A stretch of 64,000 bases of DNA, taken from contig CAYSYT010000003.1 in the NCBI GenBank assembly GCA_964435195.1, forward strand, positions 554-64,553. The letters run 5' to 3'. Source of the stretch: an uncultured Christensenella sp. GTDB taxonomy: Bacteria > Bacillota > Clostridia > Christensenellales > Borkfalkiaceae. The stretch's first letter is position 1. Every line of letters begins with the position of its first letter. Under the pieces are notes generated by a model. It searched no databases. It was given only the letters and a program-made list of their open reading frames with translations, and was not told the DNA's origin. The translations under genes were made by a program, and so were the position numbers. Positions 1 through 64,000 of this stretch are shown piece after piece.

Positions 1-14
1 ATAACACCACCCCG

Positions 15-929
15 TCAGTTTATATTCAAAAGTTTCAAAATAAGAGCCATTCTCATAAGCCTTCCGTTTTTAACTTGTTCGAAATAACACGCTCTCGGGT
101 CGTCGTCCACGTCAACGGAAATTTCGTTTACTCTCGGCAACGGATGTAATATTATCATATCTTTTTTAGCGTTTGAAAGTTTTGCAAGATTAAGTATATA
201 ACTGTCTTTAAGCCTTATATAGTCGTCTTCGTTGAAAAATCTTTCCTGCTGAACCCTCGTCATATACAAAACGTCTAACGAAGGCATTGCGTCTTCAAGA
301 CTTCTCGTTTCCGTATAAGACATACCGTATTTGTCGAGAACGTCCTTTTTAACGTAATCGGGAAGTTTCAATTCATCGGGCGATATCAAAACGAATTTTA
401 CGCCTTTATATCTCGACATTGCTTGTATAAGAGAGTGAACGGTTCTACCGAACTTCAAATCTCCGCACAAACCTATGGTTAAATTATCGAACGTACCGAA
501 CTTCCTTTTAATCGTCAATAAATCGGCAAGCGTTTGCGTGGGGTGGTTATGACCGCCGTCACCCGCGTTTATTATAGGAACTTCCGAACGGAAAGTAGCA
601 ACCAAAGGCGCGCCTTCCTTGGGGTGACGCATTGCTATTATGTCGGAATAATTACTTACTACCCTAATCGTGTCCGAAACGCTTTCGCCTTTACTTGCGG
701 AAGAAGCGTTTGCCGAAGAAAACCCCAAAACGCTTCCGCCCAAAGACAACATTGCCGATTCGAACGACAATCTCGTTCTCGTAGAAGGTTCGAAAAACAA
801 CGTCGCGAGTTTTTTATATTTGCACTTTTCCCTATAATCGTCGGGGTGCGCAAGTATATCTTCCGCCGTAGATATAAGTTCGTCGATTTCCTCAACCGTC
901 AAATCGAGAATAGACAACAAATGCTTCAT
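15..929 (-). CDS. pyrB: aspartate carbamoyltransferase catalytic subunit
   Basis: 304-aa ORF with the carbamoyl-phosphate motif [13 protein letters not shown] plus HPTQ and HPLPR motifs. It abuts the pyrE stop. Confidence 0.95.
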
Positions 930-930
930 A

Positions 931-1575
931 TCAATTCTCCTTTATCCAACTTTCGTCAGACGGATTATCTCTGAATTTTTTAAGTCTTGCGACGTCTTTT
1001 TCTTGTATATAGCCCGTTTCGGCGGCAACCTCTATTACCGTATCGAAATCGGTAAGACTTACGTTTTTAACGTTCGCCTCTTTTAGTCTTTCTAATCCTT
1101 TTTTCATTCCGTAGGTATAGATGCTTACTATACCGAGAACTTCCGCGCCCGCTTCTCTTAACGCGTCGACTACGTCGATACAGCTGCCGCCCGTAGAAAT
1201 AAGGTCTTCTATAACCACTACCTTTTGACCTTTTTCCAGCCTACCCTCTATACGGTTGTTTCTTCCGTGGTCCTTACTGCTTCCGCGTACGTAACCCATA
1301 GGTATACCTAAAATATGTCCTGCGATGGCCGCGTGCGCTATTCCCGCAGTACTCGTACCGAAAAGCGCTTCCGCTTGCGGGTATTCTTTTTTAACGGTGT
1401 CGGCGATGGCTTGTTCTACCGTATTTCTTTCTTCTACCGAAGTAAGTATAAGCCTGTTATCGCAATATATAGGGCTTTTTATTCCGCTCGCCCAAGTAAA
1501 AGGTTCGTCGGGACGTAAAAACACCGCTTTGATTTTCAATAAACATTCCGCTACTTTTTTTGCCGTTTCGTTCAT
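931..1575 (-). CDS. pyrE: orotate phosphoribosyltransferase
   Basis: 214 aa with the PRPP-binding loop [13 protein letters not shown]. It sits in the pyr operon. Confidence 0.93.
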
Positions 1576-1586
1576 AATATTTCTCC

Positions 1587-2285
1587 TTAACCTAAAAATT
1601 CTTTAACGCATCTTCTGTACGCTTCAACGGGATTTTGCGCACCCGTTATAGAGCGCCCGACTACTATGTAATCGGAGCCGAGTTCTTTTGCCTTCGCAGG
1701 CGTGGTAACTCTTTTTTGGTCGCCTACACTGTCGCCTTCCAAACGAACGCCTGGCGTTATAGTTAAAAATTTATTTCCGCACGCGCCGTGTACTTTACCT
1801 GCTTCCAATGGCGAACATACTACGCCGTCGAGTCCTGCCTTTTTAGCGTTAAGCGCGTAACTCATAACAACTTCGTCTATCGGTTTATCTATCAAAAGTT
1901 CATCCGTCATAAGTTCTTGACTTGTAGAAGTAAGTTGCGTTACGGCTATCAATAACGGTCTGCTTCCGTCTGCGCGGGTAAGACCTTCGAGTGCATACTT
2001 CATCATAACCGAGCCGCCGCCCGCGTGCAAATTCACCATATCAACGTTAAGGTTCGAAAGCACCGCCATGGATTTTTTTACCGTGTTAGGGATATCGTGA
2101 AGTTTCAAATCGAGAAAAATTTTATGTCCTCTTTCCTTAATTTCCCTTATGATATCCGCGCCCGTGGCGTAAAAAAGTTCCATACCTACTTTAAGATAAG
2201 GTTTCTCTTCGGTAAACTTATCGAGAAAACTCATAAGTTGTTCTTTTTCGTTAAAATCGCAAGCGATAATTACGTCTTTATTCAT
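1587..2285 (-). CDS. pyrF: orotidine 5'-phosphate decarboxylase
   Basis: Contains the MNKDVIIACDF and DLKLHDIPNTV motifs. I moved the start to the ATG at 2285, which overlaps the pyrD stop as ATGA. The ORF-track N-terminal extension runs inside pyrD. Confidence 0.9.
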   Translation of the reverse strand: MNKDVIIACDFNEKEQLMSFLDKFTEEKPYLKVGMELFYATGADIIREIKERGHKIFLDLKLHDIPNTVKKSMAVLSNLNVDMVNLHAGGGSVMMKYALEGLTRADGSRPLLIAVTQLTSTSQELMTDELLIDKPIDEVVMSYALNAKKAGLDGVVCSPLEAGKVHGACGNKFLTITPGVRLEGDSVGDQKRVTTPAKAKELGSDYIVVGRSITGAQNPVEAYRRCVKEFLG

Positions 2286-3196
2286 TCGTGCGCTCCTCCT
2301 ATAATGTCTTTTAATTTGTTTATTCGATATTTTTCCATCGTTTGACTTAAATTTTCGATAATTTCTTTGCAAGCGTACGGATTTACGAGGTTTTCCGCAC
2401 CTACCTGAACTGCCGTTGCGCCCGCAAGCATAAGTTCTATCACGTCTTCGGCGGAAGCAACCCCGCCCATTCCTATAATCGGAAGTTTAACGGCTTCGTA
2501 TACCTGATAAACCATTCTTACGGCGACGGGAAATATTGCTCTGCCCGAAAAACCGCCTGCTTTATTTGCTATTACGGGGCGTTTGCGCTTTAAATCTATT
2601 CTCATACCGAGTAGGGTATTTATCAAACTGATTCCGTCAGCGCCGCCCGCCTCTACGCCACGCGCGATTTCGGTAATATCGGTTACGTTCGGCGAAAGTT
2701 TAACGTATACGGGTTTTTTACTGACAGACTTTACCGCCTTCGTAACTTTTTCCGCGCTTGCAGCAGACGTTCCGAAACTCATTCCTCCGTTATGCACGTT
2801 GGGACAACTTATATTTACTTCCAAAATAGAAACTTGCGGTACTGCCGAAAGTTTTTCCGCACATTCAATATATTCGTCTACCGAAAATCCGCTAATGTTC
2901 GCTATAATCGGTTTTCTATAAACTTCAAGAAGTTTAGGTATTTCTGTTTTAACCACTTGGTCTACGCCGGGGTTTTGCAACCCGACCGAATTTATAAGCC
3001 CTTCGGTACATTCTGCTATTCTCGGTGTCGGATTACCGAAACGCGGTTCTCTCGTAGTTCCTTTAATACTTATTCCGCCGAGAACGTTTATATCGTAAAT
3101 ATCGGCAAATTCGTAACCGAATCCGAAAGTACCGCTTGCGGGAATTACGGGATTATCGAGTTCGACTCCGCTTAAAGAAACTTTCGTGTCTACCAT
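2282..3196 (-). CDS. pyrD: dihydroorotate dehydrogenase (class 1B) catalytic subunit
   Basis: 304 aa; PyrD family motifs NISCPNV and GGVASAEDV. It overlaps the pyrK stop. Confidence 0.93.
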   Translation of the reverse strand: MVDTKVSLSGVELDNPVIPASGTFGFGYEFADIYDINVLGGISIKGTTREPRFGNPTPRIAECTEGLINSVGLQNPGVDQVVKTEIPKLLEVYRKPIIANISGFSVDEYIECAEKLSAVPQVSILEVNISCPNVHNGGMSFGTSAASAEKVTKAVKSVSKKPVYVKLSPNVTDITEIARGVEAGGADGISLINTLLGMRIDLKRKRPVIANKAGGFSGRAIFPVAVRMVYQVYEAVKLPIIGMGGVASAEDVIELMLAGATAVQVGAENLVNPYACKEIIENLSQTMEKYRINKLKDIIGGAHE

Positions 3197-3924
3197 ATTA
3201 TTTCCTCCTTAACGAGAACGGGACCGTCTTTACAAATACGTTTGTTGCCGTATTTGGTTTTACACGAACACCCCATACACGCGCCGAACCCGCAACCCAT
3301 TCTTTCTTCAAAAGAATATTCGCCGCTCGTAAAACTTTTTGCGTAAACGGCTTTAAGCATGGGTTCGGGGCCGCAACAATAGGTATACGTGTATTCGCCG
3401 ACGGTATCGAAAGCGTCCGTAACGAACCCTTTCGTTCCGCGACTTCCGTCCACGGTCGTTACCGTTACGGGCACGCCGAGAGCGGAAAACTCCTTCTCGT
3501 AAAAAACTTCGCTATCGGTATTAAAGCCTAAAATTACCCAAGGCTTTTTTCCCTGACCTATAAGTTTTTTGCAAAGATTGTATAACGGAGGAACACCTAC
3601 GCCGCCGCCTATCAACAGCGGTCTGTCGCCCGATTTTTCGGTATCGTAGCCGTTGCCGAGTCCTGTTAAAACGTCGAGTTTTTTACCCTCTGAGTAACCC
3701 GACATAATTTCCGTACCTTTACCGACCATTTTATAAATAATCGTAAGCGTTTGCGAGGTATAATCGCACACCGATATCGGACGGCGTAAAAACAGCCCGT
3801 CGATACGAACGTTAACGAATTGTCCGGCAGCCGTTATTCCGCTCAAATCACCGGTAAGCGTCATTTTATAAACGGATTTTGCAATACGAGTATTTTCTTT
3901 TACGGTTAATACTACCTGTTTCAA
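3190..3924 (-). CDS. pyrK: dihydroorotate dehydrogenase electron-transfer subunit
   Basis: 244 aa; ferredoxin-reductase-like fold with the C-terminal 2Fe-2S cysteine cluster CGFGACMGCSC. Confidence 0.9.
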   Translation of the reverse strand: MKQVVLTVKENTRIAKSVYKMTLTGDLSGITAAGQFVNVRIDGLFLRRPISVCDYTSQTLTIIYKMVGKGTEIMSGYSEGKKLDVLTGLGNGYDTEKSGDRPLLIGGGVGVPPLYNLCKKLIGQGKKPWVILGFNTDSEVFYEKEFSALGVPVTVTTVDGSRGTKGFVTDAFDTVGEYTYTYCCGPEPMLKAVYAKSFTSGEYSFEERMGCGFGACMGCSCKTKYGNKRICKDGPVLVKEEIIW

Positions 3925-3937
3925 ATCGTATCTCCTT

Positions 3938-6900
3938 TTAAGCGTCGATAGTCGATATGCAGAGCGTGGTTTCTTCGAGTACGTCGAGTAAAACTCTTAC
4001 CGTATCGAGTGAAGTAAACATGGTAACGTTGCTTTCGGTAGCGACTTTTCTTATAACGTAGCCGTCGCTCATTTGGTCGGACGCGCCGACGTTACTGGTA
4101 TTTATTACGTAAGCGATATAACCTTGACGTATAGCGTCTTGAATTTCTTCGCTGCCGTCACTTATTTTCCCTACCTGATGCGTACGTATGCCGTTACTCT
4201 TTAAGAAGTTAGCCGTACCTTTGGTCGCAACGATATTAAACCCGAGGTTGTAAAATCTGCGCATAAGCGGTAACGCTTCTTCTTTATCTTTATCGGCAAT
4301 AGTTACGAATACCGTTCCGTAGTTTTGCAAATGCATACCCGACGCCTGCAAAGCCTTATAAAGAGCGCGGTTAAGTTTATCGTCGTAGCCTATCGCCTCG
4401 CCGGTAGATTTCATTTCGGGCGACAAATAAGCGTCTATACCCCTTATTTTATTGAAAGAGAATACCGGAACTTTAACGTACCATCTCTTCTTTTCTTCGG
4501 GGTAGATATCGAAAATGCCTTGTTCTTTAAGGCTCTTGCCCATAATGACTTCGGTGGCGATATCAGCCAAACTGTAGCCCGTCGCCTTGGAAAGGAAGGG
4601 AACGGTTCTCGAAGAACGGGGGTTTACTTCTATTATATATACTTTTTCGTTTTTATCAACTATAAATTGGATATTGTAAAGACCGACGATACCTATACCC
4701 AATCCGAGTTTTTTTGCGTACTGCAATATCGTGCCTTTCACCTTGTCCGATATGCTGAACGTCGGGTAAACGCTGATACTGTCGCCCGAATGTATACCCG
4801 TTCTTTCGACGAGTTCCATTATACCGGGAACGAAAACGTCTCTGCCGTCGCAGATAGCGTCCACTTCGACTTCTTTACCGATAATGTATTTGTCTACCAA
4901 AACGGGCTTGTCTTCGTCTACTTCAACGGCTGTTTTTAAGTAATGGCGTAAACCTTCTTCGTCGGCGACGATTTGCATTGCCCTGCCGCCCAAAACGAAA
5001 CTCGGCCTTACGAGTACGGGGTAACCTATTTTAGCCGCCGCCTTTACGCCGTCTTCTATTTTGGTAACGGCACAGCCGTCGGGTTGCGGAATATCGAGTT
5101 TCTTCAATATAGCGTTGAATAAATCTCTGTTTTCGGCTTTATCTATGGCTTCGCAGTCCGTACCGACGATTTTTACTCCGCGTTTATGCAAAGGTTCTGC
5201 AAGGTTTATAGCCGTCTGCCCGCCGAGGGAAGCGATAACGCCTTCGGGATTTTCAAATTCTACGATATTCATAACGTCTTCCGTGGTAAGCGGTTCGAAA
5301 TAAAGTTTATCGCTCGTGGTGTAATCGGTCGAAACGGTTTCGGGATTGTTATTTATTATAATGGATTCGTAACCGCATTTTCTTATCGTGTTAACGGCGT
5401 GTACGGTCGAATAGTCGAACTCTACGCCCTGACCGATACGAATAGGTCCTGCGCCCAAAACGACGGCTTTTTTCTTTTTCGTCAAAATCGAATCGTTTTT
5501 GCCCGTATAGGAAGAATAAAAATACGGTATATACGCGCCGCTGTGGAGAGTATCGACCATTCTGAAAGCAGGCTTAATATTTTCGTCCTTTCTCTTTTGA
5601 TAAATTTCGATTTCTTTTTTATTCCACAACTTTGCGACGTATTTATCGGAAAATCCCATTATTTTCGCTTGTTTTAATACTTCTAACGAATCAACGTTGT
5701 TTTTAATCGTCTTTTCCATATCGACGATTTTTTTGAAGGATTCGAGGAAGAGCGGAGTTATCATAGTAAGTTTATAAAGTTCGTCTATACCGATTCCGCG
5801 GCGAATGAGTTCCGCAACCGCGAAAACGTTATCCGATTTGAATTCTTTAAGATATTCTTTAATTTCCGTATCGGTCATACCGTCGAATTTTGCAAGATGC
5901 AAGTGGCAAACTCCGATTTCGAGAGAACGAACGGATTTAAGCATACATTCTTCGAGCGACGAACCTATGCCCATTACTTCGCCCGTAGCCTTCATTTGCG
6001 TGCCTAACGTATTCGGTACGGAAGCGAATTTATCAAACGGGAATCGCGGAAATTTTGCGACTATATAATCGAGGCTCGGTTCGTGAATCGCGGTAGTTCC
6101 CGCAACTTCGATTTCGTCGAGTGTCATTCCGACGGCGATTTTCGCCGTTACCCTTGCTATCGGGTATCCGCTCGCCTTGGAAGCAAGCGCAGACGAACGG
6201 GAAACACGGGGGTTAACCTCTATAAGATAATATTCGCTGCTGTTGGGGTTAAGAGCGAACTGAACGTTACAACCGCCCTCGATTTTAAGTTCCCTTATAA
6301 TTTTTATCGCGCTGTCGTTAAGCATTTTAAGGTCGTGGTCGTTAAGCGAAAGTATAGGCGCAACGACTATCGAATCGCCCGTGTGTACGCCTACGGGGTC
6401 AACGTTTTCCATTCCGCAAATGGTTATCGCGTTATCGGCAGAGTCGCGCATAACTTCGAATTCTATTTCTTTATAGCCCTTTACGCTCTTTTCGACGAGT
6501 ATTTGATGAACGGGAGATAATTTGAACCCGTTGGTTGCTATTTCGATAAGTTCGTCGTCGTTATAAGCGAATCCGCCGCCGGTTCCGCCGAGCGTGAACG
6601 CGGGACGCAAAACGACCGGGTAACCTATATCGTGCGCGGCTTTCAAAGCCTCGTCCATATTATACGTAATTTCGGAAGGAATGGTCGGTTCGCCTATGGA
6701 CTGACACATTTCTTTGAAAAGTTCTCTGTCCTCCGCCCTTTCTATACTGTCGCTGTTCGTTCCGAGCAAAGCAACGCGACATTCTTTAAGAACGCCTTTC
6801 TTTTCGAGCTGTATAGCAAGGTTAAGCCCCGTCTGACCGCCTATACCGGGGACGATGGCGTCGGGGCGTTCGTAACGGAGAATTTTTGCAATATATTCGA

Positions 6901-7111
6901 GCGTTAAAGGTTCCATATAAACTTTATCCGCTATTGCGGTATCGGTCATTATGGTCGCGGGGTTAGAGTTGCAAAGTATAACCTCGTATCCTTCCTCTTT
7001 AAGAGCGAGGCAGGCTTGCGTTCCCGCATAATCGAATTCCGCCGCCTGACCGATGACGATAGGACCCGAACCGATTATGAGAACCTTTTTGATGTCTTTT
7101 CTTTTTGCCAT
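3938..7111 (-). CDS. carB: carbamoyl-phosphate synthase large subunit
   Basis: 1057 aa with duplicated ATP-grasp halves and a C-terminal MGS-like domain. The CarB N-terminus is typical (VLIIGSGPIVIGQAAEFDYAGTQA). Confidence 0.96.
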   Translation of the reverse strand: MAKRKDIKKVLIIGSGPIVIGQAAEFDYAGTQACLALKEEGYEVILCNSNPATIMTDTAIADKVYMEPLTLEYIAKILRYERPDAIVPGIGGQTGLNLAIQLEKKGVLKECRVALLGTNSDSIERAEDRELFKEMCQSIGEPTIPSEITYNMDEALKAAHDIGYPVVLRPAFTLGGTGGGFAYNDDELIEIATNGFKLSPVHQILVEKSVKGYKEIEFEVMRDSADNAITICGMENVDPVGVHTGDSIVVAPILSLNDHDLKMLNDSAIKIIRELKIEGGCNVQFALNPNSSEYYLIEVNPRVSRSSALASKASGYPIARVTAKIAVGMTLDEIEVAGTTAIHEPSLDYIVAKFPRFPFDKFASVPNTLGTQMKATGEVMGIGSSLEECMLKSVRSLEIGVCHLHLAKFDGMTDTEIKEYLKEFKSDNVFAVAELIRRGIGIDELYKLTMITPLFLESFKKIVDMEKTIKNNVDSLEVLKQAKIMGFSDKYVAKLWNKKEIEIYQKRKDENIKPAFRMVDTLHSGAYIPYFYSSYTGKNDSILTKKKKAVVLGAGPIRIGQGVEFDYSTVHAVNTIRKCGYESIIINNNPETVSTDYTTSDKLYFEPLTTEDVMNIVEFENPEGVIASLGGQTAINLAEPLHKRGVKIVGTDCEAIDKAENRDLFNAILKKLDIPQPDGCAVTKIEDGVKAAAKIGYPVLVRPSFVLGGRAMQIVADEEGLRHYLKTAVEVDEDKPVLVDKYIIGKEVEVDAICDGRDVFVPGIMELVERTGIHSGDSISVYPTFSISDKVKGTILQYAKKLGLGIGIVGLYNIQFIVDKNEKVYIIEVNPRSSRTVPFLSKATGYSLADIATEVIMGKSLKEQGIFDIYPEEKKRWYVKVPVFSFNKIRGIDAYLSPEMKSTGEAIGYDDKLNRALYKALQASGMHLQNYGTVFVTIADKDKEEALPLMRRFYNLGFNIVATKGTANFLKSNGIRTHQVGKISDGSEEIQDAIRQGYIAYVINTSNVGASDQMSDGYVIRKVATESNVTMFTSLDTVRVLLDVLEETTLCISTIDA

Positions 7112-7132
7112 ATTTTTTTCCTCCTGAAAGTA

Positions 7133-8380
7133 TTAACCTAATTTATTATAAACGGGTTTACCGTTGTATACCGTTAAAAGGTTTTCGCCGAAGACCTTCG
7201 TTCCGTCGAACGGCGTCGCTCTGCCTTTCGACAAAAAATCTTCGGAATCTATAACGTATTCTTTTTTTAAGTTCCATACCGAAAAACCGACGTCGGTTTT
7301 AATACCGAAACGTTTCCGCGGATTAACGCACATAATTTCCACCAACTTTTCAAGCGTGATAATCCCCGTTTTTACCAAATACGTGTAAGCAACCGAAAAA
7401 GCGGTTTCCAACCCGACGACCCCGAATACGCTGCCGTTTAATCCCTTGTTTTTTTCTTCTCGGGAATGTGGCGCGTGGTCGGTGGCAAGCATATCCACCG
7501 TGCCGTCGAGAACGCCTTCTATAAGCGCAACCCTGTCTTCCTCTCCGCGCAACGGCGGATTCATCTTAAAACGCCCTTCCTCGCACAAATCGGCGTCGGT
7601 TAAGGTTAAGTAATGCGGCGCGGTTTCGCAGGTGACGTTAACGCCTTCGCGCTTTGCTTTTCTAATCGCCGCTACCGTTTCTTTTGCGGAAACGTGGCAA
7701 ACGTGATAGGCACAACCCGTTTTTTTAACGAGTTCGATATCCCTGACGACGGGCAACCATTCGCTTTCCGAACAAATGCCCTTATGTCCGTGCTTTTCGG
7801 CATACTTGCCGTCGTGTATATAACCGCCGTTAACCAAACCTTCGTCCTCGCAATGCGCGACTATAACTTTGTTAAGACGCTTTGCCTCAACCATTGCTTT
7901 TTCCATAAGAGCGCCGCTCTGCACTCCTTTGCCGTCGTCGGAAAACGCAACGACGTCCTTTGCCATTTCTTCCAAATCAGAAAGTTTTTCACCCTTCTGA
8001 CCGACGGTTATAGAGCCGTAAGGCAAAACGGCGATAGAAGCGTCGCGCCCGATTATATCCGTTTGAACTTTCAAGTTTTCGGCGGTATCGGGAACGGGTT
8101 TTAAGTTAGGCATAGTGCAAACCGCGGTAAAACCGCCGCGAGCGGCAGCCGCACAACCCGTTTTTACCGTTTCTTTATAAGAAAAACCCGGTTCTCTGAA
8201 ATGCACGTGCACGTCACAAAAACCGGGGAGAATAACCATATTCGAAAAATCGAAAACTTCACCTTTAAAATCAAACGGCGTTCCGTCGGAAAGGGAAAGT
8301 TTTCCGTCTGAGAAAACGACGTTTGACTTAATAAACTTACCGTCGGAATAAAGCGTTGAGTTTTTGAATAAAGCTTTCAT
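7133..8380 (-). CDS. pyrC: dihydroorotase
   Basis: 415 aa amidohydrolase with the HVHFREPG metal motif. First gene of the pyr operon. Confidence 0.93.
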   Translation of the reverse strand: MKALFKNSTLYSDGKFIKSNVVFSDGKLSLSDGTPFDFKGEVFDFSNMVILPGFCDVHVHFREPGFSYKETVKTGCAAAARGGFTAVCTMPNLKPVPDTAENLKVQTDIIGRDASIAVLPYGSITVGQKGEKLSDLEEMAKDVVAFSDDGKGVQSGALMEKAMVEAKRLNKVIVAHCEDEGLVNGGYIHDGKYAEKHGHKGICSESEWLPVVRDIELVKKTGCAYHVCHVSAKETVAAIRKAKREGVNVTCETAPHYLTLTDADLCEEGRFKMNPPLRGEEDRVALIEGVLDGTVDMLATDHAPHSREEKNKGLNGSVFGVVGLETAFSVAYTYLVKTGIITLEKLVEIMCVNPRKRFGIKTDVGFSVWNLKKEYVIDSEDFLSKGRATPFDGTKVFGENLLTVYNGKPVYNKLG

Positions 8381-8392
8381 AAAACCTTCCTT

Positions 8393-8421
8393 AATAAAAA
8401 AACCTTGCTTTCGGCAAGGTT
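8393..8421 (-). terminator. attenuator terminator in the pyr leader
   Basis: The minus-strand RNA reads aaccttgc-cgaaa-gcaaggtt followed by UUUUUUAUU. It lies immediately upstream of the pyrC start. Confidence 0.6.
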
Positions 8422-8470
8422 AAATTTCAACTGTACGCGCACGGATACCCCGCCCGCACCTAAAATTAAA

Positions 8471-8549
8471 AACCTTGTCGACCTCTCTGTGTCGATTTAA
8501 AGATTCATCGTGTATTAGGATAACATTTAAAATCTTTAAAGTCAAGGTT
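8471..8549 (-). promoter_or_regulatory. PyrR-binding-loop-like element and alternative pairing segments of the pyr attenuator
   Basis: The minus-strand hairpin ucgac-ACAGAGAG-gucga (8478-8496) resembles the PyrR consensus core CAGAGAGG. The segment caaggtt (8477-8471) can pair either with the upstream aaccttg (8549-8543) or with the 5' arm of the terminator. Confidence 0.5.
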
Positions 8550-8583
8550 TTTTACTAAATCGTTTTAAATTTTACTTTTCACG

Positions 8584-9498
8584 TTACAGCACTTTCGAAA
8601 GAAAATCTTTAAGACGCTCGTCTTTGGGGTTTTCGAAAAACTCTTTCGGAGTATTTTCTTCTTTTATAACGCCTTCGTCGATAAATAAAACTTTGGAAGC
8701 GACTTCTTTCGCAAATCCCATTTCGTGCGTAACGACTACCATAGTCATTCCGTCGTCTGCGAGTTTTTTCATCAATTCCAAAACTTCGCCGACCATTTCG
8801 GGGTCGAGCGCACTGGTAGGTTCGTCGAACAAAATAACTTCGGGGTCCATTGCCAAAGCGCGTATTATAGCGATACGTTGCTTTTGTCCGCCCGAAAGCG
8901 TTGACGGGTAAACGTTCGCTTTGTCTTCTAAGCCTATCCTTTTTAAGAGTTCCAAAGCCCTTTTTTCGGCTTCTTCTTTCGTCTTTATTTTAAGTTCTAC
9001 GGGCGCAAGCGTAAGATTGCCCATTACGGTCAAATTATTAAACAAATTGAAGTGTTGAAAAACCATACCGACTTTTCTTCGCAATTCGTTTTCGCCTATA
9101 CCGTAATTTTTAACGAATTCTTTTACCGCATCGGAAAACTCTCTTCCCTCGTGTTTGGTAAGCAGTTTTTTGTCGATAATTTCTTTAACGATAGCATCCG
9201 AACCGGCTTGTAATTCTTCCGTTTTGTCGTTTACACCGCAAAGATTTTTATACGTTTTAGATTTTTTTATAATATCATCGTGTAAATAAGGGTCAACGGA
9301 GGTAATGAGTTTGTCTTTAAACCAAATTTCGCCGTGCGTAGGAGATTCCAACAAATTCATACAACGGAGAAAGGTAGATTTACCGCTGCCCGAAGGCCCG
9401 ATAATAGCAACTTTTTCACCCTTTTCGATTGTACACGAAACGCCTTTAAGGACTTCTACCGAACCGAAATTTTTATGAACGTTTTTAGCGCTTATCAC
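8584..9498 (-). CDS. polar amino-acid ABC transporter ATP-binding protein (GlnQ-like, with an internal insertion)
   Basis: Walker [10 protein letters not shown], signature LSGGQKQR, Walker [12 protein letters not shown]. At 304 aa it is longer than the usual ~240 aa. Confidence 0.9.
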
Positions 9499-10201
9499 TT
9501 GCCCTCAACCTCCTTTCGATAAGTTTAATGATAAAGGTAAGAAAATATACTATTGCAAGATAAAAGAGCGCTGCCACAAACATCGGTGCAAGAAAATTTG
9601 CAAGCTCGTTACCGCTGCCTATTATTTTAGCAACCAAAGTTAAATCGTAAAGCCCACCAACCATAGAAACGATGGAAGTTTCTTTAACGAGCGCGATAAT
9701 TTCGTTACCGATAGACGGTATAACGTTCTTTATTGCTTGCGGAATTATAATTTTAGTCATAGTTTTAGAATACGTAAGCCCTAACGCTCGTCCCGCTTCC
9801 GTTTGCCCTATATCAACTGATAATATTCCTGCTCTAATCGATTCGGAAACATATGCTCCGGAGTTTATACCAAAAGCAAGAATTGCTACGATTTCCATAG
9901 GAAAGCCCCTTATAGCAAATACAACGAAAGCCATAATAAATAATTGCAACGCCATAGGCGTTCCCCTGAACACCGTAGTATATACGTCGCAGATAACGTT
10001 AAGTACACGCATAACGGGATTCTTTGACGGAACTATTTTTACTATAGCAACGAGCGTTCCTAAAATTACGCCGATGATACTTGCGCCTATCGAAATTAAG
10101 ATAGTACACCAAAGACCTTTAAATATCATCGACATATATTCGCTACTCGAAAAAATTTTAACGAGATTCTCAAAAAACCCTGCGCTTAAATTATAAAACA
10201 T
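9485..10201 (-). CDS. amino-acid ABC transporter permease (His/Glu/Gln/Arg family)
   Basis: 238 aa multi-TM protein with the conserved EAA-type loop [23 protein letters not shown]. Confidence 0.9.
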
Positions 10202-10213
10202 ATTTTTCCTTTT

Positions 10214-10242
10214 TCAAAAAAGAAACCGCCTAACGCGGTTTC
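10214..10242 (-). terminator. intra-operon hairpin plus U-run between the binding-protein and permease genes
   Basis: The minus-strand RNA reads agaaaccgc-guua-gcgguuucu followed by UUUUUG. Confidence 0.5.
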
Positions 10243-10257
10243 TTCCTTGTTTTTTTA

Positions 10258-11064
10258 TTAGTCAGAAAGACCGAGGTGTTGTGAAACGAGAGCGTTAATA
10301 CCGTCTGAACCAAGTTCCGTAAGAACTTCGTTTATAGCGTTAAGCAATTCGGTATTTCCTTTTGTAACGCAAATAGCATATTGTTCTTCGGTTGCGGTAT
10401 CTACATCGTAATAAAGAGCGTAACATACGTAACCGCTGTTGCTATTGCAAATATATTCTGCGGGAAGTTTATCAACGATAACTATATCTATTTGATTTGC
10501 ACCTATCGCGTCTACTGCAAGTTGGGCATTATCATAAGGTGTAACAGAACCCTTAGTATCTTTAAGTTCTCCTTTTTCGATTTCGTCCGAAGCATAAATA
10601 TGCCCCGTCGTATCGCGTTGCACACCGATTTTTTTATTCATAAGGTCAGACCAGAAAACGCAAGTCGTTCCGTCTGTCGCACTCTTCGTTACGATTGAAT
10701 CGGTTGCTTTTACTATTACGTACTGTACGGAAGTATAATAAGGATTCGAGAATGCTACTTTTTCAGAACGTGCTTCGGTAATAGTAATACCCGCCGCACC
10801 GCAATCATACTTTTTACCGCTTGATACGTTATCTATAATAACGTCAAAATCGGTATTTTCAAAAACGACTTTCTTGTCGAGTTTTTTGCCGACTTTGTTC
10901 ATAATATCAACGTCAACACCTACGATTTCAGAACCTTTATAATATTCAAACGGTGCGAAAAACGCGTTAGTATCAACGTAAATAGCATCGTTACCGCAAG
11001 CGGTAAACCCTACGCAAGCAACACACATAAGCATTGCAAGAATTAAAGTGATAATCTTTTTCAT
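10258..11064 (-). CDS. amino-acid ABC transporter substrate-binding lipoprotein
   Basis: The MKKIITLILAMLMCVACVGFTACG signal has a lipobox, followed by an SBP_bac_3-like body. The start is set at ATG 11064, preceded by a GGAG RBS. Confidence 0.88.
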   Translation of the reverse strand: MKKIITLILAMLMCVACVGFTACGNDAIYVDTNAFFAPFEYYKGSEIVGVDVDIMNKVGKKLDKKVVFENTDFDVIIDNVSSGKKYDCGAAGITITEARSEKVAFSNPYYTSVQYVIVKATDSIVTKSATDGTTCVFWSDLMNKKIGVQRDTTGHIYASDEIEKGELKDTKGSVTPYDNAQLAVDAIGANQIDIVIVDKLPAEYICNSNSGYVCYALYYDVDTATEEQYAICVTKGNTELLNAINEVLTELGSDGINALVSQHLGLSD

Positions 11065-11158
11065 GTTTTTCTCCTTCTTGTAAGGGGTTATCTCATTTGC
11101 CAAGGCAAATGAGAAGGGTATACCCTTAAAATTTTTTTCTTTTTTTTAATTTACCGTT

Positions 11159-11187
11159 ATTATAGTACCTTAATGTTTTTTTGTCAA
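11159..11187 (-). promoter_or_regulatory. sigma-A type promoter for the ABC transporter operon
   Basis: The minus strand reads TTGACA, a 17-nt spacer, then TATAAT, so both hexamers are consensus. Confidence 0.6.
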
Positions 11188-11257
11188 ACGAATTTTCACC
11201 GCTTTCAAGTTTTTATTCAATTTTCTTATAAAATATGAATAATTTTATGAATAAAAG

Positions 11258-11287
11258 TAAAAAATCGCCCGTATAGGGCGATTTTTT
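11258..11287 (-). terminator. intrinsic terminator after the ferritin-like gene
   Basis: Hairpin atcgccc-guau-agggcgau flanked by A and T runs, so it looks bidirectional. Confidence 0.6.
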
Positions 11288-12535
11288 TCACACACCTTTC
11301 TTTCGTCCGAGTTCGGTGTTGTCGCTTTTTCTGTTTTGCAAAATTTTTTCGGGGTTCGGTTTGTCTTCGTAACGGTAATCTTCGCCGTGTTTTTTTATAT
11401 AACTCTCTATAACGTTATGCGACGCAACCTGACCTATACTTGAATTTACCTGACGTTGATATTTGAAAAAATCCGAGCCGTCGGGAATATCGTCAATCGG
11501 TAAAGTTATTTCTTTACAACCCGTTAAACGAACGCTTTTCATCACGCCGCGAACGTATTCTTTATTGCTTTTTAATTTCAACAACGACGGAAATTCCGCG
11601 CCGCCGACGAACAGTTGTTCCCATTCTCTACCCTCGTATTTATAAAGCATTTCCGCGGCTATTTTCAAATGCGTCAATTCTTCTTCGAAATGAGAAAACC
11701 AAATTTTTTTAATTTGCGGATGAGTTTCGTCCATATAACACGAATAATACAGATAACATTCGGTGTATTCGTGCATAACCCAACTTTCAAACCAAGAACT
11801 CGAAGGGTCCGTAAGCGAACCGTAACCCGTAACGTGCTGTTCTTCTATCATTGCGATTTCGTTATACAATTTTCTGCCCGCGTCCGAATGATAAAATCCG
11901 CCCACGTTCATATAAAAATTCATCGTTTGTTGCTCCGCCGCCGTTATTATCGCCGTATGCAGTCTGGTAAGCAAACCGTCTTGCCAACAATTTATATATC
12001 TGCGAACGTCGTCGTCGGGGTGGCGGTGTTCGGAAACAGTCGGTCTTCCGGGCATAATTTCCGTATATCCTCCGACCAACCTTTCGGCGTGAATTCCTTG
12101 TTCCGCATCTAAAAGGTCGGCGTATCTGTACAAATGGTCGAAATCTTCCAAAAGCGCAAAATCGAGTTGAGCCTTAACGAAAAGATTTTTTTCTTTTTGC
12201 GCCATTTCGGCGGTAAGGTCTACGGCAAGTTGTTCGTAACCTATGGTAGTTTCCAAAATAGTTTCGTCAATAGGTTTTAACGCCGATATGCGTTTTTGTT
12301 GCTGTTGTTCCTGCCGCCTTACTCCCGCAATTACTCTGCGCACGTCGTTATTCAAGCAATGACGGTTAAATTGATGCAAGAACCAGTTTGACTCGAATTC
12401 CGTGCCGTTCATAAGAATAACGCGCGTTTTCGTATACGGACTTGCAGTATTCTTATCGTAGGCTTGCGGACTCAACGCTTGCCAGTTTGCATAGGTAATT
12501 TTACCGCTAACGGGTAACTCTTGAAATGGATTCAT
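11288..12535 (-). CDS. tandem ferritin-like / di-iron-carboxylate-like domain protein, function unknown
   Basis: ExxH-type motifs (IEEQHV, EEELTHL) and long helical segments. The start is set at MNPFQ (ATG 12535), preceded by an AAGGAG RBS. Confidence 0.55.
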   Translation of the reverse strand: MNPFQELPVSGKITYANWQALSPQAYDKNTASPYTKTRVILMNGTEFESNWFLHQFNRHCLNNDVRRVIAGVRRQEQQQQKRISALKPIDETILETTIGYEQLAVDLTAEMAQKEKNLFVKAQLDFALLEDFDHLYRYADLLDAEQGIHAERLVGGYTEIMPGRPTVSEHRHPDDDVRRYINCWQDGLLTRLHTAIITAAEQQTMNFYMNVGGFYHSDAGRKLYNEIAMIEEQHVTGYGSLTDPSSSWFESWVMHEYTECYLYYSCYMDETHPQIKKIWFSHFEEELTHLKIAAEMLYKYEGREWEQLFVGGAEFPSLLKLKSNKEYVRGVMKSVRLTGCKEITLPIDDIPDGSDFFKYQRQVNSSIGQVASHNVIESYIKKHGEDYRYEDKPNPEKILQNRKSDNTELGRKKGV

Positions 12536-12589
12536 ATAATTCTCCTTTACTTTTTTCAAGTATTATTCCCGTTCGCAATTTTTTAATAC

Positions 12590-12618
12590 GAAAAAATCCG
12601 CCTTTTAAAAAGCGGATT
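12590..12618 (-). terminator. intrinsic terminator after the VanZ-like gene
   Basis: The minus-strand RNA reads aauccgc-loop-gcggauu followed by UUUUCG. Confidence 0.5.
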
Positions 12619-12649
12619 GATAAAATTATAAGTCGTACGCACGAAACAG

Positions 12650-13201
12650 TTAAGTCCGTCCGTTATAAGTATCGTTAAAATTTTGTTCTTCCAAGTCCTC
12701 TCGTATAAGCATCGGTGTGTTCTTTTTTCTTCTCCGTTTTATCAAAAACAAGACGAAAGCCGAAACGAGCACCGCAAAAGTAAACCCCGAAAAATCTATG
12801 GCAACGTCTGTTAAAGAAGCTACCCTATCCGAAAAAGATTGTATAAATTCGTCGATTAACGCCACCGTCAGCCCCACGCAAAGCATTTCGGGAATTCTGC
12901 CAAAACGGTAACGGGAAATTAAAACGTATAATACGAAAACTTCTACCCCCAAAACGGCGAACTCCGTACCGTGCGCCATCTTGCGAAACACGAACGGCGT
13001 TATAACCGTTTTTATACTGTCTTTACCCGATTCCCCAACAACGCCGCCCACGACTTCCATCGTAGAATCGTAAACGGTATCCGATTCTTTCTTAGATAGG
13101 CTTCCGTTAAGTAACGAATTAGTCCAAATAAAACCGAGCGTCAAAAAAATCAATATACATACCGTGATAATTCCCGCTTTGCGTTTTTTTGATATTTCCA
13201 T
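12650..13201 (-). CDS. VanZ-like family membrane protein
   Basis: 183 aa with 4 TM segments and the VanZ-like motif KMAHGTEFAVLG...LIDEFIQSFS. Confidence 0.7.
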   Translation of the reverse strand: MEISKKRKAGIITVCILIFLTLGFIWTNSLLNGSLSKKESDTVYDSTMEVVGGVVGESGKDSIKTVITPFVFRKMAHGTEFAVLGVEVFVLYVLISRYRFGRIPEMLCVGLTVALIDEFIQSFSDRVASLTDVAIDFSGFTFAVLVSAFVLFLIKRRRKKNTPMLIREDLEEQNFNDTYNGRT

Positions 13202-13204
13202 CGT

Positions 13205-14707
13205 TTAACCTTTCCTTTTGCTTTCGGTAACTAACGTTAAAATTTTTTTCGCCGTAGACTTTTTAAAATCGGATTTTTCAAACCTGACCGCCCAGTTTTG
13301 TTCCTTTACCGTCCCGGGCTCGTTTATTCTGTACTCCGTGCCCATAAACAATATATCTTGCATAGGTATTATAAACGCGTTCGCCCTGCTGAAAAATCCC
13401 AACTTGATTACAGCGCTCGCCAACGAACGGTTATCGGATATTTTTTGTTTTATTTTCTGAATAGAAAGGCTGTTATTTACCCCGTTAACCAAATTTTTAT
13501 AATCCCACTCCGACGCGTTTTCTATAAGTCCCGTAAGAGTATCGTTATCGTGCGTACCCGTATAGCAAACGCAATTTTCCCGAATATTTTGCGGTAAATA
13601 AAGATTATCGGATTCTCCGTTAAATGCAAACGAAAGTATTTTCATTCCGGGATACCCCGTATATCTCAACAATTCCCTTACGCCGTCGTCTATAATACCC
13701 AAATCCTCGGCGACTATTCTGCCGTTTCCGACGCTTTTGCGTATGGCGTCGAAAAGTTCTACGCTCGGAACTTTCACCCATTCGCCTCTCGTGGCGTCTT
13801 CGGCGTATGCCGGAATTTCATAATATCTGTCTAACCCGCGGAAATGGTCTATTCTGACGTAGTCGTACGTTTTAAGGGCGGATTTAAGTCTATTCGTCCA
13901 CCAAGAAAAACACTCTTCTTTATGCGATTGATAATCGTAAACGGGGTTGCCCCACAATTGTCCCTTTTGGCAAAAGTAATCCGGCGGAACTCCCGCGACG
14001 CAAGTCGGCGTAAGATTTTCGTCGAGTTTGTAAATGCTTGGATTTTCCCAAACGTCAACGCTGTCTTTCGCAACGTAAAGCGGCATATCGCCCATTATTT
14101 TTATACCTCTTGCGTTAGCATATTTTTTTAACGAAAACCATTGTTTTTTCGCCTGAAACTGTACGAACTGCCAAAATAAAATTTCGTATTTGTTTTCTTT
14201 TTCGAAGTTTTTTAAAACGGCTGAGTCTTTGTACTTAAATCCGTCTTCCCACTCGTAAAAAGGCTTATAATCGAATTTTTCTTTTATCGCCATAAAAAGC
14301 GAATATCCGTAAAATTCTCTGCTTTTTACAAATTTTTTAAAATCGGAATTTTCAATATCGAAACGGGAAAACGCTTTCCTCAAAACCGAATAACAGTTAA
14401 AATAAACTTTACCGTAATCTATATAACCGCCGCCGTTCGTTTCGACGGGTAAATCCGATTCGGTAACCAACTTTTCTTTTTTTAATAAATCGAACCCTAT
14501 AAAAAAAGGATTATACGATTTCGAAGCAACCGAAGAATACGGAGAATTACCGTAACCCGTTTGAACGAGCGGTAAAATCTGCCATATTTTACACCCCGAT
14601 TCCGCCAAAAAATCAACAAAATCATAACTTTCTTTTCCAAATCCGCCGATTCCGTACCTGTTCGGCAACGAAAAAATCGGCATAAGCACACCGCAACACC
14701 TTTTCAT
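13205..14707 (-). CDS. malQ: 4-alpha-glucanotransferase (amylomaltase, GH77)
   Basis: 500 aa. The N-terminus GVLMPIFSLPNRYGIGGFG...WQILPL and the body are typical of MalQ. Confidence 0.92.
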   Translation of the reverse strand: MKRCCGVLMPIFSLPNRYGIGGFGKESYDFVDFLAESGCKIWQILPLVQTGYGNSPYSSVASKSYNPFFIGFDLLKKEKLVTESDLPVETNGGGYIDYGKVYFNCYSVLRKAFSRFDIENSDFKKFVKSREFYGYSLFMAIKEKFDYKPFYEWEDGFKYKDSAVLKNFEKENKYEILFWQFVQFQAKKQWFSLKKYANARGIKIMGDMPLYVAKDSVDVWENPSIYKLDENLTPTCVAGVPPDYFCQKGQLWGNPVYDYQSHKEECFSWWTNRLKSALKTYDYVRIDHFRGLDRYYEIPAYAEDATRGEWVKVPSVELFDAIRKSVGNGRIVAEDLGIIDDGVRELLRYTGYPGMKILSFAFNGESDNLYLPQNIRENCVCYTGTHDNDTLTGLIENASEWDYKNLVNGVNNSLSIQKIKQKISDNRSLASAVIKLGFFSRANAFIIPMQDILFMGTEYRINEPGTVKEQNWAVRFEKSDFKKSTAKKILTLVTESKRKG

Positions 14708-14728
14708 TTGACTATAAATTCTTCCCTT

Positions 14729-15568
14729 TTAGTTATTTGTCGACGTTTCAGAATCGAATTCCTCCGCAAAATAAGTTTTTTCCAAACTTTCGGTAGGTAT
14801 TTTTAAGCATACCGCCGTCATATAAATCGCAACGACGATGCCGAGTAACGCAGTTATGACGACGGTAACGAAATCCCATTGATTCCCGACCGCCACGTAA
14901 GAAAGCGCAAGCCCCCCTACATCGTATACGGAGTGAAGCGTAGCCGCCACGAATAAATTTTTCGTTGCCGCCGTAGATATCGCGCACATCGCGCCTATCA
15001 AAAACGAATAGCCGACTTGCAACGCGGTCGCGCCAATCCCCGCGCCGGCAAAAACGTTTATCAAATGCGATGCGCCGAAAACGGCGGACGACAGCGCGAC
15101 AGCCCAAAACACCCCGTATTTACCTTTTTTAACTACTCGGTAACACAACGGAAAAACAAGCCCTCGAAAAACGAATTCTTCGTAAAATCCGACCGACGCG
15201 CAAAAAATAACGTAAAGCACGAGTTGAACGGCATCCGCTTGAAAAGTAACGTTTCCGTAACACACGCCGATTATCGGAAAATTGTTTACGGCAACGGCAA
15301 GCGACGGAACGACGACGAGCAAAGCCAAACCAGACGGCTTGGTTTTCAACGCTTTTTCAAAACCGTATTTAAATATAAAATAAGCAGCGATAACGGTCAA
15401 AACCGCTCTGACCGTTATTCCCGAAACGAGTTTAGCCGTCAACGTATCGTCGATAAACAATCCGAAAAGTTTATCTAACGGCAACGATGCGCCCCCGACG
15501 GCAAACAGCGTAATAATAATTATATGTGATATAGGCGTTTTAACGGCATCCTTGCGTAATGCGTTCAT
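14729..15568 (-). CDS. CPBP family intramembrane glutamic endopeptidase
   Basis: Multi-TM protein with the EEFVFRG motif and a downstream His motif. The start ATG at 15568 overlaps the stop of the upstream SDR gene (ATGA). Confidence 0.8.
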   Translation of the reverse strand: MNALRKDAVKTPISHIIIITLFAVGGASLPLDKLFGLFIDDTLTAKLVSGITVRAVLTVIAAYFIFKYGFEKALKTKPSGLALLVVVPSLAVAVNNFPIIGVCYGNVTFQADAVQLVLYVIFCASVGFYEEFVFRGLVFPLCYRVVKKGKYGVFWAVALSSAVFGASHLINVFAGAGIGATALQVGYSFLIGAMCAISTAATKNLFVAATLHSVYDVGGLALSYVAVGNQWDFVTVVITALLGIVVAIYMTAVCLKIPTESLEKTYFAEEFDSETSTNN

Positions 15569-16302
15569 AGAATAAAACCGCCGTCGCAAGTTATCGACTG
15601 TCCCGTAATAAAATCCGCTTTTTCGCAAGACAAAAAATAAATCAGTTCGGCAATTTCTCTCGGCGCACCGAGTCTGCCGAGCGGCGTCGCGTCGAAAACT
15701 GCGGCAAATTCGCTTTCGGATAACCTTGCATTCATTTTAGTATCTATTACCCCGGGACAAACGCAGTTTACGTTTATATTCGACGGTGCGACCTCTTTCG
15801 CAAGGGCTTTCGTAAAACCTATAATAGCGGATTTTACGGTAGAATACGCCACTTCCATACTTGCACCGACAACACCCCAAACGGAAGAAACGTTTACGAT
15901 TTTGCCTTTTTTGCGTTCTATCATTTTATCCAAGCACAACCGCGACAGTTTTACTGCGGATTTTAAATTTACGTTTATTTGGTCTTCCCATTCGCCGTCG
16001 GTAGTTTCGGTAAAAAGTTTATAAAGTCCGACGCCCGCGTTGTTTACGAGTACGTCTACGTGCCCGAAATTTTTTATCACGTCGGAAAACAAATTTTCAA
16101 CGCCGTTTTCCGAACGGAAATCGCTTTTTACCGCAAAAAAATAATCGGACTTTCCCGTTTCCGAAAGACTTTTTTCGAGTTCTCTTATACCCGCCGTATC
16201 GTTATTGAATTGTCCTGCGACGAAATAACCGTTTTCGATAAAAATTTTTACCGTTTCTTTTCCGATACCACCGCTTGCGCCGGTAATCAAAGCCGTTTTC
16301 AA
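15565..16302 (-). CDS. SDR family oxidoreductase (FabG-like)
   Basis: TGASGGIGK cofactor motif and the catalytic YSTVK (YxxxK). The likely start is TTG at 16302, 8 nt after a GGAG. The ORF track extends the ORF to 16335. Confidence 0.82.
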   Translation of the reverse strand: MKTALITGASGGIGKETVKIFIENGYFVAGQFNNDTAGIRELEKSLSETGKSDYFFAVKSDFRSENGVENLFSDVIKNFGHVDVLVNNAGVGLYKLFTETTDGEWEDQINVNLKSAVKLSRLCLDKMIERKKGKIVNVSSVWGVVGASMEVAYSTVKSAIIGFTKALAKEVAPSNINVNCVCPGVIDTKMNARLSESEFAAVFDATPLGRLGAPREIAELIYFLSCEKADFITGQSITCDGGFIL

Positions 16303-16366
16303 AATATTTTCTCCGTTACAATAAGACACCCGCAAGAAAAATTGCGGGCATCAGTACGTTTATATT

Positions 16367-16927
16367 TTAGCCTTTTACACGTTCCATATATTCGCCGGTT
16401 CTGGTATCTACCCTGATAAGTTCACCTTCTTCGACGAACATAGGCACTTGAATTCTCGTACCCGTTTCGAGAACGGCTTCCTTGGTAGCGTTGGTCGCGG
16501 TATTGCCTTTTACCGAGGGGTCAGCCTGCGTTACGCGCAAAACCACGAAGTTTTCGCATTCGACCGAGAACGCGACGCCTTTGTACGACCTTACGATAAC
16601 GGGGTCGTTTTCTTTAATATACTTCAAAGCGTCTTCGACTTGGTCGTAGTTCAGCGGAACGAGGTTGTATTCTTGGTCCATAAAATAATACAATTCGCCG
16701 TCGTTGTAAGAATACGTCATATTCTTGTTTTCAATGGTAGCCTCCTGAACCTTTTCGGTGGGGTTCCAAGTTTTTTCCAAAACCGCACCGGTTACTACGT
16801 TTTTCATCTTCGTTCTTACGAACGCCGCGCCCTTACCGGGTTTTACGTGTTGAAAATCAACGATGGTATAAATACCGCTTTCGTATTCGAACGTTACGCC
16901 TTTTCTAAAATCGCCTGCTGATATCAT
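16367..16927 (-). CDS. efp: elongation factor P
   Basis: 186 aa with the conserved [15 protein letters not shown] loop. Confidence 0.96.
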
Positions 16928-16962
16928 TGTGTTTTTCTCCTTGATAATGTTTTTTATTTTTA

Positions 16963-18018
16963 TTAAATGCCTAAAACGACAAGTTCTTTCGAATCGGTAA
17001 ACAATCTTTGAGTTTCTCCGTTTTTAATCACGGCGGTATCTTCGATTCTGACACCGAATTCGCCGTCAAAATATACGCCGGGTTCAACGGTAAAAACGGT
17101 GTTCTCGGTTAGCGTGCCCTCTCTTTTATCGGAAAGTATCGGAGATTCGTGAATTTCGAGCCCTAAACCGTGCCCCAAAGAATGTGTAAAATATTCTGCA
17201 AAACCGTAATCTTTTAATACGCCGACGGCATAGCCGAACGCTTGCTTTAACGTAGTATCGGTTTTTATGTTCTCTTCCGCAAATTCGTTTGCTTTAAGCA
17301 CTGCGGAATACGCTTTTATAAATTTTTCGTCGGGATTGCCGAAAAAAAACGTTCTCGTAATATCCGAACAATATCCGTTTACCGTACAACCCGCGTCAAT
17401 CAAAACAGCCATTCCGTAATCCAAAACGGTATTACCCGTTTCGTGATGAGGTACGGCGGAATTTTTACCGAAAGCCACAATCGTATCGAAAGCAATACCT
17501 TCGCCGCCGAACTCGACGAACAAATCTTCCAACTTGCTTTTTATTTGAAGTTCGGTAACACCCTTTACGATATAACGTTTAATTTCCGAAAAGGCTTTTT
17601 GCGTTATTCTGCAAGCCTTCTCTATAAATAAAAGTTCTTCTTGCGTTTTAACGCTACGTACCGCGCGCAAACGTTCCGTGCCGTCAGAAAATTTAACTCT
17701 TAACTTTTTGTATTCGTCGTATTCCGTAAGAGTGGTATGTTCGTAATCCAAGAAAATACGTTTTATTTTCAATCTTTTAACTTCTTCCGCTATCGATTGA
17801 AGCCCTTTATAACACACGACCGAAACGCCCGTCCCCGCCAACTTTTCCTTTACGGCGTAAAAATATCTCGAATCCGCAAAATAAACCGTGGCGTCGGAAG
17901 TCAGCAATACCGTACCTTCCGCAACGTCTACACCCGAAAAGTAACGCCTGTAATATCTGTCGGTCAACAAAAAGCCGCTGTTTTTATTTTTTACGAGTTC
18001 AGCATTTTTGAAATTCAT
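16963..18018 (-). CDS. M24 family Xaa-Pro aminopeptidase
   Basis: 351 aa; creatinase-like N-domain plus a pita-bread domain with [13 protein letters not shown]. Confidence 0.88.
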
Positions 18019-18052
18019 ACGAATAATATTTTACCAAAAAAACGCAAGCAAG

Positions 18053-18898
18053 TCAATTATTACGATATATTTGTTGCATTTTTACGGCGTCATCGTCCTG
18101 CGTGCCCGCAGACTCGCATATAATTACGGGTTCTAACCTCAATTTTTTCAACGCACTCGCAAGCGGTTGGAATTCCGGCCCGTAAACCGTATCTTCAAAA
18201 GTAAGATGTCTGACCTCTCCTTTTGCGGAATATTCTATCTTTGAAAAATGAACGTGGAAATGCTTCATTTTTTCAAAACCGAGGTTATCAATCATATAAT
18301 TTAATCTATCCGAATAATCTTTTTCGGTTTTTAAGCTTCCGCACTCTCTTGCGTTAACGTGCCCGAAATCTACGGTAGGAATATAAATTTCGTCTATTTT
18401 GCAAAATTCGGTTATTTCCTCTACCGTCCCTATCTGTCCTGCCTTACCCATGGTTTCGGGACAAAATAAAACGTCTTCTAAATTTTGCTCGTAAATTTTA
18501 TCGCGAAGAATTTTCAACCGTTCCGTCGTTAGCGCAACTGCGTCTTCTCTTCTCGCTTTACCTTGGCTGGCAGAATGAAAAACAACCCGATTACCGCCCA
18601 TTAAACGCACTTTTTTAGCAGATTGAATTATATATTCGTAAGATTTTTCGGCATTAGCGTCTTCCGGATTCGCAAAATTAACGTAATAAGGTGCGTGAAC
18701 GCTTATTTCAACGCCTGCCTTTTTGAATGACTCACCGATAGACAAAGCCTTTTCGTCGCTTAAATTAACGCCCCTGCCAAACGAATACTCGAAACAATCG
18801 AGTCCCTTTTCCTTTACCCACGTTGCGGAATCCTCGCTTGCCGTAAAACCCGCTTCACGGAAAGCAACGGAGTTTCCGCTCGGTCCGAATTTAATCAT
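18053..18898 (-). CDS. xylose-isomerase-like TIM-barrel protein (endonuclease IV-like family)
   Basis: 281 aa; AP_endonuc_2-like pattern (FGPSGNS..., HAPYYVNFA, HFH..S). Confidence 0.6.
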   Translation of the reverse strand: MIKFGPSGNSVAFREAGFTASEDSATWVKEKGLDCFEYSFGRGVNLSDEKALSIGESFKKAGVEISVHAPYYVNFANPEDANAEKSYEYIIQSAKKVRLMGGNRVVFHSASQGKARREDAVALTTERLKILRDKIYEQNLEDVLFCPETMGKAGQIGTVEEITEFCKIDEIYIPTVDFGHVNARECGSLKTEKDYSDRLNYMIDNLGFEKMKHFHVHFSKIEYSAKGEVRHLTFEDTVYGPEFQPLASALKKLRLEPVIICESAGTQDDDAVKMQQIYRNN

Positions 18899-19778
18899 AA
18901 ATACCGCTCCTTATTTCTTCCAAATCAGATTTTAATCTGCCAACCAAATCGTCGGCGCAATCGAATTTTTTTATTCCGCGCATATACGCGCTGAAAAACA
19001 CCGTAAGCCGCTTGCCGTATAAAGTACCGCTGAAATCAACGATATGCGCTTCTATAAGTTTATCGTCAAGACCGAAAGTCGGACGAGCGCCGTAATTTAT
19101 AATCGCACGGTATTTTTTTTTGCCTATAAAAACCTCGCCCGCATACACACCGTCTTTCAACTGCTTTTTTTCCATGCCTATTTTTATATTTACCGTAGGA
19201 AAACCCAACTTTCTGCCGACTTTTCTGTCTTCGAAAACCGTTCCCGTAACAGAATATTTTCTGCCTAAAAGTTCGTTTGCCGAAACCACGTCCCCGTCCG
19301 TCAACAGTTTTTTTATTTTAGTGGTGGAAATTTTTTCACCGCCGAACGTAACGTCTTTACAAACGGTAACGTCCTGCCCGTGCGATTTTGCGTATTCCCG
19401 CAAAAACCGAACGTCTCCTTCTCCGAATTTACCGAAAGTATAATCGTCCCCGCACGCGTAAGCGGTTATATCGTAAACGGAGTTTATATAATCCAAAAAT
19501 TCCGTTTTGGTCAATGAAAGGAAATCTTCCGACACAGGCGCGAACAGAATTTCTTCCACGCCGAGTTCTTTTAATATAATCCGCCTTTCTTCCGAGTCGT
19601 ATACGACGGTATCGCAAAACCCGAGCGCACGCTTCAAATTTTCAGCAAAAGAAAAAACCGCCAAAGACGACCCCGTCGTCAACGCCTTTTCTTTCGCCGC
19701 GCCTATTACCGCGCGATGACCTTTATGCACGCTGTCGAAAAACCCGAGCGCAATTACGACCTTTTTTTTATCTGACAT
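18891..19778 (-). CDS. ribF: bifunctional riboflavin kinase / FMN adenylyltransferase
   Basis: 295 aa; N-terminus ALGFFDSVHKGH and a C-terminal riboflavin-kinase domain (PTVNI). Confidence 0.92.
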   Translation of the reverse strand: MSDKKKVVIALGFFDSVHKGHRAVIGAAKEKALTTGSSLAVFSFAENLKRALGFCDTVVYDSEERRIILKELGVEEILFAPVSEDFLSLTKTEFLDYINSVYDITAYACGDDYTFGKFGEGDVRFLREYAKSHGQDVTVCKDVTFGGEKISTTKIKKLLTDGDVVSANELLGRKYSVTGTVFEDRKVGRKLGFPTVNIKIGMEKKQLKDGVYAGEVFIGKKKYRAIINYGARPTFGLDDKLIEAHIVDFSGTLYGKRLTVFFSAYMRGIKKFDCADDLVGRLKSDLEEIRSGIYD

Positions 19779-20622
19779 AGGTTACGATTTTCAAAACTCC
19801 CCGTTTAGCCTCTCCTATTCCCCAAAACTCGTCTTCGTTGTATACCCTATATACTCCGTCCGCATAACCGTAATTTTCGAATACTCCGTTTAGAATTTTA
19901 ACGGCGCGGTCGTTAGGCAAAATCAATTTTTCGTACCTCACGACTTCGTCGGCGGGAATAAGATATTTTTCGGGGTTTTCGCACGATTTGAATTCTTCGA
20001 CGCTTATACCGTTGCCGATGTTAAAAACACCGCTTGCGGTCCGTTGTAATTTACTCATTACGCCAAGCGAAGAAACCGCATAGGCTATATCTCTCGCAAG
20101 GGAACGGATATAAGTACCGCCCTTGCAATCTACCTTAAAGGCGAAAGCGTTGTCCGACGTTTGCCCTAACAATTCTATATTGAGAACGGTAACCGTGCGT
20201 GCTTCGAGAACGAAATCCACACCCTTGCGCGCAAGCTGATATCCTCTTTTACCGTCCACGCATTTTGCCGAATATTTCGGCGGTATCTGTTTTATATCTC
20301 CTATAAAATCTTTCAACACCGCTTTTATCTCGTCCGCCTTAGGAATATACGAAGTAACCGCCTCGGTTTTCCCCGTAGCGTCCAAAGTATCGGTCGTATA
20401 ACCGAACGTAAATTCCGCCAAATAAGTTTTTTCTTTATCGAGAAGATACTGAAAAAGTCTTGACGCTTTACCTATACCGACAGGCAAAACGCCCGAAGCC
20501 ATAGGGTCGAGCGTTCCCATATGCCCGCAGGGCATATTAAATTTTTTTTTGACCGCTCCGACGGCATAAGCGGAACTCATACCCTCGGGTTTTAGCAAAT
20601 TTATAAAGCCTTTCATTTTCAA
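19768..20622 (-). CDS. truB: tRNA pseudouridine(55) synthase
   Basis: 284 aa; GTLDPMASG catalytic Asp motif. Confidence 0.93.
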   Translation of the reverse strand: MKMKGFINLLKPEGMSSAYAVGAVKKKFNMPCGHMGTLDPMASGVLPVGIGKASRLFQYLLDKEKTYLAEFTFGYTTDTLDATGKTEAVTSYIPKADEIKAVLKDFIGDIKQIPPKYSAKCVDGKRGYQLARKGVDFVLEARTVTVLNIELLGQTSDNAFAFKVDCKGGTYIRSLARDIAYAVSSLGVMSKLQRTASGVFNIGNGISVEEFKSCENPEKYLIPADEVVRYEKLILPNDRAVKILNGVFENYGYADGVYRVYNEDEFWGIGEAKRGVLKIVTYVR

Positions 20623-21593
20623 TCCGTTAAATGCTGACTTACCGCGTATCTTATTTTATCTACCGCTTCTTCATATTCACAACAAAGCCTGCACCCGCTT
20701 GCGCGAATATGCCCTCCGCCGCCGAATAATTCGGCAACGGCGTTTACGTCAATCGTTTTGGAGCGGAAACTTATCTTGAACTTGTTTTTTTCCGCCTCCA
20801 TTAAACAAACGCCTACCTCGACGGCGTCGATTCCCATTACGAAATCTATAAAACCTTCCGTTTCTTCTCTAAGCGTGCCCGTCCGTTCGAAATCTTCTTT
20901 TTTGACCGTTATAACCGCAAGCCTATCGTCGCAAAAATACCGTATTTTTGACATGACGTCGCCGAAAAGTTTCGCTCTGTTTTTCGACTGTCTGCTAAAA
21001 TTGTTATATACTATTACGTTTAACCTCGCGCCCTTTTCAACGAGAGCCGAGGCGTTGTTTAACGTTTCCGCCGTAACGTTGTCGTGCTTAAAATTCCCCG
21101 TATCCGTAACGATGCCCGTAAGCAACAATTGAGCGATATTTTCGGTAACGTTAACGCCCAAAACGTTTATAAGTTCAAAAATATTTTCCGCGTTAGACGC
21201 CCTGTCGATTACACAAACGTTTTTCGCAAAACGCGTGTTCGAAACGTGGTGGTCGATACAGTAGGTGTTTTTATGTTGCATAAACTCCGATTCGTAACGA
21301 CCGAGTCTGTTTCCCGTTGCAACGTCAACGGCGACGAAAGCGGAATAACCGTCGGTTAAATTTCCGTTAAACGATATTTCTCCGTTAAAATAATCGAATT
21401 TTTTAGGAACGACCCCGTCACAAAAAACGTCGGTTTTAATGTTCAACGATTTTAGCGCGAGTTTTAACGCAAACGCCGAACCGATTGCGTCGCCGTCCGG
21501 ATAAATATGGCAAAAAATCGCCACCGATTTTTCTTTTTTTAATTTTGCGGCAAAATCTTTTACGGTTGCCATACTATTTTTCACCTTTTTCAA
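20619..21593 (-). CDS. nrnA: DHH/DHHA1 phosphoesterase (NrnA-type oligoribonuclease / pAp phosphatase)
   Basis: 324 aa; DGDAIGS, IDHHVSN and GGGGHIRASG motifs. Conserved position between rbfA and truB. Confidence 0.85.
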   Translation of the reverse strand: MKKVKNSMATVKDFAAKLKKEKSVAIFCHIYPDGDAIGSAFALKLALKSLNIKTDVFCDGVVPKKFDYFNGEISFNGNLTDGYSAFVAVDVATGNRLGRYESEFMQHKNTYCIDHHVSNTRFAKNVCVIDRASNAENIFELINVLGVNVTENIAQLLLTGIVTDTGNFKHDNVTAETLNNASALVEKGARLNVIVYNNFSRQSKNRAKLFGDVMSKIRYFCDDRLAVITVKKEDFERTGTLREETEGFIDFVMGIDAVEVGVCLMEAEKNKFKISFRSKTIDVNAVAELFGGGGHIRASGCRLCCEYEEAVDKIRYAVSQHLTD

Positions 21594-21936
21594 TTTCGAG
21601 AAAAAGTTTATTCATTTTATCGCCGTATTCCATAGAATCGTCTAAAAAGAACTGTAATTCCGGCACCGTTCTCGTACGCACCGATTTAGAAAGTTCGTAC
21701 CGTATTTTTTTAGCGTCTCCTTTTATAGCGTCGAACGTGATTTTACGTTTTTCCGACGACCCCGAAAATACGCTTACGTAAACTTTTGCATACGATAAAT
21801 CTCTCGAAGTATCGACGTGAACGATGCTGAACATTTCGGTTATAAAAGGATTTTTAAGTTTTCTGCTTATAATTTCATAAATTTCTTTTCGAAATTCAGC
21901 GTTAAGTTTATCCGTTCTGTTTACTCTGCCGTTCAT
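21574..21936 (-). CDS. rbfA: ribosome-binding factor A
   Basis: 120 aa; RbfA family, located after infB. Confidence 0.92.
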   Translation of the reverse strand: MNGRVNRTDKLNAEFRKEIYEIISRKLKNPFITEMFSIVHVDTSRDLSYAKVYVSVFSGSSEKRKITFDAIKGDAKKIRYELSKSVRTRTVPELQFFLDDSMEYGDKMNKLFLEIEKGEK

Positions 21937-21958
21937 AAAATAAAACCCTGTGCCGTAA

Positions 21959-24598
21959 TCAATTTTTAGTTTCTTCTATCAAATAACATTCGATAAAGTC
22001 GCCGACTTTAATATCGTTAAATCTTTCGATGGAAATACCGCATTCATAGCTTTGCGCGACTTCTTTTACGTCGTCTTTAAAGCGTTTAAGTTGCAAAACG
22101 TTGCCTTCGGTAATCATAACGTCGTCGCGATAAATACGAAGTTTGCCGTTGCGTACGATTTTACCGTCCGTTACGTAACAACCTGCAACCTGACCGACGC
22201 CGGAAATCTTAAACACTTCGCGAACTTCGGCTTTGCCGAGATATACTTCGGTAAATTTAGGTGCAAGCATACCTTTAAGCGCGTTTTGAACGTCTTCGAT
22301 AGCTTCGTAAATAACTCTGTAAAGTTTAACGTCTACGCCGCTTTTTTCCGCAATCTGTTTTGCGTTGGAATCGGGGCGTACGTTAAAGCCTATAATAATA
22401 GCCTTTGAAGATTCCGCAAGCATAATATCCGATTCTTTAATCGCGCCTGCCGCCGCGTGAATAACGCTAACTTTGACTTCTTCGTTAGAGAGTTTTTCCA
22501 ACGACTGTTTAACCGCTTCTACCGAACCCTGAACGTCCGCTTTAACGATAATATTAAGCGTTTTCATATCGCCTTCGGCAATCTTATTGAATACGTCGTC
22601 AAGCGTAACCATTTGCGACGCTTTAAGCATATTTTCTCTTTCTCTGTTCTTTCTTTCTTCCGCAACGAGTTTGGTCAACTTTTCGTGTTCTACCGCGTAA
22701 AGAATATCGCCCGCGTTAGGAACTTCGTCAAGGCCCATAATCGATACCGGCGTAGAAGGTCCTGCGGAGGTAACCTTTCTGCCCTTATCGTCGTTCATTG
22801 CTCTTATTTTACCCGTTACCGTTCCGACGACGACGCTGTCCGAAACTTTCAACGTGCCGTTTTGAACGAGAATAGTTGCGACGGGTCCTTTACCTTGGTC
22901 GAGTTTTGCTTCGATGACGACGCCCTTCGCCTTTCTGTTCGGGTTTGCTTTCAAATCTTTTATTTCTGCGAGAAGATTTACGTTTTCCAAAAGATTTTCC
23001 ATACCATCTCCGGTTTTCGCCGAAACGGGACAAACGATAACGTCTCCGCCCCATTCTTCGGGAAGCAATCCGTGTTCGGTAAGTTGCGTTTTAATTCTTT
23101 CGGTATTCGCTTCAGGTTTATCTATTTTATTCATTGCGACGATAATGGGAACGTCTGCCGCTTTCGCGTGGTTTATCGCTTCTACCGTTTGAGGCATTAT
23201 TCCGTCGTCGGCAGCGACGACCAAAATCGCTATATCCGTCGCCTGCGCGCCTCTCGCTCGCATAGCCGTAAACGCTGCGTGTCCGGGCGTATCGAGGAAG
23301 GTTATAACCTTTCCGCCGACGGAAACCTGATAAGCGCCTATATGTTGAGTAATACCGCCCGCCTCACCCGCGGTAACGTTGGTTTTTCTGATTCTGTCAA
23401 GTAACGAAGTTTTACCGTGGTCAACGTGTCCCATAACGGTAACTACGGGCGGACGACGAACGAGATTTGCTTGGTCGTCGACTTCGTTATCGAAACCTTC
23501 GCTCAAAACGTCTTCTGCGGTCTTATCGAGTTTAAGCTCCAATTCTACGCCTATATCCGCTGCGATAAACGCCGCCGTATCGAAATCGATGGAATCGTTA
23601 ATAGTTTTCATTATGCCTTCTTTAAAAAGGCGTTTGGTTATTTCCGCCGCGGTTATACCGATTTTTTCGGACAAAACTTTAAGCGGAATCATTTCGGTAG
23701 TCATTACCGCTTTTTCGATTTTAATAGCGGTATTTTCGGCTTTCTTTTCCTTTTTAACCGGACGGAATTTACGGTAACCGGTTTTATTTTCGTCGAAATC
23801 GTCTATATCGACTTGATTTTTAATAAGCGACCGTTTATTTACCGTGCGTTTTTCGTCGTAAGATTTTTCGTTCGTCTGTTTCTTTTTACCGAAACTTCTC
23901 TTATCGGCGGTAGGAACGATAGGCGGAGCAACGTACGTTTCGCGCGGTTTTTTCGCGCCGCCCGAAGAACCGTTGCCGCTACCCTTGTTAAACTGCGGTT
24001 TATCGGTACGGGTCTTGTTAAACCCGTTCTTATCTCTATTATAACCCTCTTTGTTGTAGCCCTCTTTCGCGCCCGTTCTCTGCGGACGGTCGTGAGATAT
24101 AGGTCCTTCCCTGCGAACTATAAACGAAGGTCTCGGCGCTTCTTTAACGACGTATTCTTTTCTTTCGGGCTCGACGGGTTTAACAGAAGGCTGCTGCGTT
24201 TCCGTCTTTTCGGATTTAACGGGTTCGTCAACCTTTTCGGAATTATTTTTTTCCTTCGGCTCTTCCGTTTTCGGAACGCCGTCTACCGACCGGCTCGACG
24301 TATCTTCCGCAACATTTACCACGGTTTTTTCTTCTACATCGGGAATTTTTTCGATTTTTTCCTCAACGGGTTCGGGCACGGGTGCGAAATCGGGTTCTGC
24401 AACCGGTACTGTTTTTATTTCAGAATCTTCTTTCTTTTCGTTAAAAAGCCTCGATTTTTCTTCAAGACGGTTTTTTACCGATTTAATACCCGAAACGTAT
24501 TCGTTTGCAGATTCTTTCAAACCTTCCAACTTGCCGCTTTCATAGAGGTCTCTTATTTTTTTCAAACTTTCGTTACGAATTTCTTTTTTATCAGCCAT
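21959..24598 (-). CDS. infB: translation initiation factor IF-2
   Basis: G-domain motifs [17 protein letters not shown] and NKID, with a low-complexity N-terminal region. The start is set at MADKK (ATG 24598) after a GGAG RBS. Confidence 0.96.
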
Positions 24599-24608
24599 TA
24601 AATTTCTC

Positions 24609-24923
24609 CTATCCTCTCTCGATAAAATCATTTTCCGCATTGTCGACTATTGCCGACGCAAGCCCTTTATCGGATATAGCCATAACTTTTGAATTCTCTC
24701 TGTGAGTAAATTCTTCTAATTTTCTGCCGTTGCTTTGCAATAGCGTGCAACCGAAACGTTTTGCTAATTTTTCGGCGTCTTTAAAAGTGTTTTCGCTTGC
24801 CGTTTCGCAAACGAGCACCAAATACGCTTTTTTAAGCGTAGCCACCGCGTTTAAGCCTATTTTATACTTTCCCGTACGCATTGCGAACCCTACGAAGGTT
24901 TCGGCTTTAGTTCTCTTTTCCAA
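24609..24923 (-). CDS. ylxQ: L7Ae-family RNA-binding protein YlxQ
   Basis: 104 aa; L7Ae/L30e-like, in the conserved nusA-infB position. Confidence 0.8.
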
Positions 24924-25173
24924 GGAAATCCGCCTCCAACGCCTCGTAAACGGCGTCGGGAACGTTACACTCGAAAGCGCGGTTTAACAATTTTTGTTTT
25001 TTTAATTTTGTCAAACACTCTTTATCCGTGCAGATATACGCGCCGCGTCCGTTTTGCTTACCCGTTACGTCGAGTTTAATTTCGTCTCCGAATTTTACTA
25101 TTCGCATCAGCTCGCGTTTGGGTTTAGAAGTTCTACACGCTATGCACGTACGCATAGGTACTTTTTTTTCCAT
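24907..25173 (-). CDS. ylxR: YlxR (DUF448) family RNA-binding protein
   Basis: 88 aa; PMRTCIACR motif. Located immediately after nusA. Confidence 0.85.
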   Translation of the reverse strand: MEKKVPMRTCIACRTSKPKRELMRIVKFGDEIKLDVTGKQNGRGAYICTDKECLTKLKKQKLLNRAFECNVPDAVYEALEADFLGKEN

Positions 25174-25193
25174 AATTCTCCTACCGAATAAAA

Positions 25194-26279
25194 TTATTCT
25201 TCGCTCGGCAATTCGTCCGAAATCACGCCTTCCTCATTCAAAGCGGCGCTTTCGCTTTTAACGTCTATCTTCCAACCGGTAAGACGTACTGCGAGCCTTG
25301 CGTTTTGACCGCTCCTTCCGATAGCAAGCGAAAGTTTATCGTCGGGAACGATAACCCTTGCGTTGTTTTCGCCTTCCAATTGAATAACTTTAATTACGCG
25401 TGCGGGCGAAAGCGCTTTCGCGATAAATTCAAGCGGGTCTTCGCTCCACGGAATTATATCTATCTTTTCTCCGCCGAGTTCGGCGACGATTGCGTTAACG
25501 CGCGCGCCCTTGTTACCTACGCATGCACCGAGAGCGTCGACCGCGGGGTCTTCGCTGTAAATAGCGATTTTCGTTCTCTGCCCGGGTTCTCTCGCAATGC
25601 CTTTAATAACGACTACACCCTGTCTGATTTCGGGTACTTCGTTTTCGAAAAGACGTTTAACCAAACCGTTTGCCGTTCTCGAAACGACTATTTGAGCGGC
25701 TTTGCCGGTATTCTTTACTCTCTTAACGTAAACGTTAAGTTTTTGATTAAGTTCGTATTTTTCACCGGGGACTTGGTCGTTGGGAAGCAACACGCCTTCT
25801 ATTTGATTTCCGCCGATTTCGACGTAAACGTTTCCGTCTTCTATGCGGCGTATGGTACAAGTCATAAGTTCGCCTTCTTTGTCTTCGAACTCGTTAACGG
25901 TGTTTTCGCGTTCTATTTCGCGAAGTTTTTGCATAACGACCTGTTTAGCCGTTTGCGCCGCTATTCTGCCGAAATCCTTGGTCGAAATTTCGTTTGCTAT
26001 AACGTCGCCGGCCTTGTATTTTTTACCGTTAACGCAAGCGTCTTCCACCGAAATTTCCTTATCGGGGTCGACGACCTCGTCAACGACGTTTTTCACACTG
26101 AAAATTCTGATACCTTTTTTTTCGGGCGAAAGCCTTACTTCTATACCGCTAACGTCTCCCGTGTGCTTTTTATACGCAATTGCAAGCGCGTCTTCCAAAG
26201 CGGAAATAAATTCCTCGCGGGAAATACCTTTTTCTCTTTCCAAAGCGTCAAGTGCCAAAAAGAAATCTTGATTTTGCAT
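25194..26279 (-). CDS. nusA: transcription termination/antitermination factor NusA
   Basis: 361 aa; N-terminal domain, S1 domain and two KH domains (GACVGNKGARV, AIGRSGQNARLA). Confidence 0.96.
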   Translation of the reverse strand: MQNQDFFLALDALEREKGISREEFISALEDALAIAYKKHTGDVSGIEVRLSPEKKGIRIFSVKNVVDEVVDPDKEISVEDACVNGKKYKAGDVIANEISTKDFGRIAAQTAKQVVMQKLREIERENTVNEFEDKEGELMTCTIRRIEDGNVYVEIGGNQIEGVLLPNDQVPGEKYELNQKLNVYVKRVKNTGKAAQIVVSRTANGLVKRLFENEVPEIRQGVVVIKGIAREPGQRTKIAIYSEDPAVDALGACVGNKGARVNAIVAELGGEKIDIIPWSEDPLEFIAKALSPARVIKVIQLEGENNARVIVPDDKLSLAIGRSGQNARLAVRLTGWKIDVKSESAALNEEGVISDELPSEE

Positions 26280-26337
26280 TATTTTTCTCCTCGTTAAACA
26301 AACGTTTTTATTTAATACGTTTTTAATTACATCCTAT

Positions 26338-26802
26338 TTATTCGAAGTCTATATACTCGTTCATTTTCACCACGTTTTTAAGTTCTATGGTAAAAGTGGT
26401 TTTGTCGTCGACCTTCAAAGTCACCGTTTTGCCGTCGTAAGCGGTTAAAATACCGTCGTAAAACTTTTTGCCCCTTACGGAAGAATAAAGTTTAACTTCT
26501 ACCCTTTCCCCTATATGCGACAAAAAATCTTTTTCCGTCTTGAAAGGACGGTCTATACCCAAACTCGAAACGTTAAGCGTATACGGTTGACCGAAAGTCG
26601 GGTCAAACTCGTCAAGCGGGTCGCTTATCGCGTTATGCAGCAAAGTGCAAGTATCCAAATCAACGCCGCCGTCTTTGTCTATAAAAATCGTAAGCGCGGG
26701 ATTTTTACCTTGCTTAAATTCCACTTCCGCCACCGTTATACCCAAATTATTCGCTATCGCGGAAACGAATTCGGTTATTTCTTCGTTAGATTTTACCTTC
26801 AT
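26338..26802 (-). CDS. rimP: ribosome maturation factor RimP
   Basis: 154 aa; RimP family, first gene of the nusA-infB operon. Confidence 0.92.
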   Translation of the reverse strand: MKVKSNEEITEFVSAIANNLGITVAEVEFKQGKNPALTIFIDKDGGVDLDTCTLLHNAISDPLDEFDPTFGQPYTLNVSSLGIDRPFKTEKDFLSHIGERVEVKLYSSVRGKKFYDGILTAYDGKTVTLKVDDKTTFTIELKNVVKMNEYIDFE

Positions 26803-26823
26803 AGTCCTTCCTCATAAAAAGAT

Positions 26824-26847
26824 ATGAGAACGGAAAACCGTTCTCAT
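26824..26847 (-). terminator. leader hairpin plus U-run upstream of rimP (candidate attenuator)
   Basis: Perfect 10-bp stem atgagaacgg/ccgttctcat with a 4-nt loop, followed on the minus strand by AUCUUUUUAU. It lies between the predicted promoter and the rimP RBS. Confidence 0.45.
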
Positions 26848-26876
26848 AAGTCAAGTGCATCGTAGTAACTATTATT

Positions 26877-26905
26877 ATATTAACATATTTAAGAGGCAAA
26901 AGCAA
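26877..26905 (-). promoter_or_regulatory. candidate promoter of the rimP-nusA-infB operon
   Basis: The minus strand reads TTGCTT, a 17-nt spacer, then TAATAT. Confidence 0.45.
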
Positions 26906-26931
26906 GCGTTTTTAAAAAATATCCGAGGATT

Positions 26932-28461
26932 TCAGCCTTTTTTATTTTTTAAAATCATCAATTCTATAAACGCCTCCGCCGTTGCGTATGCGTCCGATAA
27001 CGCGCGATGATGATGAAAGGCTATGCCGAAGTGCTCCGCCACGGTATGTAAATCGTGCTTTTTCAAAAACGGCAAGTTGGCTCTTGCAAGTTCAACGGTA
27101 TCGATTATTTTGTTTTTCAACTCATATTCTTCCGCTCCTGCGAATCGTTTTATAAACTTGGTATCGAACTCGGCGTTATGCGCGACGATAATCGTACCTT
27201 CGATAAACTTCATAAAATCGGGAATAACGGAACTTATTTTAGGCGCGTCTTTTACCAACTCTTCGGTTATGCCCGTTAACTTTACGATTTCGTCCGTTAT
27301 AGGGTAATCCGGTTTTACGAGAGTGGTAAACTGTTCGGCTATTTTACCGTTTTTAATTTTCACCGCGCCTATTTCCGTTATGCCGTTATTCATAACGTCG
27401 AGTCCCGTAGTTTCCAAATCGAACACTACGTAATCGCAAGCGGTCAATTCTTCCGGCAATTCACTCTGCTCGTCGAAAACGCTCGCTATCTTAACCGTCG
27501 ATGCGGGCGAAGGAAATATCAGTCTGTATTCTTTCGGAGCGGTCTTTTTGAATTTGTCTTTCTTTACGAAGTCGTCGGGAAAAGTACAACGGTTTATCTT
27601 GCTAAACGTAAACGACCGTTTGCCGTTGTATTCGCCTATATTCCCGCGCGCGATAATCGCATCGCCGACCTGTAACTCTTTTATTTTTTGATAGGTATTC
27701 TTTTTTGAAAAATAAACTCCGCTCGTTCTTGCAGTGGTATCGTCCAAATGAATTATAAAAAAAGGTTTGCCGTTTTTGGTTTCTCTCTCGGCTATATCGG
27801 TTATCTTGCCGCAAACGACGACGTCGCCCGAAACGGCGTCCTCTAAATAAAGCGCCGTATCGCCTATGGAATAATCGTCTATAATCAAAGGGTTCTTAAC
27901 CTTTATCGTACGGTGTTCGATTTTTTGAAGTTCGCCTTCGTAAACGTCGTCGGATAAAAGGCTAACCGTTTCTTCCGCTTCTTTTATTTCCGTGCTTCCC
28001 GCAAAGTCCGAACAAAAAGTTCTCGCAAGAAAATCGTTCAACTTTGCCATAACGCCGTTTCTGTTCACGTATTCCACGCCGTCCGCCGTAAGACGCAACA
28101 CGTATTTAACAATATTTCCGTAAACGGAAGATATAACGTCGGTCGTTTTTAAAAAAATCGAAATAGACGGGTAATTTTTGTTTAAGTAATTATAAATTTC
28201 GTTATTTATCAACTGGTCGTTAGTAACTATTTTAACGACGGAAATTTCCACGCATCTGAAAACTGGCGCGGTTATTTTTTCGGCCTCGGCGAGAATTTTC
28301 GATTTCAAATCCTCGTTTACCGTTGCGTCGCATATAAAATTGTATTTCAACGACTTCGATTCACGGAATACTTCTACCGACGAAAGCCTTATGTTTTTAA
28401 GTCTGTCGTCGAGTCGTCGTACGTCGTTTATAAATTCTTCCGCCGTTTTTACCGTATACAT
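26932..28461 (-). CDS. PolC-like N-terminal/OB-fold/3'-5' exonuclease protein lacking the PHP and polymerase domains
   Basis: 509 aa. The C-terminal DEDDh exonuclease carries the motifs FDLETTGL, AHNAEFD and HRALSDA. It is preceded by a PolC-type OB fold (VVVCGKITDIAERETKNGKPFF...) and a PolC-like N-domain. The gene occupies the polC position upstream of rimP. Confidence 0.75.
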   Translation of the reverse strand: MYTVKTAEEFINDVRRLDDRLKNIRLSSVEVFRESKSLKYNFICDATVNEDLKSKILAEAEKITAPVFRCVEISVVKIVTNDQLINNEIYNYLNKNYPSISIFLKTTDVISSVYGNIVKYVLRLTADGVEYVNRNGVMAKLNDFLARTFCSDFAGSTEIKEAEETVSLLSDDVYEGELQKIEHRTIKVKNPLIIDDYSIGDTALYLEDAVSGDVVVCGKITDIAERETKNGKPFFIIHLDDTTARTSGVYFSKKNTYQKIKELQVGDAIIARGNIGEYNGKRSFTFSKINRCTFPDDFVKKDKFKKTAPKEYRLIFPSPASTVKIASVFDEQSELPEELTACDYVVFDLETTGLDVMNNGITEIGAVKIKNGKIAEQFTTLVKPDYPITDEIVKLTGITEELVKDAPKISSVIPDFMKFIEGTIIVAHNAEFDTKFIKRFAGAEEYELKNKIIDTVELARANLPFLKKHDLHTVAEHFGIAFHHHRALSDAYATAEAFIELMILKNKKG

Positions 28462-29489
28462 TGGTCAATCTCCTTGAAAAATTCCCGTTCAACGTCTTCT
28501 TTTTTAACCTTTCTTACGATTTTGCCTTTAACGAATATCGCGCAGCAATCTTTACCGCCCGCGATTCCCAAATCTGCGTCCGCCGCCTCGCCCGGACCGT
28601 TAACCACGCATCCCATAACCGCTATCTTAATCGGTTTTTTAACTCCCGAAAGATACCGTTCGACTTTTGACGCAAATTCCATACAGTTCCATTCACACCT
28701 GCCGCAAGTCGGACAGGCTATAATTTCCGCGCCTTCTTTTTTCAAACCGAGCGCGGAAAGAATGGCTTTACCCGCAACTATTTCCCTGACGGGCGGCGCG
28801 GAAAGACTTACACGCAGAGTATCGCCTATACCTTTGAGCAAAAGCGAACCTATACCTATACTGTTTTTCACGATACCGTTGTATTCCGTACCCGCTTCGG
28901 TAACCCCCAAATGTAGAGGATAATCGGTTTTTGCCGCTATGTATTCGTAGGCTTTTACGGTAAGCGGAACGGAAGAAGCTTTAACGGAAACGACGATGTT
29001 GTCTATGCCGTATTTTTCTAAAACGGCAACGCTTTTCAACGCGCTTTCGGCGAGAGAAATCTCGTTCTTTCCGTATTTTTCCAAAAATTCTTTTTCGACG
29101 CTTCCCGTATTAGAACCGACGCGAACGCATATTCCCGCTTCTTTAACCGCTTCCGCAACCCGTCTTATTTTATCTTCCGACCCGATGTTTCCGGGATTTA
29201 TTCTAACTTTATCCGCGCCGCCCTTTATAGACGCCAACGCAAGTTTATAGTCAAAATGAATATCTGCCACTATCGGCATTTTAGTATGTTTTTTTACCGT
29301 TGCGATAGAAAAAGCGTCTTCCTCGTCTAAAACCGAATATCTTAAAATATCGCAGCCCGCGTTTTCCAACTCTACCGCTTCTTTGACCGCTTCCGCCGTG
29401 TTTTTCAAACGGCAAGTAGACATAGACTGCAATTTAACGGATTCTCCGCCGCCGATAAAAATATTTCCTACTCTGACCCGTTTACTCAT
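28449..29489 (-). CDS. ispG: 4-hydroxy-3-methylbut-2-en-1-yl diphosphate synthase
   Basis: 346 aa; GcpE family with the C-terminal Fe-S cysteines CPTCGRC. Confidence 0.95.
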   Translation of the reverse strand: MSKRVRVGNIFIGGGESVKLQSMSTCRLKNTAEAVKEAVELENAGCDILRYSVLDEEDAFSIATVKKHTKMPIVADIHFDYKLALASIKGGADKVRINPGNIGSEDKIRRVAEAVKEAGICVRVGSNTGSVEKEFLEKYGKNEISLAESALKSVAVLEKYGIDNIVVSVKASSVPLTVKAYEYIAAKTDYPLHLGVTEAGTEYNGIVKNSIGIGSLLLKGIGDTLRVSLSAPPVREIVAGKAILSALGLKKEGAEIIACPTCGRCEWNCMEFASKVERYLSGVKKPIKIAVMGCVVNGPGEAADADLGIAGGKDCCAIFVKGKIVRKVKKEDVEREFFKEIDQCIR

Positions 29490-29514
29490 TCAACGCCACC
29501 GTTATTTTTTTAAT

Positions 29515-29543
29515 ATTTTACCACATATTTTTATTTTAGTAAA
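29515..29543 (-). promoter_or_regulatory. candidate promoter for ispG
   Basis: The minus strand reads TTTACT, a 17-nt spacer ending in TGg, then TAAAAT (extended -10). Confidence 0.4.
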
Positions 29544-29559
29544 GAATTTAATAAATTTT

Positions 29560-30459
29560 TTACCCGTTAAGCGCTCGCGTTTGATATAAATACACTATCT
29601 GCTGATAATAATCTTCGAGATAAAGCATCAATCTGTTTTCGTTAAGTATATCGTTATAAGCCGTTTTCGGCGACAAAGTATCGTAAAAACCGCAAACGCA
29701 ATCAAGCACGTCGTTATAATAACCGAGTTCCACCAATTCGTCTTTTGAAAGATTTTCGCTTCTGATACTTAAAAATTTCAATTCCAACGAAGCCTGCGCC
29801 TGTTTTACGGCGTTTCTGTATTTAAGTTCTTTTTCCTCTAAATTATTGTTGTATTTTATTATTTCGTTAGCACGGTCTTCGGCTTTTTCCTTCAATTCCA
29901 AATATTCAGATTGAATTTTCTGTTCTTTTATATCTTCGAAAATTTTTGCGGTTTCGTTTAACTTTTCCGTCAGTGCCGCTATTTCTTCCGTTAATACTTT
30001 TTTCTCCCGTCCGTAGTCAGCGTTAAGGTCGGCAATCTCTTTTGCGCGCGTTTTTTCTATCTCGGCTACTTTAACGAAATAAGCGTCGCTTTTTTCCTCC
30101 TGCCCGTTTACCGCGGCAACGTTAACCGAAACGATTGCGGCGCGGTATTTCTCTTCGACTTCGGAAACGGCAAGCTTTTCCGCGCTCTCCACGGCAATCA
30201 ATTTTGCTTGCAGTTCTTCGACGCTTTTTTTAATTTCGTCGGCATATTCGAGTTCGTTTTTTACGAGTTCGGCGTAAACGTTAAAACCCGCTCTTTCTTT
30301 CAATTCCGTTTCCGTCGGCATTTGTAATTCGAGCCGCGTCAAAGAAAGATTTTCCAAGGTTACGCCCTCGTAATACGTTCTTTTTATTCTGTAATACATA
30401 AAAATATCCGATAAAACGTCGAACATTTGCGTTTTAGTTACGGGGATGTCGAAATCCAT
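29560..30459 (-). CDS. hypothetical coiled-coil protein
   Basis: 299-aa ORF with a long E/K-rich heptad-like central region. It follows the 409-aa ORF after a 12-nt gap and an RBS. Confidence 0.6.
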   Translation of the reverse strand: MDFDIPVTKTQMFDVLSDIFMYYRIKRTYYEGVTLENLSLTRLELQMPTETELKERAGFNVYAELVKNELEYADEIKKSVEELQAKLIAVESAEKLAVSEVEEKYRAAIVSVNVAAVNGQEEKSDAYFVKVAEIEKTRAKEIADLNADYGREKKVLTEEIAALTEKLNETAKIFEDIKEQKIQSEYLELKEKAEDRANEIIKYNNNLEEKELKYRNAVKQAQASLELKFLSIRSENLSKDELVELGYYNDVLDCVCGFYDTLSPKTAYNDILNENRLMLYLEDYYQQIVYLYQTRALNG

Positions 30460-30471
30460 ATTTTCCTCCTT

Positions 30472-31701
30472 TTATACTCTTAAAGTATAAATAATTTTTT
30501 TAACTTTTTTCGCGTCGCCGCGCCCTTTTATCGCAACGGTAAAATATTCCGACCGCAAGTTCGGGTAAACTTTGCCCGAACGTGGAATTACGTACGTTTT
30601 TTTAATGCGCTCGGCGGTTATTTCCAACTCTACGGACACTTCGGATTTTACTTCTACCGAATACAAAACCTTATCTCCGTCAAAATTAAAATCCGTTTCT
30701 TTCTTGAAAACCTTCCATTCTCCGAAACCGTTCGATATTTTTTTGAATTCTCTTGTTTTTTTATCGAACGACACACCCGACGCAAAAATTTCAATACCTT
30801 CCGAGTTCAAAAAACTTTCTTCTTTTAAGGCAGTGTCGTAAACGTACAAAAACCGTCCGCCGAAAATTTTCATCGGCAAGGCGTAAACGCCGTTAACGAC
30901 ACACGACCCGCCGTCTATCGTAAAATCGCGCTCTTGCAAATTGCAATCGACGGCGGAAATTTTTTCGTTGAAAAATAGATACAACCGACCGTTTCCGACC
31001 AAATATACGCAATCCCCTGCAACGGCAATACTTCTTCCGTCCGACTTAAATGCAAATTTTAACGTATGTTTAAGCGTGACGTCGGTATCTGAATTACCTA
31101 CCGTAACTTTCAACACGCCGTATTCGGCAAAAACGTATAAGTTACCGCCGACTACGGTAAGTTTAAGCAATTTGCCGTAAGAAGAATTTACTATCAAATA
31201 CGTATCGGTTACGCAATCCGCCGTAGGCGAAGTTCCGCCTTGCCGCGAATTGAAATAAATTTTATTTTCTTTAACGGCAAACGCTCTGCCCTTATAACGA
31301 ACGTACCCGTCGGAACATAACGTACTAAAAACGCAAACGTTTCCCCCTAACAAAGTAACCGTCGAATTTTCTCGGTTAACAATCGCCGTTACCGTTTTCC
31401 CTTTTTTTACCGCCGTAAAAACCTGCGGCGCAACGCCGTACCTTTCAAATGAAATTTTAGAAACGCCGTTTTCTCCGCACTCGTATAAATAACCGTCGTC
31501 GCAAAAAATCAATTTACGCCCGTCGACTTCGTAAACTTCAACGGGATTATAACCGCTCGGAATAAAAACGTTCTCTCCCGAAAACGTTACGCCCTTGCCA
31601 CTTTCCGTTATTCCTTCGCAATAATCCACGTTATTCAAAAGCGAACAGGCTGTTTTTTTCCGATTGGAAGAAACTTCCGCCGCGCTTTTTATAAACCTCA
31701 T
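30472..31701 (-). CDS. hypothetical protein with beta-propeller-like repeats
   Basis: 409-aa ORF with repeated G-x-x-hydrophobic-Y-hydrophobic-F/V blades (GNLYVFAEYG, GRLYLFFN, GRFLYVYD). Its start overlaps the upstream ORF's stop (ATGA). Confidence 0.6.
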   Translation of the reverse strand: MRFIKSAAEVSSNRKKTACSLLNNVDYCEGITESGKGVTFSGENVFIPSGYNPVEVYEVDGRKLIFCDDGYLYECGENGVSKISFERYGVAPQVFTAVKKGKTVTAIVNRENSTVTLLGGNVCVFSTLCSDGYVRYKGRAFAVKENKIYFNSRQGGTSPTADCVTDTYLIVNSSYGKLLKLTVVGGNLYVFAEYGVLKVTVGNSDTDVTLKHTLKFAFKSDGRSIAVAGDCVYLVGNGRLYLFFNEKISAVDCNLQERDFTIDGGSCVVNGVYALPMKIFGGRFLYVYDTALKEESFLNSEGIEIFASGVSFDKKTREFKKISNGFGEWKVFKKETDFNFDGDKVLYSVEVKSEVSVELEITAERIKKTYVIPRSGKVYPNLRSEYFTVAIKGRGDAKKVKKIIYTLRV

Positions 31702-32252
31702 ACAAAACTCCTTTCTTTAATCTTTATATTCTTCGGCGAACAAATTTCCGCTATTCCGTCGGTATATTTTTTATGAAAAATCACGGCGTCGTCAAACGCT
31801 CTCTCCGTCAAACAGTATTCCGCGCACGTACCGTATGCGATAACGCGCGTCGGTACGGAAGTTTCGGAATATCCGACGGTATCGTCCGTTCCGTAATTGC
31901 AAGGCACGTATTCGTATTCTACCGTAACGCAAGGTTCTTTAACCGATAAATATTCGGTATGTTTTTCAAAACGCACATCCTTTCCGTTTAAGCCCGTAAC
32001 ACGGCGTATTTTACGCAAAACCTCCTTAAATTCGGAATAATAAATTCTGCCGTTTTTCGTATTAACGGTTTCGCATATCACCATAGGCACGTACGTACAA
32101 GCAAGTTCGTTAAGCACTACGTTCGCGCAACGGGTCATAACGTTTACCTGATAAAGCGTTTGAGTATCGCCGTCGCCCGTTTGTAAATAATCGACGACGT
32201 TTTCTCTACCTAAAAGAATAGCCGTTAATCTAATAATATTCTTAATCGTCAT
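31698..32252 (-). CDS. hypothetical protein (possibly phage-derived)
   Basis: The start is set at MTIKN (ATG 32252) after an AAGGAG RBS. I recognised no family. Confidence 0.55.
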   Translation of the reverse strand: MTIKNIIRLTAILLGRENVVDYLQTGDGDTQTLYQVNVMTRCANVVLNELACTYVPMVICETVNTKNGRIYYSEFKEVLRKIRRVTGLNGKDVRFEKHTEYLSVKEPCVTVEYEYVPCNYGTDDTVGYSETSVPTRVIAYGTCAEYCLTERAFDDAVIFHKKYTDGIAEICSPKNIKIKERSFV

Positions 32253-32271
32253 AAAACTCTCCTTTTTAAAT

Positions 32272-32306
32272 ATGCCGAGCCAAAAGGCTCGGCATAACTT
32301 TTTTTT
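32272..32306. terminator. 10-bp GC-rich hairpin with A/T runs on both sides
   Basis: Stem atgccgagcc, loop aaaa, stem ggctcggcat. The T-run follows on the plus strand and an A-run precedes on the minus strand. Confidence 0.4.
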
Positions 32307-32442
32307 ACGAAAACACAAAAATTCTAACTATTATTTTATTCCGCTTATCATACCTTGACCGATAGGTCTTGCGCAAATAAGGTCGGCGTATTTTACGAGC
32401 GTTGCCGTATAAACGGGTTTCCCCGCGACTTGTCTTAATATC

Positions 32443-33306
32443 TTACCGTCTTCGCCTTCCAACCAACGGTTCTATCACGTGCGCGTTTTCGTCGAATTCC
32501 GAATAAACCAACCCCGTACTGCTTTTAAACCTGCCGTAGCGCCTGCTTTCTATTTGGTCGGCGGATAAACTTTTAGTAAGATTTTCCGTTTCGACGGCAT
32601 CGAGAAAGGGATTGTCCGCCCATTCCATAAATTCGCACCAAACGTCGGGCGAATTCGAAAGGTTAAGAAAGATTTTTTCGTAAATAAACGTCAAGCCTTT
32701 TAAAGGCGTCATCGTTCCGAAAATATCACCTTTCCTGTCTAAAATTCTCATACGGCACTCGTCGTAGATATCTTCCGGCGGTTCTTCGTCGAACCATACG
32801 AAATCGAGCGAACTCCCCTGAAACTTTTCTCTGCCTTGGTCACAAGACTTAAACCCTATAACCGAAATACCGCCGAAAACGTTTTTAACTCTTATTTGGT
32901 CGATAACGCCTCTTCTCGGGCACTCTTTTTTGCCGGACAGCATAGTTACGTCTTCAATCCATTCGGGATTAAGATAATCCAAAATCTTGTTTTGAGCGAC
33001 GTCCCTTTGAACCTGCGTCGACAACGAAACCACCCACCCGAAAACGTTTGCTTTGTTTTTTCTGTAAGGATGAATTCCCCTCGCCATATAAACCGTTTCG
33101 ACTGCCCCGCATTCCGTTTTACCGCTTCTGTTTCCGCCGAAAACCCACCTGTTCTTTTTGTCGCATTTGTGAAACTCCAACTGCTTCAAATGAATTTTAT
33201 CGCCGACGTTATATTTTAATAAGCGATTATTCTTTTCGCGGCGCGCCTGTTCTTTTTCTATTTCTTTAATTTTCATTATCACTTCACGCATATTTGACAA
33301 ACTCAC
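32443..33306 (-). pseudogene. phage terminase large subunit, N-terminal ATPase domain only (truncated)
   Basis: Walker A GGNRSGKT and Walker B LDFVWFDE. The ORF ends after 287 aa with an unrelated RRRR tail. There is no nuclease domain, and no terS or portal gene is adjacent. Confidence 0.7.
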
Positions 33307-33390
33307 CTTTTTTACGATATTTTTTTCGTGTTCGCACTACGAACGAAAGTGTATAATCTTTTTTACCGTTTAACGGAATTAGGTGCGATT

Positions 33391-34122
33391 ATGAAAAAAT
33401 TTATTATTATAACAATCGTTTTCTTGTTTTTACCTTTTCTAACGCCTTCGGTATACGTCAAAGCCGAAACGGTTTTCGAATACGGAAGAATAATTACCCA
33501 AGACACCCCTTTCTACTCCGATGCCGACGGCGTAAACCTTTTGTTTTATCTGCCGTATACCTATTACGTAAAAATCGCCGAGAAAGGCGAAATATTATCT
33601 CACGTGGAAATGTACGGCGAAAACGGAATACCGTTAATCGACGGCTACGTACCGACCGAAAAATTGTTTTTCGACGGGCTGAAAGTTAAAAATCCGTATC
33701 CTTCGGTAACGCTCGATACTCTCGACACGTCCGTACTTTACCGCGATAGGAACTTTTCTTCTCCCGTTTGCTATATTTTTTCGCAAAGAACCCTTAATTA
33801 CGTAGGCCGCATTACCGACGCAAACGGCAATTTTTACTATTACGTATCTTACAATAACCGCCTCGGTTACGTTAGCGAAGACGCGGTTGCTCCGTTTACT
33901 TTGCCCGACCACCCCAACGAACTCACCTTTATTCCGTCGCAAGAACCCGAACAACCGGACGAAACGGCTTCCGATACGACTGCCGACGATTTTTTCAGTC
34001 TTAAAGTTTCGATAGTCGTTTGCCTTGCGTTTGCGGGATTGACAGCCCTGTTCATCGTCCTCAAAAAGAAAGATAAACGTTCGGTTGCGATAAGTTATTA
34101 CGACGAAAACGATTACGAATAA
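33391..34122 (+). CDS. secreted SH3b-like repeat protein with a C-terminal membrane anchor
   Basis: Signal peptide MKKFIIITIVFLFLPFL...VKAE, two SH3b-like segments, a P/E/D linker, and a TM helix followed by KKKDKR. The start is set at ATG 33391. Confidence 0.6.
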   Translation: MKKFIIITIVFLFLPFLTPSVYVKAETVFEYGRIITQDTPFYSDADGVNLLFYLPYTYYVKIAEKGEILSHVEMYGENGIPLIDGYVPTEKLFFDGLKVKNPYPSVTLDTLDTSVLYRDRNFSSPVCYIFSQRTLNYVGRITDANGNFYYYVSYNNRLGYVSEDAVAPFTLPDHPNELTFIPSQEPEQPDETASDTTADDFFSLKVSIVVCLAFAGLTALFIVLKKKDKRSVAISYYDENDYE

Positions 34123-34626
34123 TTAAACGGCTGCTTTAATTTTTTTAACTTTCGGTTTACTCTTTTCTACGTACGCTCTCCCGTTTTTTCTGCATAGAAT
34201 TTCGTATTCTTTTACCCTGCGCAGCAACTCCGCGAAAAATTCCATTCGTAAAAATTCTTTTTCGAATCTTTGGTCGTTTATTCCGAATTTTTCCAACCTG
34301 TCGGCACATTTTTCGGCAATCTTGATTTGCCTTCTAAAATACGCCCTGCGCGAAGTATCTATTAAACGGTACTCGTCTTTCGGTTTAGACTTAACGTATT
34401 TGTAATCCAAACATTCCGCGTCGTACGGGTCAAGTCTTTCCAAAATTTTATCGACTGCGTTTTTGGTTTCTATAAGCAAGTCTTTTTGAGCGGTAAACTC
34501 CACTATCTTCGCACATTGAAAATATGCATAAGAGGTATCCGTCATAGAAGATAATGCTTTTTTCTCGACCAGTTCTCTATCTGCCCGATAACGGCGTCTA
34601 AACTCGAATAAGAATATAAAATACAT
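34123..34626 (-). CDS. hypothetical protein, possible ArpU/RinA-like phage late-gene regulator
   Basis: 167-aa ORF. The segment LIDTSRRAYFRRQIKIAEKCADRL resembles the sigma region-4 / ArpU-type HTH. This family call is weak. Confidence 0.35.
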   Translation of the reverse strand: MYFIFLFEFRRRYRADRELVEKKALSSMTDTSYAYFQCAKIVEFTAQKDLLIETKNAVDKILERLDPYDAECLDYKYVKSKPKDEYRLIDTSRRAYFRRQIKIAEKCADRLEKFGINDQRFEKEFLRMEFFAELLRRVKEYEILCRKNGRAYVEKSKPKVKKIKAAV

Positions 34627-34700
34627 TTTGCATATAAAACATTCATAAACTTTCTCCCGATAAATTATTTAATACGTTCGTTTCGCCTGCAAGCGCCCAT

Positions 34701-34730
34701 ATTATATGCGTCGAAAATTCGCGAAGTCAA
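34701..34730 (-). promoter_or_regulatory. candidate promoter reading toward the 34626 gene
   Basis: The minus strand reads TTGACT, an 18-nt spacer, then TATAAT. Confidence 0.45.
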
Positions 34731-34790
34731 TACTATATGACCGTAAATACAACTAAAAAAATTTATACTTTTTTTATTGTCGGTCGACCA

Positions 34791-34818
34791 TTGACTTTTA
34801 ATTTTTTAGTTGTAAAAT
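34791..34818 (+). promoter_or_regulatory. candidate promoter reading rightward
   Basis: TTGACT, a 16-nt spacer, then TAAAAT. Confidence 0.45.
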
Positions 34819-34828
34819 ATCAAATTTC

Positions 34829-34842
34829 CGAACATATGTTCG
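34829..34842. promoter_or_regulatory. LexA (SOS / Cheo) box
   Basis: Perfect 14-bp palindrome CGAACATATGTTCG, matching the idealised Gram-positive LexA consensus CGAAC-N4-GTTCG. It starts 10 nt downstream of the -10 hexamer. Confidence 0.7.
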
Positions 34843-34987
34843 TTTTTAAGATATCGCACAAAGTTGACAATATATGTCATATTTGAAAAAATAAAAGTAA
34901 AAAAAGAAAGTGCGTTAAGCACTTCTGTTTAAAATATTTTAAAAAAAGATTATTTTATTATATACAAAAATCTTTTTATATGATAAA

Positions 34988-37558
34988 ATGAACGGTATGA
35001 AAAGTTTTAAAATAAAAAAGCAATCTTTTATATTAACATTCGTGTTTTTTCTCGTTTTATCCGTAATTGCCTTCGGTTTTTCCGTAAAAACCGCAAATGC
35101 GGAAGTATCGGTTGCCTTAAATCTTTATCAACCGAATACCGTTATGGAATATAAGGAACTTTCCTCTCCCGACGATGCTTGTTACAGAAACGGAAAAATA
35201 GCCGTTATCGACAACAATAAACTTTTAGTCTATAAAAACGGAGCATATTCCGAACAACAATTTACCTCGTTAAAGCAGGTAAAGTTTTTCGACGACGATT
35301 ATCTTATCGTTTCGGATAATCAAGGTACGCCTAAATATTATAAAATCGCAATCGACGATTTAACTCAAAAAGAAGACCTTAACATCGGCGGCAACGATTT
35401 CGACCTTAACGGCGATTATCTGGTTTCGTCGTATGGTACGAGTATTTGGCTTTACGAACGCTCAAGCCTAACGTCGGGTCAAGATTACGGTAATAAAATT
35501 GACACAAACACACCCGTTTGCATAAACGGAGACGGTAAAATTTTCTTCGTTAGTGGCGGCAAACTTTTGTATTCTACCGTTAACGATATGTCTACAGAAA
35601 TTCACGTATCCGATAAAAGTCCGTCTTGTATTTTAGCCGATGCAGACTACGTATACTATTCGGTCGAGAATAAAATCTATAAAAAATCGCTAAACGGCAA
35701 TAACGAAACCGAACTTGAAATCAATACGACCGTATACGATAAAAGCAAAAATCCGTACACCAAATACGATTTAGGCAAACTTTTCTCCGTTACGGCAATG
35801 TCTTTTAAAAGCGGCAATTTACTCGTAACCGATAAAAGGTTAAACGCCGTTCAAGAATTTGAAATCGACCACGAAAAAAATCAACTGATTTTTACGGGTT
35901 TTGCGGTAGCAAAAGGCAAAACCGCGTTTAACAGAATAGGTTCATCGAACAAAGCGATAGACAGAAAAGGAAACACCGTTGCCGTATTAGACGATAAAAA
36001 ATTAACTATTATTACCGATACCGAAAACGGTAAAGAATACCGCAACGTTATTGCGTCTAAAACGGGCATTGCGCCACGCTATATCGCGCTCGGCGACGCC
36101 ACCTTTTTGCTGGCGGAAAATTCCAACTGTTTCAAAATTTTCGATTTAAAAACTCAAACGGTAAAAATAAGCGGAAATTTCGGAGCGGACATAACCGACG
36201 TATATTTTAACGACGGTAAATATTACTTTTTAATCAAATCGGGCAGCAACACGTCGGTATATTCTCTGAATGAAAATTCCGACGACGCCACTCCCAAAGA
36301 AATTATCAACCCGGGTCCCACCACGAATACGGGAGACCCCGTATTTACCGTAGATACCGACGGAAACGTTTATATAACCGACGATTTTAACGATAAGGTT
36401 AAAAAATATTCTCTTAAAGAAAACGGTTCTTACGACGCTTCCACTACGGAAATAAATTTTTCCGTTTCGAATTTCGTCGTAGGGATAAAAGAACTTTACG
36501 TTGACCTTGCAGGTAACCTGTTTGCGCTTAAAGAAGGTAATATATACTACCGTGCCACAGACGGCTCTATCGAAATTTATACGCCTGACGTAACTACGGA
36601 AAACAAAGTTACCTCTATGTCTATGAGCTTCGATAAAGACCAAGTATACTTTATCTGCCAAAACGAGGAAACGATACTGTCTACTACTTCCCTACCCAAC
36701 CTGACGCTTGCCGATATAGAAAAAACTTCCGACTATAAAACCAAAGGCGAAAGCGCGCGAGTAGAAAATCTTAAAATATTTACGACGAATATAAACGCAC
36801 CCGTTTATTCGGTTACCGCAACCGATAACGGCTTCGATTTTATCGAACTTATAGACGGCGAAAATAAAGAATTCGCCATAATTTACGACTACACCATTCA
36901 AGGTCAAACTTTTTCCGTACTCGTCGGCGAAAACAACGGTAAAACCGTAGAAGTTATAGTAAATAAAAACAATCTTACCGAAAAGCAAAACGTTCTGTCT
37001 TCGTCAAAATTCAGCGAAGTTTTCATCGCGACGGACGTAAATATGTATTACTTGCCGATAATAACGCTAAACGACGATTACTGTCTTATCAAAAACGGCG
37101 CGCCGTTAAGACTTTCCAAAAAAACACGCGTATCGGTAGAAAAAACTTTTAATTTCTTAAACGTCGATTATTATTACGCAAGCGCGGATATAGACGGAGA
37201 AATTTATACGGGGTATATTCCCGTAAATTTCACCGTGGAAATGCTTTCGCAAGACGCTTTAAAAGAAAAATTCACCTTTGAAAAATTAAAAGCAACGCAC
37301 GTTTTTTCGGACGAAGCGTTAACTACGGCAATTTGCGAAATAACCGAAACCGCCACCGTAAAATATTACGGAACGGAGAACGGCGTCGCGCTTATCAAGT
37401 ATGAAAAATCCGACGGTACGGTCGTTATAGGCTACGTTTCCGCCGATAAACTTTTCACGCCGCCGAATACGGTAATAAGAAACGTTTTGATAACGCTGCT
37501 CGTTACCTTGTCGGTCGCAACGACTTCCGTATACTTTATATTGAGAAAGAAAAATTAA
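34988..37558 (+). CDS. large secreted beta-propeller-like protein with SH3b-like domains and a C-terminal TM anchor
   Basis: 856 aa. Signal peptide ending ANA-E, NHL/YVTN-like blades (DGNVYITD, GNLFALKEGNIYY), C-terminal SH3b-like repeats, and a TM helix followed by RKKN. Confidence 0.6.
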   Translation: MNGMKSFKIKKQSFILTFVFFLVLSVIAFGFSVKTANAEVSVALNLYQPNTVMEYKELSSPDDACYRNGKIAVIDNNKLLVYKNGAYSEQQFTSLKQVKFFDDDYLIVSDNQGTPKYYKIAIDDLTQKEDLNIGGNDFDLNGDYLVSSYGTSIWLYERSSLTSGQDYGNKIDTNTPVCINGDGKIFFVSGGKLLYSTVNDMSTEIHVSDKSPSCILADADYVYYSVENKIYKKSLNGNNETELEINTTVYDKSKNPYTKYDLGKLFSVTAMSFKSGNLLVTDKRLNAVQEFEIDHEKNQLIFTGFAVAKGKTAFNRIGSSNKAIDRKGNTVAVLDDKKLTIITDTENGKEYRNVIASKTGIAPRYIALGDATFLLAENSNCFKIFDLKTQTVKISGNFGADITDVYFNDGKYYFLIKSGSNTSVYSLNENSDDATPKEIINPGPTTNTGDPVFTVDTDGNVYITDDFNDKVKKYSLKENGSYDASTTEINFSVSNFVVGIKELYVDLAGNLFALKEGNIYYRATDGSIEIYTPDVTTENKVTSMSMSFDKDQVYFICQNEETILSTTSLPNLTLADIEKTSDYKTKGESARVENLKIFTTNINAPVYSVTATDNGFDFIELIDGENKEFAIIYDYTIQGQTFSVLVGENNGKTVEVIVNKNNLTEKQNVLSSSKFSEVFIATDVNMYYLPIITLNDDYCLIKNGAPLRLSKKTRVSVEKTFNFLNVDYYYASADIDGEIYTGYIPVNFTVEMLSQDALKEKFTFEKLKATHVFSDEALTTAICEITETATVKYYGTENGVALIKYEKSDGTVVIGYVSADKLFTPPNTVIRNVLITLLVTLSVATTSVYFILRKKN

Positions 37559-37581
37559 ATTTTATAGCGTAGGTATTTATT

Positions 37582-37875
37582 ATGTCGGTTATGAGAGATA
37601 AAAAAGGCGATAACCTTATGGTCGATTGCGATTGCGGTTGCGACGAGGGTTTAAGAATACAAGTCACCCGTTTCGAAGATAAATATTGTATATTGACGTA
37701 TACGAGCGGTACTTTTTATAAAGACCAAAATCGCACGGTATGGAACGTAATAGCCACTAAATTTAAAAAAATTTGGCGGATTCTAAGAAATAAAGATTAT
37801 TGTTATTCGGAAATAATTATGGACAAAAACGATTTTAAGGAATTTACCGAATATCTTTCCGAATACAATTCGTAA
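37582..37875 (+). CDS. hypothetical small protein with a CDCGCDEG cysteine cluster
   Basis: 97-aa ORF 23 nt downstream of the 856-aa gene. Confidence 0.5.
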   Translation: MSVMRDKKGDNLMVDCDCGCDEGLRIQVTRFEDKYCILTYTSGTFYKDQNRTVWNVIATKFKKIWRILRNKDYCYSEIIMDKNDFKEFTEYLSEYNS

Positions 37876-37945
37876 TTAGAAAATATCTTTTTTCGGTTAT
37901 GTAAAATTCCCTAACGGATTTTACATTTAAATAATATTTACAATT

Positions 37946-37995
37946 AAAAAACGGTATACGAAAGTTTGCAATTACGCTTTTGTATACCGCTTTTT
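37946..37995. terminator. bidirectional intrinsic terminator
   Basis: 13-bp stem cggtatacgaaag/cttttgtataccg (one G-U pair), an A-run before it and a T-run after it. Confidence 0.6.
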
Positions 37996-38010
37996 ATATT
38001 AGTTTTTTTA

Positions 38011-38700
38011 TTATTCCGACACACCGTTTTCCACTACGGAATATTCCTCGTTTAGAATTTTTACCGTCAAATTCTTTTTACATTTCTTATTTAACGTAGA
38101 TATTACGATAAACCCTACTAAAACTAAAACGATAAAAATTGCCCATATACTGAAACCACAGATATTTGCAAAGCTACTCAATATATCATAATCATTACCC
38201 AAAAGTCCCTTCAAAATAAAACCAAAAACAATACTCATTATTGCCAAAGAAATACTACTGTATATAGTTTGATTTCTCATTAACTTTTTAGTTTCCTTTT
38301 CTCCGCCGCTTTTTTTAATCGCAGTATAATTTAACATAGAATATTCTTCTATATTATTTAAATTTCCGATATCAACAATTAAACTTTTAATACAGGTACA
38401 TATATAAACTAATGAATATACAACCGTAGCAAAGGGAAGGATACCAAAATCAAAAAGCAAGACACTATATCCTCCATCGCCAGCAATTATCGTTTTAGAA
38501 ATATTTAACACCTCATCAAAAAATGAAAAATTAACCTTTTCCATTAAACCATTTTCTAACGAAACGATTACCATTCTCTGACATATAGGTAAAAATACAA
38601 GCATTAAGATAAATATAATAGACAATGCGTCTAATATCAATTTATAAATACTAATTTTACCAAAATCCGACCTATACTTTAAATATTCTTTCTCTGCCAT
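38011..38700 (-). CDS. hypothetical multi-pass membrane protein (AT-rich, compositionally foreign)
   Basis: 229 aa with about 5 TM helices. It has very few CpG dinucleotides compared with its neighbours and is divergent from the XRE gene. Confidence 0.6.
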   Translation of the reverse strand: MAEKEYLKYRSDFGKISIYKLILDALSIIFILMLVFLPICQRMVIVSLENGLMEKVNFSFFDEVLNISKTIIAGDGGYSVLLFDFGILPFATVVYSLVYICTCIKSLIVDIGNLNNIEEYSMLNYTAIKKSGGEKETKKLMRNQTIYSSISLAIMSIVFGFILKGLLGNDYDILSSFANICGFSIWAIFIVLVLVGFIVISTLNKKCKKNLTVKILNEEYSVVENGVSE

Positions 38701-38777
38701 AACTTCTCCTTTGTTTATTATTGGATTTGCATACAGTATATCAGGTCTTTTGTCCTAAAAAATAATATAATTTTTAT

Positions 38778-38978
38778 ATGCCTCTTATAGAAATTATAAA
38801 ACAAATTATGATTGACAATCATCTATCGCAACAGGGGTTGGCAGATATTTTAGGCGTAAACCAAACTACCGTAAGTCAATGGCTTCTCGGCAGAAAAAAA
38901 CCCGGTTACGATAGTATACTTGCCATTTACGAGAAGTTCGGCGTTGAACCCAACCTTCTTTTCGGAATTGATAAATAA
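38778..38978 (+). CDS. XRE-family (Cro/CI-type) helix-turn-helix transcriptional regulator
   Basis: 66 aa; the HTH_3 pattern LSQQGLADILGVNQTTVSQWLLGRKKP. Confidence 0.85.
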   Translation: MPLIEIIKQIMIDNHLSQQGLADILGVNQTTVSQWLLGRKKPGYDSILAIYEKFGVEPNLLFGIDK

Positions 38979-39006
38979 ACTTTTTTGAACGAAAAAATCT
39001 TCAACT

Positions 39007-39045
39007 AAAAAAAGCAACCGTGTTTAAAAACACGGTTGCTTTTTA
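39007..39045. terminator. bidirectional intrinsic terminator
   Basis: 12-bp stem gcaaccgtgttt/aaacacggttgc flanked by an A-run and a T-run. Confidence 0.7.
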
Positions 39046-39074
39046 CATCCGTTTTAACGCCTTTCAATCACCGC

Positions 39075-39776
39075 TTAATCGGAATACGCGCTGTCCTTAC
39101 CCGTTTCGGGAACTAACCCCGCAATATTAAATTCCTCTTCAACGTCAAAGTTTTCGGCGTTTTCGTATGCGGCGAGTTTACTTATCGAAACTTCGTAAGC
39201 CGTCATAACTTTTATATCGTCGTCGGAATATCTTTTTTGATATTCTCTGCTCTGTATTCTGCCCGCCAAAGCGATTTTTTCGCCGACGGCAAGATTTTTT
39301 GCGAATCTTGCATTTCTTCCCCAAGCGATACACGGTATATAATCGGATTTATTGTAAGAGCGGTTAACCGCAATCAATATATCGGCTATTTCCCTGTTAA
39401 AAGGGGTGGTTCTGTATATAGGCGGTTTGCAAATATACCCCGATAGCACTATACTGTTAGGATTTTTCACAATCGCGGTATCTAAAAGTTCTCTGACGAA
39501 TACGGTCAACATCAATTTGCTTTTTCCGTCGACTAATTTGTTGTAACTTCTAAACTGTCCCAAAGCGTTGATAACCGACCCCACTTTAAGGTCCTTGTCG
39601 GCAATAAGCCGTTCGGAAACGGTTACGGGTAATACGTCGCCCTGTCCCGAAAGTCTGCGAACCAAAACGTTCATTTCGTAAAATCCTTCGCCGTACACTT
39701 CGTGCGAAAATTCCGCGTCGGAAAGGATTTCCCCGCTGATAAAAACCTTATTGTTTTTCTCCGTTAAATTGTTCAT
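39075..39776 (-). CDS. SSB-family protein with two OB-fold-like halves
   Basis: Pattern FSHEVYGEGFYE...LPVTVSERL, then NSIVLSGYICKPPIYRTTPFNREIADILIAVNRSYNKSDYIPCIAWGRNA...GRIQSREYQK. The start is set at ATG 39776, 8 nt after a GGAGG. Confidence 0.55.
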   Translation of the reverse strand: MNNLTEKNNKVFISGEILSDAEFSHEVYGEGFYEMNVLVRRLSGQGDVLPVTVSERLIADKDLKVGSVINALGQFRSYNKLVDGKSKLMLTVFVRELLDTAIVKNPNSIVLSGYICKPPIYRTTPFNREIADILIAVNRSYNKSDYIPCIAWGRNARFAKNLAVGEKIALAGRIQSREYQKRYSDDDIKVMTAYEVSISKLAAYENAENFDVEEEFNIAGLVPETGKDSAYSD

Positions 39777-39798
39777 ATATATTTCCTCCAAAGATTTT

Positions 39799-40566
39799 CT
39801 AAACGTTGCTCATCTGCGTGCCGTCTGCCGAAATACGGTAATCGCCTCTATAAATAAGTTCGCCTATCGGCACAAAAACGTAGCCTTCGTTTTTAAGCGT
39901 TGCGATAATATTCGGCAATGCTTCGGCAGTATGCAGTCCGTTATTATGAAACAGCACTATCGACCCGTTTTTAACACGACCGAGCACTCTGTTTTCAATT
40001 TCTTTCGCGCTTAAATTTTTCCAATCCAAACTGTCTACGTCCCATTGAATACTATACAAACCGAGTTCGGACGCCGTGTCTATAAGATTATCGTTATATT
40101 CCCCGTACGGCGGACGAAAAACTTCAACCTTTTTGCCCGTAATGTTCGTTATTGCCTGCGAAGAAGTCGTAAGTTCTTTTACAACCGCCTCTTTGGAAAG
40201 TTTGTTCATATGCGGGTGGGTTGCCGAATGAGTACCTATTTCGTGTCCGTTCGCATCTATTTTTTTAACGAATTCGGGATATTTTTCCGTCCAAAACTCA
40301 ACCATAAAAAAGGTACATTTCACGTCTTCTTTTTTCATTACGTCTAAAAGAGCGTCCGTATAATCCGTTCCCCAAGCGCAATCGAAAGAAATAGCGACCT
40401 TTTTTTCTTCCGTTTTAACACAGTAAATAGGCAATTTTCGGAGCGTTTCCCCGTAAAATACCTGATACGCGCCCGTAACGTCCAACGACAAAAACAAAAC
40501 CGCCGCCGAAAGAAAAACGCATAACGCCGTAATCAATTTTTTCTTGCTTAAAACGACAAAATTCAT
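39799..40566 (-). CDS. polysaccharide deacetylase (PdaB-like, NodB homology domain)
   Basis: N-terminal TM anchor, then FDCAWG...TFFMV...GHEIGTHSATHPHM. The start is set at ATG 40566. Confidence 0.85.
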   Translation of the reverse strand: MNFVVLSKKKLITALCVFLSAAVLFLSLDVTGAYQVFYGETLRKLPIYCVKTEEKKVAISFDCAWGTDYTDALLDVMKKEDVKCTFFMVEFWTEKYPEFVKKIDANGHEIGTHSATHPHMNKLSKEAVVKELTTSSQAITNITGKKVEVFRPPYGEYNDNLIDTASELGLYSIQWDVDSLDWKNLSAKEIENRVLGRVKNGSIVLFHNNGLHTAEALPNIIATLKNEGYVFVPIGELIYRGDYRISADGTQMSNV

Positions 40567-40667
40567 TATAACTTCTTCCGCCTTGATTATTTTGTAATTT
40601 TTTATCGAATTTTGAGAATAACGGTCGAACGGCGTTTTTAACCCCCGCATAAAACCTGTCGATAATA

Positions 40668-40696
40668 AATCTATGCGACGACACTTACGGTTATGA
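40668..40696 (-). promoter_or_regulatory. candidate sigma-E-type sporulation promoter
   Basis: The minus strand reads TCATAAC, a 14-nt spacer, then CATAGATT. For comparison, the B. subtilis sigma-E consensus is kmATATT, 14 nt, CATACAnT. Confidence 0.3.
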
Positions 40697-40704
40697 AAAA
40701 ATAA

Positions 40705-40734
40705 ATAAAAAAAAACCACGGCTTGCCGCGGTTT
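40705..40734 (-). terminator. intrinsic terminator after the 403-aa gene
   Basis: The minus-strand RNA reads aaaccgcgg-caag-ccgugguuu (one mismatch) followed by a U9 run. Confidence 0.55.
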
Positions 40735-40755
40735 TAAAACTTGTTATATTTTGAA

Positions 40756-41967
40756 TTATTGAATATCGTGCCAAACGTTTGCCGCAAACGACTTTTCGTA
40801 AGAAAGCCGTTTTTTCGCCGAAGCGTCACGTCCGTTTTGCGCGTCGTTTAAGGTATAATAATTAAACGTAAGGTCGTCGCCTACAAACTTCAAACTGTTC
40901 TTTTGCAACACGTAAATACACTTATCGCAATCGAGTTTACCGAAACTGTCCTTCATATGGTCTTTCAGGTAAGTAAGATATTCTAATCGTGTCAAATCGG
41001 AAACGACAACGGTAAAATAAAATTGAGGTTTGCCTCCCTCGTATAAATTCTGTCCCAAACCTAAAAATTTTATATTAATATTTTTGGTTTTTAGCCATTC
41101 TTCGTTAAACTTGGTGCGTTTTAATAAACCGTTTTTTATGCAACCTTCGAATAAATACTTTTCGTCTATTATTCCGTTTTCCGGAATTTCGAGTTTTACC
41201 GCTATCGCCGAAGTAACTTTATTTTTAGAAATAGTGGAATCCTTTTTCCTCTGTGGCAAAAGCATTTCACCGTCCGACAAAAATACGAGAGCGTTAATTC
41301 CGACGTGATTAGACATTTTAGATTTTTTCGGCAAAGATATCTCGGGGCCGTACTCGTATACGTCGCGTAAAGTCAAATCGTCCGTAAGACGGAAATCTAT
41401 GGAACGATTCGTTACCAAATGATTGTAAAAACTGCTCCTGCCGAGACGAACGACGTAACCGTCGTTTTCCTTTTCGAAATCGTCCATTCTGATAGTTTCG
41501 CTGTTAGACTTGGAACTTTGACTGTGAGCGAGAAACAGTTCTCTGTAATTGTTCATTACGAATTCGTCGGGTTCGAACCTCGATTCGGGGTTGTCTTCGA
41601 CCCTGATTTTATAACCGTTGTTAACTAACAAATGCTTATACGCAACCAAACATTTGCTCCCGTTGTAAGTAAATTCTTTCCGATTTTCTTCCCCCTTGTA
41701 AATTCTTAAAAGTTTTTCGGTGTCTTCGGTAACCTTGGTCGCGTCTTCGAGATTGCCCAAAATAACGTTGAGTATTCCGATAAAAATTTGCCCGAATAAA
41801 AAACCGATTAAAATGCTGAAAATATCGCTCATTACGTCGCTGTTAAGCACTCCGACCAAAAACAGCAAACCAAAACACAGTAACGCGCTTACAAGATATT
41901 TAACGATATGTTCGCTAACCATAAAAATATACAATTTAATCATTAAATTCTTAAAAAACTTTCTCAT
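40756..41967 (-). CDS. hypothetical protein: N-terminal 2-TM module plus a ~320-aa soluble domain of unknown function
   Basis: 403-aa ORF. Two hydrophobic helices lie within the first ~75 aa. I recognised no catalytic motif. Its start overlaps the upstream oxidoreductase stop by 4 nt. Confidence 0.6.
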   Translation of the reverse strand: MRKFFKNLMIKLYIFMVSEHIVKYLVSALLCFGLLFLVGVLNSDVMSDIFSILIGFLFGQIFIGILNVILGNLEDATKVTEDTEKLLRIYKGEENRKEFTYNGSKCLVAYKHLLVNNGYKIRVEDNPESRFEPDEFVMNNYRELFLAHSQSSKSNSETIRMDDFEKENDGYVVRLGRSSFYNHLVTNRSIDFRLTDDLTLRDVYEYGPEISLPKKSKMSNHVGINALVFLSDGEMLLPQRKKDSTISKNKVTSAIAVKLEIPENGIIDEKYLFEGCIKNGLLKRTKFNEEWLKTKNINIKFLGLGQNLYEGGKPQFYFTVVVSDLTRLEYLTYLKDHMKDSFGKLDCDKCIYVLQKNSLKFVGDDLTFNYYTLNDAQNGRDASAKKRLSYEKSFAANVWHDIQ

Positions 41968-42863
41968 AATTCATCAACCTTAAAAAGTAAAGAATGTATT
42001 CTCCTTGCGCCTTCCGTATCGGGTATACCGTTATATCGACTGAAATAATTATAATAATGTGCTTTAAGCCTCGGCATAAAGGAACAGTCTATAACCGAAC
42101 CGTCGTACGATATTTTTTGTTCGGAATTATCCAAAATCAACCGTTTACCGTCGTAATCCATATACGTTATCTTTTTATCTATACCCTTACGCCATTCGAC
42201 CTCTATCGTAACGGGAACGCCGTCGATAATCAAATCGACTTTTACGTAAATAGGCAATCCGCATTCCGCACACGGTACGGTTTGTTTGTTTATTATTTTA
42301 ACGTCCTCGAACGGAAGCCACGTTTTAAGCATGCTAATCATATTAACGCCGCTGTCTATAAGCGCGCCTTTAAGTTTCCTTTTGAGGGGCAAAATACTTT
42401 TTCCGTCCTCGCTGTACGCATCGCTTACGCTAACGTGAATTTTTTCTATTTTCTTTTTATCGAAACGACGGTTAAATTCCAAAACTTCGCTTCCGAATTG
42501 CCAATGGAACATTACTTCGAAAATTCGACCGTTTTCTTCCGCCGTCTTTTTTAAACAGTCGAAATCGGCAACCGAAAGCACGGCGGGTTTTTCGACTATA
42601 ACGTTAACGCCGTTATTTAGCGCGTACGACGCAATTTCAAAATGAGTTTCCGGAGGCGTTGCTATCAAAACGTAGTCTGATTTTATATCGGCAATCATCT
42701 TTTTATAATCGTTAAAAAAAGCGTAATCGTTAAAAATTTTTCTCGAAAGCGCCGAACTGCATACGTCCGCTACCGCCTTTAATTCAAAATAATCCGATGC
42801 GGTTATACCTTCGAGATAATTTTTGGAAATAGTGCCTAGTCCTATCAAGCAAATGGTTTTCAT
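41964..42863 (-). CDS. Gfo/Idh/MocA family NAD(P)-dependent oxidoreductase
   Basis: N-terminal Rossmann motif MKTICLIGLGTISKNY and the EKP motif (VIVEKPAV). The start is set at ATG 42863 after an AAGGAA RBS. Confidence 0.8.
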   Translation of the reverse strand: MKTICLIGLGTISKNYLEGITASDYFELKAVADVCSSALSRKIFNDYAFFNDYKKMIADIKSDYVLIATPPETHFEIASYALNNGVNVIVEKPAVLSVADFDCLKKTAEENGRIFEVMFHWQFGSEVLEFNRRFDKKKIEKIHVSVSDAYSEDGKSILPLKRKLKGALIDSGVNMISMLKTWLPFEDVKIINKQTVPCAECGLPIYVKVDLIIDGVPVTIEVEWRKGIDKKITYMDYDGKRLILDNSEQKISYDGSVIDCSFMPRLKAHYYNYFSRYNGIPDTEGARRIHSLLFKVDEL

Positions 42864-42889
42864 AATCGATTCCTTAAATTTTTGGTTAT

Positions 42890-42918
42890 ATTTTAACATA
42901 ACCTTTACGCTATGTCAA
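42890..42918 (-). promoter_or_regulatory. sigma-A type promoter of the oxidoreductase / 2-TM operon
   Basis: The minus strand reads TTGACA, a 17-nt spacer, then TAAAAT. Confidence 0.55.
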
Positions 42919-43005
42919 TTTGAAGCAAACAAAAGTTTATCGCAAAAAAATATCGCGTTCATTTTCAAATTCAAACCCGCATACTTTTTTATTTTTCTTT
43001 TAAAA

Positions 43006-43779
43006 TCAAACAGTTATTATATCGTCTTGACTTGCAATTATCCTAATCGTACCTACGTTGCCGGAAACGTCATAGCCGTTTAATTGTATTTCGTTAAGCG
43101 TTGCGCCCGTAAGTTCCGTACCGACACAGTAAAAAAACGAATCGAATTTACCGCTTTTCGTTCTTATCAATAATTGATTTTTAAAAATATCTTTATTTTG
43201 GGTAAAATAATTCCACGGCAATTCCGTTTTTTTCGACGTCGACAAAGTAATATGCGCAAAATTCTGATAAGTTTCCACAACCTCTCCCGAAGAAATTAAA
43301 AACGTCAATTTATGCAAATACGCCGATTGTTTTTCCAAATTTTCGATTCTGTTATTCGTTGCGGATAAAAATTCCGTAATTTGGTTATAATCGTCGTCTT
43401 TCGTAGGCGTTTCCGCAATAAACCCTTCCGAAACGGTAAAAGACGAAACGAAAGTGGCAAGCGTTTCTTGTTCGCAAGAAATATAAAACTGTACGCCGAC
43501 TATACCGCCGCAAGCGGTAATAACGGTAGGAATTTTAATATGCCATACGTTAAAATTAACCCCGTTTTCATCGAAAACACCGTTTAGAGAGTCATTTTCA
43601 AACTTCATAATAAACTTTTCGGTTACCGTGCCGTTCGGAATTTTAAACGCAACGTTAACGACGTTGTTTTCAGACGTCGGACAAACGAAATATAAATCGT
43701 TGGCTTTGGAGGAACCGCGCGCAATCGATTCGGGCAATACCGCCTTTGGCGTGCCGTCGGCATTAAAATAAAAAATCAT
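43006..43779 (-). CDS. hypothetical protein, possibly phage baseplate/tail (BppU-like N-terminal domain)
   Basis: 257 aa. The N-terminal beta-rich segment resembles the BppU N-domain, followed by a short coiled coil (NNRIENLEKQ). The family call is weak. Confidence 0.3.
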   Translation of the reverse strand: MIFYFNADGTPKAVLPESIARGSSKANDLYFVCPTSENNVVNVAFKIPNGTVTEKFIMKFENDSLNGVFDENGVNFNVWHIKIPTVITACGGIVGVQFYISCEQETLATFVSSFTVSEGFIAETPTKDDDYNQITEFLSATNNRIENLEKQSAYLHKLTFLISSGEVVETYQNFAHITLSTSKKTELPWNYFTQNKDIFKNQLLIRTKSGKFDSFFYCVGTELTGATLNEIQLNGYDVSGNVGTIRIIASQDDIITV

Positions 43780-43783
43780 AAAA

Positions 43784-43828
43784 AAATCTCCTTTTTTTGG
43801 GTTATTATGCCATAAAAAAAGGAGATTT
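43784..43828 (-). promoter_or_regulatory. 15-bp perfect inverted repeat that sequesters the Shine-Dalgarno of the 43779 gene (also terminator-like)
   Basis: Arms aaatctccttttttt (43784-43798) and aaaaaaaggagattt (43814-43828) with a 15-nt loop. The proximal arm contains the AGGAG located 8 nt before the ATG. Confidence 0.45.
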
Positions 43829-43861
43829 CAAGTATCGACTGACGATAAAAAACAAAAACCG

Positions 43862-44767
43862 CTAAAAATTTTCAAGCATATACTTGCCTGCTTTATAAAG
43901 CATAACGTTTTCGAGTTCCAACTGTTCTAACGGTCCGTACGGGTTAACTTCGAAACTGAATACGCCGTCAAATTCGATTTTACGTAACGCTTTTACCGTT
44001 GCTTTCCAATCGACGCAACCGAAAAACGGCGGCAAATGACGGTCCATTTCACCGAACCAATCGTTTTGCGCCCCGAAGTTATCGTGTAAATGTAAAACCT
44101 TCAACTGTTTTCCTGCTTTAAGTATAAAACTTTCGACAGATTCGCCGTTTAAAAGGTTAAGATGCCCCACGTCTAAACAACAATAAAGCACGTCGTTACC
44201 GACGGCGTTAACAATCGATAAAAGTTCGTCCGAAGTCGAACACGCCGAAGGCACGACGGCTCTCTTCGTCCAATCGTACGCATAGCAGTTTTCTAACGCA
44301 CCGCGAACACCGTACTCTTGCAGATACGGTTTGATTATTTTGAAAAATTTAACGTTTCTTTCAAAATTCGCCTCCGCAAAAGCCGAATAATCGTACGGAA
44401 CGTTTTCTTTATTTTTAGGATACGGAATATACGGATGATAAACCAAATATTTTACGTTAAGCAGTTTCGCGCGCTTTACGGCTTTTATTTGGCTTTCGAT
44501 ATATTCGGGATTAAAAAGGTCGTCGGGATTTTCCGAATTGTGTCTTATATAGGGCGCGTGCGCCTGATAAAGCGAAACGCCGTACCCTTTAATAATCTCG
44601 TTTAAGCGAGAAAAATACTTTATTTCCTCTTCTTCCGAGCCGCCGTCAAATCCGGCGTTACGCGTCAAATCGAAATCGACGAATTTAAACCCTGCCTCGG
44701 CGGTTTTTTTAACCGCCGACGGCAAATCCAAAATTTTTTCAAACACCATATTCGTTCCGAGTTCCAT
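43862..44767 (-). CDS. sugar phosphate isomerase/epimerase (xylose-isomerase-like TIM barrel)
   Basis: 301 aa; AP_endonuc_2 pattern (HAPY, YLVYHP, LEN, DVGH, HLHDN). Confidence 0.8.
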   Translation of the reverse strand: MELGTNMVFEKILDLPSAVKKTAEAGFKFVDFDLTRNAGFDGGSEEEEIKYFSRLNEIIKGYGVSLYQAHAPYIRHNSENPDDLFNPEYIESQIKAVKRAKLLNVKYLVYHPYIPYPKNKENVPYDYSAFAEANFERNVKFFKIIKPYLQEYGVRGALENCYAYDWTKRAVVPSACSTSDELLSIVNAVGNDVLYCCLDVGHLNLLNGESVESFILKAGKQLKVLHLHDNFGAQNDWFGEMDRHLPPFFGCVDWKATVKALRKIEFDGVFSFEVNPYGPLEQLELENVMLYKAGKYMLENF

Positions 44768-44788
44768 AATCGTTATCTCCTTATTTTA

Positions 44789-46389
44789 TAAAAGGGGAAA
44801 AGTTTTTCCCCTTTTATCGGTTAGTTTTATACTGTCGGTCCGCAAACGAAATCCGTTATATAGAACGTCGTTTTACCTCTGCCGCCTAATCTTATCGAAT
44901 TGTTTGAAGTTCCCTGTCCGTAATAACGTACGGTAACCCAACCCGAGCCTTCGTAACCTTCGGTAAGTTCCTCTCCGTTCATAAAGAATTTAATCGATTC
45001 GCTTTGATTTGTAATATGCGTAGTATTGTTTATATACACGTTCGTAAGTCCCGAACCGTTTTTGGGCATTATACAGAAATCTATATCTTGTAGTGCAGTG
45101 CTGTATACCTTGAATTCGAGATACTCGTAATTACCTATCGTTCCGCCGTTTCTGAGTCCTAATGCGTAATTACCGCCTGTCGAACTTGTATAATACTGCC
45201 ATACGTTGCTTCTGCCTTCGTATTCCCCCACGTAATCCAATACTACCGAACCGTCTCTCGGATTTCCGTTTACTTCAAGAAGCAAAGTGCTTGATTTTCT
45301 CTCGCCTGCGTTAAACACTATATCGTAAGCGTTGTAATAATATACGTCGAGCGTGAGCGTACCGTCGGCTAAAACCGTACCCTTATAAGCGTCCGCCTTG
45401 CCAGAGGGATATACGTTCGAATTATTTCCGCCGAACCACCTATCCGCATAACCGCGACCGTAATCGGTAACACTGCTTCCCGCTACGCCTTTTTTAACGA
45501 CCGTCTCGCGAATTGTATAAGCCGACGGGTTACTTGCCGTTCTTACGTAATGGTTTACCGTATACGTGGTATCGAAGAAGTTGTCTTCTTCCGCAAAATA
45601 CGGTATTCCGTCCGTTCCCGTCTTAAACAACTCGGTATCGAGTCCGCTAAACGCCATATCGGTATCGCTTTGTAAATAAGTAATTACGTTACCCGTATAC
45701 GTTTGCGCGTTTTCGCTTCCGAATACTCCGAGCGACAATCCGCCCATTCTCTTATCCGTACTCATCACCACGTAAACGTTTTCATACGTATTTACAAGCC
45801 CTGCTGCCGAACTTCCGTGTCCGCTTGCCGCGTTAAATCCTACCAACGCTCCGCTGTCTATCACGTTATTTGCTCTTCGAGTCGAAAAATCAACTACGAA
45901 AACACTGTTTTTCACGGTCGCGCCGTACGTCGTTCCCGCTATCATACCTACCGTATTTACGATGTTGTCGAATACGTATCCTCTTACGTAAACGTTTTCG
46001 ACCGTTCCCATAAGTTTTTTTGCAAGTATTCCGCCGCCCGTTATCGCCTCTTGATACAACACCGCATTGTAGAAGCCTACGTTCTTAACTACGCCGTCTT
46101 TACCTACCGTTCCGAACAATCCGTCGCCGTCGTAAATTCCGTTTGCTATTACGTACCCTCTTCCGTCGAACGTACCTTGGAAGCCGCGTGCGTTATCTCT
46201 GTAATACGCTTGTGCGGTCGTTAACGTATCGGGGGTTGCGCTTACTTTAGTGCTTGCCAAATCTATACTGTTACCGAGAACAAAATATCCGCCGTACGCG
46301 TCGGTATCGGCATCTCTTCCGCCCGCCAACGTTTGCAAACTTAACAATTCTTCAGCCGTGGTTATAACCTTCGTTATGAACAAGCCGTC
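44789..46389. repeat. direct repeat copy 1 (1601 nt)
   Basis: Covers the 3' 1563 nt of the 897-aa gene plus the terminator. It matched 47749-49348 at every position I compared, apart from a 1-nt T indel in the hairpin loop. Confidence 0.9.
44790..44815 (-). terminator. hairpin after the 897-aa gene (part of repeat copy 1)
   Basis: aaaagggga/tcccctttt stem. It is identical to the hairpin at 47750-47774 except for one extra T in the loop. Confidence 0.45.
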
Positions 46390-47520
46390 GGTTTCTATAA
46401 TATAGTCTTCGAATTCGATTTTAACGGTTTGATTGTCGTAAGGCTTGCCGTTTTCAAAAGCGGCGGTAACCGTACCCAAACTTAAAGTAACGTTACTTGC
46501 GACCACGCTTCCGACCTTAACCGACGGAGCGTTCGTTATTTCCGCTATTTCTTCGGCTGTAAGCCCCAAATCGTCGGCAAGAGAAAGCGTCATCGTGTTG
46601 TTTGAAAGGTCTACTTCTCCGAGAGAATTTGCTTGTTTTACGTCTTTATCGACACCGCTAACGATAACTTTACGAGCGTATTTACCCGTTTCGTCGGCGG
46701 TAACCGTATACGAAAGACCGTTTTCGAGTTGAACTTCCAACGCTTGAACGTCGTTAGTGAAACTTATTTCCAAAGTTGCGCCTTTTTTAGTAACCGTAAA
46801 ATTATCCTCAACGCTGTATTTGGAATTTTCGTTATAAACGAATTTCAAACTATCGTCAACGTCGTTAAGTCTTTTTACGATACCCGTTTTAGTTACGCTT
46901 ATCGCAGTGGTTTTTCCTACTACCTCGTTTACGCCTGCCAAAAGATTAGCGTCGTTCGTAGTATCTTCTTTATACGCTTTAAGCATAACGGTTGCGGCTG
47001 TTCTTTCGCTACCGCTTACGTTTTGAGTATAATAAGTAGTGCCGTCAACGGTTACGTAACCGCGGTAACTTATGCTTCTGTTATAACTTGCGGCAGGAAT
47101 ATCGTAAAGATAAACTACCGATTGCATAAAGTCGGTATCTTCGGTACATTCCGTCCATAAGTGAGTGGTAACGGTATCTCTTACCGTTTCGGTATTTTTT
47201 GTGAGTTCGCCGCCGCTCAAAACGTCTGTCGGAATGATTAAAGTACCCGTAGATACGCCGTCTTTAATATTGCCGTTGCCGTCTGTAAGTATTTGGTCGT
47301 ATACTTCCTTTTCCAATAAAACGAAGAATCTGATTCCTATCGGATTATTAGTTCTGACCGACGCACCGCCGTTTTTGTAATACGCCGAATCGTTAAAATC
47401 ATCTACGGAAGCGGTACGAACGTCTGCGCTTACGCCCATATAACCGAACGCAGCAAATAAACTTAATAAAAGTACGATAAATAATGTCGAAACTGAAAAT
47501 TTCTTAATCTTTGCCGTCAT
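44827..47520 (-). CDS. large secreted protein: variable N-terminal region plus a conserved GLUG/beta-helix-like and carbohydrate-binding-like C-terminal module
   Basis: 897 aa with a signal peptide. The motif GFQGTFDGRGYVIANG...GLFGTVG is typical of GLUG-type surface proteins. The C-terminal 520 aa are identical to those of the 1685-aa protein. Confidence 0.7.
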   Translation of the reverse strand: MTAKIKKFSVSTLFIVLLLSLFAAFGYMGVSADVRTASVDDFNDSAYYKNGGASVRTNNPIGIRFFVLLEKEVYDQILTDGNGNIKDGVSTGTLIIPTDVLSGGELTKNTETVRDTVTTHLWTECTEDTDFMQSVVYLYDIPAASYNRSISYRGYVTVDGTTYYTQNVSGSERTAATVMLKAYKEDTTNDANLLAGVNEVVGKTTAISVTKTGIVKRLNDVDDSLKFVYNENSKYSVEDNFTVTKKGATLEISFTNDVQALEVQLENGLSYTVTADETGKYARKVIVSGVDKDVKQANSLGEVDLSNNTMTLSLADDLGLTAEEIAEITNAPSVKVGSVVASNVTLSLGTVTAAFENGKPYDNQTVKIEFEDYIIETDGLFITKVITTAEELLSLQTLAGGRDADTDAYGGYFVLGNSIDLASTKVSATPDTLTTAQAYYRDNARGFQGTFDGRGYVIANGIYDGDGLFGTVGKDGVVKNVGFYNAVLYQEAITGGGILAKKLMGTVENVYVRGYVFDNIVNTVGMIAGTTYGATVKNSVFVVDFSTRRANNVIDSGALVGFNAASGHGSSAAGLVNTYENVYVVMSTDKRMGGLSLGVFGSENAQTYTGNVITYLQSDTDMAFSGLDTELFKTGTDGIPYFAEEDNFFDTTYTVNHYVRTASNPSAYTIRETVVKKGVAGSSVTDYGRGYADRWFGGNNSNVYPSGKADAYKGTVLADGTLTLDVYYYNAYDIVFNAGERKSSTLLLEVNGNPRDGSVVLDYVGEYEGRSNVWQYYTSSTGGNYALGLRNGGTIGNYEYLEFKVYSTALQDIDFCIMPKNGSGLTNVYINNTTHITNQSESIKFFMNGEELTEGYEGSGWVTVRYYGQGTSNNSIRLGGRGKTTFYITDFVCGPTV

Positions 47521-47666
47521 TATTCGTTACCTCCGAACCCCGTATAACCCTCGTCCCATTCGGGCGCCCATTGTGTTGCACCGTCGTTGCTTATCGTAAG
47601 AACTTCTTTCGTAACAAATTCGCTGTAATTAAGCCACGGTGTAACGTACTTGTTTTTTTCCTTCAT
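47520..47666 (-). CDS. small ORF (48 aa), translationally coupled to the 897-aa gene
   Basis: ATG at 47666 lies 7 nt after AAGGAGG. Translation: MKEKNKYVTPWLNYSEFVTKEVLTISNDGATQWAPEWDEGYTGFGGNE. Its TAA stop shares an A with the downstream ATG (TAATG). It is too short for the ORF track, whose shortest listed ORF is 60 aa. Confidence 0.5.
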   Translation of the reverse strand: MKEKNKYVTPWLNYSEFVTKEVLTISNDGATQWAPEWDEGYTGFGGNE

Positions 47667-47748
47667 AATTAACCTCCTTACTTTATCAAACCGCAAGCGG
47701 TTATTGATTTTAAAATTTCAATTAAGTCCGTAAGAAATTTAAAACCCG

Positions 47749-49348
47749 TAAAAGGGGAAAAGTTTTCCCCTTTTATCGGTTAGTTTTATACTGTCGGTCC
47801 GCAAACGAAATCCGTTATATAGAACGTCGTTTTACCTCTGCCGCCTAATCTTATCGAATTGTTTGAAGTTCCCTGTCCGTAATAACGTACGGTAACCCAA
47901 CCCGAGCCTTCGTAACCTTCGGTAAGTTCCTCTCCGTTCATAAAGAATTTAATCGATTCGCTTTGATTTGTAATATGCGTAGTATTGTTTATATACACGT
48001 TCGTAAGTCCCGAACCGTTTTTGGGCATTATACAGAAATCTATATCTTGTAGTGCAGTGCTGTATACCTTGAATTCGAGATACTCGTAATTACCTATCGT
48101 TCCGCCGTTTCTGAGTCCTAATGCGTAATTACCGCCTGTCGAACTTGTATAATACTGCCATACGTTGCTTCTGCCTTCGTATTCCCCCACGTAATCCAAT
48201 ACTACCGAACCGTCTCTCGGATTTCCGTTTACTTCAAGAAGCAAAGTGCTTGATTTTCTCTCGCCTGCGTTAAACACTATATCGTAAGCGTTGTAATAAT
48301 ATACGTCGAGCGTGAGCGTACCGTCGGCTAAAACCGTACCCTTATAAGCGTCCGCCTTGCCAGAGGGATATACGTTCGAATTATTTCCGCCGAACCACCT
48401 ATCCGCATAACCGCGACCGTAATCGGTAACACTGCTTCCCGCTACGCCTTTTTTAACGACCGTCTCGCGAATTGTATAAGCCGACGGGTTACTTGCCGTT
48501 CTTACGTAATGGTTTACCGTATACGTGGTATCGAAGAAGTTGTCTTCTTCCGCAAAATACGGTATTCCGTCCGTTCCCGTCTTAAACAACTCGGTATCGA
48601 GTCCGCTAAACGCCATATCGGTATCGCTTTGTAAATAAGTAATTACGTTACCCGTATACGTTTGCGCGTTTTCGCTTCCGAATACTCCGAGCGACAATCC
48701 GCCCATTCTCTTATCCGTACTCATCACCACGTAAACGTTTTCATACGTATTTACAAGCCCTGCTGCCGAACTTCCGTGTCCGCTTGCCGCGTTAAATCCT
48801 ACCAACGCTCCGCTGTCTATCACGTTATTTGCTCTTCGAGTCGAAAAATCAACTACGAAAACACTGTTTTTCACGGTCGCGCCGTACGTCGTTCCCGCTA
48901 TCATACCTACCGTATTTACGATGTTGTCGAATACGTATCCTCTTACGTAAACGTTTTCGACCGTTCCCATAAGTTTTTTTGCAAGTATTCCGCCGCCCGT
49001 TATCGCCTCTTGATACAACACCGCATTGTAGAAGCCTACGTTCTTAACTACGCCGTCTTTACCTACCGTTCCGAACAATCCGTCGCCGTCGTAAATTCCG
49101 TTTGCTATTACGTACCCTCTTCCGTCGAACGTACCTTGGAAGCCGCGTGCGTTATCTCTGTAATACGCTTGTGCGGTCGTTAACGTATCGGGGGTTGCGC
49201 TTACTTTAGTGCTTGCCAAATCTATACTGTTACCGAGAACAAAATATCCGCCGTACGCGTCGGTATCGGCATCTCTTCCGCCCGCCAACGTTTGCAAACT
49301 TAACAATTCTTCAGCCGTGGTTATAACCTTCGTTATGAACAAGCCGTC
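47749..49348. repeat. direct repeat copy 2 (1600 nt)
   Basis: Covers the 3' end of the 1685-aa gene plus the terminator. The offset to copy 1 is 2959 nt over most of the repeat and 2960 nt on the low-coordinate side of the 1-nt loop indel. Confidence 0.9.
47750..47774 (-). terminator. hairpin after the 1685-aa gene (part of repeat copy 2)
   Basis: Same stem as 44790-44815. Confidence 0.45.
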
Positions 49349-52300
49349 TGCGGTTATAACGAAGTTTTCAAAATAGAGAACCAACGTCTGCGTTCCGTAA
49401 GGCGTACCGTCTACGAACGTTATAACGACGTTTTCGCCGTCGAGTGCGGTTTGCAACTCAACGTTACCTATCCACGCTTGCGGTACTTTTTTAATAGTAG
49501 CCGTATCGGTTGCGTCTATTTTTAAATCTTCCGCAAACGACAACGTTAGCGTTTTAGTCAAATCGATGTCGCCGAGTGGGTCAACCGCTCTTTCCGGCAT
49601 TACGTTTTGTACTCTGACCGTTGCGGTGTACTCTTCGCCGAGTTCCGACCAAGTTACGGTAATAATCGCTATACCGGATATTCTTCCCGCTTTTACCAAC
49701 CCGTTAGCGTCTACCGATACGATATCGCTGTTAGAAGACGTCCACGTATAAGTAGGCTCGTTATAATTACTGCCGTTTACTATAAGGCTAACCGTAAGTT
49801 GCTTTTCGGAAATATCCGAAGAATCGCTAACGAATTGCGTCAAAATCAAATCTTTTTCGTTAACGCTTAAAGAAACGTTGTCTTTAACGTTAACGGTAAT
49901 CGTTTCGGTTACTTCAACGCTGCCGCTCTTATACTCTACGGTAATTGTCGTAGTACCCTTTTTAACGCCCGTTATAACGCCGTCGGCAGTTACGGTAGCA
50001 ACCGAATCCGAAGCCGATTTATAAGATATTAAAGATAAATTACCCGTTTTTCCGCCCCAACCGGTTACTACTTTTTCAATAGAAATTTCTTCGGTATCGC
50101 CGACCGTAACGTCAATATTTTTGTTTAATCCCGAGAAGTATGCGTTAAACTCCGTCTTTTTCAACTGTGCGTTAGCGATATATAAATAGCCGTCGTTGTC
50201 TTTTACGGTACTTATAAAGAACAGTCTGCTTAACGTTCCCGCCGAGAAGTCAACGAATTGAACGTGAACTTCGTACCAAGTGTTAGACGCAATGTTTAAC
50301 TGTCGCGTGCCGTCTTTATAGAATTGAATGTATTCTTGATAATCTCTGACGTTTTTGTAAGTCAAACCATTAAGTTGTTTATTTACTATTGCACCGTTTT
50401 CAAAAGTGTAAGCGCTCATATACACGTCGTTTCCGCTCGGGAAATACAAATCGAATACTAATTCCGTATAGCCTTTTTCTACCAACCATGCGTTGGAAAC
50501 ACCCATAAGTTCCGCACGTCTTTCCCAATAAGTTGAAGTATTTACCGAATTAAAGCGGTAAACGTTATCTTTGCCTTGGAACGTACCGATATTTCTTATA
50601 AACATAGAATCTTTACCGGCTGCGTCGCCTATAACTGCGTTTGCGCCGTCGGAATTGCTAACGGCAACGGAATCCTGATATCTGTAATAGAGTTTAAGCG
50701 CAGTACTTCCGTTCGTTTGTACGGTTGCGCTTGCAACGGTATCGGAAACACTCTTATCGACCGCATAACCGCTAATATTCAACGGTAGCGCTTCAATCTT
50801 TGCGCCGACGGCAGTTTTCGAAACGATTTGAGAATACTGTTCGTAACTGTCCGCTTGCGTCCTTTTCTCAACGTAATGAGTAACCGAATATTTAGCGACG
50901 AAACCGATTTCGCTGTTAAAATACGGAACTTCGCCGTCAACCGTCCTCCAAATATCCTTTGGCAATTCGGCGAAAGTAACCGCTGATTCTTCACCGAATC
51001 GAACGGCGGTTATTCCTCTGCCTTGTTCGGCGTATAAACGCTTATTAGCAGTGTTAACGTCGAATAACGCGACGGAATTTTCGTAAACCATATCCGTAAT
51101 AACGTAAACGTTTTCAAACACGCTCGTTTCGTCGGGCAAATACGGGGCTAATACCGCATTGTTCGATTTTGAGGACGAATTCAATTCTCTCGTATTTGAA
51201 TATACCAAACTGATTACGACGTTTCTGTACTTTGCGCCGACGGAAGCATAACATAACGTGCCGTTATTAGTCGTGCTGTTCGTCATAGTCGCCGTAACGG
51301 AAATATTTTCCAAAGTACCGAATATCTTTTGAGCAAACAAACCGCTGCCGTTGGAGTTGTCACTACCGAATTCCGCGTTAACCAACGATAAATTTTTAAC
51401 CGTCGCGTTTCTTCCGATAGTACCGAACAACCCGCCGTTGCCGTTAAACTTACCGTTGGAGAGAACGTATCCTCTACCGTCGAAAGTGCCTTGGAAACCC
51501 GACGTCGGTTTTCTGCTGCTAACCTTGTCCGTCGGTGCGTTTATAACCGTAGCGCCGAGGTCGATATTGTTACCGAGAACGAAATAACCGTCGTAAGCGT
51601 CGTTTTCGTCATCTCTGTTACCCGCCGCCGCGGTGATACTCGCAACGTCGGAAGCCGTTTTCAATATTTTAGTAACGAATAATCCCTCTCTCTTAAAAAT
51701 ACGGTCGGAAAGTTCTATACTTAAAGTCTGCACGCCGAAAGACAATCCGTTAGTCGGTATAACAAGACTTTCTCCGTCAACCGAACCTTCGTTGTCGGTG
51801 TTGCCGATGCCGGATTTTACTATTCCGTTATAACCTTCAATATCCAATTCTGAAAGCGCGACTCTGAAACTTCCGACGGACAAATCGACGTCGCCGAAAC
51901 TTTCGTTTAATTCCACGACCGACTTATACGTATTTACCGTAGTAGAAGCTGTACGTATTTTATCGCCGTAACTATAAGTTGCCGTTATCGCTGCGCTGCC
52001 GACTTTTGTTCCCGACGTAACTTTTCCGCTACCGTCTACGCAAGCGACGTCGCTATCCGAAGAAGACCATTCTACGCTACCGTCGACAGACTTCTCTTCG
52101 CCCTTGTCGGTTAACGTTACGTTAAGTGCCTTTTCGGCGATTTCGCCTTCGTTTATTCCGGAAGTCATAGCAAGTTTTACCGAAACCTCGTCTATGGCAA
52201 AATAAACTTTATCTTTTACGCCGACGGTAAGCGTTGCTTCTATTTCTCTTCCGTCAACGGTGGAATACGCCGTAATTATCGTTTCTCCTATACCGACGCC

Positions 52301-52816
52301 CGTTATAACGCCGTCGGTAACCGTGGCAATCGTCGTATCGTTTGATTTCCACTGTATTACGGCAAACTTATTCTCGACACCTCCTACGGTTACCGTGGCT
52401 TTTACCGAAACGTTATCGTCCTGCCAAATTTCGGTAGAGGTTTTATCGAGCGTAAGTACGGGGTAATATTGCGCGCCCTGTACCGTAACCGTACATACCG
52501 CTTCTGCGTCGCCGACTTTTGCCGTTACCGTCGCAGTACCCGACGATACAGCCGTAATTATACAATCGTATTCTTCGGTATTTAAGTCTTCCGCTACCGT
52601 AATTATTTTTACATCCGAAGATATCCACTCTACGGCGTCGGTAGAATTTTCCACGCTCGCACTGATTTTTTCAACGTTACCCGAACCTTCGATTGTAACC
52701 GAATAACTGTTCAAAGTTATTTTCGTTTTTTTGTCGTCGTTACCGCCGGAGCATCCGACGAAAACGAAACAGAAAACCATAACCATAGTTAAAACGGCAA
52801 TAATTTTATTCTTCAT
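47786..52816 (-). CDS. giant surface lipoprotein with Big_2 Ig-like repeats and two GLUG/beta-helix-like modules
   Basis: Lipobox VFVGCSGG. The start is set at ATG 52816 after an AAGGAG RBS. Architecture: about 4 Big_2-like repeats, module A, about 3 Big_2-like repeats, module B. Confidence 0.75.
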   Translation of the reverse strand: MKNKIIAVLTMVMVFCFVFVGCSGGNDDKKTKITLNSYSVTIEGSGNVEKISASVENSTDAVEWISSDVKIITVAEDLNTEEYDCIITAVSSGTATVTAKVGDAEAVCTVTVQGAQYYPVLTLDKTSTEIWQDDNVSVKATVTVGGVENKFAVIQWKSNDTTIATVTDGVITGVGIGETIITAYSTVDGREIEATLTVGVKDKVYFAIDEVSVKLAMTSGINEGEIAEKALNVTLTDKGEEKSVDGSVEWSSSDSDVACVDGSGKVTSGTKVGSAAITATYSYGDKIRTASTTVNTYKSVVELNESFGDVDLSVGSFRVALSELDIEGYNGIVKSGIGNTDNEGSVDGESLVIPTNGLSFGVQTLSIELSDRIFKREGLFVTKILKTASDVASITAAAGNRDDENDAYDGYFVLGNNIDLGATVINAPTDKVSSRKPTSGFQGTFDGRGYVLSNGKFNGNGGLFGTIGRNATVKNLSLVNAEFGSDNSNGSGLFAQKIFGTLENISVTATMTNSTTNNGTLCYASVGAKYRNVVISLVYSNTRELNSSSKSNNAVLAPYLPDETSVFENVYVITDMVYENSVALFDVNTANKRLYAEQGRGITAVRFGEESAVTFAELPKDIWRTVDGEVPYFNSEIGFVAKYSVTHYVEKRTQADSYEQYSQIVSKTAVGAKIEALPLNISGYAVDKSVSDTVASATVQTNGSTALKLYYRYQDSVAVSNSDGANAVIGDAAGKDSMFIRNIGTFQGKDNVYRFNSVNTSTYWERRAELMGVSNAWLVEKGYTELVFDLYFPSGNDVYMSAYTFENGAIVNKQLNGLTYKNVRDYQEYIQFYKDGTRQLNIASNTWYEVHVQFVDFSAGTLSRLFFISTVKDNDGYLYIANAQLKKTEFNAYFSGLNKNIDVTVGDTEEISIEKVVTGWGGKTGNLSLISYKSASDSVATVTADGVITGVKKGTTTITVEYKSGSVEVTETITVNVKDNVSLSVNEKDLILTQFVSDSSDISEKQLTVSLIVNGSNYNEPTYTWTSSNSDIVSVDANGLVKAGRISGIAIITVTWSELGEEYTATVRVQNVMPERAVDPLGDIDLTKTLTLSFAEDLKIDATDTATIKKVPQAWIGNVELQTALDGENVVITFVDGTPYGTQTLVLYFENFVITADGLFITKVITTAEELLSLQTLAGGRDADTDAYGGYFVLGNSIDLASTKVSATPDTLTTAQAYYRDNARGFQGTFDGRGYVIANGIYDGDGLFGTVGKDGVVKNVGFYNAVLYQEAITGGGILAKKLMGTVENVYVRGYVFDNIVNTVGMIAGTTYGATVKNSVFVVDFSTRRANNVIDSGALVGFNAASGHGSSAAGLVNTYENVYVVMSTDKRMGGLSLGVFGSENAQTYTGNVITYLQSDTDMAFSGLDTELFKTGTDGIPYFAEEDNFFDTTYTVNHYVRTASNPSAYTIRETVVKKGVAGSSVTDYGRGYADRWFGGNNSNVYPSGKADAYKGTVLADGTLTLDVYYYNAYDIVFNAGERKSSTLLLEVNGNPRDGSVVLDYVGEYEGRSNVWQYYTSSTGGNYALGLRNGGTIGNYEYLEFKVYSTALQDIDFCIMPKNGSGLTNVYINNTTHITNQSESIKFFMNGEELTEGYEGSGWVTVRYYGQGTSNNSIRLGGRGKTTFYITDFVCGPTV

Positions 52817-52869
52817 TTTTTTCTCCTTTATGCAACCATACAAAAAGTTAATTCATTTAACGAATAATA

Positions 52870-54720
52870 TCAGGTATCTATTTCGTCAAGACCGAAGCGC
52901 TTCATATCGTATTCGAGCGAATTTCCGTCGCCCACGTAAACGCTTGAAAAGTTATATTCTTCCGATAAAAAGCGGAAAGGAATACTGTCAAGACAAATTC
53001 TGTCGTATAAAAGCGTATATTTGGTTTGATTAACGCCTTTAAGATATTTAATGGTACTGTATGCTTCTTCGATATAACCCATCCATCCGTCGAGCATTGA
53101 TTTCGGCCAATATTCGGCTTTTTCCAATTCCGCCGTACCGCCCTGACCTCTGATTCCGTCTCTGTTAATGATATACGTCATATACGCACTGTATTCGTCA
53201 AAAAGTTTACGCATAGGCGTAGCGGCGTCTTTATAATAATTCTTAAAGAAATCGTCGTAAAGTTTATTTAAATCCGCGTCGTTATTCCACGAAAGATTTG
53301 TACGTACGTACATCTTTAAACGACTCCAATCCGTCCATTTCGCAACGTTACACCTGTCTTCTTCGAAAAGATAAAATACTCCGTTATTTTCAAGATACTT
53401 ATAATAATTTCTTAAATCGTGAAAATCGTAATACGGATGAAAATTCTGTCCTTTATAATAATAGTTGTACGACCAGAACATAAACTTATCGGTAAGCGCC
53501 TTCCATTTTTGCATTATTTCATTGTATTCTTTGTTTTTATCGTTATCGTAACTGTAATATCCCGCTGCGGCTATCGGCGCATATTGAACCAAGAGATTAT
53601 CTTCGAAAATAAGCGATTCGTCGTTTGCCACCCAGTTTCCGTTAGCGTCTTTATGCGCAGGCGCGTCCGTAGTGCTGTGATACGCAAACATATAAAGATA
53701 AATATTTCTTTCCGGACAAACTTCGTTGTTCCAAACTTTTATTCTGCGAGCACATTCGTTCATAAACAAAATCATCGCGGCGGAATCCGTGCCGTAACGG
53801 TCTTTACTTGCTTTGCAATTATCACAAGAACACCACCCGCCGTCATCCATTTGCGTAAAAGACAAAGCCGTCGCATTCGGGTTAGCCAGGAAAGCAGCCT
53901 TCATTTTTTCTACTACGTGTTCGACCAATCCGTCGAAGTCGGTAGTTAAACAAAGCTGTAAACCGTGGTTAGAAACCCACTCGGGATGAGCGGCTCTTTC
54001 AGATTCCGTCACTACCGAAAAGAAATTGTGATAATACGTGCTTCCGAAAGTCATCATGAAATCGCTTTGCATATTAGACATCATTCTTCTCGTATAAGTA
54101 GTGTTGGTCATAGATTCGCCGGTGCCCTGAATTCTCCAAACGATATCGGGGACGTCTACCACGTCTACGTCAACCAGCTTTTCGTCGGTAACGCCGCTTT
54201 GTAAAGCAATTTCGTCGGGAGCATAACATTCGTAATCGAATTGCGCAGATAAAAACCCGTATACGGAGTTAATCGTTCCGTAAATGCTTCCGCCCACCAA
54301 AAATACCGATTGTCCTACGCGTTTCATCATATAACCGGTTTCTTTAAGAGCGGTTTTGTCTACCGTAACGTTCGCGCCCGAGAGCAAAGAAGTTTCACCT
54401 ATTGAAATTACTTTCATTCCGTCCGAATAAACCATATCTTTATCGCTTTCTTGCGTAATGGTTATTCCCGTAGCCTGACGGAAGAAAAGAGAAAATTCGT
54501 TAAGAGCGTAAATCATTAAACTGTCGTCTTTTTGCTCTTCGGGGTATACGAGTTTATACTCGGTAACACTGTTTTTTACCAAGTCGTACTCGCTGCTTTG
54601 ATAAGTAGGCGTTTCTACGGCTTCCTCCTCTTCTTTATTACCGCCGCTGCAAGCAACTGCGGTAAACATCGTCAGAACCGTCAACGAAATCGCCAAAAAT
54701 CTTTTTAATAATTTCTTCAT
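52870..54720 (-). CDS. DUF4838-like lipoprotein (putative glycoside-hydrolase-like)
   Basis: 616 aa with lipobox TAVACSGG. The overall pattern, including WCSCDNC, resembles DUF4838 proteins found in polysaccharide-utilisation loci. This is a recalled resemblance, not a search result. Confidence 0.4.
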   Translation of the reverse strand: MKKLLKRFLAISLTVLTMFTAVACSGGNKEEEEAVETPTYQSSEYDLVKNSVTEYKLVYPEEQKDDSLMIYALNEFSLFFRQATGITITQESDKDMVYSDGMKVISIGETSLLSGANVTVDKTALKETGYMMKRVGQSVFLVGGSIYGTINSVYGFLSAQFDYECYAPDEIALQSGVTDEKLVDVDVVDVPDIVWRIQGTGESMTNTTYTRRMMSNMQSDFMMTFGSTYYHNFFSVVTESERAAHPEWVSNHGLQLCLTTDFDGLVEHVVEKMKAAFLANPNATALSFTQMDDGGWCSCDNCKASKDRYGTDSAAMILFMNECARRIKVWNNEVCPERNIYLYMFAYHSTTDAPAHKDANGNWVANDESLIFEDNLLVQYAPIAAAGYYSYDNDKNKEYNEIMQKWKALTDKFMFWSYNYYYKGQNFHPYYDFHDLRNYYKYLENNGVFYLFEEDRCNVAKWTDWSRLKMYVRTNLSWNNDADLNKLYDDFFKNYYKDAATPMRKLFDEYSAYMTYIINRDGIRGQGGTAELEKAEYWPKSMLDGWMGYIEEAYSTIKYLKGVNQTKYTLLYDRICLDSIPFRFLSEEYNFSSVYVGDGNSLEYDMKRFGLDEIDT

Positions 54721-54734
54721 TTTCGTTCACCCCT

Positions 54735-57701
54735 TTATGCAACTTTAATCTTAAATACTTTCAAAGCGATATTTCCCGCCTCGTCCTGAGCATAATATTT
54801 TATAGTCCATTCGCCCGCTTTATCGAACGTTAACGTTTCGGAACTACAAACGTATAATGCTCCCGTGGGGTCGTTTACGAGAATACATTTTTCAACGTCT
54901 TCCGCAGCGCTTATATTATCGGTAACGGTCATCGTCGGAAGTTTCAAACCGTCGCCGACCTTATAACTTTCTTTAATTTCGCCGTTCACCGTTATTTGCG
55001 GTATTTCCATATCCAAAACGTTAACGGTCAATCTGTAAGTTTCCGACCTGCCCGTGCAGTTGTAAACGGTATAAGTTATTCTGTAACTGCCGTATTCCGA
55101 AAGAGTGATTTCGTGCGATTCAACTCCGTTAGCGTTACCGAGCAATTTCCCGGAAGGACCCGAAACAGTTACGGTGGCGCTGACTTGCGTATCGAGAACG
55201 TCTTGTACGCTCAACGAATTAACCGTAAGCACGGAATTAAGGTCTAACTGTTCGGGGTAATCCCCGTTAACTTTGAATTGCGGTTTATGGTTAGAAACGT
55301 TAAACGTCGAAGTCAAAACCTGTCCGTTAATATTCGTCAAAGAAACTTGCGCATCGCCCGTGATATCCAACAGTTTTAAAGAAACATCGTATTCGATTGC
55401 GGAAAAAATTTCGCTTATTTTCAAGCTCAAAGAACCGCCGTCTAATATCTTGCCGTCGTTATACGAAAGTTGCAACGTTTTTCCGCCCGTAAATCCGCCG
55501 TTCTTTACCGATACTTGGGTATTTTTGCCGTTTACGTAATATACCGTGCCGCTATCGACTTTTACCAATTCTATTTTAAGTTGATTATCTTGATTATGCG
55601 CATCAGTCAACAGTATTTGCAAACGTCCGAATCGATTTTTATCGGTGTCTATTTTTATGCCGAGTTCGAAACGGTGCGTCATTAAAGATTTAATATATTT
55701 TATTTCTCCCGAATCGCCGGACTTCGTATTCGCCGTAAACGAAACGCAACCCTCTTCTTGCGATACGGTAAAATCGGAAGCGTCGAAATATTTAGAAAAT
55801 GCTAATTTTTCTTCACCGTCAACCGTTTCCGTTACTTTTATAACCTTAACGGTAAATTCATCCGTTTGGCTGCTTCCTACGGAATTTTTAGCGACGTATT
55901 TTACTTTGATATCGCCAACCGCCGTCGGAGTAAACGGATTTGACGCTTTTTGTCCGTCAACGTATAATTCCGACTGTACGTACGAATCCGTTCCGTAAAC
56001 GTATGCCGACGGCAAATCGAAATCGTAACTTTGTCCGTAAATCAAATATTCGGGGCAACTTACTTCTCCGAATACAGGTAAAGAATCGTCTACGACGGTT
56101 ACCGTATGATTAGCGCTTTCGATTCTACCCGTAACGTCGGTAACCGTATATACTAACGTATAAACGCCTTCCGACCTCGGTATAAACGTATCGGTTATCA
56201 CTTCCGTTCCGCCGTTCGGCTTGGTTGCGGTTATCGTTACCGTAAGATTGCCCGAACCTTTTGAAACGTCGTAACTCGGCAACGCGTAAGCGTAACCGAC
56301 TTTACCCTCGCCCGTCGCGGAACTTAACGAAATCGCAGGGTTTTCGGTCGTTCCCGTAGCGAAGCGTAAAACCTTTTCGCCAACGTTGCCGAATCTGTCG
56401 GTTGCCGTATAGACCAATGCGTACACGCCGTTTCTGTCGATAGAAATTTTTTCGTCTTTTATTTGCAATTCGGCTCTGCCGTTGGTATCGTATGCGTAAT
56501 ACGCCCTTACGTTTACAGTTCTTTCACCGCTGTACAAATCGAACGCTGTAGCGTCGAATACGGGGTAAGTTTTACCTTTTACCGCAAGGGGAAGATAATC
56601 TTCGGAATAGCCGGAAGTATTTACCGTTATTACGGGTGCTTCGTCGTCTACAAACTCCGATTCTTCGAGGTCGAAATCCGCTAATTTAGTTATAATAAAG
56701 TTGAAATGCGAACCCACGTAGCCCGTCGCTTCTATCGAAAGCATAACCTCGTCCGAAGTAAAGCCCGACCAAGCGTCTTGCGGTAAATATTTCGTATATT
56801 TGGGGTCGTCGAAATCGGCAATCATAAGAGTCGCCGAATAAGAAGAAATCCACAACTGTTTTTCTTCGGGTTTATAGATAATCCCTACGGGGTCTTGCCC
56901 TGTCGGGTTATAATTAGAACCTACCGTTTCCGCATTACCGTAAAAAGACGTGTATACCGCCTGTCCGAAACGGTCGTTAACGTGAATTCTGTTTATATCC
57001 GAATAATCCTGTGCGATGGGGCTTTGTCCGCAAGGCGCCGCCAAAGCGTAAGAAACCGAATATACGTACGGTGCGCCGTTAAACGCAACGCTTTGTATCT
57101 TTATCGAAAGGTAATTGCTTGAATCGTGAATATCGGTAAGCCTTATCCACATTGCGGAAGCGTCTCTCGTACCCTTCGTTTGCGGGGTTAAGTTAAAATT
57201 CAAAAAACTTTTCCCGTCGAATTGTTTAAGGTCGATAACCTTGTTTACGTTAAAAGTTTCGCTTTCCGCAAGAGCGACGTCTAATCCGACTAAACCCGTG
57301 TTAAAATTCGAATCGTCTTTTCCGTAACGAATCGTACTGTTTTCTCCCGATACCGAATAAGCATTTTGAACAACCTTAAACGATTGAGTTTCTTTAACGA
57401 GTTGTCCGCCTATTTTGGCGCGATACTCAACCGTATATTGTCCGGGGTCCTCGAAGGTAACCTTCGAAGTTGCAACCGCCGTGCCGTCGGGATAGTACAA
57501 AATAATATCCGCGTTTGCGTTACCCGACGAATTTGAAAGAGTACGCGAAGGAATGACCAAAGTTTCGCCGACTTTGTAAGTTTCGGCAATAATCCCTTCC
57601 GTAGCCTTAGTGTTTACATTGGAAAACGCAAACAAACAAAACGAAACCGCCAAAACGAACAATAAAACGACAATTCCGCTTCTCTTCAATTTTTTCGTCA
57701 T
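54735..57701 (-). CDS. large secreted protein with multiple Ig-like (DUF5011/HYR-like) domains
   Basis: 988 aa with an N-terminal signal anchor. It has repeated G-x-Y-x-hydrophobic-x-Y-x-x-x-D/N-x-x-G segments (GVYALVYTATDRFGN, GVYTLVYTVTDVTGR, GSYRITYTVYNCTGR, GEWTIKYYAQDEAGN). Confidence 0.6.
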   Translation of the reverse strand: MTKKLKRSGIVVLLFVLAVSFCLFAFSNVNTKATEGIIAETYKVGETLVIPSRTLSNSSGNANADIILYYPDGTAVATSKVTFEDPGQYTVEYRAKIGGQLVKETQSFKVVQNAYSVSGENSTIRYGKDDSNFNTGLVGLDVALAESETFNVNKVIDLKQFDGKSFLNFNLTPQTKGTRDASAMWIRLTDIHDSSNYLSIKIQSVAFNGAPYVYSVSYALAAPCGQSPIAQDYSDINRIHVNDRFGQAVYTSFYGNAETVGSNYNPTGQDPVGIIYKPEEKQLWISSYSATLMIADFDDPKYTKYLPQDAWSGFTSDEVMLSIEATGYVGSHFNFIITKLADFDLEESEFVDDEAPVITVNTSGYSEDYLPLAVKGKTYPVFDATAFDLYSGERTVNVRAYYAYDTNGRAELQIKDEKISIDRNGVYALVYTATDRFGNVGEKVLRFATGTTENPAISLSSATGEGKVGYAYALPSYDVSKGSGNLTVTITATKPNGGTEVITDTFIPRSEGVYTLVYTVTDVTGRIESANHTVTVVDDSLPVFGEVSCPEYLIYGQSYDFDLPSAYVYGTDSYVQSELYVDGQKASNPFTPTAVGDIKVKYVAKNSVGSSQTDEFTVKVIKVTETVDGEEKLAFSKYFDASDFTVSQEEGCVSFTANTKSGDSGEIKYIKSLMTHRFELGIKIDTDKNRFGRLQILLTDAHNQDNQLKIELVKVDSGTVYYVNGKNTQVSVKNGGFTGGKTLQLSYNDGKILDGGSLSLKISEIFSAIEYDVSLKLLDITGDAQVSLTNINGQVLTSTFNVSNHKPQFKVNGDYPEQLDLNSVLTVNSLSVQDVLDTQVSATVTVSGPSGKLLGNANGVESHEITLSEYGSYRITYTVYNCTGRSETYRLTVNVLDMEIPQITVNGEIKESYKVGDGLKLPTMTVTDNISAAEDVEKCILVNDPTGALYVCSSETLTFDKAGEWTIKYYAQDEAGNIALKVFKIKVA

Positions 57702-57718
57702 TTTCTCCTTTTCCTCCT

Positions 57719-58627
57719 TTAACCTTTTATACCGCCCATAGAAACGTTGCCTATAAGACGTTTATGGAAACATAAAAATACTATAAATATCGGTACGAAA
57801 ACTATCATACAACCCGCAAGTTTATGCGGCGTACTGTTTATTACGCTCTTTCCAGAGAATGTATACTTGTACAATCCGAACGAAATAGTAGGATGATTCG
57901 GCAAATAAACGAGCGCGGTCTGGAATTCGTTCCAATAATTTATAAATTGCAACAACATAACCGTAACGAACGTAAACTTAACTAACGGCAACATTATCTG
58001 AAACAATATTCTGTAATTGCCTGCCCCGTCGATTTGAGCCGCTTCCGAATAGTCTTTCGGTACGGATTTGAACGCCGCGTGAAATACCAAAAAGTACATT
58101 CCCAAGAAGTTGAAAGATAAAAGCCACGTACCTATTATGTTGTCGTACAATCCTAAATTCATAAGCATCTGAACTTCCGAAGGAAGCGAACCTACGATAG
58201 GCAACATCATAGTAACGAGTACGGTTCCGTAAATAATCGAGCACGCTTTGTAAGAAAAACGAGCGCAAGCGTAAGCGACTATACAACACGATAACGTACG
58301 GAAAAACGAACAACCGCCTGCGTACAAAATAGTATTAAGTAACATTTCCGGTATAAATACGGGTCTGTTGTTTTTTACTCCTACGTAAAAATTCGCAATC
58401 GCCGTTTGATAATTTTCCAACGTCCACGTCGGCGGAAGCCCGAGCGAATCCATACCGTAATCGATTTTATCCTTAAACGTGTTCATTATTCCCCAGCCGA
58501 AAGACATCGCGAGAGACAAAACGTAAATTATAAGAACGACAAGACAAATAATCGTAAAAATCAAATTGACCGCGGATTTTTGTTCGCCGACTTTATTCTT
58601 TTTAGATGTTTTTAATCTTTTTGTCAT
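57719..58627 (-). CDS. carbohydrate ABC transporter permease (CUT1, LplC-like)
   Basis: 302 aa, 6 TM, with the EAA loop YSEAAQIDGAGNYRILFQIMLP. Confidence 0.88.
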   Translation of the reverse strand: MTKRLKTSKKNKVGEQKSAVNLIFTIICLVVLIIYVLSLAMSFGWGIMNTFKDKIDYGMDSLGLPPTWTLENYQTAIANFYVGVKNNRPVFIPEMLLNTILYAGGCSFFRTLSCCIVAYACARFSYKACSIIYGTVLVTMMLPIVGSLPSEVQMLMNLGLYDNIIGTWLLSFNFLGMYFLVFHAAFKSVPKDYSEAAQIDGAGNYRILFQIMLPLVKFTFVTVMLLQFINYWNEFQTALVYLPNHPTISFGLYKYTFSGKSVINSTPHKLAGCMIVFVPIFIVFLCFHKRLIGNVSMGGIKG

Positions 58628-58630
58628 ACA

Positions 58631-59554
58631 TCAATCCTCACTCGGTCCGAATTTATTAAGTACGAACCTTATACCGAAGGTAATAGGAATCGCAACTATC
58701 GTACATAAAATACCGATTGCCGACAAATACGGGTAATCGGAGAGCCTGCCGTTTTGCACGCCTTTATAAAGGTAATAACCCAATGTAATATCCGACGGGA
58801 AAACGTCTGTACCGTAGAAAGAATATAAATTCATTTGATTAGTGAATATTTGCACCACGCTAACCGTTACGAATACGACGAAAGTCGGGTAAACGAGCGG
58901 CACGACTATATGTATAAACTCTCTGACAAAAGTAGTGCCGTCTATTTTTCCCGCTTCGATAACCGAGTCCGAAATATTGTTCATCGCGCCGAGGAACATA
59001 AGTATCTGCGTTCCGAACCCGACCCAAAGATTGTATATGATAATCGTAGTAAACCTCGTATCGGAGTTGGCTAAAAGTCCGTTCATTTTAATTCCCAAAA
59101 TATTTGCAAAACCCGGAAGTCCTTTTTCTACGAACTGACGGTAAACGGCAACCATAACTATACTCGATACTATCGAAGGCATAAACAACATTACCTTAAA
59201 AAATCCGTGTCCCGGCATTTTTTTGAAAATATAATAGGAAAAAATCATTCCCAAAACTATGCCTACGCAAACGTTTACGACCCACGATATAAGCGAATTT
59301 TTAATTGCGGTGGTAAAAGTCGTGGTAGTAGAAAATTCAGTGAAAAATTTACTGAAATTTTTAAACCATACAAACGTCGTCTCGCTTGTTATAACGTCGT
59401 ATTCCTTTAAGGACAACAAAATAGAATTAAAGTTAACGCAAATATAAAACAAAAAAAACTGTGTAAGCGGTAATACTACCAACGAAATAAAGAAAAGCAA
59501 ATCCTTTCTTTTTTGTTTTTGCATTCCGCCCTTTTTACCCATAACCGTTTCCAT
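58631..59554 (-). CDS. carbohydrate ABC transporter permease (CUT1, LplB-like)
   Basis: 307 aa, 6 TM, with the EAA loop VIEAGKIDGTTFVREFIHIVVP. The exact start is uncertain. Confidence 0.88.
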   Translation of the reverse strand: METVMGKKGGMQKQKRKDLLFFISLVVLPLTQFFLFYICVNFNSILLSLKEYDVITSETTFVWFKNFSKFFTEFSTTTTFTTAIKNSLISWVVNVCVGIVLGMIFSYYIFKKMPGHGFFKVMLFMPSIVSSIVMVAVYRQFVEKGLPGFANILGIKMNGLLANSDTRFTTIIIYNLWVGFGTQILMFLGAMNNISDSVIEAGKIDGTTFVREFIHIVVPLVYPTFVVFVTVSVVQIFTNQMNLYSFYGTDVFPSDITLGYYLYKGVQNGRLSDYPYLSAIGILCTIVAIPITFGIRFVLNKFGPSED

Positions 59555-59559
59555 AATTA

Positions 59560-61278
59560 CTATTTAATACCGTTCCACCAACTTGCCGTCTTTGAAGAAA
59601 CTATTCCTTCATAATAGTTTTTTGCCGTAACACTCGAATTGTCGTTGAAAGTCGACGACGGAACGTTATAAGTAGTTCCGTTTATGGTAGTTGTCCAAAT
59701 ACCGTTTGAAAGCGGATTAAACATAGAATAATTTTTTATCGCCGTCACGTTCGAGGAATACGGAGTAACTATATCGGAATTTTTATAATTTTCGTAAACG
59801 CTTCTGCCGAAGTTAGACATCGAACCGAGTTCTGCGTCGGTAAGCGTAAAATCGTACGGACGAATAAGACTCGTTATCTCGGTGAACGACGCAAGAGCAG
59901 AGCGTGTGTGAATGTATTTAACAAAAGTTTCCGCGACCTTTTCTTTATTTGCGGCAATTTTTCCGTTAATGAATAACGCCGAGTTGTAAGCGTCGCAAGT
60001 TACGGCTTTCTGACCTATTTGCTCGTCCGTGGGATGCGGGAAAGGTAAGAACGCAAAATTACGATTTTCTTTTTTAGCGCTTGTTCCGTATTTCTTTTCA
60101 AGCCTGTTAAAATAGTCGGTCGCTTCGTTTTCCCAATGGCAACCTTCAACCAACATAGCCGTACGTTTTCCGCTTTGAGTATCGAAAGCGCCGTTGAGGA
60201 ATTCGAGATGCGCATCGCCTTGCTCGTAACTGCCGAAACAGTAATTAGAATCGTAATAATTTGTATTTTTAACAAGTTGTTCTACAAAAGAAAGCGCGTA
60301 ATATCTTCCCGCCTGACGTTGCAATTCGTAACCGTTATCGGTAGTAATCGTCGTTGCGGAATCCATGACGGGATTTCCGCCTGCGTCGAATTCTTTAATA
60401 AGATTCGTTGCGATTCCGTCGTAAGTATAGTTCAAACGCATTTGTTCCGCGCCTTCGTTGTTTGCCCACAAGCAATATAACATTCTGTACATATAAAACT
60501 GATATTGCCCCGCCCAAACTATCGGCGTAATTGCACGTTGAGTAGCCATTTCGTTGCAAAGAGCGAAAAATTGTTCGTAAGTTGCGGGCAACCCGTCGTC
60601 ATAAGTACCCTTTTTGCCGTCCGGACCTGCGGATAGCGTACCGTTACTACCCGTGAACACGTAATTAGAACCGTTCTTTTTTGCGGGACATTCATCGTTT
60701 TCCGTCGCTTTCGTAACGTCGCCCGCGAAATATAAACCTTCTTCCGTCCACACGTCGACGTCGTACACTATACCCGTATAGTTGACGTTAAACGGCAGAG
60801 CGTAATAATGCCCGTCTTTTTTGAAATAATCGATATATTGCGAAGACATTTTTCCTTCAATCGTTTGACCTGCCTCTCCTACGTCGGTCATATCCGCTTG
60901 AACGACGTCCTTAATATCGTGCATATGCCCTGCGTTAGCGACGGTATAATAATCTACGTCTTCCGTAAAAATAACTTCGGTTTCGACACCCGGCATATAA
61001 GAAAGCAAATTGTTTCCTCCGGGAGCGTCCGTGCTGGTAGTAACTTGTACGCCCAACTTACCTTCTTCGAACGAAGTGTTTGCAAACTCTTTTTCGAAGT
61101 CGAGTGCCCATTGCTTAAGCCAATCCGAGCCGTAACCCGACGGAACGACCGAAACGGAAAGTTGAGTTTTGGTATCGTCTATCGGACGATTGTCATCCGA
61201 ACCGCAACCGCCGAGTAAAGGCGTTGCAAACAGTAGCGCCATTATAACGCTTAAAAACTTAAATGATTTTTTCTTCAT
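59560..61278 (-). CDS. extracellular solute-binding lipoprotein (large LplA-type sugar-binding protein)
   Basis: 572 aa with lipobox LLGGCGSD. Its position is upstream of the two CUT1 permeases. Confidence 0.8.
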   Translation of the reverse strand: MKKKSFKFLSVIMALLFATPLLGGCGSDDNRPIDDTKTQLSVSVVPSGYGSDWLKQWALDFEKEFANTSFEEGKLGVQVTTSTDAPGGNNLLSYMPGVETEVIFTEDVDYYTVANAGHMHDIKDVVQADMTDVGEAGQTIEGKMSSQYIDYFKKDGHYYALPFNVNYTGIVYDVDVWTEEGLYFAGDVTKATENDECPAKKNGSNYVFTGSNGTLSAGPDGKKGTYDDGLPATYEQFFALCNEMATQRAITPIVWAGQYQFYMYRMLYCLWANNEGAEQMRLNYTYDGIATNLIKEFDAGGNPVMDSATTITTDNGYELQRQAGRYYALSFVEQLVKNTNYYDSNYCFGSYEQGDAHLEFLNGAFDTQSGKRTAMLVEGCHWENEATDYFNRLEKKYGTSAKKENRNFAFLPFPHPTDEQIGQKAVTCDAYNSALFINGKIAANKEKVAETFVKYIHTRSALASFTEITSLIRPYDFTLTDAELGSMSNFGRSVYENYKNSDIVTPYSSNVTAIKNYSMFNPLSNGIWTTTINGTTYNVPSSTFNDNSSVTAKNYYEGIVSSKTASWWNGIK

Positions 61279-61292
61279 AAATTATCCTCCTT

Positions 61293-62300
61293 TTATATAA
61301 GCGACACGAATCTGTCGATTTGTTCTTCCGTCGTTAAATAAGTAGTTGCCAATCTTACTACGCGTTGTTCTTCGTTCCAGTAATGCAAATCGTAAACCTT
61401 CGTAATTTTTTCGTAAGTTTCGTCGTCGAAAATAGCAAATACCATATTCGATTGAACGGGGTAAGCTGTTTTAATGCCCTTTTCCGCGAGTTTTTCGCCA
61501 AGCGATTTTGCCGCGTTGTTTGAAAGAATCGAATTTTTAATCCAAAGTTCGCTTTCGAGTATAGCCGCCATCTGCACGCTCAAAAACTTTGATTTAGACA
61601 TGTGTTGAAGCGATTGTTTTTGAGAATATTTAAGATAATTTGCAAATTCTCTCCTACGGAAAACAATCATTTCTCCCATCATTGCGCCGACCTTCGTTCC
61701 TCCGAACGAAAACGCGTCGACGCCGGTTTTTTCAATCATATCCGTAAGATTAGTACCGAGTGCCACAACGCCGTTACCGAGACGCGCGCCGTCCATATAA
61801 ACGTACATATTTTTCGAATGAGCGTAGTCGCACAACGCCTTAATTTCGGCGTTGGAATAAACCGTGCCGAATTCCGTCGGCTGCGTAATCGCGATAACCT
61901 TCGGGTTGTATTTATAGTTTTTTACGCTACGCAAAAGTTTATCGACTAACTCGGTAGTGAGTTTCCCGTCGGGACTTTCTATCGCAAGAATTTTATTTCC
62001 CAAATTAAATTCGAGCGCACCCGCTTCGTAAGTGTTTAAATGCGTTTGTTTTGCGCATAAAACCGTAGACCATCTGTCAAGCATAGCTTTCATTGCCATA
62101 ACGTTAGCCGCAGTTCCGTTAATTGCAAACGTCGTATAAATCTCGTCAGAAAAATAACGTTGCATAAGAGCGGTAGCCTTTTTCGCATAACTCTCTTCAC
62201 CGTATCCGCCGTCAATCGGTTCATCGTTAATTTTCGCGATAGCGTCCAGCAAATCCGGGTGAATATTTATCCATACTTCGCCTCTGAAATCTTTGAGCAT
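61293..62300 (-). CDS. threonine aldolase / beta-eliminating lyase family PLP enzyme
   Basis: 335 aa with the pattern INGTAANVMA...ITQPTEFGTVY...DGARL...SFGGTKVG (putative PLP lysine). Confidence 0.75.
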   Translation of the reverse strand: MLKDFRGEVWINIHPDLLDAIAKINDEPIDGGYGEESYAKKATALMQRYFSDEIYTTFAINGTAANVMAMKAMLDRWSTVLCAKQTHLNTYEAGALEFNLGNKILAIESPDGKLTTELVDKLLRSVKNYKYNPKVIAITQPTEFGTVYSNAEIKALCDYAHSKNMYVYMDGARLGNGVVALGTNLTDMIEKTGVDAFSFGGTKVGAMMGEMIVFRRREFANYLKYSQKQSLQHMSKSKFLSVQMAAILESELWIKNSILSNNAAKSLGEKLAEKGIKTAYPVQSNMVFAIFDDETYEKITKVYDLHYWNEEQRVVRLATTYLTTEEQIDRFVSLI

Positions 62301-62326
62301 ATTCTACCCCTTTTGTTTTTTATTAA

Positions 62327-62355
62327 ATTTTAAGTCCGTTGAACGAATTAGTCAA
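62327..62355 (-). promoter_or_regulatory. sigma-A type promoter of the leftward carbohydrate operon
   Basis: The minus strand reads TTGACT, a 17-nt spacer, then TAAAAT. Confidence 0.5.
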
Positions 62356-62378
62356 TACCCTTTTCGATTTGCGATTAA

Positions 62379-62428
62379 AACGCTCAAAAGTTGCTCGTTA
62401 ACGCTCAAATAAACGATCAAAGCGAGCA
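62379..62428. promoter_or_regulatory. candidate DeoR operator repeats
   Basis: AACGCTCAAA at 62379 and 62400, and AACGATCAAA at 62412. The last two are bracketed by the inverted repeat TGCTCG/CGAGCA (62392-62397 and 62422-62427). Confidence 0.35.
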
Positions 62429-62467
62429 TTACTGTGTTTTTTGGCTGAAAGTATTTTAAAAAAACAG

Positions 62468-62497
62468 TTGACATTATTTCTTCCGTGTGTTTATAAT
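62468..62497 (+). promoter_or_regulatory. sigma-A type promoter of the DeoR regulator gene
   Basis: TTGACA, an 18-nt spacer, then TATAAT. It lies inside the ORF-track N-terminal extension of the DeoR ORF. Confidence 0.5.
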
Positions 62498-62522
62498 TAG
62501 AAAAACGAAAGGAAATTTAACG

Positions 62523-63275
62523 ATGTCGTTAACTCACTACGAACAAAGTCTTTTAGATTTACTGTCTTCTAATACCGAAGTATCGGTTACGACGATAGCA
62601 AAACGGTTATTTGTAAGCAAACCGACCGCAAGGCGTTATCTCGCCGCGCTCGCCGAAAAAGGTTTGGTAATAAGAACTCACGGCGGCGCTATCTTAAACA
62701 ATATGTCGGAAAACAAAAACGTTCCGCTCTATTTACGGCTGTCTAAAATGAAAGCCGATAAGGTTACGATTGCCCAAAAGGCGGTAAAACTCATTCAAGA
62801 CGGCAACGTTATTTTTTTGGATTCTTCGAGTACGGCTTTTCATATGCTCCCGTATTTGGAAAATTTCAGAAATCTTTTAATACTTACCAACAGTTTGAAA
62901 ACCGCCATAACTCTTACCGAAATGGGTATTCAAACGGTATTAACGGGCGGTAAAGTAGATTCTTCCAACTTTGCCTGCAACTCTCACGAAACCCTCGAAG
63001 CCATAAAAAAAGTAAATGCGGATTATTTCTTTTTTTCCTGCGATGCGTTATCCGACGACGGTAAACTTACCGACAATTCTCAAACGGAAAGTTTCGTAAG
63101 ACAGGAATTTATGAAATACGCCAAAACCAACGTCCTGCTTATCGACAGTAGCAAACTTCATAAAAAATGTTGGTATAACCTTTGTTCTCTCGATAACGTA
63201 GACGAATGTTTTTGCAACGTAGACCTACCCGATAAGTTGACTTCTATGCTAAAAAAAGACACCCCCCCCCGTTAA
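62523..63275 (+). CDS. DeoR/GlpR family transcriptional regulator
   Basis: N-terminal DeoR HTH (VSVTTIAKRLFVSKPTARRYLAALAEKGLVIRTHGGA) and a C-terminal DeoR-C sensor domain. The start is set at ATG 62523. Confidence 0.88.
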   Translation: MSLTHYEQSLLDLLSSNTEVSVTTIAKRLFVSKPTARRYLAALAEKGLVIRTHGGAILNNMSENKNVPLYLRLSKMKADKVTIAQKAVKLIQDGNVIFLDSSSTAFHMLPYLENFRNLLILTNSLKTAITLTEMGIQTVLTGGKVDSSNFACNSHETLEAIKKVNADYFFFSCDALSDDGKLTDNSQTESFVRQEFMKYAKTNVLLIDSSKLHKKCWYNLCSLDNVDECFCNVDLPDKLTSMLKKDTPPR

Positions 63276-63441
63276 ACAAATCGGTAAACCGTTTATTTAA
63301 ACGGAAACGGCGCAATCTCGCAAACAAACGGTATGTTTTGAGCGAAACGCGCCGTATTTTTTTTCATTTTTTGGTCATAACGCTCAATACCGTTTTAACG
63401 GCTTGCAAGTATAATCATCCGAGGCTATAATATTTAACGTT

Positions 63442-64000
63442 ATGAAAAAACAAACGTTATTACAAGAAACAAAGCGGTATTTATTTATGGTTATCGGCTG
63501 CATATCTTACGCGCTCAGCGTAAGAACTTTTTTAATCCCGTGCGAAATAGTCGGAGGCGGGGTTAGCGGAGCGGCATCGCTTATCCATATACTTACGGGT
63601 TTACCCGCAGGCGTATTTATCATTGCGATAAATCTGCCGATACTCGTTATGGGGTTCAGACTAATGGGTTATAAATTTATTATCCGTTGTCTTATAACCA
63701 CGGTAGTCCTCGGCTTGTTTACCGATATTTTTGCGTTCGTTCCGAAAATTACCGATAACCCATTACTTGCGGCTATGTACGGCGGAATTTTACAAGGCAC
63801 CGGAATAGGTTTATTCATTAAATTCGAAGTATCAAGCGGCGGAACGGAATTGCTCGGACGCGTAATACAGCATAAAATCAAAATCGGAAGCATTGCGACG
63901 TACGTGGCTCTTTTAGACGCCTTGGTCGTCATAATCGCGGCAGTCGTTATGAAAAATCCCGAAAACGTTCTGTATGCTCTTATATTGATTTTTATAAGCG
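63442..64000 (+). CDS. YitT family membrane protein (partial, runs off the window)
   Basis: An open frame runs from ATG 63442 to the window end: MKKQTLLQETKRYLFMVIGCISYALSVRTFLIPCEIVGGGVSGAASLI... This is a typical YitT/DUF2179 N-terminus. It is absent from the ORF track because there is no stop in the window. Confidence 0.75.
   Translation, partial: MKKQTLLQETKRYLFMVIGCISYALSVRTFLIPCEIVGGGVSGAASLIHILTGLPAGVFIIAINLPILVMGFRLMGYKFIIRCLITTVVLGLFTDIFAFVPKITDNPLLAAMYGGILQGTGIGLFIKFEVSSGGTELLGRVIQHKIKIGSIATYVALLDALVVIIAAVVMKNPENVLYALILIFIS

Follow-up and report, generated by a model that had tools for sequence, protein, structure and literature searches.

A shared 1.6-kb 3' module of two adjacent secreted-protein genes, its probable homogenisation by recombination, and presence/absence polymorphism of the small gene

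Organization of the locus

The window analysed here is a stretch of 64,000 nt from an uncultured Christensenella sp., and the features of the locus are listed in Table 1. A small gene and a big gene are arranged head-to-tail in an ABC-transporter carbohydrate locus, and the gene following the small gene encodes a TIM-barrel protein. The locus is not part of a phage. An earlier note on this DNA had described the two genes as adjacent giant surface-protein genes; they are adjacent, and "giant" is true for one of the two only.

Table 1. Features of the two-gene locus in window coordinates
Feature	Position	Strand	Remarks
Repeat copy A1, exact 1586 nt	44804..46389	-	Final 520 codons of the small gene, stop and 3' UTR; identical in sequence to Logan contig L025, which consists of these 1586 nt only
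Repeat copy A2, exact 1586 nt	47763..49348	-	Final 520 codons of the big gene, stop and 3' UTR; L022 and L017, which carry the big gene, stop at 49319, exactly 30 nt inside A2
Palindromic terminator-like hairpin 3' of the small gene	44788..44817	-	Loop T5 (+ strand); next come the RBS and ATG of the TIM-barrel gene
Same hairpin 3' of the big gene	47748..47776	-	Loop T4; 3' limit of the repeat; T4/A4 loop also in X-less strains
Small gene, 897 aa	44827..47520	-	Signal peptide; unique head aa 1-271; linker domain aa 272-377, ~35% to big gene; shared module aa 378-897; equals public protein P0001
48-aa upstream ORF in segment X	47520..47666	-	Strong RBS (AAGGAGG); stop overlaps ATG of the small gene (TAATG); gene-called on four independent contigs
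Segment X, 1373 nt, unique DNA between the A copies	46390..47762	-	Intergenic DNA, 48-aa ORF and small-gene head; separate repeat-bounded contigs L010-L013 in other samples
2959-bp unit, X plus one A	46390..49348	-	Absent from conspecific strains (window-to-L002 alignments and six pass-through contigs)
Big gene, 1685 aa (TTG start) or 1676 aa (ATG start at 52816)	47786..52843	-	Lipoprotein-type signal (…FVGC), Big_2 Ig-like domains, two modules; strain ortholog P0008 (1676 aa)
Third, ancient module copy within the big gene, aa 386-870	50234..51688	-	28.6% identical to A

The big-gene product scores 74.4 bits against the Pfam family Big_2 (cutoff 22.8) in 3 stretches, and its N-terminus, MKNKIIAVLTMVMVFCFVFVGC, contains a lipobox that was read by eye, without a predictor; it combines the two features of a Big_2 surface lipoprotein, a Pfam score that exceeds the threshold and a signal peptide with a lipobox. 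The ancient module copy in the middle of this protein has escaped homogenisation, and the two-module architecture is kept in the distant syntenic loci L001, L005 and L006. In L004, which represents a second lineage, a 46-aa ORF is located at the same position ahead of a small-type gene, and its sequence similarity to the 48-aa ORF of the window is not significant.

Predicted structure of the shared module

The predicted structure of the 520-aa module A comprises an IgA1-protease-like beta-helix, a beta-sandwich and a CBM-like jelly-roll. The N-terminal half was placed by Foldseek on PDB 3n6z (E 1.6e-5, probability 1.00; model pLDDT 87), the beta-helix domain of BACOVA_03286, a "putative immunoglobulin A1 protease", and the last ~150 residues were placed on CBM folds (CBM4/11/22/29-type jelly-rolls) with probabilities of 0.96-0.99. 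The likeness to 3n6z and the GLUG/IgA1-protease-like beta-helix is one of fold, whereas the sequence of module A lies outside the profile of that family, and the jelly-roll likeness likewise comes without a sequence-level match. When the sequences were searched, module A gave no match in Pfam (no family at E<=5), NCBIfam or PDB, and the full-length small and big proteins, both containing the module, gave none in NCBIfam. No catalytic or binding residues could be assigned. The module is presumably involved in glycan binding or processing at the cell surface. This uncharacterised three-domain module evolves fast between species, with only 38-45% amino acid identity between modules from different genomes, and is identical within the genome. 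Because of this combination, the sequences suggest that it is a functionally important and probably substrate-contacting part of both proteins.

Extent and limits of the repeat

When we compared the window with itself, the two copies of A showed 0 mismatches over 1586 nt at an offset of 2959 nt, where "exactly identical" strictly means indistinguishable at this resolution, since both the window and the Logan contigs probably come from de Bruijn assembly of short reads, which merges copies that differ at a few sites. The identity is carried on for ~14 further bases, to 44789/47749, by the palindromic terminator hairpin AAAAGGGGAAAAG(T4/T5)CCCCTTTT, in the loop of which a lone T indel is found. 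These results agree with the earlier note, which had claimed two identical copies of ~1.6 kb with a single T indel in the terminator loop as the sole difference. The indel recurs in independent k=31 contigs, in which A5 leads to the TIM gene (L007) and A4 leads to X (L013). Judged from its sequence, an exact repeat of 1586 nt is far beyond chance.

On the gene-5' side, the identity ends exactly at 46389/49348, and 13 of the next 30 positions are mismatched. The codon-aligned nucleotide identity is about 0.2-0.7 per 30-nt bin in the 300 nt beyond this point and ~50% upstream of D378/D1166. The binned nucleotide alignment had been asked for in the earlier note, and it gave an abrupt decay, with scattered mismatches absent across the 1586 nt. 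The first identical codon, GAC, encodes D378 of the 897-aa protein and D1166 of the 1685-aa protein, and therefore the last 520 amino acids are identical in both proteins, as had been stated. Upstream of A, the proteins are collinear and homologous over ~106 aa with ~35% identity (37/107), confirming the sharp boundary between identical and diverged yet homologous sequence, and the heads of the two genes, at about 35% amino acid identity, are near saturation at the nucleotide level. Homogenisation covers 58% of the small gene and 31% of the big gene, in each case at the 3' end. The 173-codon antisense ORFs noted previously inside the copies (45703-46224 and 48662-49183) do exist; they are no evidence of a gene, because long antisense ORFs are common inside genes across the window.

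Presence and absence of the small gene among strains

In conspecific strains (~99% nucleotide identity), the big gene is followed directly by the TIM-barrel gene, and the locus equals the window minus exactly one 2959-bp unit. The alignments of the window to L002 stop at 47749 and resume at 46389; in L002, which contains a single A, they overlap by one A. X-less pass-through alleles, precise to the repeat, were found in at least six samples of the same species (SRR33036530, SRR33036539, SRR33036515, SRR33036516, SRR33013287 and SRR33013284), and X-bearing signatures were found in SRR33013283, SRR33013285, SRR33013286, SRR35641759, SRR17221326 and SRR22923233. The X-bearing strains belong to at least three haplotypes (window/L013, L010/L012 and L011), which have the same nucleotide-exact 5' boundary. 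The comparison with related genomes and samples proposed in the earlier note thus revealed both alleles, and its suggestion that the repeat permits deletion between the genes is borne out by the deletion-type allele. Head swapping between the two genes, which had also been suggested, is ruled out by the geometry of the 3' direct repeats, because a crossover between them deletes or duplicates the small gene and the heads are not exchanged. Among the distant syntenic loci, L001/L006 and L005 lack the small gene, and in L004 it is located on the other side of the TIM gene, so the age of the big-small adjacency is uncertain.

Independent k=31 assemblies gave the graph Y->A->(X->A)->Z, with contig breaks exactly at the repeat ends. 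In SRR22923233 (k=31), the locus was divided into four contigs. The Y contig stops 30 nt inside A, the X contig (1433 nt) includes the final 30-mer of A at one end and the first 30 nt of A at the other, a third contig consists of A only and has exactly 1586 nt, and the Z contig begins with the final 30-mer that is shared. An X-less chromosome together with a separate X-A circle or a tandem array would yield the same graph. As near-identical copies collapse in short-read de Bruijn assemblies, the copies may be less than perfectly identical and their number may differ from two. The 2990-nt contig L010 has ends that overlap by 30 nt and form a closed 2960-nt cycle, which could reflect amplification or low coverage. 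Since repeats like A break short-read assemblies at predictable points, the gene content of the locus (the small gene and its copy number) will be mis-scored in most MAGs.

Allele sharing between the repeat copies

The window strain and the conspecific L002-type differ at 26 of the 1586 sites of A (1.6%), while the two copies of the window differ at none. The flanks show 0.9-1.3% differences between strains, near the 1.5-1.6% of A. If the copies had been independent since the strain split, ~26 differences would be expected, and by our own calculation the Poisson probability of observing zero is about 5e-12. At A positions 21/24, the window type has G/T in both the Y-linked L022 and the X-linked L013. 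The second strain type has A/G in both the Y-linked L017 and the X-linked L012, although these two junctions come from the sister samples SRR33013285 and SRR33013283 and their origin from one genome is not demonstrable. Shared polymorphism between paralogs is the hallmark of conversion. In L010, the body of the X-attached A is of the second type at 23 of the 26 sites, and X itself differs from that of the window at 7 of 1373 positions; in L010 and L012, the tail of A beside X is window-type at positions 1560 and 1569, while the body is of the other type. A hint to the contrary comes from L011, according to which the two copies may differ at A positions 32 and 36 in a third strain. In the second lineage, L004, the small-type gene P0010 has a module C-terminus that is 92% identical in nucleotides and 89% in amino acids to that of a neighbouring gene, compared with 38-45% amino acid identity between modules from different genomes.

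Proposed explanation and alternatives

Based on the identical A, the heads at ~35% identity, the 26 versus 0 differing sites, the shared alleles and the X-less allele, we suggest, with a probability of about 0.7, that old paralogs continue to undergo homologous recombination, by gene conversion or unequal crossover, and that the small gene is lost or gained through the repeat. The earlier note had proposed a recent conversion or recombination tract between older paralogs; recombination is upheld, and homogenisation looks recurrent rather than confined to a single recent tract. The A copies would be the modules that two old paralogous genes for secreted proteins have in common at their 3' ends, in the carbohydrate-uptake locus of a Clostridia-like, spore-forming gut bacterium of the Bacillota. 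Recombination between them, by non-reciprocal gene conversion or unequal sister-chromosome exchange, would produce their identity (concerted evolution), and only the segment whose similarity still suffices for pairing would be homogenised. The 5' limit would then be the start of the beta-helix domain, with heads diverged past the recognition of recombination, and the 3' limit the end of the terminator, where homology would stop entirely. As the copies are in direct orientation and separated by 1373 bp, this recombination would also remove or re-insert the unit of 48-aa ORF, small-gene head and one A, resulting in the presence/absence polymorphism. The RecA dependence of this recombination, the relative roles of conversion and unequal crossover, and whether the polymorphism reflects loss or gain of the small gene are points that we infer.

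Strain-typed A copies could also come from lateral re-introduction of X with crossovers inside A. An X-less resident would have received X from another strain by transformation or other DNA uptake and integrated it via A (plus flanks) as arms, and A would take the recipient haplotype without intragenomic conversion. We consider this unlikely. X is less diverged between strain types (0.5%) than A or the flanks, the mosaic A of L010/L012 is expected from such crossovers, and the small gene is missing at this place from every distant syntenic locus. However, a prior A-X-A donor is still needed, so the origin of the identical repeat and its nucleotide-exact 5' limit in all strain types are left unexplained; the within-genome similarity of the modules in the separate lineage L004 also speaks against it, and in RecA-dependent repeat recombination, insertion is mechanistically far harder than deletion between 1.6-kb direct repeats. 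One very recent event in the lineage of the window, either a conversion tract or a segmental duplication, with homogenisation not ongoing, would fit the absence of differences over the repeat together with one homopolymer indel. It is made improbable by the boundary common to at least three X-bearing haplotypes and by the junction-linked copies of the second type, which again share their own alleles; moreover, a one-off conversion between partners with ~50% nucleotide identity, like the heads, would lack starting homology.

It is very improbable that the genome contains one A and that X-A from another locus, strain or free 2.96-kb circle was threaded in by the assembler. The source does resemble a short-read MAG contig (P0001 lies on a 64,864-bp NCBI contig), a 1.6-kb exact repeat is not spannable by short reads, and L010 forms a closed cycle, but junction k-mers tie X to A on both sides in several independent samples (A tail T4 to X; X in frame to A) and no other flanks of X were found among the recovered contigs. 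The in-frame junction of a collinear, homologous X head with A argues for a real gene, as does its full-length homolog P0010 in another organism, and a 2.96-kb circle would be without a replication function. Purifying selection on an essential module, as the cause of identity in place of recombination, agrees with an identity boundary at the start of the folded beta-helix domain. It is refuted by the identity at synonymous sites and in non-coding DNA, namely the 36-nt 3' UTR and the terminator, and the module tolerates 26 nucleotide and about 10 amino acid differences between strains; its probability is close to nil.

It is a long shot that the 2959/2960-bp X plus A unit is a discrete, reversible cassette that is excised as a circle or forms tandem arrays and re-integrates via A. 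If so, the population could rapidly turn a secreted glycan-binding protein on or off, or change its dosage, and this protein has its working module in common with a membrane-anchored partner; the closed cycle of L010 and the mosaic A tails beside X would be traces of such traffic.

Comparison with known systems

In cassette variation systems such as the Rhs/CDI orphan toxin cassettes, Neisseria pilE/pilS and Borrelia vlsE, a conserved recombinogenic segment is common to genes with differing variable parts at one locus, and this is also the case here. Unlike in those systems, both genes are complete, each with its own start codon and signal peptide, and the small gene, which follows a terminator, is preceded by an RBS and an upstream ORF of its own. 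Since it is the 3' part that is conserved and the 5' part that varies, recombination places no new variable part into an expression site. A programmed antigenic or phase-variation cassette was rejected, as silent promoterless donor cassettes are absent and both genes are full-length.

The classic cases of RecA-dependent concerted evolution are tufA/tufB of Salmonella, the rRNA operons and Helicobacter pylori babA/babB. The theory of concerted evolution of bacterial paralogs by gene conversion has been reviewed (PMC3924837), and a recent bacterial example with long reads is available (PMC12046097). At our locus, as in concerted evolution, paralogs are closer within the genome than orthologs are between strains, polymorphisms are shared, and the identity includes silent and non-coding sites and ends abruptly, with older divergence beyond. 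The differences are that the tract is partial and includes the terminator, that adjacent direct repeats toggle the presence of one gene, and that the organism is uncultured and the protein family uncharacterised. The process is well known and the mechanism is not new; the locus appears to be an unusually clean natural case in an uncultured gut anaerobe, in which one 1.6-kb recombinogenic module would homogenise two surface or secreted proteins and make one of them dispensable at high frequency.

In duplication-amplification of the type described by Roth and Andersson, direct repeats lead to tandem duplication or deletion and to copy-number polymorphism in bacterial chromosomes. Here, too, the alleles differ by a spacer together with exactly one copy of the repeat (2959 bp), and the breakpoints lie within direct repeats of 1.6 kb, while the spacer is the diverged head of an old paralog rather than a copy of neighbouring DNA.

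Extent and limits of the repeat

Two adjacent genes of the window, the big gene and the small gene, share their 3' ends as a direct repeat. When we compared 44804-46389 directly with 47763-49348, at an offset of 2959 nt, there were 0 mismatches in 1586 positions (the repeat finder's own report covered just the first 300 nt of this repeat, hereafter A). The matching sequence extends across a terminator-like hairpin of palindromic form, AAAAGGGGAAAAG(T4 or T5)CCCCTTTT, to 44789 and 47749, in agreement with the ~1.6-kb copies at 44789-46389 and 47749-49348 described in the earlier note, and the one T indel that the note had given as their sole difference lies in the hairpin loop (T4 versus T5). 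Past the hairpin the two flanks are not related to each other; one leads to the RBS and ATG of the TIM-barrel gene and the other into 265 nt of intergenic DNA.

At its 5' side the repeat ends at exactly 46389/49348, where 13 of the 30 adjoining bases differ. The nucleotide alignment proposed earlier as a check gave ~0.2-0.7 identity per 30-nt bin over the next 300 nt (codon-aligned), confirming the abrupt stop. The first codon in common is GAC, encoding D378 of the small protein and D1166 of the big protein, and therefore the final 520 residues of both proteins are identical, as had been stated. Upstream of this common module the proteins are still homologous yet diverged, again as described, being collinear over ~106 residues at ~35% identity. 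The first description was thus right wherever it could be checked. It had also pointed to a 173-codon antisense ORF in each copy; both are present, but they carry no weight and are unsupported as genes, because long antisense ORFs lie inside many genes of the window.

Coordinates of the two genes that carry the repeat
Feature	Position	Strand	Product
Small gene	44827-47520	minus	897 aa
Big gene	47786-52843	minus	1685 aa

Assembly graph in independent samples

The window strain was found again in the Logan (k=31) contigs of SRR22923233, where the graph is exactly as predicted. The contig with the big gene (L022) shows 0 mismatches and one gap over 14.7 kb against the window and stops at 49319, 30 nt inside A, and A by itself forms a contig (L025) of exactly 1586 nt, the same as the window's copy. 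A 1433-nt contig (L013, 100% identical) begins with the last common 30-mer of A, crosses the T4 loop and the whole 1373-nt segment between the copies (X), and reaches 30 nt into A, while another (L007) begins at the last common 30-mer, passes the T5 loop and enters the TIM gene. X is therefore joined to A at both ends, and Y-A-X-A-Z, in which Y and Z are the DNA on the big-gene and TIM-gene sides, perhaps with more than one X-A turn, is the sole path that uses every SRR22923233 contig; since bubble popping merges near-identical copies, the exact copy number and single-base identity are unproven by the graph. Identical break points occur in further samples and strains: L017 (SRR33013285, 99.0% identical) stops at 49319, X is bounded by A in L012, L011 and L010, and L008 starts with the A tail. 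The matching graph and break points exclude an artefact peculiar to the assembler that produced the window.

Two of these contigs showed additional features. L010 (SRR33013286, 2990 nt) contains X and an entire A, its first and last 30 nt being identical so as to close a 2960-nt cycle, and, unlike L012 and L013, it is unbroken at the X-A junction; possible causes are a poorly covered Y junction, an amplified unit and a circle. In the last 65 nt of L011 (SRR35641759), which hold the X-linked start of A, positions 32 and 36 of A are T/G; beyond them another A variant merges and the contig stops. This may indicate a third strain with slightly different A copies, or a sample mixture.

Presence and absence of the small gene

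An ortholog of the big protein (P0008, 1676 aa, 97.8% identical) led to the conspecific contigs L002/L003, which are 98.9% identical to the window over 17.5 kb. The alignments of the window to L002 end at 47749 and resume at 46389, and L002 holds a single A, indicating that the alleles differ by exactly one 2959-bp unit (X plus one A). We then used a permease that is identical across strains as the query for a strain census, in which 23 contigs matched. Among the ten listed, the big gene runs straight into the TIM gene in six (SRR33036530, SRR33036539, SRR33036515, SRR33036516, SRR33013287 and SRR33013284), two break 30 nt inside A (SRR22923233 and SRR33013285), and the remaining two stop earlier for an unrelated cause. 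Based on the census and the allele difference, the small gene is a presence/absence polymorphism inside one species. Runs with consecutive accessions, probably from a single study, include both states. The earlier note had argued that the repeats would permit deletion and had suggested a comparison with related bins; alleles short by exactly one 2959-bp unit in at least six runs, and the conspecific arrangement of L002/L003, with the TIM gene directly after the big gene and one A, bear this out.

Homogenization of the repeat within strains

Between the window A and the L002-type A there are 26 differing sites (1.6%), with 0.9-1.3% in the flanks, and the window's two copies show 0 differences at those 26 sites. 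If the copies had evolved independently since the strain split, ~26 differences would be expected, and the computed probability of observing 0 is ~5e-12. At A positions 21/24 the window type has G/T both after Y (L022) and after X (L013), while the second strain type has A/G both after Y (L017) and after X (L012), the latter two contigs coming from sister samples. In addition, the A body beside X in L010 carries the second-type allele at 23 of 26 sites. These results show that A groups by strain and not by gene, which is the signature of concerted evolution and sustains the earlier proposal of a gene-conversion or recombination tract between diverged paralogs. The 5' limit of identity falls on the same nucleotide in both strain types, indicating that the limit is old and that later exchanges were confined inside it.

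Mechanism

These observations are best read as homologous recombination between a pair of old paralogs, in which gene conversion or unequal sister exchange would hold A uniform. Outside A, both the heads and the big gene's internal module would be too diverged to pair and would evolve independently, which would account for the abrupt boundary, and the 3' limit would be the end of homology just past the terminator. In the structural model the folded beta-helix starts right at the 5' boundary; this fits selection for intact modules, and could also be due to chance. Since the direct repeats lie 1373 bp apart, the same recombination would delete X and one A to yield the X-less alleles, and it might also re-insert the unit from the DNA of an X-bearing strain. 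A simple 2959-bp tandem duplication does not explain the locus, as X is not copied from the big-gene sequence that precedes A, and a site-specific inversion or shufflon was rejected because the repeat is a direct one and the repeat search gave no inverted pairs. The locus also differs from programmed cassette systems in that each of the two genes is complete and can be translated separately, and we do not regard it as one for this reason.

Loss of the small gene by deletion is easy in mechanistic terms and probably recurrent. Lateral regain of the X unit with crossovers within A is possible as well and would fit two observations: X is less diverged between the strain types (7 of 1373 sites differ between L010 and the window), and window-type alleles occur at A positions 1560 and 1569 beside X in L010/L012. 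Amplification of the unit is possible, whereas head swapping, which the earlier note had also envisaged, does not follow, because recombination between 3' direct repeats does not give true head swaps. Its interpretation is supported by the deletion alleles, the strain-specific shared alleles and the abrupt identity. The pattern is one of textbook concerted evolution (see PMC3924837 for a review of the theory and PMC12046097 for a long-read example in bacteria) together with repeat-mediated indel polymorphism. The kind of process is already known, and this is a new case of it, in an uncultured bacterium and in a family of proteins that is uncharacterised.

The two proteins and the common module

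In the big protein we found Big_2 domains and a signal of the lipoprotein type (…FVGC), and its residues 386-870 (50234-51688, minus strand) form a third, ancient module copy that is 28.6% identical to the common module. The big gene is therefore an ancient internal duplication, [Big_2 domains - linker - module] x2. An ordinary signal peptide is present in the small protein, whose head belongs to no recognisable family in Pfam (E<=5). Sequence annotation of the module and head gave 0 matches in Pfam (E<=5), NCBIfam (E<=0.01) and PDB (E<=1), and scans of module A against GTDB genomes and of the head against JGI metagenomes found nothing. A word-indexed homolog search with the head returned one weak partial match (P0156) and missed the known small protein (P0001), so absence in this search means little. 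An exact look-up of the 897-aa protein gave no record, though the collection lists it.

The AlphaFold model of the module (25-sequence alignment) reached pLDDT 87 and pTM 0.87. Its N-terminal half resembles the beta-helix of the 'putative IgA1 protease' BACOVA_03286 (3n6z; E 1.6e-5, probability 1.00), and a model-based match relates the last ~150 residues to CBM4/11/22/29-type jelly-rolls (probability 0.96-0.99). The complete 520-aa module is rare and confined to this small clade, and its N-terminal subdomain is found in 516 representative proteins, usually in 2-8 copies per protein. The module is not a wall anchor, and we infer that it is most likely the glycan-contacting part of the proteins.

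Directly 5' of the small gene, a 48-aa ORF (MKEKNKYVTPWLNYSEFVTKEVLTISNDGATQWAPEWDEGYTGFGGNE; 47520-47666, minus strand) has a strong AAGGAGG RBS, and its stop codon overlaps the small-gene ATG (TAATG). A 46-aa ORF occupies the same place before the small-type gene of a more distant organism (L004, 1682-1822); similarity between the two was not significant, the score being reached by 170 of 2000 shuffles.

More distant relatives

In L004, whose TIM protein is 69% identical, the small-type protein P0010 aligns with the small protein from end to end, head included, at 35% identity, and the last 550 nt of the P0010 gene are 92% identical to the end of the neighbouring gene. Modules compared across genomes show 38-45% amino acid identity, and thus the tendency to within-genome homogenization recurs. 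In the syntenic distant loci L001/L006 and L005 the TIM gene comes after a conserved two-module big gene, and the small gene is absent; in L004, the nearest outgroup, the small-type gene is present downstream of TIM. The 92% match in L004 joins positions 1-548 and 4020-4570, the module C-termini of P0010 and of the gene upstream of TIM. The contig begins inside the module, possibly at an assembly break where the two repeat copies come closer to identity. In L001 the big gene is divided at 9947-10010 into 1021-aa and 536-aa ORFs overlapping by 7 nt; since the near-identical locus in L006 keeps a single uninterrupted ORF of 1560 aa, a frameshift or sequencing error in L001 is likely.

Locus and host

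On the minus strand, a DeoR regulator and a beta-elimination lyase are followed by a solute-binding protein and two ABC permeases, then by a 988-aa Ig-like protein, a DUF4838 protein, the big gene and the small gene, and then by a xylose-isomerase-like TIM barrel, a GFO/IDH oxidoreductase and a polysaccharide deacetylase. This is a chromosomal carbohydrate locus, and a phage or tail-fibre origin was rejected on account of the ABC sugar transporter, DUF4838, TIM-barrel, GFO/IDH and DeoR neighbours. An Rfam search of the window at 43-54 kb gave 0 matches, and a promoter scan found 12 sites versus 11.8 in shuffled sequence, showing no excess. One conspecific contig carries spoIIGA-sigE-sigG-like genes (Peptidase_U4 and two sigma factors), and one family member is annotated as originating from a Clostridia MAG; hence the host is likely a spore-forming member of the Bacillota of gut-type metagenomes.

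Elsewhere in the window, long plus-strand ORFs (22457-24601 and 25305-26297) lie antisense to long minus-strand ORFs, with ORFs of 315 and 394 aa within 21959-24640 and a 330-aa ORF opposite 25194-26279. The segment 34000-40000 has a G+C content of 0.36-0.38, compared with ~0.42-0.46 elsewhere. Its sole long plus-strand gene (34988-37558, 856 aa) has an L002 ortholog without a Pfam match, and the protein encoded at 38011-38700 is 86.8% identical to its L002 counterpart, compared with 97-100% for other proteins. This segment may be variable or acquired.
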